Shown here: positions 1 to 64,000 of the stretch, one piece after another | Position numbering within the stretch: position 1 is the stretch's first letter | How the letters are laid out: every line of letters starts with the position of its first letter | Source of the DNA: Leidyana gryllorum EB-2025a | Taxonomy: Eukaryota; Protista; Apicomplexa | Length of the DNA stretch: 64,000 nt | Direction of reading: 5' to 3' | NCBI GenBank assembly: GCA_048772705.1 | Contig: JBLWGC010000041.1 | Location: 62,001 to 126,000 of the forward strand | Position numbers and translations under genes: made by a program | Notes under the pieces: model-generated | The model's database searches: none | What the model was told of the DNA's origin: nothing | Seen by the model: only the letters and a program-made list of their open reading frames with translations

Positions 1-1701
1 CGAAAATCAGCAATGATACTCACCTCGTTCAGGGATGTCAGGTACGTTTGGACAAAAGGGCCTCGAAGATTCCGGTCGGGTTCGGTGGCAGTCTTGTCAG
101 AGATTTCAATGAGCATTGAAATAAATCGCCCGACGGTATCAAAATACTCGCTGCGGCGTTGTTTAATGATAAACGGCTGCATTTCGTTGTCATTCAGTAA
201 CGCTGAGTGCGACTCTCGACTGAAAGACGTATAACTGAACGGAGTGTGCAGCTTCGAGTACACACTCGGCATCTTGACTTTACTTCCTGTCACGCTCACG
301 GTGCCCGTGTGGGAAACGAAACCTGGAGCGATCTTGCCTTTCCGTCCTCGCCGCGCCGGTGGGGGAGCAAGGCCGCCGGCGCTGGAAGCGGGCTGCGCGG
401 AGGCAGCTTGCTCGGGGGTGTGGGGAGTATCGCCGGCTAAATTGGCTGGTGCTGAGGGGCAGGGAGAGTCGCAAGCATCCATCAGAGGTGAAGGGGGAGG
501 TGACTGCGGAACTGGAGACATTGGAGCGTCCGTAGGCCCTGCAGAGCCACCGTCCAAGCTCGCATTGGGATTCTCCGAAATTGAGTCTTGGGGAAGTGTA
601 GGGGCTGAGGCGCTTGGTACTGGTTGACGAAATTCTGGGAACCGCGCATTGAGGAAAGCAGTAGCTCTATCCACAGCCGCAGATTGCTGTTGTCTGCGAA
701 CCCGGGTCAAATACTTCACGGCACGCCCTGTGAAATCATATCCAGGCTACAATTCATCACCATGTCAGCACTTACGACGCAGAAATAAGTCGGGCGTCCG
801 AGTGGGCTGAAGAACAATCATGGATAGATCAACAATTTCCGGCGTTGCCACCCCATTTACACATCACGGTGAACGTGGTCGATCAGTGGCTGACCAGTCG
901 ACGTGTACAGAAGCTCCGTACAACCGTTATCGGCCTTCCCGGAGACGGCGACCTCACGCCACACACCACACACCGAACGCAACAGTTCATACTTCACGGA
1001 ATCTACAACCGAACTTACTTGAGCAAGCTCGGGGGGTTCTAAAACATTGTCTGTATTTGGATCCCGAGCGACGAGAGGTTTAGAATTCACAACCGCCATC
1101 TCAATTTCCTCTCGCATCTTGTTCGCAATGTCGGACAATTCTGTGATTTTATCTTCAACCGCCGCCTGAAAGAGCCAATTGGCTTTCAGTGCAAGATGCA
1201 TAGAGCGAGCCGCCTTGTCAAGGAGGAAGCGAGCCATAGTTGTTTTGCCATAGCGCACTATGGCCAGCTGACTAGTGTGGTACAGTGATAGATAGGGCAG
1301 TTTGTGCATGTGTGTTACCAGAGTTGAGGTAGGTAGAAGTGTATCTCTTCATCAGGTCGCTTGTAGAGGAGGTTGACGAGGTAGTCATGAACCCCTTCCG
1401 ACTGGTGCCAGTAGAGATAGTACATGTGAAAGTGCGCATCGAACACTTCGGACGTGAACATACGTAACAGGCTCCCCCCATTGAGGTCACGTCTGGAGGA
1501 TAGCTGGCTACTCTCAGAATTGGAGTGTTGTACGATTTGTTCGTCAGCAGGCGGGGGGCCTCCGATATCTCGGTCCCCATCACTATTATTAGGTTGAGGT
1601 TCATGTTGGCTCGTTCCTGCAACAGACTCCAGCCAGCCGCCTTCCCGCGAGACTGACTCTCTGTGGGCCGTTGCCTCTGGAGGCGGCTCAGCGGCCCGCA
1701 T
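1..1701 (-). CDS. PI4KB: Phosphatidylinositol 4-kinase III beta, 5' part (runs off the left edge)
   Basis: N-terminal helical region LLRMFTSEVFDAHFHMYYLY..GVHDYLVNLLY..FYLPQL. A 47-nt intron (1272-1318) joins it to C-QLAIVRY..RFLLDKAARSMHLALKANW, as in apicomplexan PI4KIIIb. Confidence 0.85.
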
Positions 1702-1753
1702 GGACTTCCCAATTGAAAATTCGGCTACTCAGACGACAAAGTTCACACGGTTT

Positions 1754-3358
1754 TTACACCAACACAGAGCGAGTCGCGAACAACTCAGGTGCCATGCCTT
1801 CAAGCTGTCCCACCATAGCTTCAACCTGTTTCGCCCAAGTACGGAAGTGGTCTGACAGCAGCTGAATCCTACACAGGCCGCTTGTTGACATCATCTAAAC
1901 ATCCCACTTACTTTGGCTGGTCCAACAACCGGGGCTGCAGCGAGGTGAAAGCAACCTTCTGCTCCACTTGGTCTATGCTGCCGTTCATCAACCCATGAGA
2001 CATGACCTTCAACAGCAGCACCTCCACCTCCTCCATTCGCACCCGGCAGGTCTGGGCAATCTCAGCAAATGTCAACATTCTATTCCGTTGGGGCTTCTGG
2101 AACGCCAACTCCAAGAGCGCGAAGATCGTCACCTTTTGTTCGATCAAATTCATCTTGTCGCGCAACTGCAGCGACAAAGAGGCATAGGGGTGGGCGGTCG
2201 GAGCAAAGACAGATGTAATACGGGTGGGGAGACATCAGACGCACGAACACACACGCCCAAACACACACTAGTGGTTTCAGACAGGGTAATTTGCACACGG
2301 TGGTATGGGCGATTGATCTTACGTCAGGAGTGATGTTCTTTGCAGATTCCTGCACGAAGCTTTCAAAGAGTTGGTGGTCCCCGCTATTACAAATGACAAC
2401 AAGGTCTCTCAAAAATGCTTGGTCAGGATGAGCGAAGCCTCCTGGGGATATGCAGTCCAGAACAGGGTGTTGTAACTGCAATTGGGAGTGGAATTGTTAC
2501 AAATGGTCTCTGTGTAATGTGATACTCACCAACTCTGTGAAGCTGTATATTTTGGGGCTCAGCAGCACAGCTCTGCAAAGGTTTTGAGCCAACTGCACGA
2601 GATCCTCGGGTAGCAATGCGGCTGTTAGCGAATTGACGGGAGAAGGAGCGCAGGAATCTCCACTTACAAAGTTCAGTGCCTTCAAGATAGTGCATTGAAT
2701 GCTTATAGAACTTCTCGAGCTGTTGTTGAGACCAGCAGTATGCGGCTGCAGCTCTGTGGAACTCGGCTTGTGCTTCGCCGCTGAGTCCAAAGGTCTTTTC
2801 CACGGAGGGTTCCAGAAAGTCGTAGAGGAACTCCTCGCACTCCGAAACGAATCCTCCATGTAAGAGGTGGAAAGCTTGGATGGCGCGGTAGAGTAGCAGT
2901 GTATTGGTGTTATTTCGCATTCCAGATTCCCATACTTCGAGGAACTTGAGAGCGGGTAGGCCCTTGAAGGTGTCAGCGACCCTCCGTAGAATCATAAGCA
3001 ACTTGAGTTGATTGAGCTTCCCTGTGACAGGTCTGACTACGTGCACCAGGAAGGCGACGGCGAATTGAGGATCATTGGACCAGCAAGCCGCGAACTGTGG
3101 TGCGAAGAGGTACTCTTCAACAGACTCAGTGAACTGATGATACAGTCGTTTTGCCAGTCGCTCGTCTATGAGGTCCACTTGTTTAGCCACTTCAGCATTG
3201 TTTCGAGACCGTTCAATAGCGAGTTGTTCAGTCGCAGACACGTTGGAGGTTAATACACCATCTATGGGGCTCGGAAGTCGCAGAACACTCTCGAAGGTAG
3301 GCGGAACACCCCATACCAAAGCCTGTTGAGGCTCGTTGCTAGTCGAGGGATTCATCAT
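1754..3358 (-). CDS. RPN9: 26S proteasome lid subunit RPN9/PSMD13 (PCI domain), multi-exon
   Basis: KRLYHQFT, LNQLKLL, AVLLSPKIYSFTEL, R.LTFAEIAQ..VEVLLLKVMSHGLMNGSIDQVEQKV..LQPRLLD; last exon ends ..APELFATRSVLV*. Confidence 0.9.
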
Positions 3359-3368
3359 GCACAAACTT

Positions 3369-4929
3369 TTATTTCTGACACGCTACTATGAAACGCCCTA
3401 ATCCACCAGACAACTCTTGATAACATGGAGTCACCATGCAACGCAGTCCCAAAACCTGTCCTACGGACAAGGCATCTCTCAATGCCTCCTCTCGCTTATC
3501 GTGTTCGACAGGAAGCAGAAAGACAATGCGGCCTCCGGGCACGAGGATTCTTTCTGCTGTCTCCAGTGTGTCTCTGCATGGCGACGAGAGTGTAAGTGTA
3601 AGTGTATGGCTCGCGTCACTGTACCTTATAATGTCTGGAACGGCTCGTTGTGATGTTATTGGATACGAAGCACTTTGTGGTGAGGATGGCTGGCTGTGGG
3701 CAGAGGCTGGGCCCCCAGACTGTCTGGCCATAGCGCGTATGCCGTATGGGGGGTCCGTCAGTATCACATCGGCCCATCCTTTCCGTCTCCACACCTACAG
3801 AGTGGTTGAACGTCATAGGCTTCACGCCCCGTAATCCGCTTACCGGTCTTGAATTATCGCTTCGCACCAACTGGGGTGCTACGAGATCATAGTGTATAAA
3901 GTTGGCTTCCACGTTAGTCTTTTGTGGCGGATTGGGTACCGCTGGATTGACGTACGCGACGCCCCAGCCCCTCAGGACTCGACTGTCCAGATCTGAGCCC
4001 AGTGTCATCCCACAGCCACCGGCCGCTGCTGACAGTAACAGACTGCCGGTGCCGCAGAAGGGGTCCACGACCAGATCGTGGGGTTTGATAGATGCCTGAG
4101 AAGGGATATGGCGGTCGCATCGGAAGAGACTCTCGTGCACGATGTGGGTGTCACCGGTATTAAGCGTCTTACCAGATGGGCCATGATGAATGCCAATTCA
4201 TTGTCTGTTGATGTGGGACCGAGAATTGGACGGGTGCTGAGTTCAAAGCGACGCCAATAGGGGCCCTCCTTGGGTCGGGCTGCTTCGACGATGCCGAAGA
4301 TCGAGCGGCGGCATTTCTGTGTCGAGTAGTCAGCCGGTCCGGGAGGAAAATAGTCCTGAGAGGGTACTATTGGTTCGGATACGGGATCGATTGGTACCTC
4401 TAAGAGTGCTAACTGAATGCCTGGGTTGGCTAGATCAGCTTTCTCATCCCTATTGAAAAGGAATTGCAGCCTATTCATCCTGGCAACATTCTCCTTGAGA
4501 CTGAATGAATAATGGTGGGGAGCTCTGGTTCCGATTGAAAGAGGAGCTGACTTACGTGACACTCCGACCATAAGATTCGCAGTGGAAAGCAAAGGATTGG
4601 CGATCCTTGAGAAGTTGTTGGAACCGAACTGGGTCAACGTCTCGTTTGGCATTGAGAACCATTTCGTCTTCGTTAGTTCCTTCTGCCAGGACTCTAACGA
4701 CCAATTTGACCATCACAGACACTGCCGGCAGAGCCTTGAGGAGCTCTACTTCCCGGCTGTTCTCCTCCAATCCAGATATATAAAGGCACTTCTCCGTGTC
4801 ATTATCCCTGCTGTCGCCCCAGACCCTGTCAGCAAAGTCACTGTCCCAGTTTCTTAGAACAGCTTCTATCTCGGTATATCGAGCATCGCTAAAATCTGGC
4901 GAGCAGGCAAGCCAAAGGGCGTATCTCAT
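3369..4929 (-). CDS. TRM11: tRNA guanine-N2 (m2G10) methyltransferase catalytic subunit, multi-exon
   Basis: RPILGPTSTDNELAFIMA, DLVVDPFCGTGSLLL, GSDLD, DVILTDPPYGIR, LVPGGRIVF. Confidence 0.88.
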
Positions 4930-5039
4930 GGAAAAATTGCTGTGTGCTGGGGGGTGGCCTGCTCAGGACTTTCTCAGACACTTTTTTTTCTGTCAAGGGA
5001 ACTGTAGCGGATCTTTATAGTTTGAGCCCGACATTGTAG

Positions 5040-8000
5040 ATGAGCTCCGATCACTACAGGGAAGTAACCCCTACAAGCCATGTATCCACCAGCCAGTACG
5101 CTGATGCTGGTGATTGCCTCTCGCCTCGGCGATTGCAGAAGCATGAGGATCGCGTCCAACGGTCTCATCGCTTCACGTCACCCTATCAGTCGATCGTAAT
5201 TGAGGTGGTCAGCGGGCACTCTTTTTCTCACCCGACTAAAGCTATTGCCAAGCCAGAGATCCATGTAACCCTTGGCGTTAATTCGTACCCTACTCATCGA
5301 GGCAAATTGATCAATAATAACGGTCTATGGTCCTTTCAATGGCGCGCTGGCTTACCCTATCGCGGGGAACCCCGTCTGAGGTGAGATGCACTCACGATCA
5401 ATTGGATTGCTCTTGACACACACACGTTCGATACATCTATATATATATATATATCTGTCACCCCACATTGATTATGTGTCCTGAATCGCTGTCAAACTAT
5501 TATTCCTCGGAACCGTTCCCTCCCCGTCACCTCCTTTCTAATCGGCTCTATCTTCAAATGGCCCCTGCAGATTCCTCCTAGTGGACACAACCTTGAGTCC
5601 CCCGACTCAGGTTGGTTTTTATGATGTCAACATCACTGGGAACAATTTGCCATCACGTCCCCAAGTCCAAGAGCTGACGTTGCTCGGCAAGCGGGGCACT
5701 GCTGGCCACTTGACGGTCCTCTTCCATGGCTCTGAGAAGCCAGTCCGAGGACCGTATCTCATGGACGCTGTAACACCTGTGGCCGTGTCGAAAGACGAGG
5801 CGGTCACTGCTCCTCCGAGTCCGGGCGCGCAAGCGGCCATCACCGAGCCCTCGTCCCCTACACAACGCCTGACACAGGCTGAGTACTTGCAAACCCCTAC
5901 TGAAAAGGGCAACAATAGACGCACTGTGGTGGTGTCAGTGTCCGAGGCTAAGGATTTGTATTCGTTTGAGCACGGAATCTCAGCAGTTCAACCCCTTATC
6001 CGCGCCAAGTATGGCGAAGCTTGCCTCGAAACGGAACCTGCCGACAATCAAAACGATCAAGCCATATATGATCAGAAATTCATCTTCCCTAATCGCGGAT
6101 TACGTTATGTTCATCTCGAGGCTGTCGATATGGCCTCAGGCGGCACCCGTTTGGGCGAAACCTACGTTGATCTCGATGCATATGTTGACAAACCTGTGCA
6201 AACAGTTGTCATCCCCCTATCTCACGGCCCTGACAACCGCGGCACCATTACAGCCAAGGTTGATTTTTATGATTATCACGCATCATACCGTAAGCGGCCG
6301 CACAGTTCGACTACAATCGACATCTGACTTCTTCTCTCTGCAGCCGAAGTCAAGAAAGATGATGTACGCACATCGCGGCTGAAGGCGCGTTCCGATAGCG
6401 AAGATTCGCGGGATACCGCCAAATCTAGCGCGGGCATGAATAAGATCGCGACGAAGAAACCGATAACAGCAAAGTCGCTACGGTTTACCCCACAGGTTGT
6501 AATCATGGGTGATGGAAAGAGTGATCCCCGCGACATAGTTGTCCGAGCTCGTATCGGTCGCAATTGGTTGAAGAGCACTGCCGCGCGTGGAGTGGTGAAT
6601 GATTGCACTCTTAATGAAAGTTTCATATTCCCCTATGAAGCACAACGGAACCTTAAAGTGGTGGTTTTCGCAGAAGATCAGCGTAAATTTGTAGGTTCCA
6701 ACAAACTGGATCTGGAGAAGTTTGTGAATGCTGAAAGACCCAAGGCAGAATACGTCCGCATCCCAGTTTTGGACCGTTCCAAGAAGGGAGTGGCCCAAGT
6801 TGAGGGTATTATCGAACCCCTCCTGTGGCCCACTGCCCAGCCGTTCACTGAAGATGGGGTCTCCACGGCCAAAGACCGCGAAACCGCCGACATTGACGCC
6901 CACCCGGCCATGTTCACCGCCCCAACGCCCACCGAGTGCTTCGAGTTCAAACCAACATTTGTGGAAGACATCAAGAAACCTCGCAAGATTCATGTAGAAC
7001 CCTACATCGTCACTGTCTATGATGGGAAAGAGTTGGTTGGACCGCCTGCGAAAGAAAAGAGCGGTCGGGCTGACTTCTCAACCAAATTTGTCTATCCCAA
7101 ATCCGACTCGGCCCTCATCAAGTAAGTTCTGCCTCACTTCACTCCACTCTCTATTCCACCAACAGAGTCTCTGTATACGATCGGACGCGTTTGACCAAAG
7201 ATCTTCTGTGTGGTGTTGGAGCCATAGACTTGAGCGAATATGCCGACGCAAAGGGCTTCAAGGGTCGCGTTCCCCTTTATGATGATAAACATATCCAGCA
7301 AGGATGGCTCAGCTTTGAGCTCGATTGGATTGAGGAGGTCTCCAATCCGACCACCTGGACTGTGGCGGGCAAATCCGCCCAAAAAGTCCCTGAAGACACG
7401 TCTGCCAGTGTCAGTGGAGAACCCAGCGGCGTTCCACGACACGAGGTCAAGTCGGTCAGAATCCGTATCTTGGAAGGCCGTGGCCTCAAATCCAACAGTA
7501 TCCTCCACAACACCAGCAGCGGTATTGACGCCTTCCCTCAAGTCACGCTGGGTTCCACTCAGCTCAATGGTACCAAGTGCAAAGGCGTCAAGGATCAGTG
7601 TGACTTCAACCAGGAGTTCACCATGCCGTATCAGCCCCAAAGATTCGTCACAGTCTCTGTTCTCGAAGACTTGGCTCTTCATCGCAATGTCACACCCGTT
7701 GGACTCGGCCGCATTGATCTCGATCAGTATCTCAGAGAACCGGATCGCGACCATCGCAACACCATCACTCTTCACGATAAGAAGGGTCAGATTGCCGGCT
7801 ATGTCGTCGCTGTCATCCACCCCTCCACCAAGGCGGTGGAGAGGGCAAAGGTTCTGGAGAGCAAAGTTTCTACAGCCTCACCGTTGTCCAGCACCAAGGC
7901 AACCCGTTTGGATATTATCAAAGCCACTGGCCTCACTGATCTCACCACCCCACAGAAGGAGGATCTCCGCTGCTACTGTATCGCTGGGCAGAGCGATTCA

Positions 8001-11000
8001 AAGGTCAAAGGCAAACGCAGCAAAGATAAGGGACCCGAGCCTCGCTTCACTGACGCTTTCGTCTTCCCATACAAATCTCACCTCCCCATTGCCTGTGGAG
8101 TCCTGGCCAGATCGCCACTCAAGAAGGACATTGTGGTTGGAAACTGTACCATCCCTACCACTGGACTCAGTGCCTTGGGCGACGAGGAAGGTATCAAGCC
8201 CACTGATGATCTCACTGTTCCTCTCACTCTCAATCGTCAAGTTGTTGGCACTCTTCACTACCGTCTCAGCGTCGTTGAGATGTCTCTGGGCAACGCTCGC
8301 AGACTTCAGCGTGAGGGAGAGCTTGAGAGCGACGGCAGTGAAGACAGTCTTGTGGCCGACAACCTCGGCAAATCACAATGGCCTACCTGCAAGAGCTTCT
8401 GTGTTACTGCCATCCGGGGTGACAGTCTGAAACACCCGAGAATGCAGGCCTTCGACACGCTGGACCCGTACCTTGTGTGTGTCTACGGTAAACACAGCCT
8501 CAAGGGAGACGTGCTGCCAAACGCTGGGCCCAACCCAGTCTTCCGCGAGGGCTTCGAGTTCCCTGTGAGGGACTATAAGACTGTCAGATTGGAAGTCTGG
8601 GACCGCAGTCGTGTGTGGAAGAACGCACAAGTCGGTTATGGTAGTATCGATCTGGAACGTTTCTTCGTGACTCTGGCCGAACGCACACCAATCACTGTGC
8701 GTTTGTATGACAAGCGCGGCGAGTATGCTGGCGCAGTTTTGTGCGAAGTCACAACAACGGACCACCCGGCGGGCTCTGCGGCTATATACAACCACAAGGA
8801 CGGAGAGCGGTTCGGCATCGGCCACGACGTCAGTTACATTTCTGAGAACCTGAACGAGCCGGAAAGCCAACTGCAGAGGTCCGATGTACCGTATGGTGGC
8901 TTCGACGTGGAGGTCGTTAGAGTGAAGGATCTCAAGAATCCGCGAACAGCGGATGGCAGCGGGAAGTTCAACCCATACCTCAGATTGAAATACGCGGGCA
9001 CTCGCGCCAAAGGGTCCCGCTATGTTGACACCACTGGCACTTACAATGTTGGTGATGCATTCCACTTCCCCTACAAGCGATTCCAGATGGTTCGACTGGA
9101 TATGTATGACTATCAGCCTGGGAAGGTCGATCCTCTCATTGGCCGGTGCAACATTGATCTGGACAAGTTGATCACTGACGGTCAGGAGGTTAACAAGAAG
9201 CGAGTGGCTCTTGAAGACAAGAGCGGGGCGGACGTGGGTCATGTGTTCCTATGCATCAGATTCAACGATGGTGTTGGTGAAGAGCCTTTCGCTGACTTGG
9301 CGATCCCTGAGTCCGGTGGAGTGATGCGTTCGGCCTCTGACGGTGAATCCAGTCATGGTCTGACAGAATCGGCGATCAAAGATCACGAAATTCAGAGTTT
9401 CCGTGTGCAATTGATCGAAGCGCAGGGCCTGAACCGCGATATGAGTACTTCGAAGGATTCGGAAGAGAGATTGTTGAGTCCTTTCGTCATCGGTCGATTC
9501 GGTTACCGCAGTCTGCGTTCCGAGACGCATCGCGATGCGGGTGACAACGCGGTGTATGACGAGGACTTCGTCTTCCCGTACAAACCGCTGCGCAAACTCA
9601 AATTGACTGTGCGGGACAACGTGAAGCGAGGACGTGACGACGACATTGGATACGCCAAGATCGACTTGGATCAGTTCTTGGGATCCACTGATCCCGCGTA
9701 TTACACCTGCAATCTGTATAACGCCAGTAATGTGGCCAAGAAGGGTGAAGCGGGTACCCTCACAGTTTGTGTCATTCCTTCCAAGAAGGCCGAGAAGAAA
9801 GCCTTTATTGAGAGACGCATGGCACCTCCGGAGGAGACAGTGCAGTTCACTCGAGCGAGTTTCCATATCGACGATCTTACCCTTATCACTAAGAGCACTG
9901 CTCGGTCAAACTTTGACAAATTCGCTCCGTACATTGTCACCAAATACGCCAACAAATCTCTCCGTAGCACCACTATCAAAGATGCTTATGACACTACCAA
10001 AGTTCCTGATCGATTCTGTTACACTGCTCGCCCAGCGAGCTTGGTGCATGTCACTGTGCTCAATAACGCCCGCTTCGCGCCCGATAAGATCGTTGGATCT
10101 GCTCAGCTCGACGTCGCCAGTCTCGCCGGCAAGAAGAGCGCTGTGGAACCGTTCACGCTCCGTCTCAACGACAAGTCGGGAGTCGCGTCCGGAGAGCTGC
10201 GCGGGAACGTCTACTTTGATGACTGGTTGGTACCCAGCGGCGCATTAGTCAGCCGTAGCGATGAAGTTAAGAAGGGCTATCTCAACAAGAAAGCCGTTCT
10301 CGAAGCCGACGAGCAGCAAGCGGACGAAATTGACGACCTTCACAAATCCACTCTCGTTACCGACTTCAAGTCGTTCGACCTCCACGTGGTGAACGCCGAT
10401 AATCTCAAAACGAGCGCTGGGAAGAATGAGGTCTTACAACCGTTCGTCCAGGCCCGCTATGGTAGCGAGAAACTCAAGACCGCCACCGTCAAGAACGGCC
10501 ACACTCGCCCTGAGTTTGGCGATACACTCTCTTTCCCCTGGAGAGGCTATCAGTACCTGCAGTAAGTTCACCATCTCAAAGCGACAAAGGCAAACCGCTT
10601 TCTTCCTTTTCTCCTCTCAGTGTCGAGGTGAAGGACAACGCTCGCTTGGCTCGCGACCCCGTCTTGGGACAGGGTGTGATTGATCTCGATGAGTATATGG
10701 TACCACAGGCGACCAGCCGAATGATACCGCTGGAGTTGAAGACTCCCGATGGCAAATCGGGCGGACTCTTGAATCTCCGGTTTGAGCCCAGTCGAACCCG
10801 TCTCGACAAGGGAGTGGTCAAGTCTTACAGAGCCACCGACACGATGGTCACCAACAAGTCGGTGAAGGATGACGAGCAACTCGACGACGAAAGAGCGGAA
10901 GAGCAGATTGTGGGAGGAAAGGCGACCGGCAGCCGATCCTATAAGATCACAGTCGAGTCGGCTTCTGGATTAGAGAATCCCGATACCTCGGTCCCGGCGA

Positions 11001-14000
11001 ACCCGTTTGTGATCGCCTATGTGGCTAAAGACAAACTGAGATCTCAGAGCGTTCGTAATCCGGGCGGAGAAGTGCGGTTCGGAGATCAAATGTATTTCCC
11101 TCACAATGGTATGAAATGGGTGCGGTTCCAAGTCAAAGATAACAAGAGATTCGGGAGAGACCCCACCGTCGGCTACGCCTATCTCGATGTGGAGGACTTC
11201 CTCTACAACAAGGAGGGCGGTTCCTTCACTCTCCCTGTTACCGACAAGAAGAACGGTACACAGACCGGTTCTCTCCGTGTGAGCTGTCAGCCGAGCGAGA
11301 TGTCTGTTCAGAAGCCTTTCATAATCTTCCCTGAAGGTCTCGAGGACGCAGATCAGGAAGTGTCTAAAGTGTCGACTACGGCGAAGAGTGTAAACATTGA
11401 CATTATCTCTGCTGAAGGCTTACCCACAGCTATCGCTGAGACTCGAAACGAAACGCTCCAGCCTTTCGTTGAGGCCAAGTTTGGTCACACCAGACTCAAG
11501 ACCGCCACTGTACCTGATGGAGGCAAGAGTCCGGCGTTCGGCGACCGTATGACTTTCCCGTATGACGGCAAACGTCTGATTCAGTTCCGCGTTCGTGATA
11601 ATGTCAAGTTGGGCTTCGACGCCACTGTCGGAGAAGGCGCGATCGATCTGGACGAATACATTGGCAACTTGTCTCCTGTGGACGTCAAAGTTCCGTTGTC
11701 GGACTACCACGGCACTCTGAACCTCCGTGTCCATCCGAGCGAAGAGAAGGTCGCCAAAGCTTCAGTTTTGAGCCCATGTCATCGTTCGGCTTCTGTTGAG
11801 CCCGGTGACCAGGATTTGACCCGCAGCAGTTTGAGCTCACCCAACAAGGGTCTGAAGATCGAGATCATCAGAGGAGTCAAGTTGACTAAGACTCAAAAGA
11901 ATGACATTCTGCAGCCATTCGTCATCGGATCTCTCGGAAAGGACAGACTGCGCACCAACACCATCAAAGATGGTGGACGGGATCCCGAGTTTGGCGATAT
12001 TATGTACTTCCCCTATAAGGGATATCAGAACCTTCAGTAAGTGGCACTGAAAGCGATTTCTCTCCTTATAACTCTCGACCTCAGCTTCGTCGTCAAAGAC
12101 AACGCCCGGTTGGCTCGTGACCCCCTTGTCGGTAGCGCCAAGTTGAATTTGGATCACTACATCAACAACCCTCCCACTGACATTGACGTGCCGCTGGCTA
12201 ACGAGGGTATTCCGACCGGTCTGCTCAAAATCCGTCTCACTCCCGAGAGTCGCACTTATCCCAATGCGATGATATACTCTCCAGTCTTAACCAGCCCGAC
12301 CGACGACGAGAGCGACGACGAAGCCGTCAACACTGCCTCGAAAGTGACCACCACCGCGAGGTCCTTCAAGATCGAAGTCCTGGAAGGATCCGGTCTCTCG
12401 CCTTCGAGCAAAAATGAGGTCCTGCAGCCCTTCGTGATAGCTTCCAGCGGAAAGGACAAACTGAGAACCTCCACTGTGCCAAACGGTGGATCGCATCCCA
12501 AGTTTGGGGACAATATGCTGTTCCCCTACCGCGAATATCGGAATGTGCAGTAAGTGGAAATCGAAAAAGGGTCCGCTGTGTACTGACTGAACTCTTTCAT
12601 TCAGCTTCGTGGTCAAAGACAATGCCAAGAGACGACGTGATCCGGTCGTCGGTCGTGGCACTCTGGACTTGGATCAGTATATCAATGGTCCTGGAGAGGT
12701 TTGCACCGTGAAGCTGTGGTCCGATCAAATGACTGATGGTGGCACTTTGCGCCTCAAAGTCACTCCCAGCACCACGTCTCTGGAGAAGGCGAGCGTTGTT
12801 ATGGCTCAGCATGGGACTGTTAGCGAGCTGAGCGAGGAGCAAGATGACTTCCGTGCATCTCTGGTGCAACAGACTCGCGCTCGGTCATTACAGGTGAATG
12901 TAGTTCAGGGTGTGAATTTACCGCAAACCACTCGTGGTCCCGGTGGAAAGGAGCTCCGTCCGTACGTGATGTGTCACCACGGTAAGGATCGTCTCCGAAG
13001 TGAGACTGTCAAGAACGGCGGCCGCGACTGTTCGTTCGGCGACCAAATGTTCTTCCCGTACAACAAATACCGCTACATGAGAGTCTACTGTAAGGATAAC
13101 GTGAGATTGGCCCGTGACCCAGTGGTGGGTCGCGCCGAGCTCGATATGGATCAGTACATCAACGCGGGACCTCAAGAGGTCGAAGTCAAGTTGCTGAACG
13201 ATAAGGGAGAAGCGACTGACTCTGCTGTCCGTCTCCAAATCATCCCTTCGGAGACTCGTTGCTCCGCCGCTTACATTGTTCCCGCACCGGCACAGGCCCA
13301 GGCTTCAGCTGCTGTGGCCAATGAAGTCGACAGTGATGATGACATGGCGCCCAGCAAAGTCACCACCAACTGCAAGAGCATTGCAGTGCAGTGTATCGAC
13401 GCCAGCAACATCCCCTCACCGACAAAGTCCACCAAAATGAAACCCTATGTGATCGGTCGCGTCGGTAAGGATAAGCTGAAGACTCAGACTGTCGTCGCTG
13501 AGCGCGACTCGGCCGTTTTCGGAGACACAATGTATTTCCCATACAACAAATTCCGCAATCTTCAGTAAGCAATAGAGGAGCCATTCGTGACTTCCCAATC
13601 AATTAACTCGTTGCGTGCAGTCTCAAGTTCAAAGAGAACGCCCGCCTGGCAATCGACCCCAAGATAGGATCGGCAGTGGTGGATCTCGATCAGTACTATA
13701 ATGCAACGGAACCGCAGGCGGTGACAGTGCAATACACTCGCGATGGCGGATACCGAGGCGAAATGAGAATTTTGATCACACCGTCCACCAAGTCTATTGA
13801 GAAAGCGTATGTTGTCTCACCTGCCAATGCGGTTGCTCGGGCCGCCATCAACGAGGTCCCGACCAGTTATGTGGAACAGGAGGCTGTGACTGAGGATGTC
13901 GAGGTTGACGATGCTGTGTCTCGGGTGGACAGTACCGCACGTTCCGTCAGAGTTCAATTCAAACACGCCGAGAACATTCCCAAACCCAGCAAAGCCACCA

Positions 14001-17000
14001 AAATGAAACCGTATGTCATCGGTTGGGTTGGCAAAGAAAAGACAAAGACTCAAGCGGTCGAAGCCGCTGGCGACCTCGCGACCTTTGATGACATTATGTT
14101 CTTCCCGTACAAGAAACAGCGGTATCTGCAGTAAGTCACTGGGTCGATCGATCGTTGTTAAAAAGAGATTGCGGTGCAGTCTCAAATTCAAGGAGAGCGC
14201 TCGTCTGGCCGTCGACCCGATGATTGGATCCGCAAAGATCGATTTGGACGAAGTCATCAACAACGAGGAAGGCGCCTGGTTCCCGGTTCAGTACCAACGT
14301 GATGGATACGACAGAGGAAACATGGACGTTTTCATCATGCCGTCGCGCGAGGTCGTCGACAAAGCATTCTGCCGCAGTCGACCCGTGGCACCGCTGGCAT
14401 CAGTGGCCAAGACAGAGCTCAAGTCAACCATTTCTGAAGGCACTGTCGACGATGTGGAGGATCTCGAGCTGATCACCAATAAGAATCCTGCGGTCCAATC
14501 GATCACCGTTCAGGTCGTCGACGGTTTTGACATCCCTCTCCCCAGCAAAGCCACCAAGATGCGACCATACGTCATTGGACGCATCGGTAAAGACAAGGTA
14601 AAGACACAGACGGTGGATTCCTTCGACAAGATGGCAAACTGGAACGACACTATGTACTTCCCCAACAAGAACTACCGCACTCTCCAGTAAGTACATATGC
14701 CATCCAGTCGCTTCGCTGACACTCCCATAATAGGCTCAAATTCAAGGAGAATGCTCGGTTGGCTATTGACCCAATGATCGGTACTGCCTCCATTGATCTC
14801 GAACCGCTGTACGCAACCCCCAACGAAGCGATGGATGTACCCGTCAAGTTCTACCGTAACGGAGCCTACGGAGGCACCGTCAACTGTCGCGTAGCCACCA
14901 GTACCAAACCGTGTTCCAAGGCTAACGTAGTTTCGGGTCCCGTTGTTCGCCGCCGCAGCTCAGTAAGCTTGGCTGGATCCGTTGTGGACTCGGCTGATGA
15001 AAGCATAACTCCATCCGCTGTCCAAACGGAGAACCGCAGCTACACCGTCAAGTTGATCGAAGCTCAGGGGCTCGCGAGATCTCCCAACGATGCGGATCGG
15101 GTCATCAATCCCTTCGTAATTGGAACCATCGGAAAGGATTCGTTGAGAAGTGCCACGGTGAAACAGGGCGGAGCTAATCCCCAGTTCACCGACGAGTTCG
15201 TCTACCCCTACAGACACCTGCGTAACCTCCAGTGAGTGGTGTCATCAAAGTGTTCAGCACCTGACTTGTCTCCTTCTCTCTTCTCGCAGCTTCAAAGTGA
15301 AGGACAATGCCCGTCTGCGTCGCGATCCGGTGCTCGGCGAGGGTGTCATCGCGCTGGACCAATATATTGACTCGCCGCAACCCGTTGTTCTGGATGTGCC
15401 ACTCCGCGCCCCGGATAGCGGGGCCGCTGCTGGCAAACTGAAGATTGAGATCAACCCGTCCCGCACGAGAGTGGAGAAGGCTTATCTCAAGGCACCTCCA
15501 GCGGCGATCCAGAGCTCTGCAAAAGCCGCCGTAGTGAATGAAGATGACGAATTGGCACCTTCTTTCGTGACTACGAAGAGTCGCAGTTTCAAGATGGAAG
15601 TCATCCGAGGCGCCAGTCTCCCACGTACCGCCAAGAATGACATTCTGCAGCCGTTCGTTGAGGTTACCTTCGGAGGCACTCGTCTTAAGACCAATACCGT
15701 CAAGGACGGCGGAGCAGATGCAGCTTTTGGAGACCGTCTGTACTATCCGTACCACAAATACAGAAGTGTGCACTTCAAGGTGAAGGACAACGCAAGACTG
15801 GCCAGGGATCCGGTGGTGGGCACCGGCAAGTTGGTGATCGACGAACTCATCAATGCTGAGAATCCTCAAGAAGTCGAAGTCAAACTTACCAATCCGGACA
15901 ACCACCGATCCGCGGGCAGTCTCTGGATTAAGTTTAGCCCAAGTGTGGACCGCGTGGAGAAGGCGTACCATGTGCCACCAGCGCAGAAATTGAGCAGTGT
16001 GGAGAAATCGGGCATGGAGCTCAGCAGTGGAGCCGACTTTAGCGATGAGGAGGACCTCACTGCTTCGGCAATCTTCAGTGCAAACAAATCGTTTGTCGTC
16101 GAGGTCCAAGGGGCCACTGCGCTGAACGTTGCTGGCCGCCAGGCCCAGGCACCCTTCATCTACTTGAAGAGCGGCAAGGAGCGACTGCGCTCCCAGACTG
16201 TCCCGGGACGGTTCCAGGTCGAATTTGGCGACAAGATGTACTTCCCGTACCGTAACTTCAAGTCACTGCACGTTAAAGCAAAAGATAACCGACGTATGAA
16301 CAGAGACCCGACAATCGGAACCGGAGTCATTGATATGGACAACTTTATCAATGACGAGCCCAAGACTGTGGAGGTCCCGTTGGTGACCGCTAAGGGCATC
16401 AAGGCTGGAAGTGTGCGTCTCCTTATTTCCCCGAGTGCTAACAAGGTGGAAAAGGCCTTCGTGATTCACCCAGAGAGTCACGCTGTGGAGGATCTGAACG
16501 CTGGAGCCGCTGTAGTGAGCAGTGCCAAGACCATCAAGGTCGAGATCATCGAGACTAAAGACCTCCCACCCTCGACCGACAACAAGATACTGCAACCTTT
16601 CATCCAAGGAAGGCACGGAAAGAGCAAAGTGAAGACTTCAACTGCCAAAGACGGAGGATCCAATCCCGAAATCAATGACATTATGTTCTTCCCTTACCAG
16701 AATATGCGATATTTGGGTCTGGAAATCAAAGATAATGTCAACTTTGCTCGCGATCCCGTAGTGGCTCGGGGAGCCATCGATTTGGATCCTCTGGTCACCA
16801 GCCATGAGATTCACGAGGTCACTGTCCCGCTGACCCGCATGAACTTGTCGGAAGACGAAAATGCCAATAAGCAGAACAGCTATGGTGGTCTCCTTCGAGC
16901 TCGTATCACGCCACTAAGCAGCGATTGTGGAGGAAAAGCGTATGTGGTCACGCCGAGCAATGTTAGCCGAGCCGCCAAGGAAGCTGTCAGTGATGACGAG

Positions 17001-18938
17001 GATGAATGGAACGTTCGAGTGTCTCAAGCCGCTAGCGAAATCGAGAGTTTCCGCATAGAGTTCGCCAACGCGTGCGATATTCCTCCCAGTCGCAAGAATA
17101 ATATCTTGCAGCCATACATCATTGGACATTGCGGAAAGAACAGACTCCGCACGAGCACTGTGGTCAATGGAGGGTCCAACTGCGTCTTTGGGGATATCAT
17201 GGAGTTCCCTCAGCAACAGTACCGATATGTGACTCTCAAAGTGAAGGACAACGCCAAGATGGCTCGCGATCCTATCGTGGCTTGGGGCACAATCGATTTG
17301 GAGCGCCTTCTGCGTCGGGCTGAGCGTGAGAAGGGCACAGACTCGAGACACTTTGAGCCCATTGATGTCACTGTCGATCTGAGTACTGAAAAGTCGCCTG
17401 ATGCTGGAGTTCCAGCCGGGTTCTTAAACGTCCGGCTGATTCCTCAGGCGTTCCCCATCAAGGAGGCCCGTGTCTTCAGTCCGAACAAGACTGGGGCTGG
17501 CAGTGCTGAGGTCGTCGACGAAGCATTGGTGCCCAGTGAGGTCGTATCGACTTATCAAGGATTCTCCCTCGAGGTTGTTAACGGCCACAAACTCAAGAAT
17601 CCCAAACCCACCTTTGACACATTGGATCCGTACATTGTCATCCGTTTCGGTGGCGAAGAGCTCCGAGGAGCGGTGATCAAAGACGGTGGCGACAACCCCG
17701 ACTTTAACCAGTCATTCACTTTCGGATGGAAGACCTTCAAGAACATGGTGATATATGTCTTCGACAAGGCACATCTGTCGCGTGACCCGCTCATCGGTGC
17801 TGCGAAGGTCAATATGGACTTCTACGGCTGTGCTGAAGCTCCCATCCATCTGATCAAACTGCAACTCCGAGACAAGAGGGGTCGGGTCAGTGGATATCTC
17901 AACTGCAAGTTGAACTTGACAAAGGATGTGGAACCCGCCACTCTGGTGCCCACTGTCAAATTCATGGAAGACTCTGATCCCTTCAAGTCCTTCGACCTGC
18001 GACTCAAGAATGGTGAGAAGATTGTCAATAAACAGAGGAAAGAGGGTCTCGTGAGCCCTTACGTCCGCATTCGATTCGGTAACACCGATATCAATAGCGC
18101 CGTCGTGGTCAATGGTGGCCCCAATCCACAATTTGATCATGTCTTCAACATCCCGAAATGTGGAGCAAAACTTCTGGTTCTTGAGTGCCACGATGTACGT
18201 CAAGATGCTGAGGATCAAATCATTGGTTACGGTTTCGCTGATTACATGGCTTTCGTCGACTCCCCAGAGAAAACAATGCCCGTCAAGGTCAAACTCGTTG
18301 ATGGCCCCACCGACACCGGAGTGCTCAACATTGTTTTGTCCAAGTCCCCCGAGCGGTCCACCGTTGCGACCATCAAGTCTGCTCATGAGAGCTATGTGCC
18401 AAAGACTGTGCTTCCAGTTGACATTATGGACGACAGTTCGGAAGCAGATAGTGACGATGATGCCGAGGTCGATTACATATATCCTCCAACTGATTGGAAC
18501 AGCGTGCACCTCAGCATCGAGAGAGCAGAAGGCCTCCGAGGCTCCGGACCCGGTGGAGCTCTGATGATGAGACTTGACCCCCTCCTCACCGTCCGGCTAC
18601 ACCGTCTCGAGCTCGAGAGTGACGTGTTCAAAGGATTCACTCCCCAATTCAACTCCACCTTCTCATTCCCGTACAACAACGAAGCCAAGATCAGTATCAA
18701 AGCTTTCGATCACGAGCCGTGGAGAGCAAACCGCGAACTGGGCTATGCTCAGCTCAAATTACAGCACTTCTTGGGTGATCAGTCTCAACAGCATACCACG
18801 AGCAAACTCGAAATCCCCTTGGTCAACCGCAAGGGTAAACCAGCTGGTACTCTTTTCGGTCAGATCCGTCTGTCGAAGATGGAGATCGATGAACCAGCGG
18901 TCATCATGATGAGAAAAGGAGCCAGAGTCGTTGAGTAG
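5040..18938 (+). CDS. Giant tandem C2-domain protein (~4412 aa, 27 C2 repeats, 11 exons)
   Basis: Exons 5040-5380, 5571-6289, 6344-7121, 7166-10561, 10621-12036, 12085-12549, 12605-13564, 13621-14130, 14180-14686, 14734-15231 and 15290-18938 join in frame (13239 nt) through GT..AG introns. Repeat consensus S(F/V)xIxVxxAxxL..QPFV..GKxKLxTxTVKxGGxxPxFGDxMxFPY..xxxVKDN.RLARDPxVG.xxIDLD, a C2 beta-sandwich pattern. Confidence 0.9.
5417..5454. repeat. (AC)n and (TA)n microsatellites in intron 1 of the giant C2 gene
   Basis: acacacacac followed by tatatatatatatatat inside the 190-nt intron 5381-5570. Confidence 0.85.
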
Positions 18939-19071
18939 TGAGCCAATTGCTGACGCATTTTTGGTGAGACGGTCGGTTAGCATTCAAGAATATACCTCTG
19001 TCTCCTGATGTTTGAACAGACGAACGGAACACACATGTGTGTCTGAATGCTTGTTTGAGCTTCCGCACTTT

Positions 19072-19416
19072 TCATTGAATTGCTTCTCGATAATCTTCGC
19101 TGTCTGTAGATACATAGGAGCCTCTTGACCGGCGGTTGTCGTCGATTTGAAACTGCCGTATCTTTCGGGTGCGTTCAGCACAGCAGCACGATGCAAGACA
19201 GCCCATTGCACACATACTGACTATGAACCCTATGGTCATCGCATAGAAAGGAAAGTATGGCCACGCAGCTATGGTTGACACCTTGTCTATAATAGCAGCG
19301 AAAAATGGGAAACTACCATGGTTCTCAGCGGCCTCCTGCTGAAGGGCTCGTAAATGACTGGTCGCCGACGCCACAGTTAGTACTGTCATTATAATCCACC
19401 AGGAGCAGAATCTCAT
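19072..19416 (-). CDS. Small type-I membrane protein (signal peptide, one TM helix, juxtamembrane Cys cluster)
   Basis: 114-aa ORF: hydrophobic N-terminus WWIIMTVLTVASA, TM YFPFYAMTIGFIVSMCAMGCLASCCC, then charged tail. Confidence 0.6.
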   Translation of the reverse strand: MRFCSWWIIMTVLTVASATSHLRALQQEAAENHGSFPFFAAIIDKVSTIAAWPYFPFYAMTIGFIVSMCAMGCLASCCCAERTRKIRQFQIDDNRRSRGSYVSTDSEDYREAIQ

Positions 19417-19488
19417 TGGCAGCTATTGTTTGGATTGTCTGCTGTTAATCAGACTGCTGACTCCCTAACGAATCGATCAAGTAGGAAA

Positions 19489-20460
19489 TCAGAATCGGCG
19501 GCTAGCGTTGGGACCCTTTGCGCGTTTACGTTCAGGGGAATTCTTTGGTATGTTAAAGTAGGCGTGATGCTCTTTATAGTACCGGGCAGCGGATTCGTCT
19601 TGTCCGAAGAGAGCCGCTTGAGACATCCCAAGCCAAGAACCGTTAAATTCAGAAGAAGGGACTCCGCGTGTGTTTGTCACAGCATCCTGAACATTTGCGG
19701 GGAGGAAGGGTCGAGGGGGCGGATACGGCCGACCGGTCACAGGTCCCCTGGGAGGAACAATAACAACGTTCTCATGGACGGGGGGGATGGGCCGACCGGC
19801 ATAGTCGGTAATATATAGTTCACGAACATGTTCTTCAGCCAAGTGACGGTTCATGCCTTTGATCAAGCCATTGTATTCAGGTGCAGAAACTTGGATATAT
19901 TTATGAGTATCAGAAACTTTGCCACCAAAGATCAATGTGCTCGGCACCGGTTTAGGGATTGGCACCACAACTTTCATTAGAACTGGATCGTAGTCAAGAG
20001 CTGAGATGTAGTGCGGATCCGGAATAGATCGAATGACGGGACGAACAATTTGAGCCACGACGCTAGCTGTTTGTTTGTCATGGTAGATAGGTACCGTCCG
20101 CCGGTTTTCGATCCGTACTTGCCGTGGTAACTCGATTATTTCCCCTGGGACTTCAACAATCTCCTCGCGTGTCACGATCTCAACCTTAGGTACTTCCTTG
20201 ACAACCTCAAGGGGGACCTGAATGACTTCGTGCTTTGGTACGTGGCGTACCACTTCCTGCTCAATTATCTTTTCAACTTCCTTGGTCACATGGTGTGTTT
20301 CCACTACGTCAATGACTTTGGGCACCTCTATGATCTCGATCTTTGGAACACGTTTCTCGACCTCAACAATCTGTACTTTGGGCACCCTGACTTCCCGCCA
20401 TTCGACTGTCGGGACCTCTACGTAGCGAACTGAAACCCCATCGTCCTCAGTAGTCGACAT
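19489..20460 (-). CDS. Alveolin / inner membrane complex (IMCp-repeat) protein
   Basis: V/P/E/K-rich repeats (EVRVPKVQIVEVEKRVPKIEIIEVPK, EVVKEVPKVEIVTREEIVEVP) typical of alveolins; intronless. Confidence 0.85.
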   Translation of the reverse strand: MSTTEDDGVSVRYVEVPTVEWREVRVPKVQIVEVEKRVPKIEIIEVPKVIDVVETHHVTKEVEKIIEQEVVRHVPKHEVIQVPLEVVKEVPKVEIVTREEIVEVPGEIIELPRQVRIENRRTVPIYHDKQTASVVAQIVRPVIRSIPDPHYISALDYDPVLMKVVVPIPKPVPSTLIFGGKVSDTHKYIQVSAPEYNGLIKGMNRHLAEEHVRELYITDYAGRPIPPVHENVVIVPPRGPVTGRPYPPPRPFLPANVQDAVTNTRGVPSSEFNGSWLGMSQAALFGQDESAARYYKEHHAYFNIPKNSPERKRAKGPNASRRF

Positions 20461-20513
20461 GGTGGTAACACAGGAAAACAAACCAGTTCAAAAACCCAAC
20501 TTTATTATTCACA

Positions 20514-21321
20514 TCAAGCATGCAGGCGCACGGACTTATTGGAGGAATCCCAGCTACCTATGAGCTCCACCCTGAATTCGCCCATTGCTAGGCCTAATTG
20601 CCTCTGTCGAAGAAGAAGAACAAGATACAGATTCGCACACATGTGTGGTACCTACCAGAATGCGTGCTGCGTTGGCACTGAGTGGCTCGCCACCTCGGCA
20701 CACCACAAAATCCCCCTGAAGTGCTATCTTCCCGTCTACCAAAGCTGTGGGCATGCCTAAGCTTCTCAACAGAGGTTCCAAAGAATGTGGAAGATGGTTT
20801 AAAGCATCCAGCCCAGCTTCGAGCTCCACTGTGCCTTTGGCAATGTCTCCAGCGCGGGCATAAGTCTCTGTTTGAGCTTCTAGCAGCTTCTCTGTGACTC
20901 CATTGGCGTCTTCGTTGGTGATCAGCAGAGCCGCCGAACCAGTCAACAACTAGGGAGCATTTTGGAAAAGGCGCCCCTCTATACAGTATAGCTTACCCCA
21001 GAGAGTTTGTATAGATTTGGGAGGGTGGAGGTCTCTTTGGTGGTACCGATGGCAACTTGCATGACACGGTTGCGAGTGGCGTACATTCTGAAGCAGTTTG
21101 TCTGACTTAAGAATGAGGTGAAGAGCGTACCTGCCGGGTTTGAGTTGCTCCCGGAGCGCTTGTAAGTGCACGTTCTCGCCATTGACTATTCTGAGCACAT
21201 GACAATATCTATTGCCCTTGAGCAATTCCCGGATGTTTTCTATGGCTTCCGACTTGTTGGCCTTAGTCTTCTTGGTGACCTTGGTCAAATTGACCACCTT
21301 GACACGTTTGGATTTGGGCAT
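20514..21321 (-). CDS. MRT4: Ribosome assembly factor Mrt4 (P0-like), multi-exon
   Basis: MPKSKRVKVVNLTKV, NRVMQVAIG, LTGSAALLITN, YARAGDIA, HSLEPLLRSLGMPT, VCRGGEPLSANAARIL. Confidence 0.92.
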
Positions 21322-21349
21322 AGCTGGTCAAAAGCAGGCGCAAAAAAAT

Positions 21350-23268
21350 ATGCATCGCCTCGATGCGGTGCTGCTTGAGATTGTGGACAGACTCGCGTTC
21401 TGCAAGAACCTGGCAATAAGGTCAGTATGTCTGGCACCATTGGTGGCAACGGCTCCATTGGTGGGCGCCCATTTGGTGCCGAGTGCGATGGAGGAGGCCT
21501 GGTGGCGGAGATTATGTTGTGAGATCAGCAACTTTGGGCCCACCAGCGTAAAGTTCCTACAATGGGCGTCTACCCGCAAGGACCTTTTCCCCCCTGCTTT
21601 TTGCGAGCACTTGGCAAAATACCAGGATAAGGTACCTCTGGAGGCGTTCCCTTTCTTTTGCACGCACTTCTGGGATGCGATAGATTCCCATCACCGTATT
21701 GGATATATACAGCCCTGGGCTTGCGGTTCAGGTAGTGTGGCGCAGGTTTACCCAACTCTCCTGCCTGCTGAGGAGGCTGCAAACCCCGCCCTCTTCACCG
21801 AAGGGGTAGCAAAACTTCTTCGGTACCAGATAGAACGTCGCATCCGGACAGGTATGAATCGGTCCCAGATGAGAATCCCCAAACTGTCCTTCTGTCCACT
21901 GTAATAAAACCGCCATCTGACAATCACCAACGAAACAGCCCCCCACACTTATGCGCTTGACACTTATCAGACTTGACATGGATGGACCGAGTTGCTAATT
22001 TGATCGAGAAGCTATCGGGGGTCCATGGCGAATGGTTACCCTTGCGCGCCGGGTGAGTCTCTCTCTAATGTGCGCTTCATCGGTGTTGATGCGCACTCTC
22101 AACACATCCCACACATCCGCGTCCTCACCTTGCACAGAGTGCAGCAGTTTGGCAGTCTGGTCTTGCCTCAATGCGATCTATTGAGGGAAGCTCGGGCTAT
22201 GCAGCAGTTCGAGAAAAACTTCTGTAATAGAGCTTCTCGCCGCTTGCTACGCCGATCGGGTGGAGTCTTGGTAGTCCCTCGAGTCCACGCTCAGTTGTCC
22301 ACCATGTTTGCCTTGTTCGAAAGCCGCGAGAAAGGAATGTCTTTCGAAAAGTGGCTCGCACACAGCATTGAGCTCCGAAAGGCTGCCTCCCTGCGCGATG
22401 ACTCCAACGTATCCGACCCCGAAGGTTCTCAGGCCGCCTGGAAAGCTCGCCTGGAACCAATAGTCTCTAGGTGTGTACAATTCTTCTATGACACCGGTAA
22501 CGTGTCTGAGTCTCGATTGGCACACATGGGAGTGAACATGTTTCTCCAAATGCTAATCAATGATAACTTTGTCCACACTGATTTGCATCCGGGTAATCTA
22601 TTAATCCGAATGAGGCCTCGGACATCGGAGGAGCGCGGGAAATGGAGAATCTGGCGGGGATGGCTGGATCGTCGCAGAGGCGATATCATTGAATTGGTGT
22701 TACTAGACGGTGGTTTGACAACTACTTTGGCACCCAGGGACAGAACCAACTTTCTCGACCTGTTTCGAGCTGTTGCCTTTGGAGAGGGCTATAAAGCCGG
22801 CCAACTATTGCTCAAACGCGCGAAACGACAAGCGTGCAAAGACGAGCACGGCTTCTGTTGTGCAGTCGCCAGTTTAGTCGCACGATATGTTGGGCCGCCC
22901 ATAAGCATCACCGATCTAGTGAGTGCAACAACTTTGAGTGTGTGTCAAGATGTGTGCTATTTATGTCTCCGTGTCTGTCCGAGTGGTCTCCTAAATTGCT
23001 GCTATCTTCCAATGTCTGCCAGAATCGAGGAGCACTCAAAAGGTTCACCATTGAGAATTTGAGGATGGGAGATGTGTTACAAGATATAATGAGTTGTTCG
23101 TTGAACTATCGAGTAGAGCTGGATCCCGCTTTTGTTGGAGTAATGCTCGCGACAGTGGTGTTGGAAGGCGTGGGTCGCACATTGGATCCAACTATTGACC
23201 TGTTGGCGGCCGCCCGACCTTTCCTCAGTTCTCTGCTGTTGAGTCAGAGCACAAACCAAACTAGTTAG
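21350..23268 (+). CDS. ABC1/UbiB-family atypical kinase (ADCK2-like), multi-exon
   Basis: GPTSVKFLQWASTRKDLFP, GSGSVAQVY, QCDLLREA..F..NF, DNFVHTDLHPGNLLI, LLDGGL, VLEGVGRTLDP. Confidence 0.88.
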
Positions 23269-23346
23269 ACAGCGACAAAAGGCGGGACATATTGACTGAC
23301 CAGAAGACACTGCCGGCGTAGTAAGGCTTCCTTCTCAAATTAGTAG

Positions 23347-25869
23347 TTAGCTTTCGAGGTTTGGGCGCCAGGCAAAGCATAAATCCGGAACCTTGGCTCT
23401 GTTCTCCCCCAGGGACGTCCTTGCGGACGTGGTGTGCGGTAAACTATAAAATGACGGCCCTGGCGAGCAGCTGGAGGGAAGGGGGTGACTGTTAAGGGTA
23501 AACGGCTGGCAGCAGCGTACCTCCTGGGGGGGTGGCGTATGATATGCCAGGATCGGGCTCATCTGGCAGCTCGTATCGAGCCTTCTCGCGCAGCAGATAA
23601 CTGTAGCGGGCGAATAAGTCTGAAGTAGTCAGCGACATGCGGCCACTCCATGCACCCTTTCCATCAGTCCTAACCACTCATGTGGCACTTCGCCCTCATT
23701 CTCTTCCCTCCGTAATTCGATTATTCGTCTGAGGTTATCCAGGAGGCCGCACATGTACTCGGCATTAGAGACGAAGAACTCGTGTTTGACAGTAAACAGC
23801 AACCGAAACGTCCACAGCAAGCCATTAGCTGCGACGAGGGGCTGGAGAAAAGGGTTTGAGAGTGTGTCGATGATACTTTGATGACTCACATTCCGTTCGA
23901 CGTCATCTCGATATAACATGGCGGCAAACCTTCGATCGCGTGCAACGTCGATGGCTTGTTCGCCTGTAATTGGCCTCTGTGGCAGCAGGCGAGATGGGGT
24001 TTGATAAGTGAAGCCGTCACCGCTTACCTCATGTAGGTTCCATCGCATCATTTCGGTCTCGACCAACTCCCGCTGTGCCCATGCCAACATACCAAAGGGC
24101 ATGGGGTACACTGCAGGCCGGCGTTTGGTGCTAAAGTGGGTGACATATTGTGCTTACAGTGTCTGCAGAGTTTGATTTTGATCCTCAGGACATCGCAAAT
24201 ATTGTCAAAATCGTCGTGGGCCAGATCTTTCACGACGGCGTCGCATACACGAACAAGATAGTAATGACACCGCAATCGTTTGCCATGGTGACTCCGCAGA
24301 TTCGCGCAGAGAGACTTGAGATTTTCATCATCACCACTGTGAGCGGCCCAGAGACTCTCATCAAAATGCGTCAATTGCTTTATATCATTGATATCCGCTT
24401 TCGCTCCACACATCACACAAGTGTTGGCGGGAATACTCTGATACCACTCCTGAACGGTGGATGACCGCAAACTCTCCTCAAAATCGTTCACATTTCCTGT
24501 CGACCAGTCCACTGGGTACTCTTCCAGAGCCTCCAGACTCGGCAACACATCTTTCAGAGCTTCCAATTGTGTGTGGACCCCTTTGCTTTTCGATAACGCC
24601 ATTCTCTCCGTCGATGCCGCCGTGTGATTCAGAAAGAAGACACCTTTGGGACAATGCAGACAGCTGTATCCTCGAGAAATGTCCGCGATTGCGTCGCAGC
24701 GGACACATCGGCAGAGAAACTGTTTGGTATCCATCAATTCAGACCGTCTCCGCGTAGTGGGGAGGATCAAATCATCGTCACTCAGGTATGAAAGCGAGAT
24801 CTCCTCGCCAGCCCTGAAGGAGGAACGTTTGTCATTGGCACGAGGGAGTTACGTAAGGGAGGGGGGCACCGAGTGTGTTGTGGGCAGACGTACAGGTCGT
24901 CTGTTACTCGGAGGGGGTTTTCGCTTCTCACTCTATTGACAATCGGGCCACCATGACAAAGTCTCCCTGATCGTTGATGTGCCATACAGTGTTCGGCAAA
25001 CACGAGTGGGACGAAAAGGTCGGCAGGTAGAAAGTGTTATACGTTAAAGGCTCCCAGTCTCCTTCGAAGCAGTTGAGTACCCAAATCTTTGAGCTGCAGA
25101 TTGAAAGAGGCGACAGTGTAAAGTGTGAGAGCTCACCTGCAACGCCGAGTCGATTGACTCTGGGGCGAATGTCTCGCTCAATATTCTCCAGACTCTCTGG
25201 TCAACACTTTTTGGATCAATCCCAGAGGAGGGCAAGTTGCAGTCAAAGTGTTTGAGAATGCGGCGTGAAAGATGGACCGCCTGTTGACTTGGCTTCTCGT
25301 ACACCGGATGGAAGAACATTTGGAACAAAGACAAAGTTCGCTCGGGCAGCACCCGAACCGGGATATCCAGAAATCGGCGAATCTGCCAAACGACATCCTT
25401 CGATTGCGAATCGCCCGCGTCTGATCAGAGCACGAAATTTGGTCGTCCGGTAACGACAGAGACTCACTGGCAGTTACAGAGGCTTCTAAATACTCGCGGT
25501 CCTCCTCACTGAGTAGCGAGTTTACAGCACACCAATACCTGAATTGGGGGACGTTCCGGTCGAGAGACTTCTTCGTCACATACCACATTGTGCTGTAATC
25601 GAAATCTGGGTGATTGACCCATTGATCCAACAACTGATAAAAGGGATCCTCTTCATTAGCCGCAACCTGAACGAGCGGTTCCTCCGTGAAGACTATTTCG
25701 CCTGGCGCTACTGCACTGGTTCTGCCGAGTCGGTATCGATGGTATTGGGAGAGGCGGAGTCAAATACTCACGCGACGAGCACACGTCCTTTACCGGGACG
25801 CACTTCACACCGCACAGTGGTCTTTTGGCGTCGGGCGATATACTCATTGACGTATGCTACGTCCTTCAT
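23347..25869 (-). CDS. SET-domain lysine methyltransferase, SMYD/AKMT-like, multi-exon
   Basis: GKGRVLVA..GEIVFTEEP, YLPTFSSHSCLPNTVWH, AGEEISLSYLSDDDL, post-SET FLCRCVRC..RGYSCLHC, helical C-terminus. The layout resembles apicomplexan AKMT. Confidence 0.8.
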
Positions 25870-25882
25870 TTTGGATGTTTTT

Positions 25883-26844
25883 TCATTGCTCGTCCTCTTC
25901 AAGCGGGTCAGGCGGCAGATACACCCCCTAATACAATGTGCTAAGTCTAAGTACGTTCGTTCGGTTTGGCCTACCCCTGCTCGAGACTTCCACGCGCCAC
26001 GCCGAGTATCGAATTCCTCGGCAACTTTCGGCCGTTCCGGACTCGCCGACCTGTCTCGGAACCTATCGTGATCCCATCGTTCTTCGTCATCAGTGTGGTA
26101 GCGGTGACTGAACAGCGACGAATCGAATGAGGACCACAGAAAAGCACCTACCGAGTGCCAGCCGCTCGACGTCTCCGTTCCGACCTTTCATACGCCGCAA
26201 ACAGAGGGTTGTGAGGGTCAGGCGGCGGACGGTCCCAATCGTCCTCATCCTGCTCCTGACCTCCAGCAGTTTCTCTGTGCTCTTCTTTCAAACGATGCTT
26301 GTCGCGTCTTCCACCAACATGTGGGGAGCGAGATCGCCGTCTCCGCCGGGGCGGTGACGACGAGGGCTCTCTTCTTACATATGCAGCGCCCTCCTCGGAC
26401 TGTTCCTCTTTCACCCCCAGCAGCCGTCTCCGTCTCTTGTGTCGGATCCCCGATGCATCACTGTCGCTGTCCGACGAACTGCTGAACTTTTCCTCTTTGA
26501 CTTTGTACTCCTCTGCATATCTCTTTCGTCGATCAGAGTCCACCGTGTCCCACTGACGCGAGGAGGGAGTGTCCTCCTCGTACGCCGGCTTCGAACGCAT
26601 CGGACTACGCATCCTCTTCCGTGGTACCGGTGACGAGTCTCGATTCCAGTAACGGCGGGGCCGCGAAGGCGAGTAGGAGGAACGTCGCACCTCTTTGTTC
26701 GTAGGACGTGCTGTTGTGCCCAATTGAGCTCGCCATCGCCGTTCCCACTCTTGTGCAGCCTAAAGTTCTTTGTATACCTCCCACCATCGGGGCCTACGTG
26801 CTCACCAACTCTTCTTGGGAAAATCCAGCACCAGTTCGAGGCAT
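25883..26844 (-). CDS. RS/RD-rich protein with WDHDRF motif (Btz/CASC3-like motif), multi-exon
   Basis: Spliced model MPRTGAGFSQEEL|AAQEWERRWR..RRRRRSRSP..DDEERWDHDRFRD..WKSRAG|GVYLPPDPLEEDEQ*. Confidence 0.55.
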
Positions 26845-26876
26845 TTATATCACTTTTGGCACCCCAAAAAGTCACG

Positions 26877-28933
26877 TCATTCTGCTCTCCGCTTCGAACC
26901 CTTCAGGTCTGACAAAATGAAATCTTTCAGTCCCCCAGTCCGTGTTGCCTTCTTTGTTCCTTCGCGTTCGCGATGCCGCTCATCCCTCGAAGGCCGCGGC
27001 TCCTCTCGCTCCCGGTGCTCCCTCTCTCGATGCTCACGCTCACGATGTCTCTCTTCGCGGTCTCTCTCCTTCTCACGGTCCCGATCGCGATGACGCGTCT
27101 CACCCTCTCCCATCGTGCCGCGTTTCGATGACCTGTGATGCCGTGGTGGACCCGCTGGAGGAGGCTCAACCGCCGGCCGAGGCACGTGGGTGGGACTCTC
27201 GTTCACTCCTTCACCTCCAGCCCTCGACTCGGTCCGGGAAGTCAACCGTTTTGGCGGCAGCCCATCCACTCCTACACGCTCGCTCTTGGAACTCTTCCGT
27301 GGTATTGGCTGGTCCATCTCTACAGTCGGCCTCCGAGGGGACTGACGCCCAGCATCCATGGATTCCGACGTCTTCCGGGCAGCCATTCTCTGTGTCTCGT
27401 CCGATACAGCATCAGTGACCACGCCTGGCTGTGAGGTCTGCGTGAGGCCGGTTGGAATGAAGACTTTGATAGAGAACACCTACCGCTATTTCGGTCAAAA
27501 AGTCGTTCAGTGAGGGAGGAACCGGCACTTGTAACAGGGTTGGCAGATTAGTCACCGCACTGGTCGGCTGACGGCGTATAAGGGTCTGAATGGGAATGTC
27601 AAACCCGTTCAAACCCAACTCTCGCATCCATTGCCTGCGAGCAGTGAAAATCACACAATATTCATTTCTTCAAACCCCCTTACTCGAGCTCAGCACTCTT
27701 ATTAGCGTGTGCTGGGATGAATAAAGAGGTCGTCGGACTCTTTGTCGGATCCAATCTGCGGAAAGTCTATTGATCGCACGCTCACCCCTAACTCACTCCA
27801 CATCTCTGCGGCAGCTCTTCACTCTGATCCAGTTGTAAAGACGGTGCAGACTCCCGATGCTGCTCTCGTCTTCCAGGTTGGGCACAAATTGGAGATCGGC
27901 ACCATCTACGCACAGTGTCAACTCGAGTTCCTCTGAAACCTACTTACAACGAGCGCAGAGGTGACGCAGATAACACACAAAGATCGACTCCTCGTGGATC
28001 TTCTCGGGCGATGCATCTGTCCGGGCACTCGGCAATAAGTGCGATTTACAACCACAGACTAAGATTGGCACTCCCAGGTTCACAGCAATCTCGTCTCCGT
28101 CAGCATTGTCCGTGACGGCATCCGCTTCTGTGGACAGAGGATGACTCGGTGGGTCCAATCAAACACACACGTGTGTGGGCGGGGGTGGACACGCACGCAA
28201 GTAGACGATGCAAGCTGGCGGGTAGCAGAATAGGGACACGTACGTTTGTCACGCAGAGTTGAAAGGTCCGCCAGAAGCGAAGGCTGCTCAGGTTGACGTG
28301 GCAGAGTGTTGGCCTCCTCTATAGCAGCCGGAAGACTCTCAGCCAAGAACTTGAGCCATTGCTCGCACTTTTCGTAGGCACCCAGCGTCTATGGTGAGTG
28401 TTATCAGCGGTGTGAAATGGCGACGCTTACATCGGCCAAGTTTATGGTGATAATGCACATAAAGCTCATGAGCCCAAATTCTGCCCATCGACGTTTTAGA
28501 GAGGGGAAGGCAAAGTCGCTGCTCGTAATACATAAGATGGACCGGATAGCGCCATGAAATGGATTGGTCGCACCTATGAACAGGGTCTTGCAGAACAAGA
28601 CACCCGCAAGTTTGTATGTTGAAAGGTAGATCATAGTCTTTCGGTATACGCATTGGGATGCACGCATAGTCAAACAAGGAGAGCCCTCCTGTGTCGAGAA
28701 AGTTATCATCTCGTTCACTAGCATCACTCAAACTTTGGTTCCCGACTCGTTGCAGATTGCCCAGAAGGGTAGATTTGCCTGAGCCAACTTCGCCTGAGCC
28801 AGATCAATATAGATGTGTGTTTGCGAGATAGATGGTCCTTACCAACCACGAGGATTGTGCCATTACTGGTCTTCCTGTGTGTTTTGGCTGCAGCCTGGAG
28901 AGTCCTCTCCCAGGCAGTTTGCGCGGTAGCCAT
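26877..28933 (-). CDS. Dynein light intermediate chain-like protein, multi-exon, with charged RE-repeat tail
   Basis: N-terminal ILVVG|EVGSGKSTLL P-loop, NLGVPILVCGCKS, YLRHLCAR.GA. Splices into the 26877-27479 ORF with (HRERE)n repeats and C-terminal LKDFILSDL. Confidence 0.75.
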
Positions 28934-28985
28934 ATATTTCTATTAGAATTTTGCAAGAGGGGGAGGAAGACTGAGATCAGGTGGT

Positions 28986-30704
28986 TCATTGATCACGACC
29001 ACCTCTTTGACCCGACCCATGTGCGTCTGCAAGGATTGCGTGAGGTGCCTGCACGGACAGGAGAAAGTGAGAAAACAATCGCCACCACGCACCGGATCTG
29101 GCTAAACGTCTTCCATTTACTAAGCTGAGCGCTGGATGTGCCAAGGGCCCGCCTCTCCGCTTGATTTGATAACCAAGACAGCCGGTCTTGGAGTCGCTGG
29201 CTAACGTGGAGCAGTTCTCCGGGTGTCGGATCTCGGGGGACTGCCGACAGACGTAACTGAGTACCAAAAACGTATGTGTGTGTGGAGTCCGCCCATGATG
29301 TATATGTACCTTGTCTATGAGATCGTTTCTCCGCCACAGGAGATTCTCCCATGGCTGATATACTAGGGGAGCGAACGCAGCCGGAGACGTCATTGGCGAC
29401 TTTACCGGGCTTCCACTTATGGGTGCGGCGGGCGCAGTTGGCAACGCAGGTGGTGTAGGGGCTCCCACTTCGGGATTAGACGTTACAAAGCCATTATCCA
29501 CACTACCCCCACTGGTGCGCATCCTTTTAGCTGGCGGCAGCTCTTCCTGCAAGGGTTCGGGATTGAGCTCAACATCGTCCAAAAGAGTATTCATTTCAGT
29601 CATCCAGGGCACCCCCTCCGACGCCGTCATGGTGGGCCCGCGCTGGTCACTCTCCTCCTGAGTTCCATCTTTCACTTTGGGAGGAGTTTCCTTTTTCTCA
29701 TCTTCGGCCCCCCCGAAAGTGCGCACCTCCTCTAATCCCTTATGTGTCTTTCGTATTATCGGGGCTCCAGGATCTTCTCGCAATATGACCTGTTGCTGGA
29801 AGTACTTTTCAGCCTCCGTCTCACGCTTCCGCTTCAAAGCTTCCGGAGCCAAGTCCTGTCGATTAGAAGAAACGATGAGCGCGTAATTCAATCATTCATA
29901 ATCGACGTGCAGAAGCGACCGGAACGTCAAAATGACTCACTCACTCACCTTGGCGTCCATAGCAACCAGTTGATCGATACTGATCTCGCCTCTCAAGATC
30001 TTGAATCTCAGCTCTTTATTGTTTTCGCGCTTGAGGTTTTGAAATAGCTCATGGAACTTTTGTCGCTGCAGTTTGGGGTCCATTGAATGTTCCTCGCATA
30101 GCACATCGAGCGCTTGTAATGTCGACAGAGCCATTTGAGTTGCGCCATCCTCGCTCGCCGCCAACAGAGACAGATTGCTCGTTGGTTCACCTGCTTCCGC
30201 GAACTCCTCGATTCCTTTTGCGAAGATCTCTCTCAGTTTCTCAATCTTCTTCAGAGTCATTGCTGACATTGCGTTCATTTGCTCTCGAGCATCGGGCGTG
30301 CCGCCCGGGGGCGGGGTGCTCCCAATGATGTCTTCCGGAGGAAAGGCTGACGCCATACCATAGGCATTCGCGCCGTCCTCATATCCAGCATAGGGCTGCT
30401 CATACGGGCCTTGGGGCCCATCATAGGGTGTTTGAGCCACAGCCTCCGGCTCCACCGGCAGACCGTAGGCGCCTTCTTGTCCAACTGTTGGCGAGGCATA
30501 AAGAGTTGGAGACTGCAAGTCGTTCGGATCAGTGTGGTCCGCAAAGGGAGAGGGTGCGAATATCTGAGGGGGGGCTGACTCAGGACCACCCGGGGGCCCC
30601 TCTGCGCCCAGTACATAATCTGTATTCATCCATTCACTTGGAGCGGGTACTAACGGTAAGCCTCCATACTCGTCCTCATATTGCCGTGGAGGACTACTCT
30701 GCAT
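28986..30704 (-). CDS. TFIIS central (TFIIS_M) domain protein with low-complexity N-terminus
   Basis: RQKFHELFQNLKRENNKELRFKILRGEISIDQLVAMDAK|DLAPEALKRKRE, then KTHKGLEEV. The frame of the 3' exon is uncertain. Confidence 0.7.
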
Positions 30705-30832
30705 CGCGATGTGAAGTGGTCACTCGAAAAAAAAAGTGTTATCATCCTCGAGATAGTAGGAGCTCAGCTCCTCTGATGGAGCATCACAGCAATTCTTATT
30801 GTCTGAGTTATGTGTTGGAGTGTCTGTGTGTT

Positions 30833-32558
30833 CTAAACTGGGGACGTAGACTCACGAGGTCTGGTGATACCTCCAAGGCCACACCAGCTTTTGACTATCT
30901 GAGGACTGGGAGGTGTCAAAGGTCTACTGGAACGGTTAGTGGAGTGGTGCTGGAGTGTGGCAACTTCATCTTCTGATCCGCTGTTGTCATATCGCTCGCT
31001 AAACGAGTTGGAGGTGGTTTTCGTGGCGTTTCCCCTCCAATGACGACTTTTTCCCACTGATCCAGCAGCTTTGGTGACTTCAGGACTCTGGCGAATAGCC
31101 GACACACCCACGTTGAAGTTCCGGCAGGGGACCACCAGCACCTGCACGGAGGCGAGCGCTTTGGTACCACTGGCTGGGTGCATCAGTAACGGCAGAGAAC
31201 TGCTCAAAACCGACACTGTTTGCGCAATCAGATGCACAACCTGTCTCATGTTGTGAGGGGCCCAATCCTCAGACGGGGATGTAGCATCCCAGCAAGCGAC
31301 CAGATGCAGACGAGGTACCTCAGACAAAACTTCCAGAATAGTGGGTACTGCTTCTCGCAGCCACGCTTGCTCCAGGCTTCGATAGTTGAGTGGGAGTCGA
31401 TCCCAGGATGGACATCTGATGTGGTGGGTGGATGAAGGGTGGTCGAGCACCTCTTACCGGCTGTAGACAAAGAGTGTCTTCTCACTGTCGGTGGCCGACT
31501 CGAGTAAATGCACCTTGAGAGACGGCTGGTTGTCCCTCCGAGATGTTTCGGGTTCATTGAACGCGTTGACCGCACATAGCGCCTGTATCCCGGGCACCGC
31601 TCTCCGACAGCTTACAAATGGCAGCAATCGGGAGGTTTTGAGATTGGAGGACGCTTCTTCCCGGGAGGGCGCCGGAGGAGTGTGGCAATAACGCAGGAGG
31701 TAGCTGGGCGGGGAATAACAGATTTCTTCTACTATCATTCGCTTGATGTACGGTCTGAATGTCAGAGCCGTCGGATGAGTGCTGTCTTCCGCCCGCGCAG
31801 CCAGGAGGCGCGAGAAGGGTCGTCCTCGGTGCCATGGGAGACGCAGATACGCGCACGGCAACTGAGACTTTTGTCGAGATTACTTGCCAATTCAACTCAC
31901 GGGAAGAGAGGCCACGGTGAAGCCTACCGGGCCTTCATCAGTCTGTTCAGTGCGAGCGATGGTGGGTTGCGACACGTGTTGATGATAGCGAATTTGTGGC
32001 GGATAGACCACCGATGGTTGATAGGCAGACCCTCCTATCGGGGGATTGTATGCGGTCTGATATAAGTTATGATACATAGATTGTGTAGCGGGCGGGGCCA
32101 AAGGGGAAGGCGACCGAAAACATGCAGGTGCACTCAACATATCAGCCCTCGTGGATAAAATGGGTGGGTCTACGCTGATACTCGTTGTAGAGTTTTTGCT
32201 TAAGTTTGATGTTCTCCTGCCGAAGTCGCGCGTAGCCCTCCTCCAAACGTGAATATCGATCAAGAATGGCCTCTAGCGGCAAAGCGTACAAATGTTTCCC
32301 TAAACCGCGCCTCCCAGCATTGTCCTCTATGTATATGTCCTTCACATAAGCGTACATCCCACCCGGCAGTATTGCCATGCGGTTGTTCCCTGTACCATGT
32401 CCTTCATGATCGTGGGAAGGTTCACACGTCAACTTGTCCACGTCAGGGGCGACCAGCTGTTCCATCCGAGGAGGCAACGTCTTTCTACCCACTGACAGAT
32501 TCACCGATTGTGTTGCGCCTCCGCAGAGTCTACGTTCATTTTGACTTTCAGCCACCAT
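30833..32558 (-). CDS. Hypothetical protein(s), probably multi-exon
   Basis: Chain of minus-strand ORFs (32142-32558, 31892-32263, 31454-31861, 30833-31450) with GTGAGT-type donors between some. Includes a short coiled coil (RYSRLEEGYARLRQENIKLKQKL). No recognisable domain. Confidence 0.4.
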
Positions 32559-32608
32559 GGCACGCACATGCACTTCTATCTCATGATACGCGGTCAAAAA
32601 AAGCTTAA

Positions 32609-33800
32609 ATGAACCTCCTCCTGGTGGACTCGGCCTCCCTCGATGACAATGGCTGCTTTCTCTTGGCGAAAGAGACACTCGACCACCTGCGTAACGTACT
32701 CAAGGCCGAGGTGAGTACCCTGGAATCAACCCGCGCACACAATAAGTGGCCACCTTCTACAGAGAGGAGATGCTGTCAAGGTGGGTATCATCGACGGTCA
32801 ACGAGGTTTAGGCCAACTCGACTTGGACACTCCTGGCAAGGAGACTTGTCGACTACTCCCACTCCGTTTCCAATCCGTCGCTGGCATCCTATCCTATCTC
32901 GCCGAGGCTCACGCTGCAGAGTCTCCCGCTACCGAGCAGCCAACTTACATTTGGCCCCCCATCTCCGCGTATGAGAGAGCGTTGTGGAGTGAGTCTCCGA
33001 TCCTCGATGATCCCAACAGTATGGGGACGCCGAGAATGACGGGAGATGTAGCGGTAATCGAGAAGGGTAATTCAGAGCCCTTCAAGTATCCGCCCACTGA
33101 CCTCAAGGGCTTCAAACCCTTCAACTCTACTGTAAGCCGGGTGAAGATGCCTTTGGTCGACTTGGCCTTAGCGTTACCCCGGCCTCGTACCTTCGACAAG
33201 GTGCTGCAGTTCATCACCTCCATGTCGGTTGGCAGAATAACCATCTTTGCCGGTACTCGAGCCGATCTGGCTTATATGAGCAGTCCCAAGGTTACGGGTC
33301 CTGAAGCTGCGAAGAGTATCAAATTGGGTCTCGAACAGAGCGGGAAGACCACAATGCCACCAGTCGACGTTGTCGGTTCATGGAACTCTGCCCTGATCCA
33401 AATAAAAGAACACGTCGAGAGGGAAGGCCACTTGGTACTGGTTGCCCATCCATACCCCGTACCTGGGCGTGAGAAGGGCGTTCCCCTAAACCTCTTGGAG
33501 ACGCCTATTCTTCAGCACCAGGGCCCCGTTCTGATCATATTGGGGCCCGAGAGGGGCTTCACTAACGAGGAATTGGTTACAATCCTGGATTCCGTCCCTA
33601 ATACCTATCTGGTAGATTTGGGGTCCGACATCCTAAGATGTGAAGTTGCATGCTGTGCGCTGATGGCTCAATGCCAATTGTTACTGCAGAAATCCCCATT
33701 ACGGCCCCTCGAATACGAGCGGAAAGCGCCAGCCGACCTTCGGAGAAGGGATCGGTACCGAGTGAGCGCACGAGGACTTCGAAGTAGCAAGAAAAATTAA
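32609..33800 (+). CDS. rsmE: RsmE-family SPOUT rRNA (m3U1498-type) methyltransferase, one intron (32711-32762)
   Basis: MNLLL..LDHLRNVLKAE|RGDAVKVGIIDG, LALALPRP, GLEQSGKT, IILGPERGF, LGSDILRCEVA. Confidence 0.88.
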
Positions 33801-33802
33801 TT

Positions 33803-34036
33803 ATGTTGCATCGTGAGCTCCGTTCGTTCAACCGATCTGAGAGACGACGGGCTCAAAGGGACCAGGCACGCGAGAAGAAGAGGCTTATTCTCGGAACCTG
33901 CGCTCTGATCTCGGTGGTATCCATAATGGGCGTGACCTTGACCAGCATGACAGATATGTACCACATGGACCTACATCATACTCATCGGATGGCACCCTGG
34001 AGGCTTGTTGGCGGCATCTTCGGCCAGGATCTTTGA
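33803..34036 (+). CDS. Small hypothetical single-TM protein
   Basis: 77-aa ORF with a basic N-terminus followed by LILGTCALISVVSIMGVTL; ATG 2 nt after the RsmE stop. Confidence 0.4.
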   Translation: MLHRELRSFNRSERRRAQRDQAREKKRLILGTCALISVVSIMGVTLTSMTDMYHMDLHHTHRMAPWRLVGGIFGQDL

Positions 34037-34503
34037 ACTGAACCAAAATACAGGGTAGAATACTGACTGATCATGCATTAGTTGCTCGCTTTGACAAACA
34101 AATATATATTTATACCATCATGAACCCAATGCGCTGGACGGTAGTCCGTCAATTCCACCCTCCCGACGTAACTTGGGCGATCTTCGCCTGCTGAGGCATA
34201 GCTATTAGACAGGAGCGCGATTGCACTGAGAGTTTGGGTTTATATTAATGTACTGTGGGTAGGGGAGGAGAAAATACGAAAATCTATCTTCGTCAGCGAC
34301 ATTCGCGATCGCCGTCGAAGGGGGCAAATACACTTCATAGCATCCACCAACTACGGGGGTGGGGGGAGGGGAGGATAAAAAGCGTGGAAGACGTACGGCG
34401 GTAAGCTGACTCGCTCCTCACACCGACGGGAAGCTTCAACAATCATTGGTAGGGAATGTTGTAATTGGAATCGGTTGGATAAAAAGGGAGGTGAGTAACG
34501 GGG

Positions 34504-35101
34504 TCAAGCCGAAGGGGGGGAACCTCCTGCAGCTGGACCCGCTTTCTTGTCCTGCCAGTCTTTGATGGCCAGTTTTATAGCGTCCTCAGCGAGAAGAGAG
34601 CAGTGAATCTTCACAGGAGGCAGAGCCAAAGAATCTGAAGCATTGTTGATAAAGTGCCAAGAACGCACGGTAGACTCACCAGCAATATCCGAATTCTTGA
34701 TTTGGAGAGCCTCGGTGACTGGCTTCCCTTTAATGAGCTCGGACGCATACGAAGACGAAGCTATGGCAGACCCACATCCAAAAGCTTTGAATTTGACATC
34801 AGCTATACGGTCATTCTCATCTATTTTCACTTGAAGCTTGATGACATCTCCACAAGCTGCTTTTCCCACCACAGCGGTACTGTTGATAACATATGGAAAG
34901 TAGAGCTTGAAATCTATCGTAGACTCACCCAACGTTTGGATCATTCTTATCAAGAACGCCCACATTGCGCGGCGCTGTGAAGTGCTCATGCACCAAGGCC
35001 GAATAGTTGCGCAGGACTGGTCTTCGGCTGAGCCATGATGACTGAGCAGCCCTCAAGGTGAAACCAGTGGCAGGTCGGAAAGCTGCGCGAAGAGTCAACA
35101 T
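34504..35101 (-). CDS. ISU1: Fe-S cluster scaffold IscU/Isu1 with mitochondrial-type presequence, multi-exon
   Basis: Arg/Ser-rich leader, YSALVHEHFTAPRNVG, GKAACGDVIKLQ, FKAFGCGSAIASSS, LALPPVKIHCSLLAEDAIK. Confidence 0.95.
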
Positions 35102-35136
35102 GCTGACAGGGGAGGTCAAAAAAAAATGCGAGAGAA

Positions 35137-36068
35137 ATGAAATATCACCTTCCTATCTGGCCCACAGACCGTGTTGCTCTGATTGTGGCTCACCCCGATG
35201 ACGAGTCTATGTTCTTTGTTCCAACCTTGATCAGGCTGCGCAAACACTTGCTGAATTGGCAGTCACAGATGCATGTGTTATCAGTCACTACAGGTATGCC
35301 GAAGTCGTTGACGGGATTCGATGCCCTCAGGGAACTTCGGAGGAAAAGGTGTAAAACGTCGGGCGGAGTTTTATGATGCGTGTGAATCTGTGTTTGGTGT
35401 GTCCTCCGACACCGTGCGGGTTTTCGACAATCCCAACTTTCCTGACGGATGGGCGCCTTGGGACATGGCAGCGCTGAGTGCAGAATTGTTGGAATATGTT
35501 AATGAGCACAAGATTCAGCATGTAAGGGGTGTATGAATCAACCACAAGTTCCACAGATATTCACTTTCGACCTGGACGGTGTGTCCAAACATCCCAACCA
35601 CGCAGCCACGGCAGCGGCTTGCCTGTAAGCTAAAGGCTGACGAAGCAGTCGGTAGATGTACCTCGTCAGGATGTTGAAGAATACGATCAAAAAATCTGGC
35701 ATGAAGGACTGCTCGCTTCAGCAGGTGTTCACTTTGCAGACCATGTCGCTTTTGTCCAAGTATTTCGGGGTGGTGGCTTTATTGAGGCTTTGCCTTGAGT
35801 GGCTGGTGGGTCCCAGGATCATACCGGAGCCTCCAAGTGCTGTTCGTTTTATCGAATTTGGGCAGTTCATGGCAATTCGGTAAGGTTCACTCACACGACT
35901 TATTGAATCGAGCCGGATCGAGGAGCAGGGGTATGTGGCGGCACTGGTCTCAGCTGTTGCCACACCGACTGACTTTTACTGCCCTGGGGAGGTGAGTGAG
36001 CTTTAGATGAGATTTCCATTCAGCCATCAGTTACGCCTGGCTGAACGAGTACGAGGTGGCCCCGGTAG
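35137..36068 (+). CDS. PIGL: GlcNAc-PI de-N-acetylase (GPI biosynthesis), multi-exon
   Basis: IVAHPDDESMFFVPT, TTG|NFGGKG..RRAE, IFTFDLDGVSKHPNH, MWRHWSQL, YAWLNEY. Confidence 0.9.
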
Positions 36069-36122
36069 GCGGACCCAGAAAAAAATGACAGGATCGGGGC
36101 GGAGAGCTCGGTCGCATCTAAG

Positions 36123-39100
36123 TCAGGGAACCGTTTCGGCGTTTGCGGGCTTGGAAACAATGATGTAATGAGGTTTGCGATAACGTTTCTCTTTTTTGAG
36201 CTCATTCCTCAAGGCTTGGGCGGCGGTTTTGATCCATCCGAGTTCTGCATCGCAATCGTGGCTGTGTTGTTGTGAGGAGAAGTGGGATATTCCAGAGCAC
36301 CAGGAGAGCAGATTGCAGACTCTATATTCCAGCTCGGTGCCTTCAAGCTTGCGCATGCTGCTTGGCCATCTGGTGAACTGTTTAGTAATGGCACCGAGGA
36401 TATGCAGGCGGAAGTCCAGCAAGTCAAGATCACTGTTGGAGATTCTCCAGGGCTCGAGATTCATCCGCTGAACGTCTTCGCTCGCCCGCGCGACCAGGGA
36501 TCTCCATCGTTGTCGAATTCTGCGAGTTCCTCCGCAGACTTTGGTGTCTATAGCCTTCACCTCGGACGCCCGCTTCTCGATGCTGTCTTCCTGTACGATA
36601 AAGTTTCGTTTGTACCCCTCGAATAGGTACCACATAGTGCTCGCGATGCACTGCACAGGTCCTTTGAGGGCGACAACTTCCAAACAGAGCGGGCATCGGG
36701 GTAGACGGCGTGCACTCACACGTTCTTCTTCCAAGTGTTCGTACCAAGTTTTCAGCACATTGAACTCAATAGGGTGTCCGCAGTCCAAAGTGTACCACCT
36801 TTGATTCTCTTCATCGGTTGAAGCGCAGATAATGTCTCCGACCACCGGTGTCACATCACATTCTTTGCACAAACACGGCTTCTGATCACACATTCCGCAG
36901 CAGCCGTGTCCGCAGTCCAGTGTTGTGAAACACGGCAGCATACATACGACGCTGCCTCCCGACCTCTCCGTCTCGACGTCGTGACAGACTCTCCCGCATG
37001 GCTGGTTGCACAATATGTGAATGCAGCGATAGTCGCATGGCTCAGTGCAAATAGCGCAGGTCTCGCCACAAAGCCGATCACATTGTCCGTGGGCACAGTG
37101 TCGAGAGCACAGCTCTTCACAGGGCCAACAACTCTGACCGCACTTCTTGGTACATCGATGACCGCAATACGGATGCACAGTAGAACACGACACGGCACAG
37201 GGCATATGCAGTCTGCGGCCATAACACAGTGAACAGAGTCCGGGACACATGTGGCCACACGGCAGTTTGACTCCACACGGCTCCAGACAGCCGGTTTTGT
37301 CGTCACATTGCCGTTTGTATACAGTACGACAGTCTTGACACTCCCGAATCACCTCTTCTTGGCATCCAACCCACGAACACGCACCTTCATGGTGAGCACT
37401 AAGAGTGCACGGGTGGGAACAACTGGACCCTTCTCGTCCACAAACAGTGCTGCTGTTATTCGTCTGGCCACCCAGTTCGGCGGTTACCCCTGGAGGCGTG
37501 ACATGGTCAATCGAATGCCGGGCAGTGAGGAACTTGTTGAACTCCTGGCGTTGGGACCTCGACATGATGAGTATTGTGCGACCTTTCACAGCTTCGTATA
37601 GTCGAAGGACACTGCTGACACTTTGTTCCCATCCCTCGTGTTCCGTCAGCAGAGCGATGGCCACATCTGGTTCCTCGTCGAGAGACCTTAGGTCGTCAAA
37701 CAAGACAGTGTGCACATTCTGCAAGTGATCATAGACAGCGATGCGGTCTAAACATTCAGCCTGATAGGTGGCCAGGAGGACTATGCAATCGCAGTTTTTG
37801 GCCCCCCCCTCTTCAGAGATTGTGTGTCCAATCCAAGCGAACGCAGACTGCAAGTGTGTGTCGTTCTCGCACTCTATGCAGAGAAGCGTTTGGGCTTCGG
37901 CCAGATCCAGACGGCTGGTGTCCGTTGTCAAACGAGGCTGTCTTCCTTCTTTCAGAGAGGTGCAGGCTTTGCTCGCCCACTGCTTTGTATTGATCAACAG
38001 CGTACTCTTGGCTCCCACTCTTATATTCCGAAGAGCGCTGCGGGAGTGGGGGTGAAAGGAGGCCACATTCAATAAGAAAACTCGTCGGTATGCGGTGTCC
38101 CGGATGTGCGGGAAGAACATTGGGAGGTGATCGGCGATTGTAATGTCAATGTCACTTTGGTGTGCGAGCGGCCGGGCACTGGGCTTGTGCAACCGAACCA
38201 GATTACCGAACCAGTCCTGCTCCACCCGGCTCAGAGTGTCTTCGTACTGACCTCTCCAACATTGTACAGCCCGCTCTCTCCACTCATGATGCATTCGCCA
38301 GAGATCGTTGGAGCGCTGAAGCTCATATAAGGATCCGGGCTGCGGTGTATTGGAGCTCGAGGGGGAGTCGTCGGTGAATACCCTCGGGCAGAATCTGCTG
38401 ATGATATCCTCAATTCTCCAAGACAACGGAGAATAGTGATTGTCGAGGAGTTCTGTTAAATGGTGTGGATTAATCCTCTGAAGTGTTCGCAGGAATAAGC
38501 GTCCACCCGGCAGCCTTCCCTGTTTCCTCAACTCAGCTGCGCACTCAATCTCCTCCCAACACCGAATGTGATCGAGCAAATCCCGGCCGGGCGCAACGAT
38601 TATCGCTTCGGGCTCTGTGGTGCCGTTCAGACCGGCGACGTGCTTCTCGTCCAACAATAGGAGACGTTGATGGACCTGACGAGGATTCATTGTTTCATTG
38701 ATACCTCGAGACAGATGCAGCGCTTGATCTACCGTCTGACAGATAACCAAATAGTGCGGGCTCTCGTGATCCATATACACCTGCATAGCCTCGAGGACTG
38801 TCCGCACCACCAGTGACGGAGCGACCCCCAAAGCCAAGAAACCCTCGTGGTTTTGGATCAGACTTGCCAGAGAGGTCGTCTTGCGGGGGTCATACGACAC
38901 CTCACTCAGAGGCTCGATCAATCGGGTGGGAGCCATAAGATTGCAATGGATGGCAGCCGCGACACCCTCAGCGTCTAAGCCTATCTCGAAAAGTAGTGAA
39001 CGTCCCTCTGGCAGCGTCGCTGGAGTCTGGAACTGTGTGAGATCTCCCGGGTCGAATGGCTCAATCCACATCATGTCGTCATGCACTGCGAGAGGCAGAG

Positions 39101-39746
39101 ACTGCTGGTGATACTTTGCCATCGCTTCCTCGGCTTCCCGACCACCGGTTCTCGCCACCAATCCAACGAATACTCCCTCCGTTGTCACCAGAAATATGAG
39201 GTTTCGAGGACGACGCAGTCGACTCCATAGGCGCTGAGAAGCATTAGCTGTGAATAAGAGACTGGAGAGTGGGAAGGGGGCGATGAGCGATGAGTGAGCG
39301 ATGAGTGAGCGGTGAGTGAGCGGTGGGGTGGACAGTGAGGATTCAGACTCACCTGAGTCAGTGCCGGTGGCCGGTCCACTTGGAGACAGATACAGAGACG
39401 AGGAGCGAATGGGCCCGGGAGGACATCATAGGTGACAAAACGAAAGTCGGTATATATGGCGACCGAGTGCTGCCAGCAGGCCTCATAAGAGCCGCTCAGA
39501 CATTTGGGATTGAGCTTCGCCACATACAGATTTCTAACACTAATTCGTATTTGATCGACCAACGTCGGGGATATCGGCCTATCGAGCCGTGCGACCTCTG
39601 CATCGTTGTAGGGACGCCAGGCGCCTCGTTTGATCGACTGGAGGAGAGGCTCAAAGGTTCGCAGGAGCTCAATACGATAGTCATTCTTTCTCGCACTGTG
39701 AACCAATAATCAAGTCGCCGCGACCGCTGTTACCGTACGTGTTCAT
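36123..39746 (-). CDS. ZNFX1-like NF-X1 zinc-finger protein with degenerate SF1 helicase region
   Basis: Tandem Cys/His fingers (CLEPCGVKLPCGHMCPGLCSLC, CGHRCTKKCGQSCWPC, CFTTLDCGHGCCGMC), RING-like LDCGH..LPRCPLC, and helicase-motif remnants upstream. The start is approximate. Confidence 0.7.
39285..39328. repeat. 11-nt tandem repeat (GAGCGRTGAGT, ~4 copies) inside an intron
   Basis: gagcgatgagt gagcgatgagt gagcggtgagt gagcggtgggg. Confidence 0.85.
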
Positions 39747-39878
39747 ATTTGGGCGCGCGGGTCTTCTCAGAGTGTGTTGTCAGCCCATTAGTCGAGACAT
39801 GGAAAAAACCTTTGATGAAGAACTACAACTCATCATGCCTGCGAAGGCCATTGAGATATAACACCAACATTACAGAGT

Positions 39879-41921
39879 CTACCCTGCGAAGTGGGTCGTC
39901 AGGAACGACGAAATCGCCTCCACACTCCTCTCGCCGTCATAAACGATTGGCATACTCGATCTGCAGCCGTGAAGGACACGCCAAACATGATTGCCACCTA
40001 CCGCTTGTCAATTATCACAATCATTGGTAATCCCTCAATGTTGAGGGTACCCATACGGCCTGACGCCGTCAGCAGGGGTGGGAACGTATTGCTCTCCACA
40101 TTCAGCGCCGCGAAAGTCAAACTCGCACTGCTGAACCGTTCAGCTACTGCAGTGTACAGAGGTGTGACCTTGTAGCAGTGAGCACACCTGAGGCGCGCAA
40201 TCGAACGAGATCTAACCACCACAAACTCACCAATTGGCATACAGATAGACCACAAGTGAGGGGGCCTTCGGGTCGTTCAACAGATCGTTGAGCCCATAGC
40301 TGCTCAGGTGCTGCCGACCAGGAATGTCCCGCTGTGCTGAACACGCACGCACACTCACCACAATGGCACCGTCAGGTTTGGCTTTGACGGAATCCGACGG
40401 CAGCAAATTCGGTCGCAAATCATCCCGCATCGCGCCTTTGTTGAGGAAAGAAGAAGGTGTGAAGGCCACAATCCGTGTGTGTTTGCGGGACTCACGCTCA
40501 GCGAATGACTTGAGCTTTGCGCTGCTGGCCTCCATCCAGTTGCTTTCTTTGAATTCGTATCCCACTCGCGACTCTGTTAGAGTTGGAGAGAACCACGTTC
40601 TCTCAGTCGAGGTGTCTGGTGCCGTGGCGACAGCGTATCGAGGGATCAAAGTTGGGAGCGGTTTGTAGAGGATGAGACGGGGCGGGAGGCTCATTCGCAT
40701 GAGATCGGTCGCATTCTGATCAATAATTTGACTCAACGAGAGCCAATCCAGCAGTCTTCTTTCGAATGGAGTCGAAGCTCCCATTTCGGCTACAATCAGA
40801 CCCAAACTTCGCAGAGGTTTCAGCTGTAGAACAAAGGGACGGGCGATATGTGGTGATCCCTCCTTCGGATTTGTGACACTCACCTTCTCGCGGGCCTCAC
40901 TCAACGCAGCGTCGTCAATGTTCTCTGGGTAGATGGCCAGTAAGACGGGTTTCATTCCTCCCAGCACCTGTTGATGAATGTGGGTTACTCGCGCTTCTCT
41001 CTCATTCATGAGACTTACGCCTTGGGCATTGCTTTTATCGAGGCGGAGGGGAGATTTTTCTTGTAGTATTGTGGCATAGGAGGGTATGTCGGTTGCCACT
41101 TTGAGCTCCCAGTGGGTCCAGCCGGCTCCCAGCCTGTTTCTGTACAGGAGAGAACAGGTTGAGGGGGCGCCCCCGATGACTTTAGCGCAATGATTGGTGC
41201 GAGCTATCGGGAATTCATAAGCAGTTTTGGCCAAATCTACCAGGGTGGGTTGGTCGTTGCAATTGCACAGCAAACCCAATTCTGAGGCGAATTGCATCAG
41301 ATCTTTGAGCTCCGACTCAGTCTGGATTTCCACCGCCTCGGGCTGGCTTTTATCTTGCCTGCAAGCTACTGCCATGAGACGGAGACCTGATAGCCTACTG
41401 GAGCGTCCACAGATAAACATTCGGGGCCTGCAGCTCGCCGGTGAAGATCTCCGGTTCCTGTTCTTCTCTGAGAGAGGGGCGGGCACACACATACTTTGGG
41501 TGTAGCGCGTTCCAACAGCTTACACATCGAGATAGAGGGTTGTGGGCACCCAGTCAATTCCCCATTGATCCAATACTTCGGGATACTTTGCGGCATCAAT
41601 GGTGACGAATCGTGGAGCTCGGTCGCCGTGTGTATGGTTATAGTACTCTGCAACCCGATCGAGTTCGTTCAGATACTTTCTGCAGGGCGAGCACCAGTCG
41701 GCTTGGACCACAAGGAGTGTGGACTGGGAAACCGAGGATAAGTCGGCAGGTGATATACTATGCACGAGTTCCGAGTGTTGTGGCAAAGAGTCAGAAGAAC
41801 GAGCAGCGTAACGCCTATTGCGGGAAAAGCCCCATATCGGGGTACTCGGAGCATTCCAATTGGGAGTGTTAGCCAGGGAGAACACTATGCCCAGCAGGCA
41901 TGCTGCAAGTGCCCTGGACAT
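39879..41921 (-). CDS. Protein disulfide isomerase-like protein (signal peptide, two CxxC thioredoxin domains), multi-exon
   Basis: Signal peptide, ADWCSPC..WVPT, second domain LYANW|CAHC..IEGLPMI..YDGERSVEAISSFL; ends THFAG*. Confidence 0.78.
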
Positions 41922-41940
41922 TTTTTTTCTCGACTACACA

Positions 41941-42546
41941 ATGCTTCCCACTCTGCGGATGCTATCCAAGAGTCAATCATCAACATGGCTTGCTAGAAGT
42001 GCTGTGCCCATGCTGTGGTCGACTCGTACTAATCATATAAATGTCCCGAGGCGATGGAACGGGAGCAGCGGAGGTGACTGTGAGAACGGCGGAAGCCAGC
42101 CGTCTTTTAAGGAAGCTCCCAACACCACCACCACACCAGCTAGCGAGAGTCTGTTGAAGGGGAGGACGATACCCTTGGAGAGGAAGGAGTACGCTGATTT
42201 GCCTTCAACTCGATATGATGCTATTGGGGTGCTGTCGGATCTGATCGGCAACCATCCAGTGGTATTGTTTATGAAGGGGACTCCGGACGCTCCCAAGTGT
42301 GGCCACAGTCGGAAAGCCACCGAGGCAATCGCAAGGACGGGGCTGAAGCATTATATCGTGGTGGATGTACTCGCAAGTCCCGTTATCAGAAGTACATTGA
42401 AAGAGCTAGCTGGATGCAAAACAGTGCCACAACTCTTTGTAAAGGGCCAATTCGTTGGCGATGCATCGAAAGTGGTCGAAATGCAAGAGTCTGGAGAGCT
42501 CCTGGATCTGTTCGCAAGTTGCGCCGCCGACACACACACGGAGTGA
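41941..42546 (+). CDS. Monothiol glutaredoxin (Grx5-like) with mitochondrial-type presequence
   Basis: VVLFMKGTPDAPKCGHS, VDVL..IRSTLKE, TVPQLFVKGQFVGD, MQESGEL. Confidence 0.88.
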   Translation: MLPTLRMLSKSQSSTWLARSAVPMLWSTRTNHINVPRRWNGSSGGDCENGGSQPSFKEAPNTTTTPASESLLKGRTIPLERKEYADLPSTRYDAIGVLSDLIGNHPVVLFMKGTPDAPKCGHSRKATEAIARTGLKHYIVVDVLASPVIRSTLKELAGCKTVPQLFVKGQFVGDASKVVEMQESGELLDLFASCAADTHTE

Positions 42547-42616
42547 GAGGCGTTTTGAGCATTGTTTTTTGTGACTTCAAAACACATTCATCTCTCCTTC
42601 CGCGCTCCACCCAAAG

Positions 42617-42994
42617 ATGTCTGGAATCACTGTTCACGCTGATGTCATCTCTGAGTGGAACCAGATGAAGCTCAAGCATGCTTACAACTACTTGACCTTC
42701 AAGGTACAAGACCAGAAGGAGATTGTTGTCGACAAGAAGGGCAAGGGATCTTTCAACGAGTTCAAGAGCACTTGTCTGGAGGCCAACCAATGCCGCTACG
42801 CTGTCGTCGAAGTGCCCAACACCCCGAAAATTGTTTTCATTATGTGGACCCCCGACTCGGCCGGAGTCAAGGATAAGATGATCTACGCATCCAGCCGCCA
42901 GGCTATTTTGGAAAAGTTGGCGGGTCACGCTAAAGCTATTCAAGCCTCTGATCACTCAGACATCGACGAGAACAAGGTTCGTGCTGCTCTTTAG
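42617..42994 (+). CDS. ADF: Actin depolymerizing factor / cofilin
   Basis: MSGITV, CRYAV, KIVFIMWTPDSAGVKDKMIYASS, IQASD; 125 aa, short apicomplexan type. Confidence 0.95.
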   Translation: MSGITVHADVISEWNQMKLKHAYNYLTFKVQDQKEIVVDKKGKGSFNEFKSTCLEANQCRYAVVEVPNTPKIVFIMWTPDSAGVKDKMIYASSRQAILEKLAGHAKAIQASDHSDIDENKVRAAL

Positions 42995-43123
42995 AGAAAG
43001 TGTTGCTACAAAGTGATTGTTCGTGATTAAGGTCCTTTCTTGTGAATCACAGGGGGGAGTGCAATCCATAAGCACCTTCATGCAACATGTAACAAAAGTT
43101 GAAAGTTCAAAATAAAGGTCTCT

Positions 43124-44033
43124 CTAAGCAGTTGCGTTCAGCAACTCCTCAGTCTCTTCCATGTTGTGCTGAGGGGTCTCAGCATTCGGGCCGGTCAGTC
43201 CCTCCTTCTCGCCCGGAAGAGTGTGCCAGCCCTTGCGGTAGACGCACAGCCAGATAAAGACGAAAATGGCAAACCAGAATCTAAGAGCAGTGCTGCTGTA
43301 TCCCTGGTAGTGGGGTCTGATGTCGTAGTCTTCGCCTAGAGCGAGGTAGTACTTGCTGGCTGCATATCTATGCCACCACAATTGAAGCAGGACGTCGGCG
43401 TGGAGCTCAACCAGAGAGATCGGAGCCAGGAAAAGGAGAATGATAACGTCTATGACGACAATCGCGCGGTAGTGAGTTCTGATGCTGCCGAGAAGGCCGT
43501 TTTTCGCGAAGAGGGTGGAGAGCTGCGATATGGAAAATGGTGAATTCAGACTGTTGAGTGTTGAATCTCACCCTGGCCAGGAGGCTGCAACCCAGGAGAC
43601 AGGTGGTCACGATAGCTAAAATGAAAAGTGTTTTGGTCGATTTGATCGAGTCGGAAAGGTTGAGGCAGAGAGACTTGTCAGCACCATCTCCTTCACAGAT
43701 GGTGTCCTGGAACCTGGTGTTTTTCCGAACACGTGTGCCAATGGTACAGCAAAATCTGAGTACTCACTCTTGGAACGATCCCAAGGGAAGGTAGGTACCA
43801 TCGGTGGGCCACGCTTCCTTGGGATAGGCCTTGAAGCCTCTGCCGACGGTCGCGAGGGTGACAGGGTTGAAGCTGCCCACACCCTCTGCGTTTTTTATTC
43901 CAGCGGGCCAGAAGAGCTGTGTGGCTAAGGGCAGCCAGAACTCTATGAAACTGAGGGCGAAGATTAGCGTTTCGATGCAAATGAAGGCAATCTGGGCCCG
44001 TTTGTGGATACGAGTGTCGCTAGTATCGGACAT
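43124..44033 (-). CDS. Hypothetical multi-pass membrane protein, multi-exon
   Basis: Hydrophobic segments IAFICIETLIFALSFIEFWL and ALRFWFAIFVFIWLCVY in ORF pieces separated by GT-AG introns. Confidence 0.55.
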
Positions 44034-44096
44034 TTTCGTTCTCGGTTGCACGCAGTCGTACTAGGTGCATGCACATGAAGTGTCTACTTGGATGAG

Positions 44097-45593
44097 CTAA
44101 GCACCAGTCTTCGCCATCAAATCACGTGTATTCACATAGATCTGTTTGAAGATGTGGTGTTGCTTGTTGTACATCTCCCGTACTTCAGGAACCGGTTCCT
44201 GGATACTTCCGACTCGGTTCCACCCCTCGATATCTTCGAGGCTGCATGTCTTGGTGGCGAGCGCGGCCAAAAATCCATCACCGAACGAAGCGCCGGTCAT
44301 TTTCTCGCGAACAACCTGAGGGTATCCGCTAATGTCCGACACTGCCCGAATCCAGATCGGGTTCTTCGTACCCCCGCCAACAGCGACCATTTTGCGGGGA
44401 GGAATGCCGGCTTCTTCAAAGGTCTCGATGGCGTGTCGAACGCCATGTGCAATTCCCTCTATTCCAGCTCGATAAATATCAGCTCGAGTATGCGTAAGGT
44501 CCAATCCAAAAATGACACCCTTCGCAAGTGGGTCGTGGATGGGTGTTCGTTCGCCAGAAAAATAGGGTAGCATTAATAGACCTCTTGCTCCGGGTGGGGA
44601 TTGCATTCCCTCTCGACACATTTGCACTATAACTTCATCGGGGCTCTTGTCGCGGAATATCTCTCTTCCCATCCACCGAGTCAGTGTACCGCTGGTAGCC
44701 AGACCAGCTTGTGACACATGTAATCCTTTGAAGAGCCACGGCGCATACCAAAGTCTAGAGTCTCGGACAATGTTCTCAGTCACTTGAATAATAAAAATAG
44801 TTGATCCATACATCATCATCAGATCTCCAGGACTGACCACTCCCACACTTAAGGCTTCGGCAGCAGCATCAATCGTTCCACATACCACTGGAGTACCCTC
44901 AGCGAGCCCAGTTTCAATAGAAGCAATCCGGTTAACATGTCCAACAATCTCACTGCTCCACGTCAAACGAGGGAGGTATTCAGGTTTTATAATTCCATCA
45001 CAATGCTCTTCATTCCAGCATTGTCTCACAGGGTCATACAGTGGAGTGTACCCCGCTGCAGTGAAGTGATCCATCACGTACTCTCCAGTAAGCTTATGCA
45101 CGATATATGATGTCGCACTCAGGACCATTCGGGTCTTCGCATACAGATCAGGCCGTTGACGCTTCAACCATAAAATCTTCGGCCCAACCGACTGACTTGT
45201 CAATCCAGAATTGCATGTTTCCAACAAGTAGTCAACACCATACTTGGATAAAAGTATCTCAATCTCGCGATGAGCTCGAGTATCCACTCCATACAACACA
45301 CCATTAGTCAAAGGCTTTCCTTCTTCATTGAGAGGCAGCATACAGGGGCCAATGGCACTCGTACAAATGGCTCCAATCTCTCTTGGATCACAGTTGAACT
45401 CGTTCAATAGCTTCCGTACAATGTCTTTCACGTCACCCCACCACACACCCTCAGGGTCGTGCTCCGCCCATCCACTTTGCGGAACCAACATTTCATGAGG
45501 TTTGGAGGCGGTGGCTAGCAATATACCTTTGCTATCCACAAGCACCCCCTTCGATTCGAAAGTACCAACATCAACACCAATAAAAAATACCAT
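44097..45593 (-). CDS. FGGY-family carbohydrate kinase (xylulokinase-like), intronless, bacterial type
   Basis: IGVDVGTFESKGVLVD, GWAEHDP, SAIGPC, PKILWLK, GTIDAAAE, LPYFSGERTP, AVGGGTKNPIW. Confidence 0.93.
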   Translation of the reverse strand: MVFFIGVDVGTFESKGVLVDSKGILLATASKPHEMLVPQSGWAEHDPEGVWWGDVKDIVRKLLNEFNCDPREIGAICTSAIGPCMLPLNEEGKPLTNGVLYGVDTRAHREIEILLSKYGVDYLLETCNSGLTSQSVGPKILWLKRQRPDLYAKTRMVLSATSYIVHKLTGEYVMDHFTAAGYTPLYDPVRQCWNEEHCDGIIKPEYLPRLTWSSEIVGHVNRIASIETGLAEGTPVVCGTIDAAAEALSVGVVSPGDLMMMYGSTIFIIQVTENIVRDSRLWYAPWLFKGLHVSQAGLATSGTLTRWMGREIFRDKSPDEVIVQMCREGMQSPPGARGLLMLPYFSGERTPIHDPLAKGVIFGLDLTHTRADIYRAGIEGIAHGVRHAIETFEEAGIPPRKMVAVGGGTKNPIWIRAVSDISGYPQVVREKMTGASFGDGFLAALATKTCSLEDIEGWNRVGSIQEPVPEVREMYNKQHHIFKQIYVNTRDLMAKTGA

Positions 45594-45988
45594 GATCACT
45601 GCAATGCAACACCAATAAACAGGAAGGAGTAGATCACTGCAATCACGGTCAACAGCAAATTCAATAAGTCTAGTACACGCCAAAAATCCGACCTTTCTTC
45701 GTCATCATGTGTGCGCCGATCGAACGCGTGCGTCACCCCCCTGTGCTATCATGGCCACCCCGTTTGTACCATTCGGCAAAGTGTGTTGTTGATTTAGCGA
45801 TCTAATGTTCATGCGATTCGATGTGGTCAGGTCGCATCTGTCTTGCTTTCTGGCTGAACACGCATCTGAGGGTCGTCTTTCCCGAGACACCGTACCGTAG
45901 TAATCTAGCAACTAGCTGCCGTAGGCGTAAGGAAGTATGAGCCAGTGTCCTGTCGTCAGTTCGCCACTTGCTCGGTGTTGCGTGCAAA

Positions 45989-46330
45989 TCATGCAACCTG
46001 AGCTTTCATCTCTTGGAAGGCATCGAACTCTCTCAGCACCATGTCTTTCAAGCTTCCCATGAACTGCTTTGCCCTTTCAGGGTACTCCGCAAAAATCGAC
46101 GCCAACGTCGCTTGAGCTTGCTCCAACCGGTCCTTCATCTCATCTTCCACCTCCTCCACCGAACGGCAATGAAAGTACTCAGCTAGTTCCTCTTGATGGT
46201 CGAAAAACTCTGCCATGATGTCCGTAGCCTCACTCACGTGTCCCTTTTTCAGCTCCCCTTTCGCCCGCTTCAATGAATCCGCATACATCGTTTGGACTTG
46301 AGCTGACACAGTAGGATCAGGAGCAACCAT
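45989..46330 (-). CDS. Hypothetical small acidic helical protein
   Basis: 113-aa ORF with amphipathic helical composition that fills an otherwise empty gap. Confidence 0.5.
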   Translation of the reverse strand: MVAPDPTVSAQVQTMYADSLKRAKGELKKGHVSEATDIMAEFFDHQEELAEYFHCRSVEEVEDEMKDRLEQAQATLASIFAEYPERAKQFMGSLKDMVLREFDAFQEMKAQVA

Positions 46331-46380
46331 ATTCACTTTGCGACTCCAAAAGGGTCTCTCTCCAAAAAGTACTGCCCTGT

Positions 46381-49300
46381 GTGTGCGCCCAAACCCATAC
46401 CCTCACCCTCTCAGGAGACCCAGCTACTTTTCTACACCACTCTCGGTTTCCATGTTTAGACTCCAAAATAAACCTCCCTTTTACACCCCAGCACGCCCTA
46501 CAGGGCCGCTGGATTAGTCAGCCACGGTACACTCGACCGTCCTCCACTACCACCACCTCAGACAAACAGCAAACCACAACATTATGGGCCCCTCTCCAGA
46601 ACTTGGCCACCTCCACATCCATACCCCTTGAGCCCTCCTTAGGAGTGGCAATCGTCTCCGATCAGTATGATCAAGGATGCCCCGCCTGCCCTGGCCGCCA
46701 TATAACGGCTGCGATCTTTGTGCCCCCTCATCTTGCCCCCCACCGATATAGATATGGTATAACCATTCTCGGACTGTCTGACGGCACCCTGGTCGGCCTC
46801 ATCTGCGGAGAACCTTCACATGGGATCTCGGAGACCTTTGTCTCCTCAGCACCACACACGTGTGCTATCACTCAACTTCAAGTCGTTGCATCCGATAGAC
46901 GAGAATTAGCTTCCACGTCTCCTTATCTTGTGATAGCTTTCCAACCTGAATCGGGAAGTTTCACCTTTTGGAGTCTGGATGACGGCCGCTGTGTCTTGTG
47001 GGCACACCAGATTCTACCCTACACTGTGGATCTGTTCGCATCCTTTCTATCACCCTTCCTTCCGTCTGACGATACATGCCCATACCAAGGAAGATTTCTG
47101 GCTGTTGCTGGAGGACCTCAAGTGCATGTGATTGACTGGAGCTCGAGAACCATCGCTGCCTGGTTACGATGGGATACTCATGTCATGGGGACGAAAAAAC
47201 TCAGCCGGCGCAAAGCGTCCCAGTTCGTTGTTACTTCAATCGTGTCTGCGCTTCATGGAGAACAAGCCCTGGTTGTCGTGTTACTAAGGCATCAGGAGGT
47301 CTGTCTATGGGACGTCACAACTCAGCTGGATCGTCGCCGAGCCGAGACTGAAGTGCTGGGTGCATCACAAGCCCCTCCTGCCGTTATACCCGCTGCCAAG
47401 GATGGTCTAGATCCACTGGAAGTATATCCCACTGCGCGATGGAAGGCTGAGGACTTGCCAGGTTCCGAGGGAATCAGCCATACGTTCTCTGTCTTTGCGC
47501 GCCGATTGTCTCATCCGTTCGAGCAGCCTGTGAAGGGTCCGCTTCTGGCAGTAGAGTTGTGCTTACCGCATCTGTGTGTTCTCCACAGCAACGGTGTAGC
47601 CATTCTGGCATTCGATGGTGTTTCGCTTAAGCTTCGTCATAATGTGCTGGTTGAGAATGGGCCAGGCAAGGCTCCCCAGATGGTTCGCAGTCGAGCACAG
47701 GAGGTTTTAGTGAGGTGCTCGAGCGGGCGAAGAGTGTCTTACATTGATGTGTCGGGTGTGGTGACGAATGTGGAGTTGCACTCGAAGCTACCTGCACTGC
47801 ACCGGCCACTATGCGTTATCCCCCGCGAGCCACAAGAGGATGCAATGTCTCATTCTCCCGAGATGAGGCGGTCGACGAGCTTGTTGGCCGACATTACCAG
47901 TCGCGTAGTTAAACAACATAGTCTGCACAGTCCTCCACATCCGATGGGTGCAAAGCGGACGCGACTTGATATGATCACGTGTGACGACTCAGGTCGCCGC
48001 GTACAATGGATATCACTGGAGCAAGAACGATCGCCGCGGTCATTCGGTCCGCCGGCAATCTTATTTCAACCACGAGAAGCCTCGCGTATATACTCGTATC
48101 CCCTGGGGAAATGGCGAGTGCGGGACGGAGCACTGGTTTCACCCCCACGCCCACCTGTGATTGAGGATTTGTTCATGAAACACCAACACTCGGAGAGCGG
48201 TGGGAAGCGCAAGAACAGGATACGATCCGTGATGGCCCCAATTGACGTTGATGGGAGGATTCAAGTAGCGTACTGGACTCCTCACCGATTGATTGTGTGG
48301 GGGTGGGCTCCAACCGTTCTGTACGACGGCGGGCTCAATCCCCCATCGTCTCCGGATGATGACCATATCAGTCCCGAGAGAAAAGTGGTTCCAGCATCCC
48401 AAACCTCAGTGATGCACCTGTCTGCTCCGCCAGACGGCACGAAGAACTCGTCTGATGCGGTCTCCTCGTCCCCTGCGAACTCGATGGGGCACAAGGAAGA
48501 GAATGACGCGTCTGAGCGAGGGAAGACCGATGTTGTGTTTATTGGAAGAGACCAGAACGCCCGTCGCAGAGCGTGTCGGCAGACGGTCGACTTTGATCCC
48601 AGTGACTCACCCCCACCAAAGCCTCCGGAGCCGAGTGTGAAGATTGTAATGAATCGGATGAATGGAAGTCAGCGGGATTCTCTGCCGAATTTGAATACTG
48701 AGACCACACTTAGTTCCGACAATAACGGGGACAGACGGCGTTCCGGAGTCATATTCACTAAGCAACTCTACCCGGTGAATTCCAGTATGTTGGAGAGATT
48801 GAAGCCGGGCAGAAGTAAGAAGTGGAGATCATTTGGAAGAATAGTCGAACGAGGGTTGGACACTGAACTCTCAATTGTGCATTGGGCAACAACAGATCTG
48901 ATTGTATGTGGCACCACGCGAGGTTCCTTGTTGTTTTTACGCCCCTCGGATGGTTCACTGTTGGGATACAAGACTGGTGTGACTCCTGACAAGATTTGTT
49001 CTATCACATCCTGCTGCGTTCTGTTGCCTGTTGAGAATTCTTCGACTCCGACTTCAAGTTTGACTGTGGATGCGAGTAAGATTTTAGTGGTGGACGAGGC
49101 AGGCTTTCAAGCTTTGGTATGCTTTGTTCCTAATGATGTGGGTCGCGCTGCAGAGAGAAGGAGATCGAGTCCTTCGAGGGAGAATGCTCTATCTGATGTG
49201 GACGACGGAGACGCCGCCAACTCGTGTGATTCCGTTTCGGATGATGATGACTGTTCAACAGCCGATATGAGTGACGACCAATTTACTCTATCGGAACCGT

Positions 49301-52300
49301 TTGTATATATAGGGTGTCCCGGGGGTGCCTATGAGCCCAACACAGCCGGAGAAGCGGCGGCTGCGCTTGAAATCAGCGAAGGGTCGAGAGCTCTGAAGGT
49401 GGGCAGTGTCGAGATGACTCTCGGGAGACTCAAGGCGCCCAAACATCGTCAAAAGATGCTGCACCATGTCGCTGTGTTTCCATTGGAAACGTTACCGGTG
49501 AAGGATCGACACTCGCCACATGGGGTTGTATGGACGCCTCGATGGAGCAAATTGAGTGTGATTGATCATGAGGGCAATATCGCGTCCTATGGTCTTCCGA
49601 GTGGATCTGTAGAGAGGACGCAGTCTGCGGCGTCCTTATCTCTCCTACGGAAGAGATGGGCGGCACAATCATACACTCTTAACCGCAGTCGAGATTGGAT
49701 CGGAACGTTCAATGAAGTCGGTCTCGACTGGCCCACCCTTCACGTGTCTTTTGCGGAAGTCGGTAGGCCACAGGAGTACTGTCACGCTCTCAACTCGGCG
49801 TCGGCAATCACTGGATGCGGTCACGTCTTGGGTAACTGGAGATTGCTGGGGTCATCAGGCGACTGGATTTTGCATCCAGCCTATATGAAGCTGATGACTC
49901 CGGATCAGCCACTTCGCCTGAGTCTCGAGACGAGCAAACAGGTGGCGGCCGCGTTGTCGCTGGCCTTTCCGTGGGGTGCATTACATCACCAAGAGACACT
50001 GGGTGTGGTCAGTTTGGACGATGAGCGTGACACAGTGCGAGAGGTGTTGGCTGACAGTGCTGTTCTGAAACACCTGCCTCTCATGCTGGCCACTCTGGGC
50101 GCGGGGTACTCGATGGCCCTCAATCCCTTACAGACCTCTCATGGCCAATTTGGAGGGCCCGGACTGTATGGGACTTGTCTCCAATCTATGAGTGCGGATT
50201 CGGTGTACGCGCTACAAGCTCTCCCTCTGATGGCCAAGAAGCCCACTGACAATGATAAGATTATGATCGAGTTGGGCAAAAAGGTCCGTCAAAGTTTGAT
50301 GAGACACCTCTTTCACAAGATGCGCGACTTCCAGTCCCAGTTGGCCAATCCACTGTTCCTGGCAGCCACCCTGTGTGGCCACGGTCTCTCTCTGGGGGTA
50401 CGGGAGACCGCTCATTACTACTTGAGACATTTAGCGTTGCGTATGATGCGCCCGTTGAAACAGGCCACCTCCTCGTACGACTGCTCTTTGGAGCTGACGA
50501 GTCTTTACTCCGCCTTAACTTTAGTCATCCGGATGGTACAGCTATGTGCTCAAGCGAGCCCGGAAGATGACCTCCACTTGGGCTCGAGACAAAGCCGAGC
50601 GTCAACCGAAACCCTCCGGCGGGACTCAGATCCACCGTCTGTCACTACCCGAAGCCCGGCCGCTTTTGGTCAAGGCAGTGTCGACCCCAAACGTCGGGAT
50701 AAGAAGGCGATCACTCGACTTCCGAACGGTCAGCGCCCGTTGCCCACGACAGCGGACAATCTTAGAGCACCGATTAATGCGGCAACCACGACTGAGCGAT
50801 ACTTCCCTCCATTGTCAGAACCCCATACGACAAAGGCAGTGTGCGCCGTCAAGGCTCAGGATCTTATATGTACTCCCACGGTAAGACAACGTGTGTTGTG
50901 TGAGCGATTTTACACTCTCCATCGATCGGCAGATGTCGCCTTGGGAAGTGGGTCTGGTGGTATTCTGGGCTATGATGGTCGCATGGAGAAGCGATGCCAG
51001 TGTTCGATTAGACAACACGCGGCCCGGTATCAACGACAATCCCGTTGGCTTGGAGGAGGTACACTTAGCACATTACAAAGTATTGAAGAGGATAGTTGAG
51101 GGAATGTTAGAGGAGCACGAGACGCTGGCTGCTGAATGTCTCGTTCGTGCACTCAGCCATCCCCTTTCGATTTGTCGCGATTCCATTGGCTTGACGGGCG
51201 ATCTTGCCTTGGCACATCGCCACTCCTCCCGCAAGTCCACCAATATGCCCCCCACAATGACTCGACATACCGACACGGTCGCTCAGCAGCTCGGATTGGA
51301 GAAGCGAATGAGAGTTTTGGGTATTCGGCGCGCCGAAGTCCAGGCTGTGAGCCGTGATGGGGTTCTGGGTGCCAAAGTGTTGCTCATGATGGAGTTTTTT
51401 ACTGCTCATCCACTCCACTGGCGTGGATTACTATTGACTCACTCCGCGTGGCTGTCTTTGGGACGGCCGACGACGCAATTCACGCGAACGGTTTGCGCGC
51501 TGGAGGAGTCTTTGAGCGGCCATCAAACCAATGCGGGTACAGATCAACCAACACCCGCCTTGCGGCATCAAGACAGTCTGTCTGGAGTCATCAGCACTAT
51601 GCGTGACCGGAATATAAGAGAGCTGAGCAGTGCGATTCTCGGCATTGTTACGTCCTATGCCACAGAGACTTCCTTCTCGAGCTTCTGTGCTAATGTATTC
51701 TACCAATGGTTGATCTTGGATCCAAAACATACCCTGGCGGCGATTGCCAAAGCCATCGAGTGAGTCGTTGAGAAAAAAATCGAGGATCACTCTCATTCAA
51801 TGTGACCCGCGCAGCATTCACGATATACCGGTTACAATGCCTCTCGCTGCTCTGCGAGCTATGGGGCATATGGTGACAAAGTAAGTGTGTGTCTTGGGAG
51901 CACCGAACGTCATTCTGCTGCAATGATCAGTGACCCTCAACTGGGATATCGGTTCGCCAGACTTATGATTGAGTTGGTGGTGTTGAGATTAGTCGATCCA
52001 ACTGTGATACGTTTGAAGTAAGTGTCGCCCCTCAAGTCCCATAATTGTGCTCAGGCGAGAAAGCGTACGGGGAGTGACAGGTTTCGTTTACGAACTCATT
52101 CGAGCGGTTCCGGCAGTGGCATTGCATCGAGAGACCCAACGATTAGCGGTCGGATGCTCCCACGCTATATATGTATATCAGTTGAAGACAGCAATGCTAT
52201 TCAGGAACTTCACCAGTCTCAGAGGAAAAGTCCGAGCGGTGGCCTTCGTGGAAGATGGGACAAAGCTGTTGTCCTTCACGCCTACGGAGGCTCACGTCAA

Positions 52301-52502
52301 AGTGTGGCCTTTAGATCGGCAGACGAGTGGAACATCCGTCCTGTCGACCTTTGGAGGCGCAATGGGATTCAATAGGAAAGGAACTCCCCGCACACTCCTC
52401 TTGATCCCCAGGCCACAAGTGCGACCAGAAGATGATCTCGATACAGTCGCTCGGTTCTCAATCACTCGTGCAGCAACTGGCGATTGGATGTTAACAGAGT
52501 AA
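46381..52502 (+). CDS. WDR7/WDR72 (rabconnectin-3beta)-like WD40 protein, multi-exon
   Basis: N-terminal LGLSDGTL..HTCAITQL..SGSFTFWSLDDGRC and C-terminal PAVALHRETQRLAVG..YQLKTA..VRAVAFVEDGTKL..VKVW resemble WDR7 termini. The start codon is not resolved. Confidence 0.7.
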
Positions 52503-52535
52503 GTGAGGGAGGAGACATGTGTTTGAATGATTATG

Positions 52536-52566
52536 GTGTGTGTGTGTGGTGTGTGTGGTGTGTGGT
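52536..52566. repeat. Imperfect (GT)n microsatellite
   Basis: gtgtgtgtgtgtggtgtgtgtggtgtgtggt. Confidence 0.8.
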
Positions 52567-52767
52567 ATTCGGTTGCGCCGTCAGGGGCTTCACGATTATA
52601 TATTTGTTGTTGATTTGATCTACTTATATATGGTTTGTGGGCTCTTTGAAGGTGTACTGTCTGTCCCTCAGTCATCAGTACGAGCAAGTGTGGCGTTTGT
52701 CAAATGCTGCTGTGAACGGCGGGCGGTAGAAAAAGTATATATCAGCACAAAAACGACAACAGATCAA

Positions 52768-53628
52768 TCAGCAGCATCCACCAGACTGTTTCTTGTGTTG
52801 CGTCGGTTGAACAGACGGCGCAACAGATTGGTGATTTGAAGATCTGTTGTTATGCTTAGTGGAACTCCTGGCCTGGCTCGGCTGATCATGAACCGAACCG
52901 CCAACAGCAGCAGCATTGGACGAGGGAGGGACGGGAACCGCCAAAGAATTAGATGGAGCCACTGAGGGCGGTATTGAAGTATAGCGCGCCAAGGGGGAGC
53001 CATACGCACTTAAAGTAGGGGGATATACGGGTTGCGATGTCATGGTCGATGGCGGTACAGACGGTGGCCTGCTCATCAGTAAACCGCCTTGCGCCGGCAT
53101 ATCACGGAAGGACATGTTAGCCAGTGTAGGTTTCGGAGCTGGGAGACTTTGACTCATCACTGCGGCCGACGCGGGGATGCTCGCTGTAGAGACAAACGAA
53201 ACCGGCACAGACTGAGAGATCTTCCTTTCAATTGGCGGACGCGAGTTGATAATAGTTCCGGGTGGCGGAGCAGCTGCTGACGGCTTAGGGGTGGGCTCCA
53301 TCGTGCGAGCCGTAGACGGCACGTCTGGCGATGGAGCTCCAATCAAACCCCTACGCGCCAACGATGCGAGACTTTCGCCAGCAGGGATCACTGTTCCCAC
53401 CATCTCCGTGGATCGAGGCCCCACAGCAACGGCAGTCTTGCTCTGTGGCTCATATGTGCTCCCGAAATGGGCCGTCGCGGCAGAGTTAAACATCGGGTTT
53501 GGCGCGGGGGCGGTTGTATTGGCAGTTAAAGGGGCAAGTCGATTCATCACAGTAGTCGAACTTGAGGGCGGAGGGGCTAATGGGGACCGTTTACTCGTGT
53601 CAACCAGAGTTGAACGACTGTAATTCAT
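52768..53628 (-). CDS. Pro/Ser/Ala-rich disordered protein ending KKQSGGCC
   Basis: Long low-complexity ORF with a C-terminal double Cys. Confidence 0.6.
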   Translation of the reverse strand: MNYSRSTLVDTSKRSPLAPPPSSSTTVMNRLAPLTANTTAPAPNPMFNSAATAHFGSTYEPQSKTAVAVGPRSTEMVGTVIPAGESLASLARRGLIGAPSPDVPSTARTMEPTPKPSAAAPPPGTIINSRPPIERKISQSVPVSFVSTASIPASAAVMSQSLPAPKPTLANMSFRDMPAQGGLLMSRPPSVPPSTMTSQPVYPPTLSAYGSPLARYTSIPPSVAPSNSLAVPVPPSSNAAAVGGSVHDQPSQARSSTKHNNRSSNHQSVAPSVQPTQHKKQSGGCC

Positions 53629-53644
53629 ACAGAAAATTTCCCAA

Positions 53645-54234
53645 ATGGACCCAGTCTCGAAGGCTATCTTCAATGTACCTCCGCGTATAGTCTACCAGGC
53701 TCTCGCCACCACCGATGGGTGGTATAGACTTTCCCTCGGAGCCCACACCGATTTTGTAAGTGCATAATATCGCCCTTTCGTCTCATTTTGCAGCCCAAAA
53801 GGTTCCCGTTGTGGGCAACGCCTACTCTGTCTTGGATGGTATGCTCACGGGCAGAATCATAGAGCTCCGTCCCGAGAAACTCGTCCACTTGAGCTTGAAA
53901 TTGTAAGTCTGCCCCTCGCGCCTACTAATTCATGTTTCACAATCTTCACGCAGAGCGGATTGGCCAGCGGATGCCACCCCATCTGACGTGCGCATCAAAC
54001 TCGGCGAAGAGGGTCGAGCCGACTCCACTCGCATCGAAGTGGCACAAACACCAATCTACACTCGCCCGGGCGAGACCGAAGGTGTCGGTAAGGCTTCAGT
54101 TCACGCACACACGTGTGTCAATAACCAATGACTGCATCACAGCCACTAAACGCATGGCCACAATGTGGGAAACCATCTGGGATCGATTAGACAAAGTTTT
54201 TGGCTACGGACGGGAGCGTCTGGAGGATGATTGA
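53645..54234 (+). CDS. Stand-alone AHSA1 (Aha1 C-terminal, START-like) domain protein, multi-exon
   Basis: Spliced MDPVSKAIFNVPPRIVYQALAT..|VPVVGNAYSVLDGMLTGRIIELRPEKLV..ADWPAD..WETIWDRLDKVFGYG. Mostly absent from the ORF track because the exons are short. Confidence 0.72.
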
Positions 54235-54473
54235 GTGATCTAAAGAACTAACCTAAAGGATGACACTGTTTATACTAAAGCTCTGCCTGCCCATCACTCG
54301 CATCTCGATTTAAAAGAAAAACCATCAGGAAAGACACTCCTACTAGTCTTCAAGACACACAAGGAGAGACACCAGCCACCCTCCTGTCGCTGTTGGAGTT
54401 GATTGGCGAGGAGACATGGCAAGAGCAAAAAAAAGGAGAAGCTGCAGAAAAAGTCCACCCTAAAACACGAACC

Positions 54474-56045
54474 CTAACAGGGGATGCAATAATGCTTTGG
54501 ATGCCGCCTCCGGGTGGTGGGTGAGTTCTGCACTTTATAAGCTGGCGGATGCACAAGATAGCCACTGACAGAGTTTAGCTCCAAGTCGTTAGGTATTCTC
54601 ATCAATCTCCCATGCCGACCCACCACTGTTGGGACAGGACCGCCCATTGCATTGTGCTCCTCTGCATAGTCATATGGGGGTGGGATCTGGCTTAACACAA
54701 TGTCTCTTAAGGACACTTCGTCATCAGCAAATAGATCGTAGTATTGCGCAGGAGCTGTAGCGCTCCCCAGAGGTAGATCGGGATCTGCTGGAACCACCAA
54801 TACTGGAGGCTGCCGTTGCACCGACACAGCGCGATTGTAAGACGTCCGCGGCACGTGCAGAGATGGCCGCTGCACTGCTTGCCGTGGAGCAGCATGAAGC
54901 ACTTGAGGGGGCGGGGGGGAAGGGGAGGTAGTAGCTACTGCCCCGACCTTCTCCAAGCTTTTCGGGTTATGAGCTAAAGCAGCCAGCAAAGGATTTGGGG
55001 TGAACGCGGGAACCGACTCTTTCGCCACAGTGTGCCCTTCGGCGGCAGGCAGCTCGTTGTTAACTGCTGCAGAGGACTGCTGGACGACAGGCCGGGCTAT
55101 CGTTGTCGGGAGTCGAGAGGCGGGGGATACTGGAGGGGACGCCACAAACTCGGGCGCTCCTCTCATCACATACTTAGGAGCTGGAGTCAGCTTGGACATC
55201 GACGCCGGTGAATTAGCAGAAGGCCATTGGGTCTGCACCGAAGGTTTGGTCACCTGCGTCTGCTGCTGCAGCGGAGATGGAAGCACGTTGTTCGATGTTG
55301 CGCGATATGTTGTTGGAGCAATAACTGTTGTAGATGGGGGAGTCGTCAATGTCACGCTCCTTCCCAACTGAGATACAGTCGGACTCGACGAATGATGGAG
55401 TAAAGGGGAAATTTGGCGGCTTTCCACACTGGTAGCTATCAAATTGACACCGATAGTTGGTTCTGCAGATAATTGAGCAGGAACAGTTACTTCACCAAGA
55501 AGTGAGGCCATAGAGGGCCGAGGAGTGGAAGCTCGCATCAGCAATTCACTCTCTCTCAAAGAGGAAGACACTCTCGTCATCGAGAAGGGAGTAGGGGGGG
55601 AGAAAGGGGCAGATCCTTCCTTGCTGTTGTGTGCCCCTGATCGAGACCCATCACGGAATACCGTAGAAGGCCTCGACCCTGAACGAGATCGTGTGGCAGC
55701 GAGTGCTGTTCGTGTGTCTGTTGTGGTTGGAGTTTTCGGGTCGCTACTCAATCCATTCTGAGAAGACGACCGGTGTTTCAATTGAGCTTTGGCAGTACTA
55801 GCGGTAGTGTCGGCCAAGGAACGAAATCGGGAGGTTCCGAATTTAGCCGTCGACCGTGACGTTGCCGCGGCTTGAGAGGGTGGGACTCGCGACAAATCGA
55901 GTTCATTCATACTCGCTCTTGGTTGTGTCATCCGCACACCCCCACTCGGGGTGCTCTGATATCTTGTTGCTCCCATCGAAGGCTTTTGCTGACTGGAGTA
56001 CTTCAAGGCCTGGGCGACCCGCCTCCCTTTGAGGTAGTCTGCCAT
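54474..56045 (-). CDS. Ser/Pro/Thr-rich protein with a compact C-terminal segment ending RRRHPKHYCIPC
   Basis: ~523-aa intronless ORF, low complexity for most of its length. Confidence 0.6.
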   Translation of the reverse strand: MADYLKGRRVAQALKYSSQQKPSMGATRYQSTPSGGVRMTQPRASMNELDLSRVPPSQAAATSRSTAKFGTSRFRSLADTTASTAKAQLKHRSSSQNGLSSDPKTPTTTDTRTALAATRSRSGSRPSTVFRDGSRSGAHNSKEGSAPFSPPTPFSMTRVSSSLRESELLMRASTPRPSMASLLGEVTVPAQLSAEPTIGVNLIATSVESRQISPLLHHSSSPTVSQLGRSVTLTTPPSTTVIAPTTYRATSNNVLPSPLQQQTQVTKPSVQTQWPSANSPASMSKLTPAPKYVMRGAPEFVASPPVSPASRLPTTIARPVVQQSSAAVNNELPAAEGHTVAKESVPAFTPNPLLAALAHNPKSLEKVGAVATTSPSPPPPQVLHAAPRQAVQRPSLHVPRTSYNRAVSVQRQPPVLVVPADPDLPLGSATAPAQYYDLFADDEVSLRDIVLSQIPPPYDYAEEHNAMGGPVPTVVGRHGRLMRIPNDLELNSVSGYLVHPPAYKVQNSPTTRRRHPKHYCIPC

Positions 56046-56258
56046 CCACCACTCAAGAGCCACCAATCGCAATCACAAAATCGAGGTGTTAATCCAAAAA
56101 ATCGACATCCACACCTAGGTCAAGGGGATCTTGACCATTTTATCACGGTCCTCCTCGACTCCTTGGAGTGCAAAGTGTTCATAAATATTGATCCATTCAT
56201 CTCCGACTAACTCTGGTCTGCACAACGCGATCAATGGGTGAATTGATGAGACCTTTAC

Positions 56259-56837
56259 TCACTCAAATCCGTGCAGGTTCACTTGACCCTTGTGACTTTT
56301 CTCCCACTCTTTCTCTCTCTTGTCTAATCGCTGGGAAATGATGGGCAAACCCACGGCACTTCCAGTCCGTAACTTGAGGGACAACGTGGGCCGTGGCGGA
56401 TGATTCCCGTACAGCACCGCAGCCGCGGCGTACTGCTTCAAAGCGGTCGCCACTGCTTCCGCCCCCGCTTCCCCAATGTCTCGCCGCGCGGACCTTACAA
56501 ACCCCTCGTTTCGAAAGGCTTGATCAGCGGTCCCGTCTTTGGTACGGACCACCTGGATGTATTCTACAGTCAATCGATCTATGCTGGAGAGAGGGAGAAA
56601 GAGAACGTACTGCTAGCTTTGTCTTCCGTGTCAGAAAAGTCCTGGAAAGCTGCTTCAGCAGAAAGTGCGCCAACTACCTACCGGCACTTCGAGATCGTAA
56701 TGAATATTCACATAAGGGTGGCCAGGGTCATAGTCGTCTTTGCCGTAAACTGGTTCTCCCAACAATCCTACATTTGGTTTGAAAGCTTGCATCGAAGCAA
56801 CTGGAAAGTTCTCATTGCCAGCTCTGTAGGGGTTCAT
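56259..56837 (-). CDS. PhIL1: PhIL1-like (photosensitized INA-labeled protein 1) IMC protein, multi-exon
   Basis: AGNENFP..PNVGLLGEP.Y, RLTVEYIQVVRTKDGTAD..F, LKQYAAAAVLYG, GSAVGLPI, GQVNLHG. Match is from recall of apicomplexan PhIL1. Confidence 0.7.
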
Positions 56838-56924
56838 CTAATGTTCCTTTTGTGCGGTGAAGTCTTTCCAACCACTCACTGCGAAGGCTGTAGATATTAG
56901 AACCACAACCTGATTTAGTGGCAT

Positions 56925-58090
56925 ATGCAAAGTCTTTTGAAGTCCTTCGTGGAAAGTATAAAGCCAGTAGTTGAGGGTGCTGGCTCGGCTGTGGTGGCGA
57001 GTGGCTCCAACGATGATTCTGGAGCTGTAGCAAGCTGTACTCTTGACGGAATTGACTATACAACTGTCCCGTCTCCCGAAAACGGAGAACCGGTAGGCAC
57101 CAAACGTGTGTGCTGTGCGAACTACTTACTCCCTTCCAGATATGGCCCGCCTTGGATGCCACTAAGCTGCAGGAAAGCTGGGAAAGTATCAAACAAAGCG
57201 TTTCGAACTCAGAGGCAGCTCAGCAGCACTTCAAACAGGCTGGCGAATTCGTAACTAAAGGATGGAGTATGGCAACTGAGTCTGTCAAGGCAACCGCAAA
57301 GGTCGTACTGGATGACGTTCAGGCTTTACGGACTGTCACGCAAATGGATGCTGAGATGCCGAAGGCGACTACTCTACCTCTGCCAGCGCCTCCGCCTGGC
57401 CATCCGTTTGCTACCCTTCCGTGGGAAGATGTAGAAGTCAAATATAAAGGAGAGCCTTGGTTGGACATTGCGGAGCCTCAGGAGTTACGGCAGGGTATCA
57501 AACGAATTCTTCGAGCGGTTGCGCAGGATGAGAGTTTGTTCGACTTCCCACCACCCCCGAGCGAATATCACTTCGAGTTTGACCCTTGGAGACAAGCCTT
57601 TGCAGCTGCTATGATTGTTATCGATCAGGAACTGGCAAGGCTCAGGTACGAGATGGTCCCCAAGCGTTTGAGAGAAGAGGACTTCTGGTTGATGTATTTC
57701 TATCGAGTTGAAACGGAGGCGATCCCCTCCATCCCGAAGAAAATTGTTGGCCAGCTGGCCGAATTGCGGGCGGGAGCGGAAAGCTCAGTTGCGGCCGACG
57801 AGAGGGACGAGCGCGCCAACAAACGCATCCACGAAATGAAGAAGAAAATACAACAGGATAACGGAGGGAATGAGTCGATGGCTGCATCGCAGGGCTCGCT
57901 TCTGGACATCATTGGACGCGTGGTAGGCGGTGATGTTGCATCACCAGAAGGCGCAATTCCTGTTGTGGAGTTGACCAGTCCTCAGCGCGGTGGAGTAGAG
58001 GTCGCGGAAGACCCCACGCCAACACCCGAGCATCGCATCGGAGACGAGGAGCTGGAGGAATTCGAGGAGATGCTCGCTAAAGGGGTCTAG
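56925..58090 (+). CDS. BSD domain protein, one intron
   Basis: FEFDPWRQAFAAAMIVIDQELARLRYEMVPKRLREEDFWLMYFY. Confidence 0.85.
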
Positions 58091-58150
58091 TTCATGTTCG
58101 TGTACCGACCAATCTGTGGGAACTCCCAGGTAGATTCGAAAGTTATCCTC

Positions 58151-61100
58151 TTACCTCTCGCACAGGGCTAAGATGACCTTAAGATCGGCTTTCATACTCT
58201 CACGTGTCGGAGATCGAAGAGCTTCTGAGCCTTAGTGAACAGACAGACAGATTAGGACGCCGTTTCCTACCTGTTACAGGATTTCCCCCATCGGATATAC
58301 TCCTCTGAACAATGCGAACCGCTCTCTCGATCATAGTCGTTAGTTGAATCTTCTCCGGCGAGCTGAGCGCCACCTCGTCGATATTCACATTCATTAGGGC
58401 ATGGCTGGACAGATTGTGGCGTTACCCTCACCCGTGTGGAGACTTACGTTATCCAGTTGGCTCGCCTTGGGACATCCAACACGTCAGTGACGACAGAAGC
58501 CATCGGAACTCTCTTGATGGAAGGATCCCCAGAGGACGTTGCCAGACGGAATCGGGAAGTGTTCTCATCCGCTCGATGCTGGAAGCAGGCAGCCATGCTG
58601 TCGGAGAGGACTGGTTAGGGGTAGGGATCGTCGTGAGTCACAGACATCATTTTCGGAACGTTACCTTTCACGACAGCCACCACAATTGACGTCTTATCTT
58701 TGAGACGCTCATCCTTGACATTCATGTGTCTTGTGGCAAGGATGGTCCAGAATCCGTGGGTTTTCTCGTCATTATCCTTGGAGCACGCGTGGTACAACGC
58801 AGTGTCCAGCTCGCCATCACCAATATGCTTGAGCAGCTGCTCAGCAACCGCTTCCTTGACGTTTGAGAGGTCAATTTGCGAGAGATCGGTGGTGTGCGAG
58901 TTGTAGTTCTGGTCGTGGGCTGAGCGTGAGGACACCAATTGATCTTCGTGAGGGGTGGAGATGATGCCCTGTGGAGGGGCGTTGGGGCTTGCACGCAGAG
59001 CGGAGCTCGACGGCGGAGCCAACCGGCCACCATAAGGAGCCCACGACTCCACCATGGCTCCATGAGGTCTGCCGTAGATGGCCGAAGCACTGGCTGGCCA
59101 GTGCTGATGCCCAGTGGACGCAGTTGTCCCCAGACCGTCGTAAGGAGGGAACCGGCTGCTGGGTCGGAGGGGTGGCACCCCAGCTGTTACACTTTCGTAG
59201 GATCTGTCAGTGTAGCTGGGCCCACCATCTGAAGGGAGGTTATGAAACAGAGCCGCGATTGGGGGGAAGCTTACACTGGGAGCGGGTAGTGCGATGAGCA
59301 CAGGCAGGCATCTCTAAGGGCGTAGGAAGCTCGTGATGATGGTGGTGGTGAAAGTCGGGATGGTAGGTACGACTGGAGGCGGAGGGCGGGGGAATGGAAT
59401 GGTAACATCGGTACGGAGGTGCCATCTCGGAGACGCAGTCCAGACACTCATGTGGAGCTGGTACTGTGTGGTGGTAGTGTGTGGGCTCCGCACCCATGGT
59501 GGCAGATCTCCGTTGGGCTGGCGAGATGGGCGGTTGCAGGTGTTCCATGAAGTTCTGACGCATTGTCTCGAATTGAATTCGGAGATTCTCCAACGCAGCC
59601 TTCATCGAAGAGGATTTTTCGCTGATGATATCGATCAACTCGGTCTGAAGGCGAGAATTGGGGATTCAGTTGCAGCAAAGGAGTCGACTCACGTTGTCCT
59701 TGGGCGCCGTCGGAGTGGCTCGGTTCTGCAAGAACTGCTCGGTGATCATAGAGCGTTGTTGCTCGAACAGACGCTCCAATTGGGACGAGAATTGTTGTAC
59801 AAGAGTGTCCTTCTGTAAATCCATTGTCTGCCGAATCTCCGCAACATCCTCAATGATACTGCTCAATTTGCTCTGTAGAGCAGATTTGAGCAGCGTGGAT
59901 GTTTTGGAGAGATGGTCAGCTTGCAGTGTAGACATTTGTTTCGCAACACCACCCAAAATGTCGTTCTTGGTGCGAAGCAGTAGACTGTTCAATATCTCCT
60001 CGGATACTCCAGTACCCTCGCTGTTCAACTTGCCCACTTCTTCTGATGCAGCAGTCACGGAAGATTTGACAGTGTCGGTCAACGAGCCCAGCCTCTCTTC
60101 CAATGTCTCCTCGATGCCTTTCAGGATGACTTGGCACACATAATTAGACATATGACTGAGAAAAGGCATTTTTCTCACACGGAAGACCCGTAAGTGCCAC
60201 TCACTGTGAAAGGGATTCGCTGAGCGATTTGATCGCACTGTTGACGCTCTGTTGGATCACTCGCTCGACTTGGTGAGTGATACGAGTGCTATTCTCCAAC
60301 ATACTCTGGTTCGAGACCAAGCGGTCTATGCGCCTGGAGAGATCTGCAGGAGGCAGCAAATTAATCTTTGAGCCCGAAGGTGGTGAGAGGAGTGAGCGTA
60401 CCTTCAAAGTCGAAATGAGTAGATGGAGCTGCAGGCTGGGAGAGAGGGATCCGAGACTCCAGTTTTGACACAATGAGTGTCGCCAACCCATCCAAAGAAA
60501 CATTCTGCTCCTGAGGTTTGGGAGAGTCTCCGACGAGAGTGTAGTTGGGAGCACCCCACATCCTCTCATTCTCGTCTCCTTGTTTCTCTAAGGGAGAACT
60601 GAATCCGGGAGGGACGGTGAGAGGCGCGGCGAGAGGATCTAACGAGAGGTCGGGAGACTCTCGCAAACTTCTCACTTCCTCCTGTATGTCTCGCAGATCG
60701 TGTTCCTCATACGATGCGACGCCGTCCTCCATGTCGTCACCAGCCTCGTCATCGGGCTGAATGACTAACTCCTCTTCGGTATCATCCGACGAGGAAGGAG
60801 AGCTTTCGACGTCCCCTTCATTATCATCTTCACCTTCGCCTTCACCATGTTGGGGTATTGGCTCACGGCTCGGAGCTCCCGAACTGGAAGCCGAGACAGC
60901 CGCGCTTCCGTGACGGGGACGAGTTCCAGTGATGACCTTGGAGGAGTCGATGAGATTAAAATGAGCGGTCTCCGCTGGATTCGTGGTGGAGGGAACAATC
61001 AAATAGTATTGGTCATCTCTGACATTGACGATTGCGCGGGTGCCTGGGAATGCCTTGTGCCATTTGACTTGCAGATCACCCCCTGCAATCCATTTGAACT

Positions 61101-62464
61101 GAGCTATCCGAGTGAAAGGCGCCGAGCGCGAGCTTTTGGTCCTCTCCACAATAAATGTGAGGTGTCCGTCCAGGGTGAAGACCGGTGAATAGCGTACAGT
61201 GGGGCTGGTCTTCGCGGTTTGACGGAATCTGACAGTGCTGAGCACCGGCGACACGCGACAATTGTCCAGAGACTGAGCACTCGCAGCAGAAGACCGACCT
61301 ACGGGTCCATTCCAAGAAAACAAGTCGTAAAGAGCAAACTCCCCAGGCGTCTGTGTTTCGACACACATGGCGTTGCTTTGGAGACTGTGACCTTTAGTCT
61401 TGCCACGCCATTCATCCGACTCCGTTCTTCCACCGGACGAGCCCACGTTCTCCGCTGTCAATGGCGGAATGGCGTACTGGGCAGTCGCTCGGTTTTTCTC
61501 GCTCGGAGGACTGGGCCTCGCTTGACCGTTGATCATAAAACGATGAGCTTTGGTCGTTTCCAAGCGAAAAACGCCTCTGAAACATAAAGGATTGGTCTCT
61601 TCCGCGTTGTAAACAGCCACATGACCCTCGGTGAACAGAATGAACAATCGATCACAATCGCCAATTCTTTGGAAGCAAAAGTCGCGGAACTGGATTAAAG
61701 TCTCTACAGTGTGGGTAACAGGTTAGGTTAGGTTGAGTTGAAGTCAAGAGACGCAAACTCACTGTAGTCGTTTGGTGCGGCACCCGGGATGGTTTTGTGC
61801 AAACTTGCCACTCGTCGAACGACAGTGTACTTCTCGAGCTTGCACTTCGACGTCATACACAACTCACTGTCATACACAGTGACAACCTCGCTAGACCCGA
61901 TGTCATGCAGAGCCATGAATTCCTTGTGGAAGGTAACAAACAACCAGTCAGGAGACGCATGCCAGCCCGCTTTGATCGGTTTGAGGTCCTCCTCTTTCGG
62001 GAACCGATATGTTCGTACCAGTTTCATCTCGTCGGGATCGTCAATCGGGACTCGATAAATAAATACATTCCCCTCGCAGGTCAACACAGACACGTGAGGA
62101 GCTCGCGGATCATGAAGACACTCGATCTGCCGTACTTCTTCGGCGCACTGCGCTACCCGTGTCCATGCAGCTTGCCCTCCGACCACCAGGGTCATGTAAA
62201 TCCGACTGCCCTCCTCAGGGCCGAGATTGCAGGCATAGCATATCACACTGCGAAATATAGTGTTTGAGCCGACTTGAAGTGTGAGAAAATCGCTTACGGC
62301 GGACTTTGATGGAGGAGTGGTCGATCTTCAAGTGGTGCAGGACTGTTTATCTGACTCAACACACTCTCATAACTGAACGTTTCCTCTGCGTCAACGATTT
62401 TTGGCAAATCAACGTCAACATTCGACCTTAAAGCGACCTTTAACGACTCATCACTCGGTAGCAT
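58151..62464 (-). CDS. EDC4/Ge-1/Varicose-like protein (N-terminal beta-propeller, Ser/acidic linker, helical C-terminus), multi-exon
   Basis: WD-like N-terminal strands, acidic linker, coiled-coil region, C-terminal LLKHIGDGELDTALYHAC and RRANWI..ALMNVN. Family assignment rests on architecture only. Confidence 0.5.
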
Positions 62465-62503
62465 CTTCAGAGCCTGGTGGTGGCAAAAAAATTGTGGTTG
62501 AAA

Positions 62504-63680
62504 ATGCTAGCCCAGGGTCCGGGCAAAGCTTCTGGAGCTGCAGGCACCATTGCTCGTCTCAATGTGTTCGGGTCGACCAAGCGGAGTAAACAATGCCCCA
62601 ATTGTCGCGACCGCGGTACCATTGTCTATGATAATCACAGTGGAGATGAACTTTGCTCCCAGTGTGGACAGGTTCTGGAACAAAAGGTTATGAGCGAGGA
62701 ACAGGAGTGGCGTAGCTTCTCAAATACCGACGGAGGCAGCGGAAACGATAGGTCTCGCGTTGGTGGTAAGTCTAGCCGCCACTCTTAGCTCTCCTCGCAT
62801 CAACATTTGTGTCCACAATTAGGCGTGAATGACACGTGGCTGGAAGAGGGAGTGCAAGGCACCACCATGATGGGGGGCGACCGACGCTTCAACCGTTTAG
62901 CGCAAGCACATGAGCTAGCCACGGTAGGTGTTTCAGAATTATCTTACACAACGATGGACACATAAACCAATCGTAGTCGGCGTCCAGTAGCGACCGTCAG
63001 CTCAAGACCGCCTTCAACAATCTTCGTCTGATCGGTGACCACTTTGGGCTGCGTGACAACGCGCTTGAGCGTTGCAAGGAGATTGTAAAGGACATGCAAA
63101 CGAGTGGCAATCTACGGAGCCGCACCGGAATCACCTATATGCTCTCTGTTGTGTACCTAGCTTGCCGCGAAGAGAATTTGACCTGGACCTTAAAGGAGCT
63201 CACCAGTTTCGACCGCACCATTCAAGAACGCGATTTGGGCAAAGCAGTCAACAAAATCAAGAAGTCTTTGCCCCAACGGAATCTCAACCCCACTACATAT
63301 GCTTCTGCTGAATTGATCGTAAGTGAAAGCAGTCACGCTTGTTGGGATTTATACAAACGTGTGTGCTGCAGCCCCGGCATTGCCAAGTACTGAACTTGGG
63401 GCCGCCCGTTGTGCAGACGGCTGAACACATAGCACGAAAGGCGGAGCAGCTGATCCCCCGCAACCATAAACCCAACAACGTGGCGGCTTCAGCCATCTAC
63501 TTGGCGGCTCAACTCCACAATGTACAAATGTTGAAGGCAGCTGACATAGCTCAAGCTTCCCGGTCTGGTTACAGTGCTATGATGGCAGTCTATAGAGAGA
63601 TGGTACCCGTAATCAGAAGCCTAGTTCCCCCTAACTTCGTACCATTGAATGTTGGAGGGTTCAATGCCCTCAAACAATGA
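62504..63680 (+). CDS. TFIIB: Transcription initiation factor IIB, multi-exon
   Basis: Zn ribbon CPNC..GDELCSQCGQV, B-reader EQEWRSFS..RSRVG, cyclin repeats VYLACREE..TLKEL and KPNNVAASAIYLA. Confidence 0.95.
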
Positions 63681-63696
63681 AAAACTGCAATATATT

Positions 63697-64000
63697 ATGA
63701 TCCCTCCCGAGACAGCTGTTCAATTCTTCCGAGAGGAATTCTATACATCGGCTGAAAATGGCACAGAGCGGATTGAAGCGCTGCAGAATGTTCATTTAAT
63801 AGCCAAAGCCATCACGCCCCACCAATGTGTTACTCAGCTTATTCCATTGCTCGACGGTAGGATACGTTGGATCGTAGGTGTTTCGACAAGCTGAAAAACG
63901 TTAGATATCGTGAGACCGACTGATGATCCGGACGACGAGGTTCTGCACGTATTATGTGAGCAACTGCTCGTCTTGACCGAGTACGTGGGCGGCGAACAGG
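63697..64000 (+). CDS. PP2A scaffold (A/PR65) subunit, 5' part (runs off the right edge)
   Basis: RIEALQNVHLIAKAI...TQLIPLL, then DDEVLHVLCEQL..L.EYVGG (first HEAT repeats). Confidence 0.8.

Follow-up and report, generated by a model that had tools for sequence, protein, structure and literature searches.

The window analysed here, a stretch of 64,000 nucleotides from the gregarine Leidyana gryllorum, carries a predicted gene for a giant protein built of C2 units alone, the longest example of this design that we found (27 units). Structure modelling indicates that the units are type-II C2 beta-sandwiches, and the protein is a member of a gregarine family, apparently undescribed, whose poly-C2 proteins lack an anchor and vary in length.

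Gene structure and exon cassettes

The predicted gene and its neighbour were arranged in the window as follows.

3372..4929, - strand: TRM11-like tRNA methyltransferase, head-to-head neighbour that limits the 5' end of the C2 gene
5040..18938, + strand: whole poly-C2 gene as predicted, with 11 exons, 4412 aa and 27 type-II C2 units
5040..5380, + strand: exon 1, a polar 45-aa leader and then the N-half of degenerate unit 1
5381..5570, + strand: intron 1, 190 nt, phase 2, at the shared repeat position, containing an (AT)n run
5571..6289, + strand: exon 2, unit 1 C-half and unit 2
6290..6343, + strand: intron 2, 54 nt, phase 1, in the unit 2-3 linker, the sole intron off the shared position
6344..7121, + strand: exon 3, unit 3 and unit 4 N-half
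7166..10561, + strand: exon 4, 7.0 repeat periods from unit 4 C-half to unit 11 N-half, phase 2/2
10621..12036, + strand: exon 5, 2.9 periods, phase 2/2
12085..12549, + strand: exon 6, one period (unit 14 C-half, linker and unit 15 N-half)
12605..13564, + strand: exon 7, two periods
13621..14130, + strand: exon 8, one period
14180..14686, + strand: exon 9, one period
14734..15231, + strand: exon 10, one period
15290..18938, + strand: exon 11, unit 20 C-half, units 21-27, a short C-terminal tail and TAG

All 10 introns were GT..AG and 44 to 59 nt long except for intron 1 (190 nt), and by exon phase arithmetic the phases closed without an internal stop, giving a predicted CDS of 13,239 nt (4412 aa plus the stop). 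This bears out the in-frame splicing of eleven exons into about 4412 aa that the preliminary description had proposed. Nine of the 10 introns were found at one common codon and phase within the repeat, so that exons 4 to 10 are cassettes of a whole number of repeats, every one of which is skippable in frame according to the exon phases. The same intron codon and phase were found in a second gregarine genome (ERR10900127). With this shared position, the gene clearly illustrates protein growth through symmetric exon cassettes, each a circular permutation of the domain. Nine junctions halve a C2 domain, with the reading frame resumed across 44 to 190 nt, and each orthologue occupies a single ORF or a transcript ORF, both of which support the earlier assignment to a single gene. 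The probable ATG of the TRM11-like gene, at 4929, lies about 110 bp from that of the poly-C2 gene, and the head-to-head arrangement recurs in Logan contig SRR18067488. The searches described below were run on single exons or within-exon repeats, and units split by introns were scored as halves.

C2 units and their predicted fold

A profile made from the intact repeats recognized exactly 27 units in the predicted protein, with a mean spacing of 162 aa (range, 143 to 181), matching the 27 units at about 163 aa initially counted. Unit 1 is degenerate, its N-half scoring only 7 bits with the repeat profile; the region of this unit in exon 1 is 42% identical to residues 13 to 100 of the Gregarina sp. 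Poly1 orthologue. Pfam C2 (PF00168) matched at more than 22 bits in exons 4, 5, 6, 7, 9, and 11, and the Pfam matches consisted of C2 alone, plus weak NT-C2 matches overlapping those stretches; no catalytic domain was found in the predicted protein when its exons were compared with Pfam. Because the highest 19-residue Kyte-Doolittle mean across the exons was 1.03, the protein has no predicted transmembrane (TM) helix. The N-terminal residues are polar, and no signal-like N-terminus was found. The initial statements that the protein has neither a signal peptide nor a TM helix, and no recognizable domain other than C2, therefore held up.

An alignment-based AlphaFold model of units 21 and 22 gave two C2 sandwiches (pLDDT, 91.5; pair pTM, 0.59), returning the C2 fold that the preliminary description had asked structure prediction to check and superseding a poor single-sequence model of units 21 to 23 (pLDDT, 51). 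The two-unit model matched dysferlin C2A with a Z score of 16.9 and an rmsd of 2.1 A over 120 residues, and it aligned end to end over eight strands with type-II C2 domains, including Munc13 C2B, PLC-delta1, and cPLA2, while type-I synaptotagmin matches ended near position 97 of 133. Tetrahymena C2D1 was the joint-top structural match, and ferlins were the best PDB sequence matches. The linkers between units have a median length of 35 aa and a mean charge of -2.8, and with a pLDDT of about 50 they are mostly disordered by prediction. The cores have a mean charge of +2.9, a modest net value that is zero or negative in seven units. A polyprotein variant, with cleavage within the linkers, is compatible with the sequence.

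Array history, family, and ligand sites

Compared with Gregarina sp. Poly1 EP01054_P006666 (2373 aa, 14 units), which is collinear with the window protein from the first to the last unit, the array reads as 10 + 14 + 3 units.

5175..10226, + strand: units 1-10, old divergent block, one-to-one counterparts of Poly1 units 1-10
10350..17447, + strand: units 11-24, amplified block, mean mutual identity 37%, mostly nearest Poly1 unit 11
17532..18881, + strand: units 25-27, corresponding to Poly1 units 12-14

This arrangement suggests an approximately 14-fold amplification of a single central unit. Twelve of the 14 amplified units scored best to Poly1 unit 11, and units 17 to 19 form a younger triplet that is 47 to 58% identical. 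In trees, units 17 to 19 and the N-half of unit 20 were slightly separate within the amplified set; an AU test on units 11 to 24 did not reject one clade (P = 0.26), and a strict single origin of the block would be one possible reading. There is one copy of unit 11 in Poly1, one in P0151, about three in L062, and about 14 here. Identities by codon position in the amplified block were 0.49/0.60/0.34, with 0.31 at fourfold sites, and the block is under purifying selection. A pseudogene or neutral expansion was rejected on the basis of the open in-frame model and of third positions near saturation with first and second positions conserved. An assembly artefact was ruled out as well: protein identity between repeats does not exceed 58%, and self-matches of more than 100 nt in the DNA are only 67 to 71% identical. 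No close paralogue was found in the same genome, where other C2 loci scored at most 56 bits versus 105 to 157 for the intact units.

Further relatives were G. niphandrodes EZG65891.1 (annotated "C2 domain protein"; 1546 aa, 9 units), GHVP01028280 (1655 aa, 10 units), Polyplicarium translucidae DN2372 (1142 aa, 7 units), Ancora sagittata EP00914_P011127 (5+ units), and Logan contigs ERR10900127 and SRR18067488. The family was defined by unit scores well above those of generic C2 domains together with collinear units or a shared intron or synteny; best-unit scores were 73 to 117 bits in the main members and about 70 or less in other matches. Like the window protein, these relatives consist of C2 units alone, lack a TM helix, and have a period of 160 to 170 aa and a common unit signature; they differ in having 5 to 14 units rather than 27, with about 14 copies of unit 11 in the window. 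No synteny with G. niphandrodes was found within 10-kb flanks, and Cryptosporidium, coccidia, Plasmodium, and chromerids were absent among the 30 clusters looked up, of 150 hits. Word-index searches carry low weight here, the index being length- and word-limited; exon 11 gave no match and the Polyplicarium protein gave Ancora alone. No published description of gregarine or giant multi-C2 proteins was found in a literature coverage that largely left out subscription journals. The relatives bear automatic annotations only, and the expectation that no characterised orthologue shares this architecture is supported. The uniqueness given to the protein was overstated, as relatives with 5 to 14 units are in databases and unrelated protists have proteins with 20 to 24 C2 domains without a TM helix.

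The units in the window retain few of the acidic Ca2+ ligands, of which a canonical C2 domain has five: 20 of 27 have none or one, six have two, and unit 27 has three, and no unit has the four to five acids in loops 1 and 3 of a Ca2+-dependent C2 domain. Exactly one was present in each of the 14 amplified units. The mean per unit was 1.2 in the window and 1.3 to 1.4 in Poly1 and G. niphandrodes, whereas Ancora, Polyplicarium, and GHVP have kept their ligands (3.2, 3.6, and 3.2, respectively). Conversely, an aromatic residue and both beta3 Lys/Arg residues, which align with K32/R34 of dysferlin C2A, are present in 13 of the 14 amplified units, and the basic pair occurs in none of 22 units of Ancora, Polyplicarium, and GHVP. 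The amplified unit has a further Lys/Arg directly before the third loop and 1 to 4 basic residues in that loop. Relative to the PI(4,5)P2 groove consensus (Tyr/Lys/Lys/Lys/Trp/Asn), an extra Lys/Arg stands at the Trp position, the first Lys is mostly missing, and Asn is replaced by Asp. The type-II dysferlin C2A domain has a polybasic PI(4,5)P2 site (10.1101/2021.02.10.430549). As judged from the residues, the conserved basic groove makes the lipid binding put forward in the preliminary description plausible, but such binding would probably be Ca2+ independent.

Proposed role and comparison with known systems

The reading that we tentatively prefer is a Ca2+-independent, multivalent coat or tether of anionic membranes on flexible acidic linkers. 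A single cytosolic protein would carry 27 type-II C2 domains on acidic, mostly disordered linkers of about 35 residues; units of the amplified type would bind PI(4,5)P2/PS weakly without Ca2+, and many such weak units would provide high avidity in place of a TM anchor. In the eight-stranded C2 sandwich the two termini lie at the same end, which sets it apart from the in-line chains of Ig/Fn3 domains. By this topology both termini would exit opposite the lipid-binding loops, so that the beads would hang from the chain and could share one membrane or bridge two close membranes, with the acidic linkers keeping off the anionic surface and acting as spacers. The protein's length may be tuned when symmetric exon cassettes of phase 2 around unit 11 duplicate. 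The site would, speculatively, be the cortex or pellicle, for example the space that separates the plasma membrane (PM) from the inner membrane complex (IMC) of epicytic folds. Gregarina folds contain thin filamentous PM-IMC connections of unidentified composition (PMC3849649), and the protein is a candidate for such filamentous links, and for the dense structures, in the epicytic folds of gregarines. In its most specific form, which we consider quite unlikely, the proposal would make the protein a gregarine-specific pellicle element (the thin PM-IMC connections or the rippled dense structures). It would act as a lipid-binding polymer without an anchor, whose binding became constitutive in the Gregarina line after having been Ca2+ dependent, its length tuned by duplicating or skipping one-repeat cassettes. 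The family offers a natural series, from 5 to 27 units and from Ca2+-type Ancora and Polyplicarium to acid-poor, basic Gregarina, which makes avidity-based membrane binding directly testable.

Some features run counter to a coat or tether: the PI(4,5)P2 consensus is incomplete, seven cores have zero or negative net charge, and the basic groove could be masked by the acidic linkers, which might also provide ligands for Ca2+. Where C2 domains lack Ca2+ ligands, they often serve in protein interactions. A protein-binding scaffold, with units docking on each other or on a periodic lattice (12-nm filaments, alveolin meshwork, actin/myonemes, or microtubules) and lipid binding absent or secondary, is rather unlikely. 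It would fit the loss of Ca2+ ligands, the position-specific identity that units 1 to 10 and 25 to 27 keep between species, as if for distinct partners, and the CH or filamin domains of unrelated poly-C2 giants. Tetrahymena C2D1, which ties as best structural match, sits on the tubulin/microtubule surface, but its two-domain match has an rmsd of 22 A at 13 to 15% identity; moreover, no known cytoskeleton-binding domain was found in the window protein, and the conserved basic residues fall in the lipid-binding groove and loop.

A Ca2+-regulated factor for trafficking, mucus secretion, or membrane repair, analogous to a soluble ferlin or DOC2, in which a few units sense Ca2+ and the others bind lipid constitutively, is unlikely. 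In Ancora, Polyplicarium, and GHVP most units keep 3 to 4 acids, arranged much as in dysferlin C2A, and seven window units have two or three (three in unit 27); against this stand the single acid of all 14 amplified units, the low averages in Poly1 and G. niphandrodes, and the absence of TM, SMP, MUN, and Fer domains. Ferlins lead among PDB sequence matches, a point in favour of this reading, but they rank high only through several weak domains summed. Still more doubtful is a titin-like role as an elastic in-line filament or as a molecular ruler that would fix a pellicle dimension by its length. The period of 162 aa is regular, the ends are fixed and the middle variable, exons 4 to 10 can each be skipped in frame, and the contour length could reach roughly 330 to 450 nm, but the long disordered linkers without a fixed inter-domain pose (pTM, 0.59) and the C2 termini at one end of the sandwich argue against it, and distinct end-anchoring domains are absent. 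From the beads on a string first suggested, the flexible beads survive, and the in-line filament is weakly supported. It is highly improbable that the locus holds several neighbouring genes, encodes a processed polyprotein, or is a repeat expansion without function, given the C2 domains split and rejoined in frame at nine junctions, the single-ORF orthologues, and the conserved first and second codon positions.

Characterised multi-C2 proteins have 2 to 8 C2 domains, usually with an anchor or effector domain, and 27 was the highest count among the proteins compared. Very long C2 arrays without a TM helix are shared with protist giants from Anaeramoeba ignava (KAJ5068616.1; 3901 aa, 22 to 24 C2 domains, 166-aa period, fixed ends, amplified middle), Luapelamoeba hula (3416 aa, 20 C2 plus 2 CH), Diphylleia rotans (13), Cyanophora paradoxa (11 to 12), and Trichomonas vaginalis (KAI5517567.1; 8 to 9). 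Unlike the window protein, these have mostly intact Ca2+ ligands; their best identity to window units is 23 to 26%, and they have internal amplifications of their own, with units up to 100% identical. The sequences suggest apparently independent origins, and the existence of unrelated Ca2+-type giants indicates that such arrays probably evolved on more than one occasion. Titin and obscurin are likewise giants of tandem beta-sandwiches with symmetric exon cassettes, but with Ig/Fn3 beads, short end-to-end linkers, and kinase or end-anchor domains, none of which the window protein has. The layout of synaptotagmin, DOC2, and rabphilin, in which a TM, MID, or Rab-binding region precedes a pair of type-I C2 domains, was not found, nor was the vWA domain that follows two C2 domains in copine. 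Ferlins (dysferlin, myoferlin, otoferlin; TgFER1-3) similarly combine several type-II C2 domains, Ca2+-binding and degenerate units mixed. They carry Fer/DysF domains alongside their 5 to 7 C2 domains and are anchored by a TM helix at the C terminus (PMC7999867). The window protein has 27 C2 units and lacks the C-terminal TM helix and FerI/FerA/FerB/DysF. Tandem type-II C2 domains are also found in extended synaptotagmins/tricalbins and MCTPs, whose C2 count is exceeded five to nine times; the window protein lacks the SMP domain and membrane hairpin of the former and the PRT_C and TM helices of MCTP/FTIP. The C2C domain of E-Syt2/3 tethers to the plasma membrane via a Ca2+-independent basic patch, and by analogy this tethering may be the nearest working model for the window protein.

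The poly-C2 gene and its surroundings

The reading of the sequence, with each exon checked for phase, bore out the location and 11-exon structure claimed for the poly-C2 gene in the preliminary description; the start codon is the ATG at 5040, and the stop codon is a TAG that ends at 18938. With the predicted splicing, the 13,239-nt coding sequence encodes 4412 aa without an internal stop, and the 10 introns are all GT-AG and 44 to 59 nt long except intron 1 (190 nt). Nine of the 10 introns fall at the identical codon and phase within a C2 domain, whose two halves join in frame across the junction. There is no space for further 5' exons, since the start of a TRM11-like tRNA methyltransferase gene lies only ~110 bp upstream on the opposite strand. 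The relative from G. niphandrodes is one ORF, those from Ancora sagittata (EP00914_P011127), Polyplicarium translucidae (DN2372), and GHVP01028280 (GHVP; presumably Polyrhabdina) are ORFs from transcripts, and Logan contig SRR18067488 carries a 2583-codon single ORF that adjoins a TRM11 gene head-to-head as in the window. The Gregarina sp. Poly1 sequence (EP01054_P006666) we take to be transcriptome derived. These rejoined C2 halves and continuous relatives, together with the bounded 5' end, uphold the claim of one gene and make split genes or junk hardly credible. An assembly artefact was also ruled out, as the repeats are 10 to 58% identical in protein and ~70% in DNA stretches of >100 nt. 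Within the amplified block (units 11 to 24), identities at codon positions 1, 2, and 3 were 49, 60, and 34%, with 31% at fourfold sites, which points to old duplications under purifying selection. The gene is real and intact; its function we only infer.

Genes and open frames of the window
2426-3382, -, proteasome PSD13/Rpn9
5040-18938, +, poly-C2 gene
20557-21327, -, ribosomal L10/P0 family
22004-23059, +, ABC1 kinase
32715-33797, +, RNA methyltransferase
36126-39425, -, open frame of 1100 codons, no Pfam match
44100-45701, -, FGGY/xylulokinase-like kinase, intronless, 534 aa
46315-51096, +, open frame of 1594 codons, no Pfam match

The housekeeping neighbors (PSD13/Rpn9, L10/P0, ABC1 kinase, and RNA methyltransferase) form no functional cluster with the C2 gene. 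The best 120 matches of the FGGY/xylulokinase-like kinase were 56 to 65% identical, and those with names were alphaproteobacterial (Lichenihabitans, Methylobacteriaceae, and Rhodobacteraceae), with no eukaryote among them; this gene is a candidate for lateral transfer into the gregarine. Two other loci of the host genome (237 contigs, 15.5 Mb) contain C2 sequences. L066 (G000:C2:122000-131999, -) is a cluster in which six or more C2 stretches, all divergent, lie on the same strand; it was rejected as a close paralogue, since these scored only 7 to 32 bits with the family profile. L067 (G000:C186:68000-77999) holds an open frame of 3567 codons, in which one C2 looks canonical and was the top non-self match at 56 bits and a second C2 is weak.

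Fold and groove chemistry of the C2 units

Searches were run with exons and within-exon repeats taken singly and with intron-cut units treated as two halves. Pfam matched C2 in the exons, plus weak NT-C2 matches over the same stretches, and no other domain was found there. An iterative profile search that started with the intact repeats confirmed the 27 units originally counted, of which 18 are contained in a single exon each and 9 are intron split, with a mean period of 162 aa; unit 1 is degenerate yet 42% identical to the beginning of the Poly1 protein. The C2 fold was likewise corroborated by an AlphaFold model of units 21 and 22, predicted from 55 aligned repeat pairs, which gave two eight-stranded type-II sandwiches (pLDDT 91.5) joined by a linker of pLDDT about 50, the mutual pose of the pair not being fixed (pTM 0.59). 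The first modelled C2 aligned over its full length with type-II C2 structures, namely those of dysferlin C2A (Z 16.9; 120 residues superposed at an rmsd of 2.1 A), Munc13 C2B, PLC-delta1, and cPLA2. The absence of a membrane anchor held as well, because the most hydrophobic 19-residue window in the exons reached only 1.03, which leaves no TM helix. The linkers (17 to 47 aa, median 35) are rich in A, S, V, E, and D and have a mean charge of -2.8, versus +2.9 for the C2 cores. In the linkers behind several of units 11 to 24, a short stretch resembling EKA(Y/F)V is conserved after the last strand; that of unit 21 forms an extra three-residue strand in the model.

When five canonical acidic Ca2+-ligand positions were scored per unit, 20 of the 27 units had none or one, six had two, and unit 27 had three; all 14 amplified units had one. 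Means were 1.3 to 1.4 in Poly1 and G. niphandrodes versus 3.2 to 3.6 in the Ancora, Polyplicarium, and GHVP members, whose acidic pattern resembles dysferlin C2A. Of the 14 amplified units, 13 have Lys/Arg at both strand positions equivalent to K32/R34, which belong to the PI(4,5)P2 site of dysferlin (10.1101/2021.02.10.430549), versus 0 of 22 units of these acid-rich relatives. Lys/Arg also stood directly ahead of the third loop in 14 of 14 amplified units, with one to four more inside it, and the PI(4,5)P2-site consensus was only partly matched. By sequence, the amplified type is acid poor with a basic groove, and binding chemistry has apparently switched from acidic to basic in the gregarine family; that the Gregarina line lost Ca2+ binding is a direction we infer from an unrooted comparison.

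A gregarine family and the growth of the array

Gregarine proteins ranked top when the repeat profile was searched against 1.84 billion representatives, and the closest relatives came from Gregarina and other gregarines, which is why the host is taken to be a gregarine. No TM segments were found in the relatives scanned.

Gregarine relatives of the poly-C2 protein
Poly1: 2373 aa, 14 units, 1170 bits
GHVP: 1655 aa, 10 units
G. niphandrodes EZG65891.1: 1546 aa, 9 units
Polyplicarium: 7 units
P0003/P0151 (database proteins): 6 units
Ancora: at least 5 units

Poly1 and the window gene are collinear at both ends: window units 1 to 10 pair with Poly1 units 1 to 10 (units 2 and 4 weakly), and units 25 to 27 pair with Poly1 units 12 to 14 (unit 26 via the tree). 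Poly1 unit 11 was the top-scoring counterpart for 12 of the 14 units from 11 to 24, which are 37% identical to each other versus 20% among the remaining units. These unit-by-unit matches, and in outline also the trees, indicate a 10 + 14 + 3 array with fixed ends and an amplified middle; a single clade of units 11 to 24 was not rejected (p-AU 0.26), with units 17 to 19 and the N-half of unit 20 shifting place. The gregarine-like genomic contig L062 (Logan ERR10900127) has about three unit-11-like copies, every one intron split, and four of its introns share codon and phase 2 with the window gene. Exons 4 to 10 span 7, 3, 1, 2, 1, 1, and 1 repeat periods, and all are symmetric cassettes, each running from the C-half of a unit through a linker into the N-half of the unit that follows. 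Duplication or skipping of such cassettes would keep the frame and give whole domains, so that duplication would explain the growth of the array and in-frame length isoforms are predicted as possible. The N-half of unit 20 (window 15011-15231) is 48% identical to unit 9 versus 45% to its amplified neighbors, and its C-half resembles unit 11, which weakly suggests that an exchange took place at the shared intron. The window gene is an extreme member of a gregarine family of anchor-less poly-C2 proteins with a clear history of cassette amplification.

Possible function and comparison with known C2 systems

We tentatively favor, at somewhat under an even chance, a soluble protein that binds anionic membranes multivalently and without Ca2+, in which many weak membrane sites would stand in for an anchor and flexible acidic linkers would allow the beads to sit on one membrane or be split between two. 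Both termini of an eight-stranded C2 leave at the end that points away from the binding loops, so the beads would dangle from the chain, unlike the in-line beads of titin. The contour length is roughly estimated at 330 to 450 nm. The pellicle is an attractive candidate site, because the folds of Gregarina contain thin filamentous connections between plasma membrane and IMC and dense structures of unknown composition (PMC3849649). A scaffold on a protein lattice is an unlikely alternative; in its favor, Tetrahymena C2D1, which is located on the tubulin surface (PMC11642885), was joint best structural match. Ca2+-regulated secretion or repair through the few intact units is more doubtful still for this protein and suits the Ancora-type members better. 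The titin-like filament originally proposed now seems quite improbable in a stiff or load-bearing form, given the hanging beads with same-end termini, the long loose linkers, and the lack of a fixed pose in the model.

The poly-C2 protein belongs to the C2 superfamily, but it lacks the features that define each of the following groups: ferlins, E-Syts/tricalbins, MCTPs, synaptotagmins/DOC2, and copines. The claim of an undescribed system stood in part: neither the gregarine family nor giant arrays of this sort were found described in the literature covered, which leaves out most subscription journals, and as far as found the family is undescribed, but giant anchor-less C2 arrays exist in other protists.

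C2 giants of other protists
Anaeramoeba ignava (P0005/L071): 3901 aa, one ORF, 22 to 24 C2, twelve near-identical, 166-aa period
Luapelamoeba hula (P0010): 3416 aa, 20 C2 and 2 CH
Diphylleia: 13 C2
Cyanophora: 11 to 12 C2
Trichomonas: 8 to 9 C2

The 27 units were the highest C2 count among the best 150 matches, a gregarine-profile ranking that could miss a longer, more distant array. Two metagenome proteins of 2.1 kaa without TM segments, P0008 and P0009 (the latter in a cluster of 78 members), combine 9 to 10 Ca2+-type C2 domains with 5 to 7 filamin repeats and are apparently an undescribed type of membrane-cytoskeleton linker. Since the giants listed keep most Ca2+ ligands, are about 25% identical to the window units, and have their own separate amplifications, they and the gregarine arrays look convergent. 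By analogy, the poly-C2 protein may work like a multiplied, anchor-free version of the E-Syt end that binds membranes without Ca2+.
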